From Perkinsus olseni (lineage: Eukaryota), in the NCBI GenBank assembly GCA_013115125.1, contig JABANN010000059.1:62001-90425 (forward strand): DNA of 28,425 nucleotides. Reading direction: 5' to 3'. Position numbers and translations under genes: made by a program. The notes below the pieces were generated by a model that had not been told where the DNA came from, ran no database searches, and saw only the letters and a program-made list of their open reading frames with translations. Positions 1 to 28,425 of this stretch are shown in pieces. The stretch's first letter is position 1. Every line of letters begins with the position of its first letter.

Positions 1-11
1 GCCCTTTTCAG

Positions 12-157
12 GTTACACTCGTGCTGATCACGATAAGCGGAATTCGCTGATCGCAGGTGAGTTGAAAGCACACGGGAATTCATGGCTTGCTGACGCCCCG
101 GGCCTGAGAGGTCGCCATGGTTGATGTCACTTTCGTACAGTAGCGGATTTGTGTTGA
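12..157 (+). CDS. Possible last exons of a gene entering from the left edge (unknown product)
   Basis: ttttcag acceptor ending at 11, open exon 12-56, gtgag donor at 57, tttcgtacag acceptor ending at 140, stop in the joined frame at 155-157. Too short to identify. Confidence 0.3.
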
Positions 158-201
158 CGAAATCGGGAGAGGTAGAGTGACTTTGTGAGGTTTTCACTAC
201 T

Positions 202-3200
202 ATGTCCGTTTTAACGCTCCAAGTTCGGTATGGGGATAAACATGTATCTGTCCATGTCCCCGATGGAGCAAACTTCCGTCAACTTCAGGAGAAGCTTTTC
301 GAGGCCACGGGGCTGCCGATCGATAAACAGGTGAGAAAGGGGCTGACAACTTTGGTGGCGAGGGGATCGGCAGGATCCGAGGGTTGACATGTGGATATTT
401 TGGTAGCTGTAAAACATTTGTACGAGAAATTATCGGCATTTTCTCGCGTGGCATACGTGGTGATCTGGAATTAGGCTAGTTATCCTAGCGGTTCCGGCAA
501 GCCCGTTTCGGGTCCTATCGGACGCTTCCCGAACGTGCATCAGGCGCTTCGCTAGTGGCCGTACACTGTGCCGCGTGATACTCAAAGCCGTTGAATTGCT
601 GTAATGTAAGCTGCAAATTCGAGGATCTCAGTGTGAGCTGATATTTATCATCACATGAATAGAAGGGAGCTGCCTTAATTCGAGTGATGTGGGCCTCACA
701 ATGTGGAGGCCAACGAGGATTCCTTGAACCACTCATTTTTGACAGGTTGTGTCGGTCGGATTCCCGCAACAACGGCTGCTCTTGGCTGAGCCAAACACCC
801 CACTGTCAGCGTTGAAGATCGGCAAGGATGATATATTATCACTCTCGGCCACCGGAGGTAAGGATACGCCAAATCGATCACATAATCGATTTCTGGATAT
901 CTTCCGTTGTGGCCATAGAGAAGCCAGTAAGTTAGGGGTTATCGCTCGTTCTGGGTCCTTTCCGCACGGCATTTCTCGCTGCTTGCTAGTCGAATCGAGC
1001 TAGTCCCCTTCTGAGAATGAAAATGGACGCCCCCTTTTCTGCTCATTTTTTACATAATCGATATGATTTCTGACGATAATGTATTCAATTTCGATATTTT
1101 TTCGGAGCTGTAGAGCCTTGGCAGTCGACCGGAACAAAATTCGGGAGTGCTTCGAAATTTCGAACGGCCGGTTTTCTCGAAATTCACGGTATAAGGTCCT
1201 CCGGGGAGAGAAGTGCAACCGATGTTAGGCTGCATCAGAGCTACCGATGATAGTCACCGTTGGCCGGCCGCCACCCTGCTTGCCCGTTAATGAACTTGCT
1301 TTTCCACCCGCCTCGCAATTATACAGTGTGGCACTGGTGATTGTCACAGACTTTCGTTCTATGCAGGGTCCTCTGAGAGCGCTAGTAGTACCTCTACCGT
1401 TGCGTCTCGGCGGGTCGAACCTCGACCTGTCGACTTGGCGAGAACACGTTTTCCCATACTCGACCCCGAGCTGGTGAGTTGGGGGATTTTTGGTATTCGA
1501 GTAATGAACGATCCGTATCTTAGGTTGATCTTGGCGGATTTCACAGGGAGCCTGTTCCGGGTGACAATTCGTGCATGTTTACAGCGGTTATTCGCTCACT
1601 GCAACTGAAGGGCATTACCACTCGAGATCTTCGGGGGATTGTGGCGCGGACGATCGAAGCTAACCCGAATCGATACACCGAGGCCGTGCTCGACAAACCA
1701 GCGAAAAAGTGAGAAAAAGGGAGTGGTGGAGATTGAGAGAGAACTCGGTGTTGTCTTGTCTTCGACCTTGGATGCGCAGGCATGACCTTCCCTGACTATC
1801 GTGGCCACTGGAGTTTCATAACAACTGATCACTAAGGGTTATCTTAATTTATTCCGATTTCTCCCTTCTTTGCTAAACAAGAATATCGGGACAACTCAGC
1901 GGTACTTCAGGTGGAGTATCTTATACTTCTGTGAAGTACTAGGATCAACCTTGATTCACACTTTCGGCTTTTAGTGCGAAGAATTCTAACCTGATTGATG
2001 CGAGCTAAACTTAGTTCGACAAAATCCTTCCGGCGATTTTTTCCTCGAAAAAGTTAAAATCTTCCGGCTCGTCACGGTGCAGATTATCCTCAGATACGTG
2101 AAGTGGATCTGTCAGGATTCCTCCTGGGGTGGCTACATCGAGCTAAGCATACTAGCTCCTCATTTTGGTGTCCAAATCAATACAGTGGAGATCATGACCG
2201 GCCATTTTTATAGGTGACACTTCATCTTGAAAACTAGTTCCTGGACTCTGTGAAGGGTGTCTCGCACCGATATAGGTAACTTCGAGATTATTCCCACCGG
2301 TGAGGAATGAGTGTTCGGCAATGATAATCGGTTCAGGCATGCTCAATCTCATAGGAAATTGGGCACCGAACTTTCGCAGATTCTGGAGGTGTGCGGCCGG
2401 AATTGTGATGTCGAGCGACCTTCAAGGAGCTTCTTCGCTCAGCCGCGACTTTCTTTCGATGTTGTTGAGTTCGCTTTCAACGTCATTCACACAGCTGTGG
2501 ACACCTCTCACTCTTGTGGACAGCACGGCGAGCACCAGTGCATTACGCTGCTAGATACGTCCTTGCATCGCTTGAAGCCTTCTACTTCGTTCTTCAAATT
2601 TATAAGAGCCTCTAGTTCGATTTTTTAGTCGTTTGTTGTTGCGTGATGCTCTTTCTATTAGATACCCACAAGAAGTCCCCGAGGACACCCCGTGCGTCTA
2701 CCTGCTGCATGACGGTAAGGCCCTCGAGTGTCGAATCATCGCATTTTCCGCTCTTTCCAGACACTCATTACGACTACATTGCCTCTCGTAGCTTGGTGGT
2801 AGACGGCAGCAGAGTATCGGTCTTCTCGAGTGGCGATTTGAGAGTAGCGACTGCGGCTAAGAGGGTTGCGGATAATCTCCGGAGAAACCGACAGTGAGTT
2901 AGCGCTAGCCCAACGCCTTTTCTTTCGAAGGCCACTATTGTGTATTATTGGTGTAACAGCCAGCGGCCTTTGTGCTGAGAGACGTGGCGATTGTGCCATG
3001 TGCAGCTCAGCTGTAACAGCTCGATGTACAAGGAAAGCTTCAATCGACCGTCTACTTTGAGAAAGGATTTTGCTTTCACTTCATTCACTTGCCGCTCACT
3101 TTCGAACCAAATAAGCAGCCTTTTCAGCTCGGATCCGGAGTTTGACCCAACAGTCAAATGATTCCCCTGTCAAGGCTAGTGAACTCTCGAATTGGAATGC

Positions 3201-3540
3201 CTGTTTATCCACCGAAGAGATCGGCAAATGAGCCAACACTTTGAACGAGTGCAATCAAAACGAAACTCCTTCGATTGCGAACATGGCCGGAACGCTTTGT
3301 GTATTTATTCTTTTCGTTCTACTGTATGTGCTAGTTTGGCATGCAAATTACATCATTTCAGTTCCGTTATTCGATTAGAACAGCTCTTCTCAGCCTGAGA
3401 ATCTCAGGTACACAGACCTAGGCGGATTCACGCTGCAGTGTCAAGAATGTTTTGCCCTGGTCATCGGTCAGCATGGAGCTATCGAGCATTCTTCTCTCAC
3501 TGGCCACTCTCGTTTTCAAGAGATATCCTCGGGTTTGTGA
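202..3540 (+). CDS. OTU1: OTU1/YOD1-family deubiquitinase (N-terminal ubiquitin-like domain, OTU domain, C-terminal C2H2 zinc finger), 8 exons
   Basis: Manually spliced with GT-AG introns and consistent phases: 202-330, 746-857, 1367-1473, 1524-1708, 2094-2213, 2662-2714, 2761-2893, 3408-3540. Motifs: UBL (QVVSVGFPQQRLL), catalytic VPGDNSCMF, YTEAVLDKPAKKYVKWICQDSSWGGYIELSIL, LLHDDTHYD (catalytic His), and FTLQCQECFALVIGQHGAIEHSSLTGHSRFQE zinc finger. Confidence 0.93.
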
Positions 3541-3854
3541 TCTACTTGAGTGGATTGCGTTCAGTGGACGGATTGGGTGGCTCAATTCGATACAATTGTA
3601 CGCAAATCCCTGAATTTGGATTATCTCTGGTTTACCGAGTGTTTCAGTCTGAATTTCGAGAGCGATTTGGAAGTGTATTGATATTAGCCGATTGATCGGC
3701 CATTTCGCTCATCTGATGTCGCACGAGAAGATTTGAAATTCATTGGAATGAATTTCGGGTATTTCTGACTATTCAGAAAATTCAGAACTTCTCGCCAGAA
3801 GGCTGAAGCTCGTGCCACTCGGAGAAGTAGTTTTATGAGCAGCTCATAATTAGC

Positions 3855-6800
3855 ATGCAAAAAACGTCAGCTAGCTCTCTGAAAACGGTGGCTGCAGTGA
3901 TGCCGGGTCGCATGAGAATTGTAGCGATACGGAGACTGCTGGAGACGTTCGGCCCTGAGCACTCGGAGTGGCGGTTTTGGCTACAGGGAATTACTGAGGA
4001 TTCCGAGTTGAACAGGAACGTGTAAGATATGGCACTGAGGAGGGAACGACAGCGAGCTAGAGTTGCTAATGGTGATGGTTGACTCTGACCGAAAGGAAGC
4101 TTCCCGATTCGAATGTACCCTTGCAAGCTTCTTGATGAACCTTCTGGTTGCACTGCGTATCGATCGCAACAGAGAGTCCCTAACTGAGAGCATCGGCAAG
4201 AGTTTGACCACACCGGAATACACACACACCCTTATCGAGATTCTCAGGCTTGGACTCGGAAGGCATGGGCTGTGATTCTCGATTAGGTCCACGATGGCTC
4301 CTGGAGTGGCAGCGGAGGCCCTTTCTTCGCTCTATCGGATTCGACATCATCATCCGACTGCTGCAGGTAGCCTTGCCTCAGTTCGGTGCTGGCGGTACTG
4401 ACCTTATCTGTCTCACCCAAGCTTCAACCTTAGATACGATCATGCAAGGACTGAGCGAGCGCTGCATTCAGGAAGGGCATGGAGCCCAACATGTGGTTGC
4501 GCTAATCGAAGCCTGGGGTGAGAAACTCTTCTAAATCTTGAGCAAATCTGCGGGTGGACCTGAGTGCCATAGGGACTCTTTATGGCACTTATTAAGGAAA
4601 TCTTCGTTAAAATACACCCTCCAGCTGGGAGTGTGAAGTCCATCGAAGCAATTAGGTGCGTGTCACGATCTCTACCTGACTCACGGATCTGTCCGATCAT
4701 CTCTGCGACGATACAGAGATGAACTGAACAAAGGTGGATGCCCTCTTCAGGCTCGACCGACTCCCCCATTTGGGATGCCAAAGCGCTCGACTGCTTCCAG
4801 AGGAACTCAGACACGGTCCTAGATCCGAGCACTCCGGATATGACCACATTCCAGCTCATCACGTTATGCGACTGCCTGGCCAAGATGGCTCAGCGGGGAC
4901 TTAAGGTGCGATTGTATCGCAGCGACAGGTTCGATGAAACAATGTCCTTATGCGTTGAGGAAATGCAAGAGTGCAAGTGAACGCTCCTGGAGCTCTGTGA
5001 GAATCTCCAAATTATGACGTCTTCTGCTATGGAATAGTTATCGATGGCGTAAGACTCTCTTGCGTGGATCGGACGGCTTTCTCCTGTCAGATCGGATCTT
5101 CTACGATCTCCAAGTTGGCCAAGTTTGTTCGGTCGAATGTAGCAATGGTATCTTGTCGAGAATCTTTTTTTCATTAGCGTATTGCAGATTCGAGAGTTTA
5201 CAGACACTCAGCAGTTTCCTGTGCTGACGCACGCCTTCGCCGTCATGCTGAGCACAGTAGAGGGTGCGAAAAAGGAGGAAGAAGTGCTGGCTCCAGGAAT
5301 TGAACCTGCGCATTATCTCCTTCATCAGGTTACGAAGATGCTGGCGGTCGTATGCGAGACCGTTCAGACAGTATGGCTGCGGGAGTTTAGTCTTAACGAG
5401 CTGTCAGCATTGCTCACCACACTGCGCCAGTGCGAGGCGCCAGCCCGGGATCTCGCCCGAGCGGCGGTTCCGGAGTTTGTTAGACTCCTCGATGATGATT
5501 CACAAGAAGTTACAGGTGAGGCGGAGAAACGTCGCCCGGCGGATTCGATCCGGGAACCTCTGGGATGTTAGTGGTATCCTCTAGGCCTCATCCTGGGGAG
5601 CATCTCGCTGCCCCTGCTGAAGCTGACCGGACGTGTAGAGGAAGATGTTGTTGCGGCGTTGGCTCGGCGGCTGGGTGAGTTCCCCACTCGCAGAACGGAG
5701 AACTCAACTTCCAGACATCATCGAGGGGGACGGCTAGTCGCTCATTATTTCACCTTCTCTCCCGAACTCACTGAGCCACTTCACTGTTGTTGATTACTGC
5801 AGAGCTTCTTGACGTTGATCTCACTATTAGAGCCCGGTATTTCCCAAGGACTTGTAGAAGGTTCAACTTATACGGGCGGAAGGACTGGGAATTTCTCTTC
5901 GTTGTCAGGTCGAACCCCTTCAACTTTACGACTGTCCCCTCGGTCAGTGAGCAACATTCTAGCCGGCGCGTGCGGTGATCGCCACACAGACGTGAAGGCC
6001 TCTCGGGAACTGCTGGAAGATCTCGCTGGTCGGATCGATCCTGAGCAGCCCTTTGCAGCGATCGATGTAGGCCACAGTCAACCCGATACGGAAGGAAAGA
6101 ATTTACGTTTAGTTTTCTTCTCTCAGAGCTTCAGTATTCTCCGGGCATGTGGGTCGATCTTGAAGCCGGGGCAATCTGCGAGTGAACGAACGAACAATAT
6201 GATCAGCCAGTGCTGCGATCATCTTCGCCGAAACTACTCCGACTACGAGCCACGAACTCTCGTCTTCTCGCTGCACATGTTGTCGCTTTTTCAACCGGAC
6301 CGAGGCTTACTGCGAGAGCTCCTTCCAGTCACCGATGGATTTCCCTTGAACCTCCAAACGATGCTTCTGGGCGTTTGCGAACGTGGCAAAGACATCGACT
6401 CAGCTCGGCTCGTTCTTGACCGAATAGGGAGGTTGCTATGCTCTGATTCCGCCGAGGCTGCGCGAATCCTGAGGTCGATCTCGCGTCTTCCTAGTGAGCT
6501 TTGGCAGAGCTACTCGAATCTGATTGACGATCTGGCGAAATGCGCGCTGAAAGATACCAAATCGAGTTCGCGAATCTTTGCGGTGTGTTTGGCTCTGGCG
6601 AAAATGAAGCCGAAGCGGGAGAAGGTCTCGGAGCTTTTAGAAAGGGTTATGAGAGCGGTTGTTGCTGCCGGAGATCGACTGGACCTGGTTGATGCAGCGA
6701 CGGCTACTTCGATACTGGTCAAGTTAACAAGTGGCGTGGAGGCGGATGGAGGTGGGAATGTTGGAGCCAGTCTCGGCTAGATTCGATGGAGCACTATCAC

Positions 6801-8809
6801 AACCGACTTGAATGAAGTGAATGACCGTTTTGCTTTGGGTAGCCGTCAAGCCCGCTGGTGACACTAGGCCGCGATGAGTTGGAGTGAGAGGGGCTCTTTA
6901 TGTGCGTGAAATAGTTGCTATGCGCTTTACAAGAATATATCACTACTGCGCAATATGCTGTACGCATACAATTGTCACTTCCGAACTTTTCACGAATTCT
7001 TGGAATTGATCGGAAAAGGGCGTAGTCGTGAAGCTACTCTCCGGCCAAGACTGTGGCATGATGCCCTATCACAGCAATGACTTCAAAGATGAAGATTCAT
7101 TTTTTGTTCGGAGGGAAGTTTGGAAGTTTGGAATCAGGTCTCGTTGTGGATGAGTTTCTGCCTTTCTCAGATGACAGGAGCCCCATAATGCTTCCCAGTC
7201 GGTTCTGTGAGCCTGTGGCGGAGTCCATTGTCAGCTGTCTACTTCGAGCCAGTTCAACCCCCCGCTTCGCTGCGAGGGATCTTGACCGCTCGAGCCAATG
7301 TACGACCGGTCCATGTTATCCGCATCAGAATCGACTGAGAATGTTTCGGTTCCTTGTCGCCCGATCGCTTACTAGATTCAAGTCATTCCGCTGCGGCTTG
7401 TCCTGTAACCGCCCTTGTATCGTTCAGCACATTATGTCTCTTGCTCGGCGGCTTTGCAGCTAGGCATTGTCAATGAGTTCGCTCCGTAGGTTTGGCCGGA
7501 CTGGCCCGACTGCAGCTCCGTCCGGCGACGACCGAGGGGCTCGAGCTGTGTCTGGCGAAGATGATAAACGATTCGATATCTACGAAGACCGCACCCTTCA
7601 TTCTCAGCATCATCCACAGTATGTGGAAACTCGACTTGAGGAGAGCTTCTAATAGGGTCACCAAGAAAGTCGTAGCGGCCCTGTGCGAGTTTGATGCGGT
7701 CCGCACCGTGTAGGATACCTTTTAGAAGTCTGACTGCATCGCCTCTCGTCAGATACTGTGCGGCCTGCTTGGGCGCATCTTCAGTACTCGGCTCCCTTCG
7801 GTTGGCGTTGCGCCCTGGCTTAACCGCAGTAGAAACATCTCAATTGATAGCGGCCTTGGCTACCATTTATCTGGATCATCCAGGGATCGGCGATACACTG
7901 AGCCATGATGATCTCCAGACTGCCCTTGATTTGTAGGGACTGATACTAGCCGCAATGCCCCGGGCTGTTTTCGGTGAAGTTTTCTGTACGAGATGCGGCA
8001 GTTCAGTGTGAAAAATCGATTAACTAGATCGACTATTCTATTGATCGGAACTAGTACTATCGCCATTTGTGCAACTCCATCGGCAGTAGACTCAACATCA
8101 TCCTCCTCCGACCAGTTTTGAACGTACTGTCGTTCTGGTTCAGGTTATCGACGGCCAGTAGACGGCAGCACGGTCGAGTTTCACGCCATGAGGAGCTTCG
8201 GAACGAAGTGTGTGAGTTCCTGGAGACGCTAGCAACTCCCTGCATGGTGGACCCGAAGCTCTTCTGGACATGACTGTTTCGATGTTGCTGTTTCCGATGC
8301 TGAATCGCTTCGAGTTCCCAGTCGCTTTGATTGCCACTGCATGACGTTTGTTCACACAACTCGAACAACTTCGTACTCAAACCCGAGAACCAATCAGACC
8401 ATGACGAACGAGTTTGAGTTGCCTAGTCTTAATAGAAAGTGACAAGCGAACCACCAACCCACGGGCCAACCATCACTGGGTTTCGAAAGTGCGAACGCCC
8501 TAACGTGGGTAGCCACCCATAGGCGATTGCACCGTTTGTGTTTCGTCTCAAGGACTATTCGTCAGGATGATTTCGCAGAGCCAGCAGGCACGACACCTTT
8601 CTCCACGTATCTGCACTCTCCTCTACGAGCTGTCTAATTCGTTCCTTCCACCAAGTCGTGTAATGGTCATGGTCCAAATGGTCCCACTGACCAAGAAGTA
8701 CCTGCGACTTTATGAGCGGATTCAGCGTCCATGGGATCGTCTTGCCACTGTGGCACCGAGAAAGAAAACATGGCGGAGACGAGCTGCTCGCCAGCAACGC
8801 GCGTGCTGA
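3855..8809 (+). CDS. Large multi-exon alpha-helical repeat protein (HPR/OPR/FASTK-like appearance); exon structure unresolved, may be two genes
   Basis: Chain of same-strand Leu-rich ORFs separated by short GT..AG segments (4063-4275, 4250-4534, 4738-4980, 5182-5571, 5809-6780 at 323 aa, 7492-7713, 7691-7936, 8067-8273, 8567-8809). Recurrent helix-turn-helix-like motifs: MTTFQLITLCDCLAKM, FSLNELSALLTTLRQC, YEPRTLVFSLHMLSLF, LDLVDAATATSILVKL. Start and end are uncertain. Confidence 0.55.
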
Positions 8810-9091
8810 GCTGCAGCGCTACTAGAAGGGATTCACTGATCCACTCACCCGTTCACTGATTCATTATCCATTAAAGTCTGTCTATCATCCATACGAGGCC
8901 ATGAGCACAGTAGTTCACAGGTTAGCCGTATTTCCGAACTCAGTATAGCAGTATTATGGAATGGACCCTCCACAGCGAGCAGGGGCCAAAACGAGTATAC
9001 TGCAGACACCAAAAATTGATAAACTCAACCGTTCAACACGTCCAGTCTCGAAAGCTGTTTTCCCGCTAAACGAGTAATGACTTAGCGATTT

Positions 9092-10412
9092 TTACTTCCT
9101 AGTCTGCTGACCGGCGATGCGGTTCTTCTTCATACGCATGTGACGGTCGTCAACGTTGGAGAGCTGGATACCATCGCCCTTAGGAAGAGACACCCAAGGC
9201 TTGCCCTCGTGACCGATGACGAAGACGTTGGAGAGACGGGTGGCGAAGTTGTTGCCAGCGGCATCACGGACGTGGATCATCTCGAAGTTACCGGGGTGAC
9301 GCTCGCGGTGAGTGATAACACCAACACGACCAATGTTATTACCGCCGGTCATCATGACGGTGGCGCCGATCTCGAACCTGAGGCACCAAGGTGGGAGAAA
9401 AGTTAAAAAAACCCTGGCGGAGCGAAGCACAGCGGAATGAGGAAGAGTTTCGTCAGACCATCTGCTGGATAGTCCGCACGTTTATGGACTTGGTAAAGCA
9501 GTGTTGTACAATTTACGCAATCATCATTCGAAACTTCCCTCATTCTACTGGCCCAAAGTCCCCCAAGAAACGAGCGATACTTACTTGAGGAAGTCGAGAA
9601 CCTTGCCGGTCTGGATGTCAATGCGGACAGAGTCGTTCTCCTTGATCTCGGGATCAGGGTAACGGATGGTACGGCCATCGTGAGTGTTGGCGTACGGGAC
9701 ACCCTTGGAGCCCATGTAGACCTTCTTGACCCTGCAGAGCTTGTAGGCAGCCTCATCAGGGTGGATCTTGTGGATGGCGAAGCGACCCTTAGTGTCGAAC
9801 AACAATCTGATCGAAGAAAAGAAAGTACACGACTGACGAAAATGGAGGGATGAGACGCTGAGGGATGGTCCAGTTGTGGTGGTGGCAGTACCTCCCGGCT
9901 AGTCCCCTAGCCAAATACCCGGACCTATCCCTTGCACAACAGTGGGCCGTATGAAACACGGCCGTCAACCCACGACGAAGGGAGAAGACGGTGGTGCCTC
10001 ATAGGGTCTTGTTGGCAATTATGAAGATCGTGTCGTGAGCGGCACCTGAAGTTCTCCTTGGTCTTTTCGATGGTGATCACATCCATGAAACCGGCGGGGT
10101 AGGTCATGTCAGTGCGAACCTGCACAGCACAAAGTGAACCACATCCTTCGAGCGAGAAGACGACAGTCCGAACGGCCCGAAAACTACCTTGCCGTCGACC
10201 TTGATGAGTCTCTGCATGACGATCATCTTGACCTCGTTGTAAGTGAGAGCGTACTTCAGACGGTTGCGGAGAAGCACGATGAGAGGCATGCACTCACGCA
10301 GCTTGTGGGGGCCGGTGGAAGGCCTGGGGGCCCAGACGCCGGCGAGCTTGTCGAGGAGCCAGTGCTTGGGGGCGAAGACGCGCTTCAAATGCTTCTTAGG
10401 ACCGCGAGCCAT
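9092..10412 (-). CDS. RPS4: 40S ribosomal protein S4 (eS4), 4 exons
   Basis: Exons 10412-10188, 10119-10046, 9806-9585, 9377-9092, all GT-AG. Translation [23 protein letters not shown]...[14 protein letters not shown]...[19 protein letters not shown]...[12 protein letters not shown]...[10 protein letters not shown]...[12 protein letters not shown]...SLPKGDGI is unmistakably eS4. Confidence 0.98.
9435..9545 (-). ncRNA. Intronic box C/D snoRNA in RPS4 intron 3
   Basis: On the minus strand: box C ATGATGA (9527-9521) and box D CTGA (9456-9453). They are flanked directly by a long terminal stem, gaatgagggaagtttcg / cgaaactcttcctcattc. Same strand as the ribosomal-protein host, in a 207-nt intron. 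Confidence 0.82.
9861..9984 (-). ncRNA. Candidate structured intronic RNA (possible H/ACA-type snoRNA) in RPS4 intron 2
   Basis: The 239-nt intron has several stems on the minus strand: tccctt/aaggga, gtggg/cccac, ggccgt/acggcc, ggctag-ggga-ctagcc, agggataggtcc/ggaccatccct. An ACA follows the second hairpin, but there is no clean ANANNA H box. Confidence 0.35.
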
Positions 10413-10447
10413 GTTTTGTTTAGAACGGGAAAGACCTTTCGAAAACC

Positions 10448-10475
10448 CTGGCGATGAGGGAGGAGGAGAAGTTGA
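10448..10475 (-). promoter_or_regulatory. Polypyrimidine tract + AG upstream of the RPS4 start (candidate trans-splice or 5'UTR acceptor)
   Basis: Minus strand cttctcctcctccctcatcgccAG, about 35 nt upstream of aaacaaaacATG. Confidence 0.35.
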
Positions 10476-11120
10476 TCGATTTTGGCGCGATACGCTACGT
10501 TGAGGAAATGTAAGAAACGCAAGATTGCGCAAGTTGCATTCGTCCGTCGCGCCGAAATCGTTTGCCGGCGATCGGATTTATGCTGAACATTCAAGCAAGC
10601 CTCAACCCGTCAACGTCGCGTGGATGTTGTCGATGTTCTCGCTCACTACTCCTGCAAAGTCGGTTGCCTCCCTCCAGGCCCGACAGTCGTTTGTCGCGAA
10701 AATTTACGGAACCAGCATCGGGTTTCGACATCAAACAGCGTTGGGCACGACACCACATCACCTGTGCGGTACAGGCTGTACCTCACATGTAACTTCGTTG
10801 TATACTCACACCGATCACAGAGTAGCGTTGAATCCGCCCGTCACGATCGAGTTGACTTTCCCTTGGCTGTCCGTCCGTTGGCGTTGTGTGCACGGAGCTG
10901 TCCCGCTCATCGCCTAGCTTACTAGGAAGATCTTCCGACTCTTTCCGTCTTCTACCAGCATCTCGCCGACGTATCTTTCAATACATGGCAGCTAAGATGT
11001 TTTTGACATTTGCCTCATCTATTTGACTCGCGTCTTTCATGTGGAAGCCATCCATTTTCGATGAGAATGAGAATTCCCCATTAGACTCTATTTCAGTTTT
11101 TACAGTTTTTTCATCAAAAA

Positions 11121-11733
11121 ATGGACGATAGCATGAGTGCCGGCGAGCTTCGACGACGCTACGGCCCCGGTGGCTCTGCACCCGACTCTGATCTCACTGC
11201 AAGTCAATTGAGGGCAAGGCACAACATCCATAATAATTCATTCAAGGATGATGGCAGTGGTGAGCATCTTCGTCTTATCCGCTTTTATAAAGGCTTCCTT
11301 GCTTAGCTGATCTGAGGGTGTTTATTGAACTCGTTTTGAAACCGTCTTTCACGTGTGAATGTTAATGCCAGAATCGATTCCGACTTTCAGACTAGGTTTA
11401 ATGAGACACGTAGAGCACTCCGCGTGTTCAATAGATCAGGACTCTCCTGAGTCAGGAGAGTCACGAGTCTCAAGAACACCCCAAGGAACGTATTTTCCAC
11501 GTTAAATTCAGTACAGGGAGCGGTCCTGGAATTCAGGCGAGGTCTATTGAACCACCCCACTGATTTCCAGTCGTCTGCTGATACGCGACTTAGTCAAACG
11601 AACTCGTCCCGCGAATTGAGATTTTCTTCCTGTAGTTTGCCCATGGTTATCAGGTATAACCCCAATGATTGTTGTCGCCCTCATCGTCCTGCTCGTTGCC
11701 GCAGCAGGAGCGATGCTCAAGTATTCATCGTAA
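11121..11733 (+). CDS. Small (72 aa) protein with a single C-terminal transmembrane helix, 2 exons
   Basis: Exons 11121-11259 (gtgag donor) and 11654-11733 (ttatcag acceptor) join in phase: MDDSMSAGELRRRYGPGGSAPDSDLTASQLRARHNIHNNSFKDDGSGITPMIVVALIVLLVAAAGAMLKYSS*. A-rich context before the ATG; divergent from RPS4. Confidence 0.75.
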
Positions 11734-12185
11734 ACGCTTTTGTGAGTGTTATATAACAACAAGTGTCACATTTTTTGTTTTTTCTAGTGCGTTGAGTTTG
11801 TCCAGTTGTGAGGTCTTTTCACCTCAAGCGAGTCTGTGTTTGACGTGAGCACACCTACGCGCTGCGGCTTCTGCTGCGAACGACGGACCTATCGTTGTGG
11901 CCACTTTTCAAGGATCGGGCTACTTGTTGAAGCGCAACCACTGTCTTCGTGAGAATTGTCGAGAATGCTCGAGGTTATGCCTATGCTCCCGCAGAGATTA
12001 TTCCTTTGATTGGTTCCAAGAAAATTGGGGCGCTTCTCGGCCGCGAGAGACCTCAATTCAGCGAACTCAGTGCCACAGTGTCGAATTCGCGCGCAATCTG
12101 CTGTCGGCGAACTCGGATTTAATAGAACCTTCAGGATTGTGGGCGATCGAGAGCACCTTTTCGAATTGCGTTGATCAAAATAGCC

Positions 12186-13000
12186 CTATTTTGACAAGTG
12201 CCTCACTGGGCTGTCCTTAACAACCCCATGGCTAGCTCTGTCGTTCACTGTTAATCGCTGGTCTGTGGTATGCGTTGAACCATTGCTGAGAATCTCGAGT
12301 AGGTCATTCGAACGCAAGAGCAACATGATACAGAAATTTCCGGGGCAGTGAGTGCAAGAACTTGTTCTCATGTACATGCGTGCAAAGCAACTGTCTAGTG
12401 GGCGGCGTCAGCACGGCGTGAGCATCACCAACAAGCCTCGAGACTTCCTTTGGCATTACGGGAGGCGGAAGGGGATGATCAAGGCCTGAGAAGAATCCTG
12501 GCAGGATGCACTGTCTACATAACACAATCGAGCTGTGCTGCTCATACTAGCTTCGCATTATCAATCCATTCTCTCAACTACTCCACTTCCTATCTGCTCT
12601 ATCTCTTTCACTATGAGCCCAATCTACTTATGTTGTGTTCTACAACTACATTGCCAAACAACGAGATAATACACTGATATGATACGAAAAATGCTCTGGA
12701 AATGACCGTCAAGAGCTACGGGGTGCTGCAGAGGACAAGGCTAACAGATGAAGTCTTCCCTGACCGGCGGAAACAGAATCGCCAGTCTGCTTTCCAAGTT
12801 GATCGCAAAACGATTGACCTCACCGGGCAGTGTGTAGTGCAGTTGCCGGGGTATATAGATATCCAAGACGTCGTTCAAAGCGTCATCGGCCGAGACGTCC
12901 TGCATCGGCTCGGGATGGTTGTTGAGGTAACCCGAGTATGGCAGATCGAAAGGCACTCGGCGCTCCAGGGAATGGATGCTTGAGCTCAGCTTCTCCCGTA
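12186..13000 (-). pseudogene. Possible decayed coding sequence, unidentified
   Basis: Protein-like ORF pieces at 12741-12956 and 12304-12525, the latter continuing through in-frame stops. No recognisable motif. Confidence 0.2.
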
Positions 13001-13051
13001 TCTTGCCGCCGATTGCACGATTTTGCCGACGAAGGCAGTGACATGAGTCAT

Positions 13052-13114
13052 CCGAAAGTATCCACGCTGAGGCTGGTCATGACTCATGACCAGCCTCGGC
13101 GTGGATACTTTCGG
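13052..13114. repeat. 31-bp-arm palindrome with a 1-nt centre
   Basis: ccgaaagtatccacgctgaggctggtcatga-c-tcatgaccagcctcggcgtggatactttcgg, one mismatch. Confidence 0.9.
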
Positions 13115-14327
13115 GTATTTTCAGAACCATCCTGAAGTGTGGTCTCCAATAAGATATCACCGCATCATAACATCCGATCACCCCGCGTATCAATCGCTAC
13201 AGAGAGCCTCTAACTGAGCACATCGACAAGAGTCTAACTACCGTAGTTACGGCGTAGTTACACTACGCCGGAACCGGCGTCGGACAGTGAACTCGAGCAC
13301 AATGAGCAACACGCATAATATGCGTCGCATATCTTCGCAAGCTCGACATTCCATGAGAACTGAGCACGTGGGTGGAAGTCTAAGGCGGTACCGGCTTGGG
13401 GCTATAAACTCGGACACACTCGGCATTCTCGGGAGCGGCAAAGACGTCATCGTACCTCCTCTGGGAGCGTACTGAAAGCTGCGTTCCTCAAAACATGGTT
13501 AGCGAACTGATGAATTTGCCCTCGGAACTTGGCTATGTACCTAAAGGAGATTAACGCATTCGAAGATCAACGTGGCTGAAACTACCCTGGCTCCTCCTGT
13601 TGGACACATCGTGCGGAGTCTACTCACATGTCGTTGCCGCAGTGGTCACGCAGGAAGGTTTTCACAGCACTGTTCAAAGGATTGTGCATCAATCTCGCGT
13701 CGAGCCAATCGCCTTGCATTTGATTAACTCTGTTTGCTAGCTTGTCCAAACCGTAATGGTTACAAACCTGACACCGTGACGATTTTGCAGCTCACGAAGA
13801 TCCTTCTTCCTTTCAAAGGAATCCTTTGCACGCCGGCTTTTCACCGGTTCTGATTCTCACCTGTTTCACATTCTCTGCTGCGTGCATTAGTCGAGAAATT
13901 TTCTGCCAATCGCATGCTCCTGACAGCATTATTTCCTCGGTACTCGGCGCCAAGTGTGGTAGGGGTGTAAGACGCGGACTAAACGAGATTAATACAACGT
14001 CAGGGTTATGGTAAGACTGAAAATCTCATATTTTCGTGAGAAATTCGATCTTGCTGATTGCCATAAGCGCGCTTTAGTCCGTCCTCAATTTCCCAGCCTG
14101 AGCGGTTGAGTATGGAGCCGTGACTCACGGCCCGTGAGTGGTTACTGTTCGCCGTTGGTGAAGTATTCGAAGGGACCTCCCAGCCCGGTCTTGCCCGCTA
14201 CGGCTGTTGCTGCCTTCAATATCTCCCCGGCTGGATAGAGGAACACCATCACATGATAAGGAAGTTACTGGAAAAGGGCAGAAATGATGAACCGATAGGC
14301 TCGCTTCGGGAATGTCGCCTACCGTAA

Positions 14328-14400
14328 GGGGGACTAGCTCAAATGGTAGAGCGCTCGCTTAGCAAGCGAGAGGCACCGGGATCGATGCCCGGGTTCTCCA
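14328..14400 (+). tRNA. tRNA-Ala (AGC)
   Basis: 73-nt cloverleaf: acceptor GGGGGAC/GTTCTCC-A with the G3:U70 Ala identity pair, D arm GCTC/GAGC, anticodon arm CTCGC-TTAGCAA-GCGAG, T arm CCGGG-ATCGATG-CCCGG. Confidence 0.96.
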
Positions 14401-14405
14401 TTTTT
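14401..14405 (+). terminator. RNA Pol III oligo-T terminator
   Basis: TTTTT immediately 3' of the tRNA. Confidence 0.75.
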
Positions 14406-16368
14406 CGTTGAATCCGAATCTCGGCGGTGCGAGCATTAATGCCGAGTCGGCATTGCCGACTGCCGGAGAACTCATACTCCTCGGACGCAATTTCAGGAGA
14501 ATGAGGTCCACCATGAACACCATTCGCGCTACTCGTCCCTAAAAGTTGGGAAAGTGCGACCACATCAGCCACGGTGGCTGAGCCACTTGTAGCAGCGCAA
14601 CGCAACACCTGTTACCGGGGAATTACATGCCCGAGGTGTATCGCCCATAGTACGACCAATGCACTCCGGGGCACTAACCAGTGGCAGCATCATCCCTCAA
14701 CTCCAAAAGAATGCGGTACACACGATGGAACTTGATTGAGACGCTAAAACACAGGAAAAGTGGTGATAGGAACGAAGGAGTACAACGACTATTCCGCAAT
14801 TACAATATAAACGACTATGAGTATCAGCTAGCATCGTCGAGCAGCAATGTAGTCAATGCACAACTCGGACAGAACCACAGCCTCGGAAGTAATCGTTAGC
14901 TACGATCGTAGGCTTGCAAAGTCATGTGACTGGGTTTTAGTCGGGCTGACCAAAACCCAGTCACTCGAACAAATTCACAATGGAAATGCGTGATAGAAGA
15001 GCTTAATAGGGACGGGCGGAGCGCTGCGGTGCTTCACGCACTGAAAAGACACGCAACGAACTAGAGAACTAGGCGAGTGAGAATACTCCCAAAATGTCGG
15101 TTGTGATAGTGCCGTGCGGTCCTCGAGGCTCGAGCACGGGTGTCATAGCTGTGGTCGATGGCGCTGTACCGTCGGTACAGTACCGATTAACGAGTGACTC
15201 GTAGGATGCCCTCCGACTCGGAGGGCGAGAAGAGACTTGAGCAGCGGAAGAATCTACCCTTTCCGTGGAATTTGGATAAGTTGCTCTAAAAATTACCCAA
15301 CTACTTGGGTTGTACGTTTGACGGCCCAGAAAGCTGCGGGCGGGTTCGGATTCCATGAGAGAAGGCGAGCACTAGGAGAGCTGTTGGAATAGTTTTTCCC
15401 GAATCCCTCGCATCCTATTTTTTAAATAGTATTTTACCCCTTCCTCAACTAACTGCACTGTGCCGAGTTATAGTGCTCCGAGTTCCTCGGCACAAGCCGA
15501 ATGTAATTCCAACCGTAAGGATAGCTTTCTTCTAGTATGACGGGCAACGCGAAATGCCTCAGCTTCTTCCGCCGAAAAGTCTTCAGTCACCCTCGACTCA
15601 CTGCGCCTCTCGTTGCGGCTTAGTCAGCTGATAGCCCACCCACCACTCTCGAGTCGTTGATCCAACCTCTATCGCAACATTGGGCGGGAAGAGCGTAGCT
15701 GTTAGCCATCAGGGTACTCAAAGTCAATGGCTCAGTTGAATCCTGAGATTCTTTCACTAAAAACACGCTGATGAAGTTATCAACTAGTGTCGAGCTAAGC
15801 TTAGGTTCCACATTTGCCCACCAGAACAACTACAGTAGCTTCTGACTCAGAAGTCACAGAAAAGTAGTTTCTCAGAGGTTCTGGAAAAGGAACTTCGCTG
15901 TGATCAGAGCGGCGCTAGAGATTCATTCCTCTGTTCAACCTCACCGGCCGTTGACAACGGGGGCAGAGACGGATTACAAATCGTCGCTCGATACAGTAGA
16001 GCAATATTGGTGACGGCGCGAGGTCTTCCGAACACACAAGGCTAGCAACGCTAGCCAAGCTAAGCCTGAGCACTAGCAGAAGGAGTGCCATCTCTCCTCG
16101 TTAGAGGCTCGCTATGGTTCCTGTGTCCCTTCCCCTAAGCCGAGGTTCCCGGGGTAGGCACGAGGAGCACTCTGGGTTTCAGGAAGAGCCTGATATTGAC
16201 AGGGATTTACCCTAAGTTAGGGTGGTTTTGGTGTCACACCAATGCAGTGTGCCTGCGTGTCTCCTGCGCAGCGCACGCCTACGCTCCAAGGTGGGCTGCG
16301 TGTTTAGCATAAGCGAAGTACTCCCTCGCGGAGTTCCATCAGGATAGCTTCGGGTGAGGCTCTGCATA

Positions 16369-19347
16369 ATGGCAGCCCCAGCGATTCGCAAAGCGGTCAA
16401 GCTACGGATATTATTATCATCCTCACCAACGGCGCTGAGCACATTCAATCTCAGGCTGAGATTCTCAGCGACAGCAGAGGTGTGCTCTTGCTCTCGGGAG
16501 CGAGCCAATACACGTATAAGCTTTCCTCGGGCGCATCGTCTGCCGCGGCACAGACTCGCATCCTTACCGGTGAGCGCACCTTGTGTCCCGACGGCTCTGG
16601 TAGTCAGAAGTTCGGATACATACAAGTTAGCCCAATCTCCAAGTAGACCCCAGTCACATCATCGCTGTCCGGATGCTGCTCGTGAGCAGGTACTTTTACG
16701 CTGCTATTGAAGCGGACAGGGATCCAGGGACCGCACCGACTTTCGTCTATTTCGAAGGTGGCCCTGGCGGCAGCAGTCTTACTGCAGCACTTCGGCAAAA
16801 CGGACCATGCATAAGAGATTTCGACACCCGACGTCTGAGACTGAACCTGTGAGTCACTGCGGGGCATTGCTATCGAGTGGAACGTACCTTGGAAGTTACT
16901 CATGGACGGCCCGAGCCAACGGTATGCGGATCGACGCGCCGGCTCCCACAGGCTTCAGTGTGGGACCAGTCGCTCGAGGCACGGAGGACTTCATGCTCGA
17001 TCTGTGAGTATCAATAACACTAGCTGCCAGCTAGTAGCTGCCAGCTACTAGCTGGTATTCTGCGTCCGCCAACTTTGCTTGTTGCAGGGTCGACTTTATC
17101 ACCAAGTTCACTCAGCAGAATCCAATCTTCAATCGAGACCTGCACCTTGTTGGAACTTCATCCTCAGGTGTGGTCAGGGCCGTTGTAGTCGTGGCAGTGC
17201 CTGGCCATTTCAGCCGCCTTCGTGGCGATGCTTGCAGCCCGACTCGCCGAGAAGCCTCAACCCCAGGTTCATCTTGCAGGCGTGATGCTAGTATCTGGTG
17301 TGGTGTCACCGATTGACATGTGAGTCTCGTCGTCATCATCATGAGAGCACCGATTGATATGTTCCTCTGTACACCGAGCAGTGCAAGGTACATTTAGCCA
17401 CGTTACTCCGCGGTTGATCTGCGCTCCAGAAGATCAGAAGCAGTATGATATGAGTGCTCAGTTACCGTCGAGCTGTGCACATGGCCGATGCCCGAAACTT
17501 GCTCCCTAAAGAGGAGTTGAGCTCTCTGAAACGTTCCATGCGGAAACTACTGGCGTGTTTCAGGATATCGAAAATGACCGCGGACCTTCAACAATGTGAT
17601 ACGCAGATTGGACAGTGGAACTCAAATGGACCAGGAAAACCTCCAATTTCAGGTAGGCTGAGGTTCGCATCTACCGACTTACGATCGACTCTTTCCGCCG
17701 GCTTTTTTCTTTCAGCCTTCTGCAATCAAGCTGTGGGAACCTGTGATACTGCGGCCCTCAACCCGATGAAAGAGAAGAGCATAAGCTAGTGAGTCGTCCG
17801 GTGACCAGGTTCAACACTGCTCGCAACGAGTTGCTATGTACACGTACACGAAATTCGTGTCACGAATAATGGGTGCATACAACAGACACTGTCTGGCAGA
17901 GAGTTCTGAATGATTTGGCCTGTGAGCTCGATCGAACGGCTGCAGTGATATGCTTCTGCAAGCAGCGGCATAGTTAGTGCCACACAACCGCAAAAGTTGT
18001 CATCACTTCCGCTCGCTCACCCGGAGGACTTTATACGTGCTCATTCTGAATCCCAACCCCTTCTTTCTTCACCCAGGCGTATATCGACTTTTGGCGGAAG
18101 AAACATCACTTGAATCCTCTTTAAAAGGGGCTCTTTTCTTGATAAGGAGTAGAAGCTGTTCGGCGATACTCACACCACTCTGAAGCTCGGCAAATTTCTG
18201 ACCTCTCGAGCCCGGTCCCGCTCCCACATTCAAATTTTAAATTAATAGAATCAGCGTTGGACATTTGTCGACCGGACTGTATCAGTTATGACGTCCGTGT
18301 ACCAAGTGGACAAGAGGAGACAAAGTATGTCCTCAAGTCTTGGACAGTAAACTGTAGCACTGTCGGTTCAAACAGAACTACTATAATAGCAGTCGTTCTG
18401 AATCTTTGCTCTTTGTTTCGTTCCAATCTCCACATTGAGCACCCTCGCGGAAGCGCGGCGGGTCTAAGCAATAGTTCTCTCCTGTCCTGTTAGATCGATA
18501 CGTTGCTCAACGACCAGGAAATCCAGCAGGAGCTCGGCGTCTCCAAGAAATGGGAAGCTTCTTATGATGAGGTTATGGCTATTCAACAAGCTGTACGCTG
18601 AGCTTGATTTGCTTCCTTAAAAGGTCTATAATGCCTACAACAAATACACGACCTATAATACGACTTATTTCGTGACCAGCCTCCTTGACAAGGGATTGAA
18701 AGTAGGGAAAAAGATATCTTGGAATCACCCACTGAGATCTTGCTTCATTCCGGCGGGTGGGGAGTCTGCAGTATTGACTGCTCAGAATTGATCCATTAGC
18801 TGGTGGTGTTGATTAATCAGAGGCATTCCTTAAACACAGCTTGTCATCATTGCTTGTGACTGAGGAGGACTTTTGTTTGAGTAGTGCTGTACTATGTACT
18901 AGTCATGAACGGGGACCAGGACTATATAACTAATTCTGTTGGTGCCGAGACTTGGGTGCTCAACTTAAAGGGAGCCGACAAGTACGGCGAGAAGTTGCGA
19001 GGCGTCCCTCGTACCCCTGTCAAGGTCAGATCGCTAACTGATCACCTCGCTTGCGATGAATCGTTCCTGTCTCAGTTTGGGGGAGTCGAGCTCGGAATGA
19101 TGAGAGCTCTCGTGTATTCCAATCAAGGAAGACTCGCCATTATCGAGGTATGTAGCTCTGTCTGTCTGATTGTGATGCGCTACCATGTGTGGTGCTCTTC
19201 CTGGTAGCCATTATCGCCGATAATTTATCGGCATCATCCTGTTTCCAGGTGACGAATACAGGTCACATTATTCCGCTATACAAGCTTCTTGAGTTGCAAC
19301 AAGGATTTTATGCCTACCTCTCCGGCGACCTGTGGAAGAGCGACTGA
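16369..19347 (+). pseudogene. S10 serine carboxypeptidase-like gene, copy 1 (type A); full length but probably disrupted
   Basis: Exons give YFYAAIEADRDPGTAPTFVYFEGGPGGSS, NGPC, YSWTARANGMRIDAPAPTGFS, HLVGTSSS, YDVR, VLVMNGDQDYITN and TNTGHIIPLY, with the stop at 19345-19347. Lesions: +14 frameshift at 16455-16468, and two acceptors altered relative to copy 3 (ctcgg vs ctcag near 16528; tactat vs aatag near 18895). Confidence 0.8.
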
Positions 19348-21054
19348 CCTTTATCTGCTTAACTTGGGGAAGTCTGCGATAGAGACGCAGAATTGCCTTC
19401 AGTGGTAACAAGTTCTGAAAGTCCATTTATTCCCTTCCCGAACCAGAAAGAGTAAACTCTTTGAGTAGAGGAGCGTTTGATTTGATAACCTATTTGATAA
19501 GTCCTATTATCATCTCCTATTTATTACTTATTCGTTTTCATCAAGATTACTTCGACCTCTACAACAACCTCTACTCTTGTGTTAACTATATGGCTCAGCA
19601 CAACTCAGAGAAAGGTTGGGAACCTGACAAGAATTTCAGAGTCTTATGATGATCTCGCTACGGAGGTTTTTTGAACCATTTCGCAGCGATAAAGAGAGGA
19701 TCTGCGGAATTTTTTCCAATAACTTTCTGTCTACCTCAAAAAGTCACGTCGATCGTGCCTAACTGTTGGTGCACCGGTCCCGTCGGATTACACCAAGCAG
19801 TGAGCTCAAGAATGGCTCTTCACTGAAGGCGAGTTCGATAGCCCTCATCGACAAAAGCAGATGAGAAACTTGCGCAGTTCATCGTCCAGCATCAATCATA
19901 GATCCTCACCATGTGAGTTGAATGTTTGGAAGGCATCTTGACGCTGGGAAGTCAATGCCGTCTCGGTATTACCGAGACAGTTGCCCGCTTGTGCGTTGTG
20001 TAACACAACATAGTGTAGCAAACATGTCGGAGCTGTACTTGGTCAGACCCCACCGACTCTTCCGAGCAGAGGCTCCAGTGAATCCAGCTCCGTAATTTCC
20101 TAATGGTATCGAGCCAAGAATTGTCCAGGTTCTACCGGTGGTTCACTTGGAGAGCATGAGGTCAGCGAAGTACTGAGTGATGCTCCTTCGAACTATTCTC
20201 CCTGGGGTTACCCGAGTCGGGCACTGCGTTGTCAAATCCAGAACAGGGAACAGAGTTGCTTGTTAAGCGTAGGTTAATTGTAACACCGACCGTGGCCCAG
20301 TCCACTGGATCGACTGAATACTGTTCAACCCGAGCTGACGTTGACAGTATATATTATTGTCGGATATTACGGGAAGGAAAACAGAAAGTGCTGCTCGCGG
20401 GACCCTGGGGTAGGCCACTCAGGAGCACCTTGGTCCCAGGTCCTTGGATTCTGGACTCTGGCACGCTTGTTTGGCTGGCCTTTCTGAGGTTTGGAGTAGC
20501 CTGCCTGTTCATCCGCGGACTAGAGTTTTCTTGCTCAGGAAGGGCGTTGTTCTCTGTGATCGGAACGACACCAGAGTTTCACGCTCCAGCGAAACCACAA
20601 CGGGGGCAGCGACTGCTAATATAATCGTAATATGCACTATAACTCAGTACACTGTACTGAGTACAGCGTGGCTATTGAAGCGGCTATCGAGGTGAAACCA
20701 GTACTGAGCAAGTCTGTAGCTGTTACATAACGTAAAGTCGCCACTACGTTGTCGCTATATTGCAAATTATACGCAGCAAATGGCGGCAAGTAGCGCCGAG
20801 CTAACTTACCCAAGCTGAGCCCGAGTATCAGTAGAAGCAGCGCCACCTCTGGTCGTTCTAAACCCGCTGTGGTCCCGGTGTTCTATTCGTGTAAGCCGAA
20901 GGTTTTTGGGGTAGGCAGTGCCTACTAGGCACTGAGAGCACTCTGCGTTACGAGAAGAGTCTGTTACGGACAGGCTGCCATCTTAGCGTGGTTCTACTGT
21001 CACACCGATGGAGTGTACGTAACGTACGCTAGTGTAACGTACAGTACGTTACAC

Positions 21055-21525
21055 TAGCGTTGCATTCGTGTTGTGTAAAACGCGGGTGTTTCACGCGTTA
21101 CGAGAACCATAACGCGTCATGAGCATTAATTCAGAGTTTAACGCGCGAAACGCGAAATTGGTTCATTACGCCAACATGAAATACAACCGGGTTCCGGTTA
21201 CCGGAAGGTATCGATGTACGAAATAATATCGAAAGTATGTGCTGTTTCTGAGACACAAGAGTACGCTGAGCTGCGGTCAAGTGAATGACGGACTCGGCAG
21301 TACAAGAATCGGTGCGAACCGCAGCGCCGCTTTGTGTTAAACGCGGTTTCCTACCGCGTTAACGCGTAGTACGCGTTATACCGCGCCATGGCGTTGCCGT
21401 TAAACGCGTTATGACATTGAACGCGCGCGTTATACCGCGAATTGGTCGAATAAGACAACACGTCCTGTTTTACGCGTGAAAAACTTCGCGTAAGCCGTTT
21501 TATGCGCTTTACGGGTGCATCTCTA
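21055..21525. mobile_element. Non-autonomous hAT-like element (MITE), about 470 bp
   Basis: Absent from the paralogous upstream regions of copies 1 and 4. Imperfect TIRs TAGCGTTGCATTCGT vs TAGAGATGCACCCGT (revcomp of the right end), with shared subterminal tttcacgcgt and many ACGCG motifs. Degenerate 8-bp TSD gagtgtac (21011-21018) / ctgtgtgc (21526-21533) vs the empty site cagtgtRc. Confidence 0.7.
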
Positions 21526-21659
21526 CTGTGTGCCCGCGTATCTCCAGGCAGGAGTCTCGCGTGCAGCACACACCTACGCAACAAGGTGGGCCACGGGTTC
21601 AGCATAAGCGAAGTGATCTTGCAGAGTTCTATCAGGAGATATCCAGGTTATTCTCCATT

Positions 21660-22066
21660 ATGACAGTTCCAGCGATTCGAGAAGCGGTCAAGCTATGGAT
21701 ATTACTATCATCCTCACCCACGGCGCTGACTCAGCGCCTCTGAGCATTTCGGATCTCAGTGACAGCAGAGGTGTGCTCTTTCTCTCGGGAGTGGGTCAAC
21801 ACAGCTTCAGAAATCGCTCCGGTGCACTGTCAGATTCCACACAAACCCACATGCCAACCGGCAAGCGCACGTTGTGTCCCGATGGCTCTGGCAGTCAGAA
21901 CTTTGGATACATACAAGTCAGCCCAATCACCAAGTAGACCCCAGTCACATCATCGCTGGCCGGATGCCGCTCGTGGGCAGGTTCTTTTAGCTGCTTTTGA
22001 AGCAGACAAGGATCCAGCGACCGCGCCGACCTTTGTGTACTTCGAGGGTGGACCCGGCGGCAGCAG
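21660..22066 (+). pseudogene. S10 carboxypeptidase-like copy 2 (type B), 5' fragment
   Basis: MTVPAIREAVKLWILL... with a +14 frameshift at 21730-21743. Homology ends abruptly after YFEGGPGGS at about 22066. Confidence 0.85.
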
Positions 22067-23445
22067 AAAAGTTCTAGAATCGATTCAAGATTCTAGAATG
22101 CCCCGTTGTGTCTAGACCGCACCACTTTTTGTACCACATCGGGCCGATGCAGAACCACCCTCCGGAGCCGAAACCGGAGCCAGCCAGGAACGGAATATTC
22201 AACTCACATTCTTGCTGTCACCGTACGGCCGTTCCCATACGAGCATGTACCTCTTATTCAGCTGCTCAACCACGCTGCGATGCTCCACTGCCCCTGACAC
22301 AGTCTATTTCTCGCGCACACGTATACTTCCTTTCGAGAATTAGCACAATTTATGAACCACAGGAAAAGACGTGATGCATCAGGCGTTCAGGAAGGCGTTC
22401 ACCGTTCACAGAGAAGTCCGTACAGGAAGGAGCAGGCCCGTAGCAGAAGGCACGTGCTCAGAGTAGACACGACGCTGCAGTCTCCGCTGTCCCATTCTTT
22501 AAAGGGGATGAAGGCCAATATCTCAGGGACTGCTGGCGACGGTCAGGAGAAGGCAACAAAAAAACCGTGAAAATAACAGAAAAACAGTGTATCCTTCACC
22601 ATGAAGAGGATCCACCGAACAGTCTCACTACCGCACTGGAACTCAGTACAGTGTGGTTATTTGAGACAAGGGTCAAGGAAAGATGGAGCCGCACTCGAGG
22701 AGAGTAATGAGATGCTTAACCCTAATCTAAATTAGAGTGCATACTCCGAGTATGATACTCATGCTCGCGACCGCGAGGCTTGCACCGCAAGGCGCATAAT
22801 TAGGTCAGACGAGTATCGGAGACTGATGAGGCGCAGTAACAGTGAAGGTAGTTGCAGGCTGGTCGAGGGACAACCGTGCCTGTGCATTGACTAGGTCTCT
22901 CCCTCTCGACTGCTAGTCGAGAGTCCGCGCTGCTAGTCGACGACTAGCACGGAAAAGAACGTAAAAGAACTCGAACTCGGGAAGTCGATTTACACATAGC
23001 CGAACTCCAATGAAGCTGTACCAGGTAAGACCCTTGCCAAACGGGGTGAAATGGACTAGACACACTCCTACCACAGAAATACGTACAAGGCTAGCAGTGC
23101 TGGACAAGCGGAGCCCGAGCCCTAGTTGAAGCAGTAGACCGGCTGTGGTTCCGGCGTTTCCTCCTTCTAAGCTGAGGTCTTCGGGCTAGTCACCAGCAAC
23201 ACTCCTTCTTACCAGAACACCAGCTAGTCACCAGGCTGCTACAGCCTGGCTTCCACCTTAGCGTGCTCCCGGTGTCACGCCAGGGAAGCGCCCCAGGAAC
23301 TCCGCTCCTGCATGTCTCCTGCGCAGCGCAAACGTACGGTACAAGGTGGGTCAGGGGTCTAACATACGCGTACTTCTCTCGCAAGGCGAAAGCCTATCAG
23401 GATATCCTCGGGAGCAGGTACTCTTTTCCGAGGAGCATTCGTGTG

Positions 23446-26109
23446 ATGAGGGCCCCACGGATTCACAAGGCGCTATCGATATCATCACTATTCTCACCGA
23501 CGGCGCTGAGCATTCCTAACCTCAGCGACAACAGAGGTGTGGTATTGCTCTTGGGAGGAGTCAACATGCGTATATCCAGCGCTCAGGCGCACCGTCTGAT
23601 GCCACACAGGCTCGCATGCTAGCCGCCGAGCGCACTTTGTGTCCCTACAGCACTGGTAGTCAGAAGTTCGGATACATACAAGTTAGCCCACTCAACAAGT
23701 AGATCCCACTCAAATCATCGCAGTTTGGATGCTGACAGCATCATGCTGTCAGTGAGCAGGTACTTTTATGCTGCTATCAAAGCAGACAAGAATCCAGGGA
23801 CCGCATCGACCTTCATGTATTTCGAAGGTGGCCCTGGCGGCAGCAGTCTTACTGCAGCACTTCGGGAGAACGGACCATGCGTAAGAGATTTCGACACCCG
23901 ACGTTTGAGACTTAATCTGTGAGTTCCTGTATAGTATTGCTAGAGAGCTGATGGGAGTGTGTCGAAAGTTACTCATGGACGGGCCAAGCCAACGGTGTGT
24001 GGTTCGACGCGCCGGCACCGACAGGCTTCAGTGTGGGGCCAGTCGCTCGGAGTCTGGAGGACTACACACCCGATATGTGAGCTACGAGAACGCGAGCTAG
24101 TATACTTTATCGGCTTCGCGTGTTGCAGGGTCGATGTTGTCACCAAGTTCACTCAGCAGAATCCAACCTTCAATCGGAACGTGCACCTCGTCGGTACTTC
24201 ATCCTCAGGTTTGATCAAAGCCGTTGTAGTCGTAACATCACTTGGTCATTTTCAGCCGCCTTCGTGGCGATGCTTGCAGCCCGACTCGCCGAGAAGCCTC
24301 AACCCCAGGTTCCTCTCGTAGGTGTGATGCTGATGTCTGGTGTGGTGTCACCGATTGACATGTGAGTATTCTATATCGTCGTCATTATCATGTGAGCATC
24401 GATTGGAATGTTTCTTTATGCATCGAACACTCCGTGGCACGGTCAGCAACGCCCGATGTCTTCTGTCAAGGTCAATCTTCGGTCCAAAAAAATAAAGAGC
24501 AGGATTAAATCAGCATCAATCGATTCAATCGATTCGACTGTTCAGTTACCGTGGAGCTGTGCACATGGCCGATGTCCGGAACTTGCTCCCTAAAGAGGAG
24601 TTGAGCTTCACAGGATCGTTCTTCGGTTAAACTACCAGCGTGTTTCAGGATTACGAAAATGACTGCAGAGCTTAAACAATGTGAAACGCAGATTGGACAG
24701 TGCAACTCGAATGGTCCAGGAAAATCTCCAATTTCGGGTAGGCCGACCTCATGAATAATCGCTCTGTCTGCCGGCATATGATCGACTTTTTTACTTCAGC
24801 CCTCTGCAAACAAGCCGCGGGAACTTGCGATACTGCGACGCTCGACCCGTTGATGAAGAAGAGCATAAGCTAGTGAGCGATCTCGCGATTAGATGCGTCG
24901 ATAATCTCTAAAGACATTTTTGTCAATGAGAATTGAGAGATGTTGTGCGAAACTCACACAGCTCGGAAGGTCTACAAATGCCCGATCTGATGCTTCGGGT
25001 CCAGCTCCGGTATTGAAGGTGTGGATATTTTCTGACCGGACTGTATCAGTTACGACGTCCGTGTTCCAAGCGGCCAAGAGGAGACAAAGTATGTCCTTAA
25101 GTCTTGGACAGTAAGCTGTGGCACTGAATAGAACTTGTATCAGAACATTCGTACTAAATATTTGCTTCTTGTCTCGTTCCGCTCCTCGCGTTGAGCACTC
25201 TCTTGCCGGCGCGACGAATTCGACTACAGTGCTCTCCTGTCTTGTTAGATTGACACGTTCCTCAACGACCAGGAAACCCAGAAGGAGCTGGGCGTCTCGA
25301 AAAAGTGGGAAGCTTCTAACAACGAGGTTATTGTTGTGGGAAAGATCCCAAGTTGAACGTTGTCTCCTTTTTTGTGAGGTCTTTGACGCCTACAACAAAT
25401 ACGCGGCCTACGATACGACTTATTTCGTGGCCAGCCTCCTTGACAAGGGATTGAAGGTAAACAAAGAGGAATCATCCACTCAACAATGGTTCCATTCCAA
25501 TGGGGCTGGCAGGATTCACGACTCAATATTAAAACGCTTTTCAGAAAAGCCATAACAACCAGAAAAGCCTTTTCTGATTTATATATGGCGCATAACTTTG
25601 ATACTGCCGCTGTATCCGCTTATCCGTCCCTTAGCCGCTTAGAATAGGTACTAGTCATGAACGGGGACCAGGATTACGTATGCAATTTTGGTGGTACCGA
25701 GACTTGGGTGCTCAACTTGAAGGGAGCCGACAAGTACGGCGAGAAGTTGCGGGGCGTCCCCGCTGTTCCCGTCAAGGTAAGATTCGGCCCCAACGATTGT
25801 GATTAGCAATCCCTGTCTCAGTATGGAGGAGTCGAACTCGGAATGATGAGAGCTCTCGTGTACTCAAATCAAGCACGACTCGCCTTAATCGAGGTATGTT
25901 ACTTTGTCTGTCTAGTTGCGATACACTACGCCAGCAACACGGGGTAGCCAATGGCTACTAGCCGTTGTCGGTAGTACCGACTCGGTACCATCCTGTCCGC
26001 TTGTGTTCAGGTAACAAATGCCGGTCACATTATTCCGCTATACAAGCCTCGTGAGTTGCAACAAGGATTTTATGCCTACCTTTCTGGCGACCTGTGGGAG
26101 AGCGACTGA
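23446..26109 (+). CDS. S10 serine carboxypeptidase-like protein, copy 3 (type A); apparently intact, multi-exon
   Basis: The exons I traced join with GT-AG in phase: MRAPRIHKALSISSLFSPTALS..., QKFGYIQV, YFEGGPGGSSLTAALRENGPC, YSWTGQANGVWFDAPAPTGFS, HLVGTSSSAAFV (Ser), VMNGDQDYVCN (Asp), TNAGHIIPLYKP (His), stop at 26107-26109. Confidence 0.85.
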
Positions 26110-27448
26110 GCCTCCTCTGTCCTTAGAGTGTCCGATAGGGACTCAGAATTGCCCTCAGCAGTAACAACTTCCGAGAGTCCATTGAGTTCATTTAGTCTTT
26201 AGAGCCTGGGGGAGTCAATTACTCGAGTATATGAGCGTAGTTCGCCTATCTGATACATCCCATTATTTTATTCTCTTCAAAACTATTCGTTTCCATCGCG
26301 ATTACTTCGAGTTTGATTCAAGCTCTGTTGTTGTGTTCACAACGTGGCTCGGAAAAGCTCCCTCGGAGAGAGGTTCTTTGTGCTAATCGCGTGACAAATA
26401 TACGTATTATGAGCATAATTATTGTATGGCTGCCTACCGAGACGCGGCGTCTCGACGCAGCATGAGTACAGACTGTACTTTTTGCATTGTCCACACTGTA
26501 GCGTCTCAGGCGCTAGAAGAGCAAGCGCCGCGGAGCCTGAGGCGCTAACAGAGACAAGCGACAATTTGAGGTCAGTGAACGACCACGGCTGATCGACGAG
26601 AATGGAAATCGTGGAGTGAGGACGCTCTTACCGCACAATGAAGAGACGTTGATTTGTGATGAGCCATCGTCCGCACGAATGACACTAGTGCAGATACACG
26701 CCTCGATGGCTGAACCTCAGTCACGCTTCTTAGATGCGTTGGGAGTGAGAAGCGATAAGAGCTCCAACCTCCTTCAGCGTGCGTCATTGGGCGCTTGAGA
26801 GCGCGTACCAATCATCAGCGCGTATGATGACACAAGCTTCCGACGGAAGCCTTCCGTTGTGTCTCTCATTATGAGAGTCTCATACTCAAGCGATATTGTA
26901 CTCATAAGACTTTCGCGCCTTCCCAGCCCAATCGCAGGGATTGAACCCCTTGTTGTGGACGTAGGACCAGGGTGGAGCAGGACGGGGGACATGCTAGCTG
27001 GACCGCAACAACCCCACCGAAGAAACCCATATTTCTCTGTGGCAACACGACTGAGAATTTGCTGAGCTCACTAAGCTGAGCTTAGTGAGCTGAGCTTAGG
27101 GTAACACGTATAGTATACGTCGTATACTCAAGCAGGCGTGCAATTGCAATGCAAGTGACTGCAAAGTGCCAGATGGCTCTCTCAGACCTATGGTGCGATG
27201 TGCAGCGATGGTGAGTGATCATACTACTGTAGTACTGAGCCAGTCTGTAGCTATTATATAACGTCGCACTACTTTGTCGAGCCTGTTGTTGACAGGCTGC
27301 TACCTTAGAGTGGTTCTCGTGTCACACCGATGCAGTGTACTTGCGTGTCTCCTGCGCAGCGCACGCTACAAGGTGAGCCACGGGTTCAAAATAAGCGAAG
27401 TTATCCCTTGCGAAACTTCATCAGGATATATTCGGGATCTTCTCCATA

Positions 27449-28190
27449 ATGACAGTTCCAGCGATTCGCGAAGCGATCAAGCTATGGATATTACTATTAT
27501 TCGCACCAACGGCGCTGAGCATTTCGAATCTCAGCGACAGCAGAGGTGTGCTCTTTCTCTCGGGAGTTAGTCAACACACCTTCAGAAATCGCTCCGGTGC
27601 ACTGTCAGATTCCACACAAACCCGCATGCTAACCGGCAAGCGCGAGTTGTGTCCCGATGGCTCTGGCAGTCAGAAGTTTGGATACATACGAGCCAGCCCA
27701 ATCACCAAGTAGACCCCAGTCACATCATCGCTGGCCGGATGCCGCTCGTGGGCAGGTTCTTTTATGCTGCTATTAAAGCAGACAAGGATCCAGCTACCGC
27801 GCCGACCTTTGTATACTTCGAGGGTGGACCCGGCGGCAGCAGCGTTGCCGCGCCACTACAACTGAATGGACCATGCATACGAGATTTCGTCGCTCGACGT
27901 CTGAGACTCAATCTGTGAGCCCCTGTATGGCATTTCTGGATATGTGAGCTTTGAGCGCGCCAGCTGATATACTTCGATCAAAGACTTGCAGGATTGATGT
28001 TATTACCAAGTTCACTCAGGAGAATCTCTCCTTCAATCGAAACGTGCACCTCGTCGGCAATTCATACTCAGGTGTGTTCAAAGGCGTTGTAGCCGCGGGA
28101 TTGTCTGGCCATTCTCAGCTTCCTTCGTGGCGATGCTTGCAGCTCGACTCGGCGAGTCGGACTCGCCGCGAAGCCTCAACCCCAGGTTCA
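27449..28190 (+). pseudogene. S10 carboxypeptidase-like copy 4 (type B), disrupted
   Basis: Signal-peptide-like N-terminus, FFYAAIKADKDPATAPTFVYFEGGPGGSS and HLVGNSYS. The YSWT...DAP..TGFS exon is deleted (about 27935), there is a +14 frameshift at 28152-28165, and homology is lost after about 28190. Confidence 0.85.
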
Positions 28191-28425
28191 TGTCGTGTGT
28201 TTCTTTTCGAAGGATGTCGGACTGCACCTGTTGGGACTCCCAACTTGGGAGCCTTTTTGGGTTTCCATGTCAATGTTCTCAATGTCGCGAGAAGATGCAC
28301 TCATTCCACTAGATTAACACAACCAGTCGATAATACCAATTAATACTAATGGATGAAGCCGCCTGTGCACAGGAGATTGGGAGAGAGAGGCAATCGGGAT
28401 AGCAGTAATGCGTAGATATTCACAT

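Follow-up and report, generated by a model that had tools for sequence, protein, structure and literature searches.

The closest described counterparts of the scars reported here are the excision footprints of Ac/Ds, known from plants, Saccharomyces cerevisiae and Candida albicans, whose P-nucleotide palindromes have the complement of the element-adjoining base at their centre and which make use of microhomology (PMC5873905). The same source gives palindrome arms of up to 20 nt in yeast and, in C. albicans, 28 footprint types among 128 events, most of them short (PMC5873905). Hermes likewise generates 8-bp TSDs, with a target preference of 5'-nTnnnnAn-3' (PMC10368747); at mPing excision sites, repair through TSD-derived microhomology is described (PMC4561436). 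Genomes do not normally reveal where transposons have been excised, because the marks left behind are short and differ from one another. Here we describe a footprint-like mark that is long and uniform, found repeatedly in a window of 28,425 nt of Perkinsus olseni DNA. Each such scar is a 22-mer built on an 8-mer N, in the order N1-7, the reverse complement of N (rc(N)) and N2-8.

Nineteen perfect 22-mers occur in the window, together with 12, 11 and 10 raw matches having one, two and three mismatches, respectively. After two phase echoes (17027 and 27071) were dropped, 40 scars with at most two mismatches were retained, divided 19/11/10 among zero, one and two mismatches (Table 1). No perfect 22-mer appeared in 20 dinucleotide shuffles, and ten mononucleotide shuffles gave means of 0, 0, 0.3 and 2.7 for zero to three mismatches, placing the chance expectation for two-mismatch scars at 0.3 per window. 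Varying the unit length yielded no perfect match of the same type at k=6, 7 or 9-13 and 19 at k=8, so that the sharp k=8 peak over shuffled sequence predicted in the initial annotation is present within the window. Only the 8-bp unit is seen here, as against TSDs of 5 bp for Transib and about 9 bp for MULEs. Across a grid of 32 geometries (k=5-12, offset 0-3), k=8/offset 1 alone was enriched (19 matches versus 0 shuffled); the remaining cells lay at shuffle level, except for single chance matches and an echo of the 14439 scar, and the even-hairpin arrangement N+rc(N)+N (offset 0) gave no match at any k from 5 to 12. In all perfect scars, position 8 is complementary to N8 and position 15 to N1. 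Mismatches are scattered along the scars with no fixed position, and there is one nested re-hit. The scars decay with age, and their 19/11/10 distribution suggests a long history of scarring.

The ten sites that the initial annotation called perfect indeed carry no mismatch, its five one-mismatch sites carry exactly one each when N is taken by majority, and its nested pair at 17020-17055 is a scar of CTAGCTGG whose last eight bases (GTAGCTGG) were struck again. Its count of 16 sites was too low, as the perfect scars at 3387, 13311, 13807, 17846, 23728, 26836, 26863 and 28230 had been missed. Scars are not confined to the range that it gave, 14117-28166, since others lie at 3001, 3387, 3834, 10761, 13311 and 13807. 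They are unevenly spread, with 36 in 13.3-28.4 kb (about 2.4 per kb) versus four in 1-13.3 kb. Clustering or local hopping was considered and rejected, as neighbour gaps of at most 60 bp numbered 5 versus 4.7 expected.

Table 1. Scars, irregular footprints and related palindromes in the 28,425-nt window (N, 8-mer target; A-D, S10 copies).
Feature	Positions	N or motif	Context
Perfect scar	3387-3408	TTCTCAGG	
Perfect scar	13311-13332	ACGCATAT	
Perfect scar	13807-13828	TTCCTTTG	
Perfect scar	14117-14138	GCCGTGAG	
Perfect scar	14439-14460	ATGCCGAC	tRNA-Ala 39 nt upstream of scar
Perfect scar	15165-15186	TGTACCGA	
Perfect scar	16448-16469	ATCTCAGC	coding exon of copy A
Nested pair	17020-17055	CTAGCTGG, then GTAGCTGG	second event (17034-17055) perfect; copy A intron
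Perfect scar	17846-17867	ACACGAAT	copy A intron
Perfect scar	19210-19231	ATTATCGG	copy A last intron
Perfect scar	20645-20666	CAGTACAG	
Perfect scar	20911-20932	GTAGGCAC	copy A empty at 16154-16161
Perfect scar	23728-23749	GATGCTGT	copy C small intron; not in A, B, D
Perfect scar	25967-25988	GTCGGTAC	copy C last intron
Perfect scar	26836-26857	GCTTCCGT	
Perfect scar	26863-26884	CTCTCATA	
Perfect scar	27106-27127	ACGTATAC	
Perfect scar	28145-28166	CGACTCGC	copy D coding exon; empty in A (17240-17247) and C
Perfect scar	28230-28251	GTTGGGAG	
1-mismatch scar	10761-10782	CCTGTACC	
1-mismatch scar	14566-14587		
1-mismatch scar	15415-15436		A/T-rich
1-mismatch scar	18116-18137		
1-mismatch scar	20427-20448		
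1-mismatch scar	21185-21206	AACCGGAA	
1-mismatch scar	21723-21744	GCGCTGAG	copies A and D empty (D at 27512-27519)
1-mismatch scar	22740-22761		
1-mismatch scar	24519-24540		
1-mismatch scar	25944-25965	GTAGCCAT	copy A empty at 19204-19211
2-mismatch scar	3001-3022		
2-mismatch scar	3834-3855		
2-mismatch scar	16228-16249	core GTGTCACAC	palindromic core common to copies A, B, D
2-mismatch scar	17882-17903		
2-mismatch scar	19488-19509		
2-mismatch scar	19955-19976		
2-mismatch scar	20202-20223		
2-mismatch scar	25529-25550		
2-mismatch scar	26929-26950		
2-mismatch scar at 27064	27061-27097		within 17-nt-arm odd palindrome; complex, partly decoded
Irregular footprint, two-sided extension	21014-21060	TGTACGTT	read directly
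Irregular footprint, one-sided extension	13047-13114	GTCATGAC	read directly
Odd palindrome, 9-nt arms	15208-15229		followed by GAG (N6-8 of inferred N); weak
Partial scar, 19-mer	13241-13259		N1-7, then rc(N) reduced to its final 5 bases, then N2-8
Isolated odd palindrome, 11-nt arms	11440-11462		candidate one-sided footprint

Palindrome enrichment in the window depends on parity. With a 1-base centre, the counts of perfect palindromes are 37/14/6/2/1/4 at arm lengths of 7/8/9/10/11/at least 12 nt, compared with 1.6/0.5/0/0/0/0 in shuffles, and palindromes with even spacers (0, 2, 4 or 6) are not enriched over shuffles window-wide. Two irregular footprints could be decoded base by base, and in both the palindromic extension adjoins the remnant of the target duplication. 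The first (21014-21060) runs from N1-7 (21014-21020) through five palindromic bases (AACGT), 17 nt in which the right flank is repeated in inverted orientation, and a central A, the complement of N1, into N2-8 and the flank, with 11 matching bases additional to the palindrome. The second (13047-13114) begins with GTCAT (N1-5) and continues with a 31-nt inverted right-flank copy, a central C, again the complement of N1, and N2-8 with the flank. Short footprints of the classical hAT kind (+6 to +8) lie at chance level in the window, and intermediate joining products are absent from it. Such a lack of short-footprint enrichment is not known from any host examined for Ac/Ds.

The inferred targets are also biased. 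In a symmetrised logo of 30 scars, position 2 is T in 26, C in 19, A in 10 and G in 5 of 60 cases, and the logo deviates from background solely at this position (p=0.0005) and at its mirror, position 7 (A/G). The preference is thus for T/C and not for strict T, and it resembles the nTnnnnAn of the Ac/Hermes type. Together with geometry and parity, this bias bears on an origin without any transposon, in which a template switch during replication (quasi-palindrome mutation), or fold-back priming at an ordinary break, would copy the opposite strand before returning. Short inverted duplications are generally known to arise by template switching, and the window holds no element, yet the process has neither a set length or offset, when k=8/offset 1 alone stands out among 32 geometries here, nor a parity rule, when odd centres alone are enriched, and it would not confine a target bias to positions 2 and 7. 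A 1-base centre is, moreover, too small for a snap-back loop. We regard such an origin as very unlikely.

That the scars are insertions follows from the tandem serine-carboxypeptidase-like (S10) copies A-D, some of which retain the single 8-mer where others are scarred. The scars at 16448, 20911, 21723, 23728, 25944 and 28145 are exactly 14 bp longer than the single 8-mer of a paralog, and only empty or scarred states are seen among paralogs at scar sites. The empty 8-mers that had been listed previously (16154-16161, 17240-17247, 19204-19211, 27512-27519 and 27528-27535) are all in place, with the scarred copies longer by exactly 14. The scar at 16228 may predate the duplications, since its palindromic core is shared by three copies. 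All but two of the 40 scars are intronic or intergenic; the two exonic ones shift the frame. At 16448, a scar not found in copies B, C or D, the signal-peptide part is read in frame 1 up to 16452 and the remainder, beyond the shift, in frame 3. The closest proteins carry a Perkinsus olseni annotation, and the scar is read through in the translations of three annotated gene models of this species (P0006, P0007 and P0008). At 28145, the protein match switches frame across the scar. An extra intron segment of 300 bp in copy A is too diverged relative to copy C for element ends to be read.

These observations also speak to a sequencing, amplification or assembly artefact. Whole-genome amplification is known to yield inverted chimeras (PMC13265396). 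On the other side, point mutations within the scars form a graded series, scar content differs among paralogs, and one scar is translated in the three gene models, which were separately annotated. Artefacts of Tn5-type libraries would involve 9 bp, not 8. In addition, sequencing runs from two studies contain 31-mers of the region at a level of 0.98-0.99, although these runs are possibly the source of the same DNA. An artefact seems extremely improbable.

We consider it probable that every 22-mer marks a donor site, now healed, from which a cut-and-paste transposon using hAT-type chemistry was excised. Such transposases reportedly nick one base into the flank. On insertion, the element would duplicate its 8-bp target N, and its excision by the transposase would leave both flanks as covalently closed hairpins, each with the complement of the base adjoining the element at its tip. 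The left flank strand would then read N1-7 followed by rc(N), and the opposite strand of the right flank rc(N)1-7 followed by N. If host nucleases nicked these hairpins several bases from the tip, the unfolded 3' tails, rc(N) and N, would be complementary and could anneal, after which the flap would be trimmed, the gaps filled and the ends ligated. The product would always be N1-7 + rc(N) + N2-8 (+14 bp), provided that both extensions together exceeded eight bases. The uniformity of the scars would follow, as any pair of distal nicks yields an identical product after annealing and flap trimming. From the scar sequences we infer the transposon, the hairpins, their distal nicking and a joining step based on annealing (microhomology- or SSA-like).

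Several features agree with this scheme, of which the 8-bp unit, the odd palindrome centres and the bias at target positions 2 and 7 are independent of one another. The building unit is an 8-bp TSD, as in hAT footprints, and the palindromic additions are centred on the complement of the element-adjoining base, which is how hAT footprints are described (PMC5873905). The sequence logic is compatible with an origin from annealed tails with flap removal and fill-in. The hAT-type reading proposed in the initial annotation thus gains from the k=8/offset 1 geometry, the odd palindromes, the nTnnnnAn-like bias, the irregular footprints and the +14 polarity, but neither a hAT element, a transposase nor a filled allele was seen in the window. 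Its proposal that complementary unfolded hairpins are joined agrees with the logic of the product, whereas opening at a fixed place is unnecessary, as any distal nicks suffice. Nor is the very active family that it invoked needed, as moderate activity over a long time would, on a rough estimate, be enough to give the density seen.

The structure of the scars likewise bears on whether a host enzyme could make the breaks with no mobile element involved, be it a domesticated hAT-like transposase or a staggered nuclease acting as a programmed or accidental mutator. The window contains no element and the scars are very uniform, and domesticated hAT transposases that make hairpins do exist, such as Kat1 (cited within PMC10368747). 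However, in every scar the inverted copy is bracketed by N2-7 in direct orientation on either side, which requires that the target duplication existed beforehand; cutting once where the target is not duplicated could not provide the two flanks. We judge a host enzyme alone to be quite unlikely.

No inverted termini matching at 10 or more of 12 positions and bordered by exact 8-bp repeats, as expected of an element with TSDs and TIRs, were found when the window was searched for them. A Pfam profile scan of 38 ORFs of the window detected no transposase family, the only domains being those of 40S ribosomal protein S4 and Peptidase_S10. An exon-like piece at 12702-12929, considered as protease-like, was set aside as it had no Pfam support. 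Two metagenome scans for DNA of relatives found nothing. The density of about 2.4 scars per kb is high for a locus without a resident element, which counts against the hAT reading, as do the missing element, transposase and filled allele, the chance level of short footprints and the mixed T/C preference at position 2.

The scars could instead derive from a cut-and-paste superfamily other than hAT whose members duplicate 8 bp, form hairpins on the flanks and feed the same repair route, whether related to MULE, Merlin, P, Zisupton or Dada or as yet undescribed. The 8-bp TSD is not exclusive to hAT, as Merlin makes 8-9 bp and has left remnants in Perkinsus marinus (PMC8101967), a species in which Dada, distant kin of hAT, P and MuDR, is abundant (PMC3706591); MULEs also make flank hairpins (PMC5499845), and the window contains no hAT. 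In the Perkinsus literature that we searched, Dada (6-7 bp TSD) and Merlin remnants are mentioned and hAT is not. Against these candidates, the Muta1 hairpin product is 43+43 nt and thus even (PMC5499845), when only odd-centred palindromes are enriched here, and Dada has TSDs of 6-7 bp and targets tRNA and snRNA genes (PMC3706591), when k=6 and k=7 gave no match and the targets are of many kinds. P-element footprints retain element ends. A Hermes-type preference also fits the bias at positions 2 and 7. Another superfamily is, on balance, an unlikely source.

If hAT-type excision followed by annealing repair is the correct account, its implications may reach beyond this locus. Tentatively, we suggest that nearly all hAT-type excisions in this perkinsozoan lineage may pass through one annealing route, the lineage either lacking classical end joining or bypassing it, so that each visit would leave the same 22-bp bar-code. 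The genome may then hold a countable and datable record of tens of thousands of insertion-excision cycles of an element that has since become rare or been lost, and the scars may contribute heavily to indels and, in gene families, to gene-killing frameshifts. A footprint that is long, uniform and self-identifying would allow past cut-and-paste activity to be counted and dated from sequence even where no element remains, and its uniform product would serve as a readout of hairpin opening and break joining in a little-studied lineage of alveolate parasites. The scars are a consequential class of mutation, with two of the 40 lying in coding exons of the tandem S10 copies. The k=8 pattern scan can be applied to any genome and would test how lineage-specific the signature is.

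In the literature that we searched, no stereotyped TSD/inverted-TSD/TSD scar is described, and supplementary footprint tables may bear on a precedent for the 7+8+7 form. The underlying chemistry is already published (PMC5873905), and thus the novelty lies in stereotypy and abundance and not in the class of mechanism. The scars resemble template-switch mutations in placing a short inverted copy beside its source, but they have a fixed unit, a parity rule and a target bias, all of which template-switch mutations lack. They also share palindromic additions with V(D)J P nucleotides, Transib and the MULE Muta1, where these result from flank hairpins opened off-centre (PMC5499845); unlike these systems, in which hairpins at the border give even palindromes, the window shows no enrichment at spacer 0. 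The scars are like Ac/Ds footprints in their 8-bp TSD and in the probable use of microhomology at the joint, but the full 7+8+7 form dominates here and short footprints are at chance, unlike the heterogeneous Ac/Ds set; the latter were recovered as reporter revertants, whereas the scars are fixed in a genome. With Hermes they share the 8-bp TSD and a bias at exactly positions 2 and 7, which is here T/C and A/G in place of the T and A of nTnnnnAn. Finally, as for mPing (PMC4561436), the duplicated target would supply the homology behind a uniform repair, but mPing repair restores the original site, whereas here the homology would lie between unfolded hairpins and 14 bp are added.

An unbiased scan for the scar architecture, in which an 8-base unit N appears as N1-7 + rc(N) + N2-8, found 19 perfect matches across the 28,425-base window, compared to none in 20 dinucleotide-preserving shuffles. 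Units of 6, 7, or 9-13 bases gave no sites in the same window-wide scan. Across a grid of unit lengths 5-12 and offsets 0-3 (bases dropped at the overlap), enrichment was confined to length 8 with offset 1 (19 vs. 0), all other cells being at shuffle level except for one echo of the 14439 scar; the peak at eight bases predicted in the initial annotation is thus seen in the window. Matches with 0, 1, 2, and 3 mismatches numbered 19, 12, 11, and 10, against shuffle means of 0, 0, 0.3, and 2.7, and 40 sites with at most two mismatches were kept after 17027 and 27071 were excluded as phase echoes of neighboring or nested scars. The ten sites initially listed as perfect all follow the formula with no mismatches, and the five one-mismatch sites (on rescan) and five "empty" paralog 8-mers were also correct; eight perfect sites had been overlooked, and the range of 14117-28166 was too narrow, as scars span 3001-28251. 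Of the 40 sites, 36 lie beyond 13.3 kb. The density contrast between 1-13300 (four sites with at most two mismatches) and 13300-28425 (36) is about eight-fold, and neighbor distances across the window revealed no clustering beyond chance. At 16448, 20911, 21723, 23728, 25944, and 28145, the scarred copy exceeds the other copies, which hold the single 8-mer, by exactly 14 bases; the scars are therefore insertions, as first claimed.

Every scar consists of two overlapping 15-base palindromes, each with a single central base, and in all perfect scars the bases at positions 8 and 15 are complementary to N8 and N1, respectively. The window as a whole contains 64 perfect palindromes with a single-base center and arms of at least 7, vs. 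~2 expected, while those with 0, 2, 4, or 6 central bases occur at shuffle level. Spacers of 3 and 5 are also enriched, an excess we read as the same objects, either with innermost pairs counted as spacer or with a mismatch beside the center. A snap-back loop is impossible with a 1-base center, and such a center is what would remain of a covalently closed hairpin whose strand had been joined at one base from the end of the duplex. Position 2 of the scar 8-mers, when symmetrized, is T in 26, C in 19, A in 10, and G in 5 of 60 cases (p=0.0005), with position 7 as its mirror; positions 1, 3, and 4 and their mirrors show no bias, and no conserved motif was found flanking the scar sites. The hAT transposase Hermes is described as preferring 5'-nTnnnnAn-3' and making 8-bp duplications (PMC10368747). 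Scar targets, T/C-rich at position 2, resemble Hermes targets in their 8-bp unit and in being biased at positions 2 and 7 only. At the sequence level, unit length, palindrome parity, and target bias are three independent features that point to one chemistry.

Excision of the hAT type is thus the probable origin of the scars, while the transposon itself, its filled state, and the repair pathway are what we infer from them. No element with a target-site duplication and terminal inverted repeats was found in the window, nor any transposase among the 38 window ORFs scanned, and metagenome scans found no further DNA from relatives. In the proposed mechanism, unfolding would give the left flank a top-strand tail of rc(N) and the right flank a bottom-strand tail of N, complementary to the left one. 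In-register annealing, flap trimming, and gap filling would then always yield N1-7 + rc(N) + N2-8 at any nick positions, provided both palindromic extensions together exceed 8 bases, and therefore uniformity could arise from annealing without a fixed cut. This would require hairpins usually opened several bases from the tip and an annealing-dependent joining route, consistent with the chance-level occurrence in the window of classical short footprints (N1-7 + 0-2 palindromic bases + N2-8). Two irregular footprints (see table) are what the hairpin model predicts for joining without full complementarity and, on this model, show that nicks can fall far from the tip. In the 21014 footprint, N1-7 is followed by five bases complementary to N8 through N4, then by 17 bases of the right flank copied in inverted orientation, a center complementary to N1, and finally N2-8 and the flank; 11 matching bases lie outside the palindrome proper. 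About ten more odd palindromes that stand alone, with 7-11-base arms, are candidate footprints of this kind.

The mismatches in imperfect scars are scattered over the sequence, the pattern that later point mutation should give. Three paralogs have one degenerate scar core in common, and at 17020-17055 an existing scar took a second hit on its equivalent 8-mer. By rough estimate rather than computation, ~50 scars in ~15 kb over roughly 0.1 substitutions per site would take only some 10^-3 to 10^-2 excision scars per genome in each generation; since so low a rate suffices, the "very active" family originally proposed is not required. Independent hits fell on the same short last-intron stretch in two paralogs, one in copy A (19204-19231) and two in copy C (25944-25988), their targets lying a few bases apart.

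Serine-carboxypeptidase-like copies (Peptidase_S10), at least four in 16000-28425, are arrayed in tandem across the right half of the window. Copies A and C share 73.5% identity over 3073 aligned bases, and the nearest proteins, which are annotated Perkinsus olseni, show 89% identity to a 328-aa ORF. With P. olseni proteins mapped onto the window, 38 of the 40 scars are intronic or intergenic and two lie in coding exons. The 16448 scar is translated through in three P. olseni gene models of other assemblies (P0006, P0007, and P0008), and window words are shared by sequencing runs of two studies, which may be the source of the window DNA; together these argue against a single-assembly artefact. 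In model P0006 an exon-like piece at 12702-12929 is linked to copy A (16452-16643) over 3.5 kb including a tRNA gene, apparently a way for gene prediction to get around the frame shift from this scar; two other models of the copy A gene are marked partial. A one-mismatch scar at 10761 lies about 350 bp upstream of the ribosomal protein S4 gene. The 4442-7558 gene has lower per-exon identity to its P. olseni protein than copy A and no Pfam family; in a language-model look-alike search its product weakly resembled RAP/FAST-like organellar RNA-binding proteins of Perkinsozoa and Chlorophyta.

Genes, exonic scars, and irregular footprints in the window
Feature	Position	Strand	Description
Multi-exon gene	4442-7558	+	567-aa hypothetical protein annotated Perkinsus olseni, 72-100% per exon
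40S ribosomal protein S4 gene	9092-10410	-	several exons; RS4NT, S4, KOW, 40S_S4_C domains
Irregular footprint	13047-13114		odd palindrome, 31-base arms, preceded by N1-5 of right-arm-initial 8-mer
tRNA-Ala (AGC)	14328-14400	+	lone gene between scars 14117 and 14439
S10 copy A	16369-19344		near full length; aligned exons 96-99% identical to protein annotated Perkinsus olseni
Exonic scar	16448		copy A; splits signal-peptide part (frame 1) from remainder (frame 3)
Irregular footprint	21014-21060		N = TGTACGTT; N1-7 + 5 bases + inverted flank + center + N2-8
S10 copy B	about 21660-22064		first exons only
S10 copy C	about 23446-26106
S10 copy D	27449 onward		leaves window end
Exonic scar	28145		copy D; protein match switches frame

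Perkinsus marinus carries Dada elements with 6-7 bp target-site duplications and tRNA targets (PMC3706591) and Merlin remnants (PMC8101967); no report of hAT elements in Perkinsus was found in the literature searched. Hairpins on hAT flanks, P-type palindromes, and microhomology joining are already known. In the literature that our search covered, neither a dominant stereotyped 7+8+7 product nor its use as a genomic signature was found, and the product may already have turned up among reporter footprints elsewhere. Published hAT footprints in yeast have palindrome arms of up to 20 nt, with microhomology in 88-89% of them, and 28 footprint types are given for 128 events in C. albicans (PMC5873905). 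Unlike these heterogeneous C. albicans footprints, the scars in the window represent one dominant 7+8+7 product.
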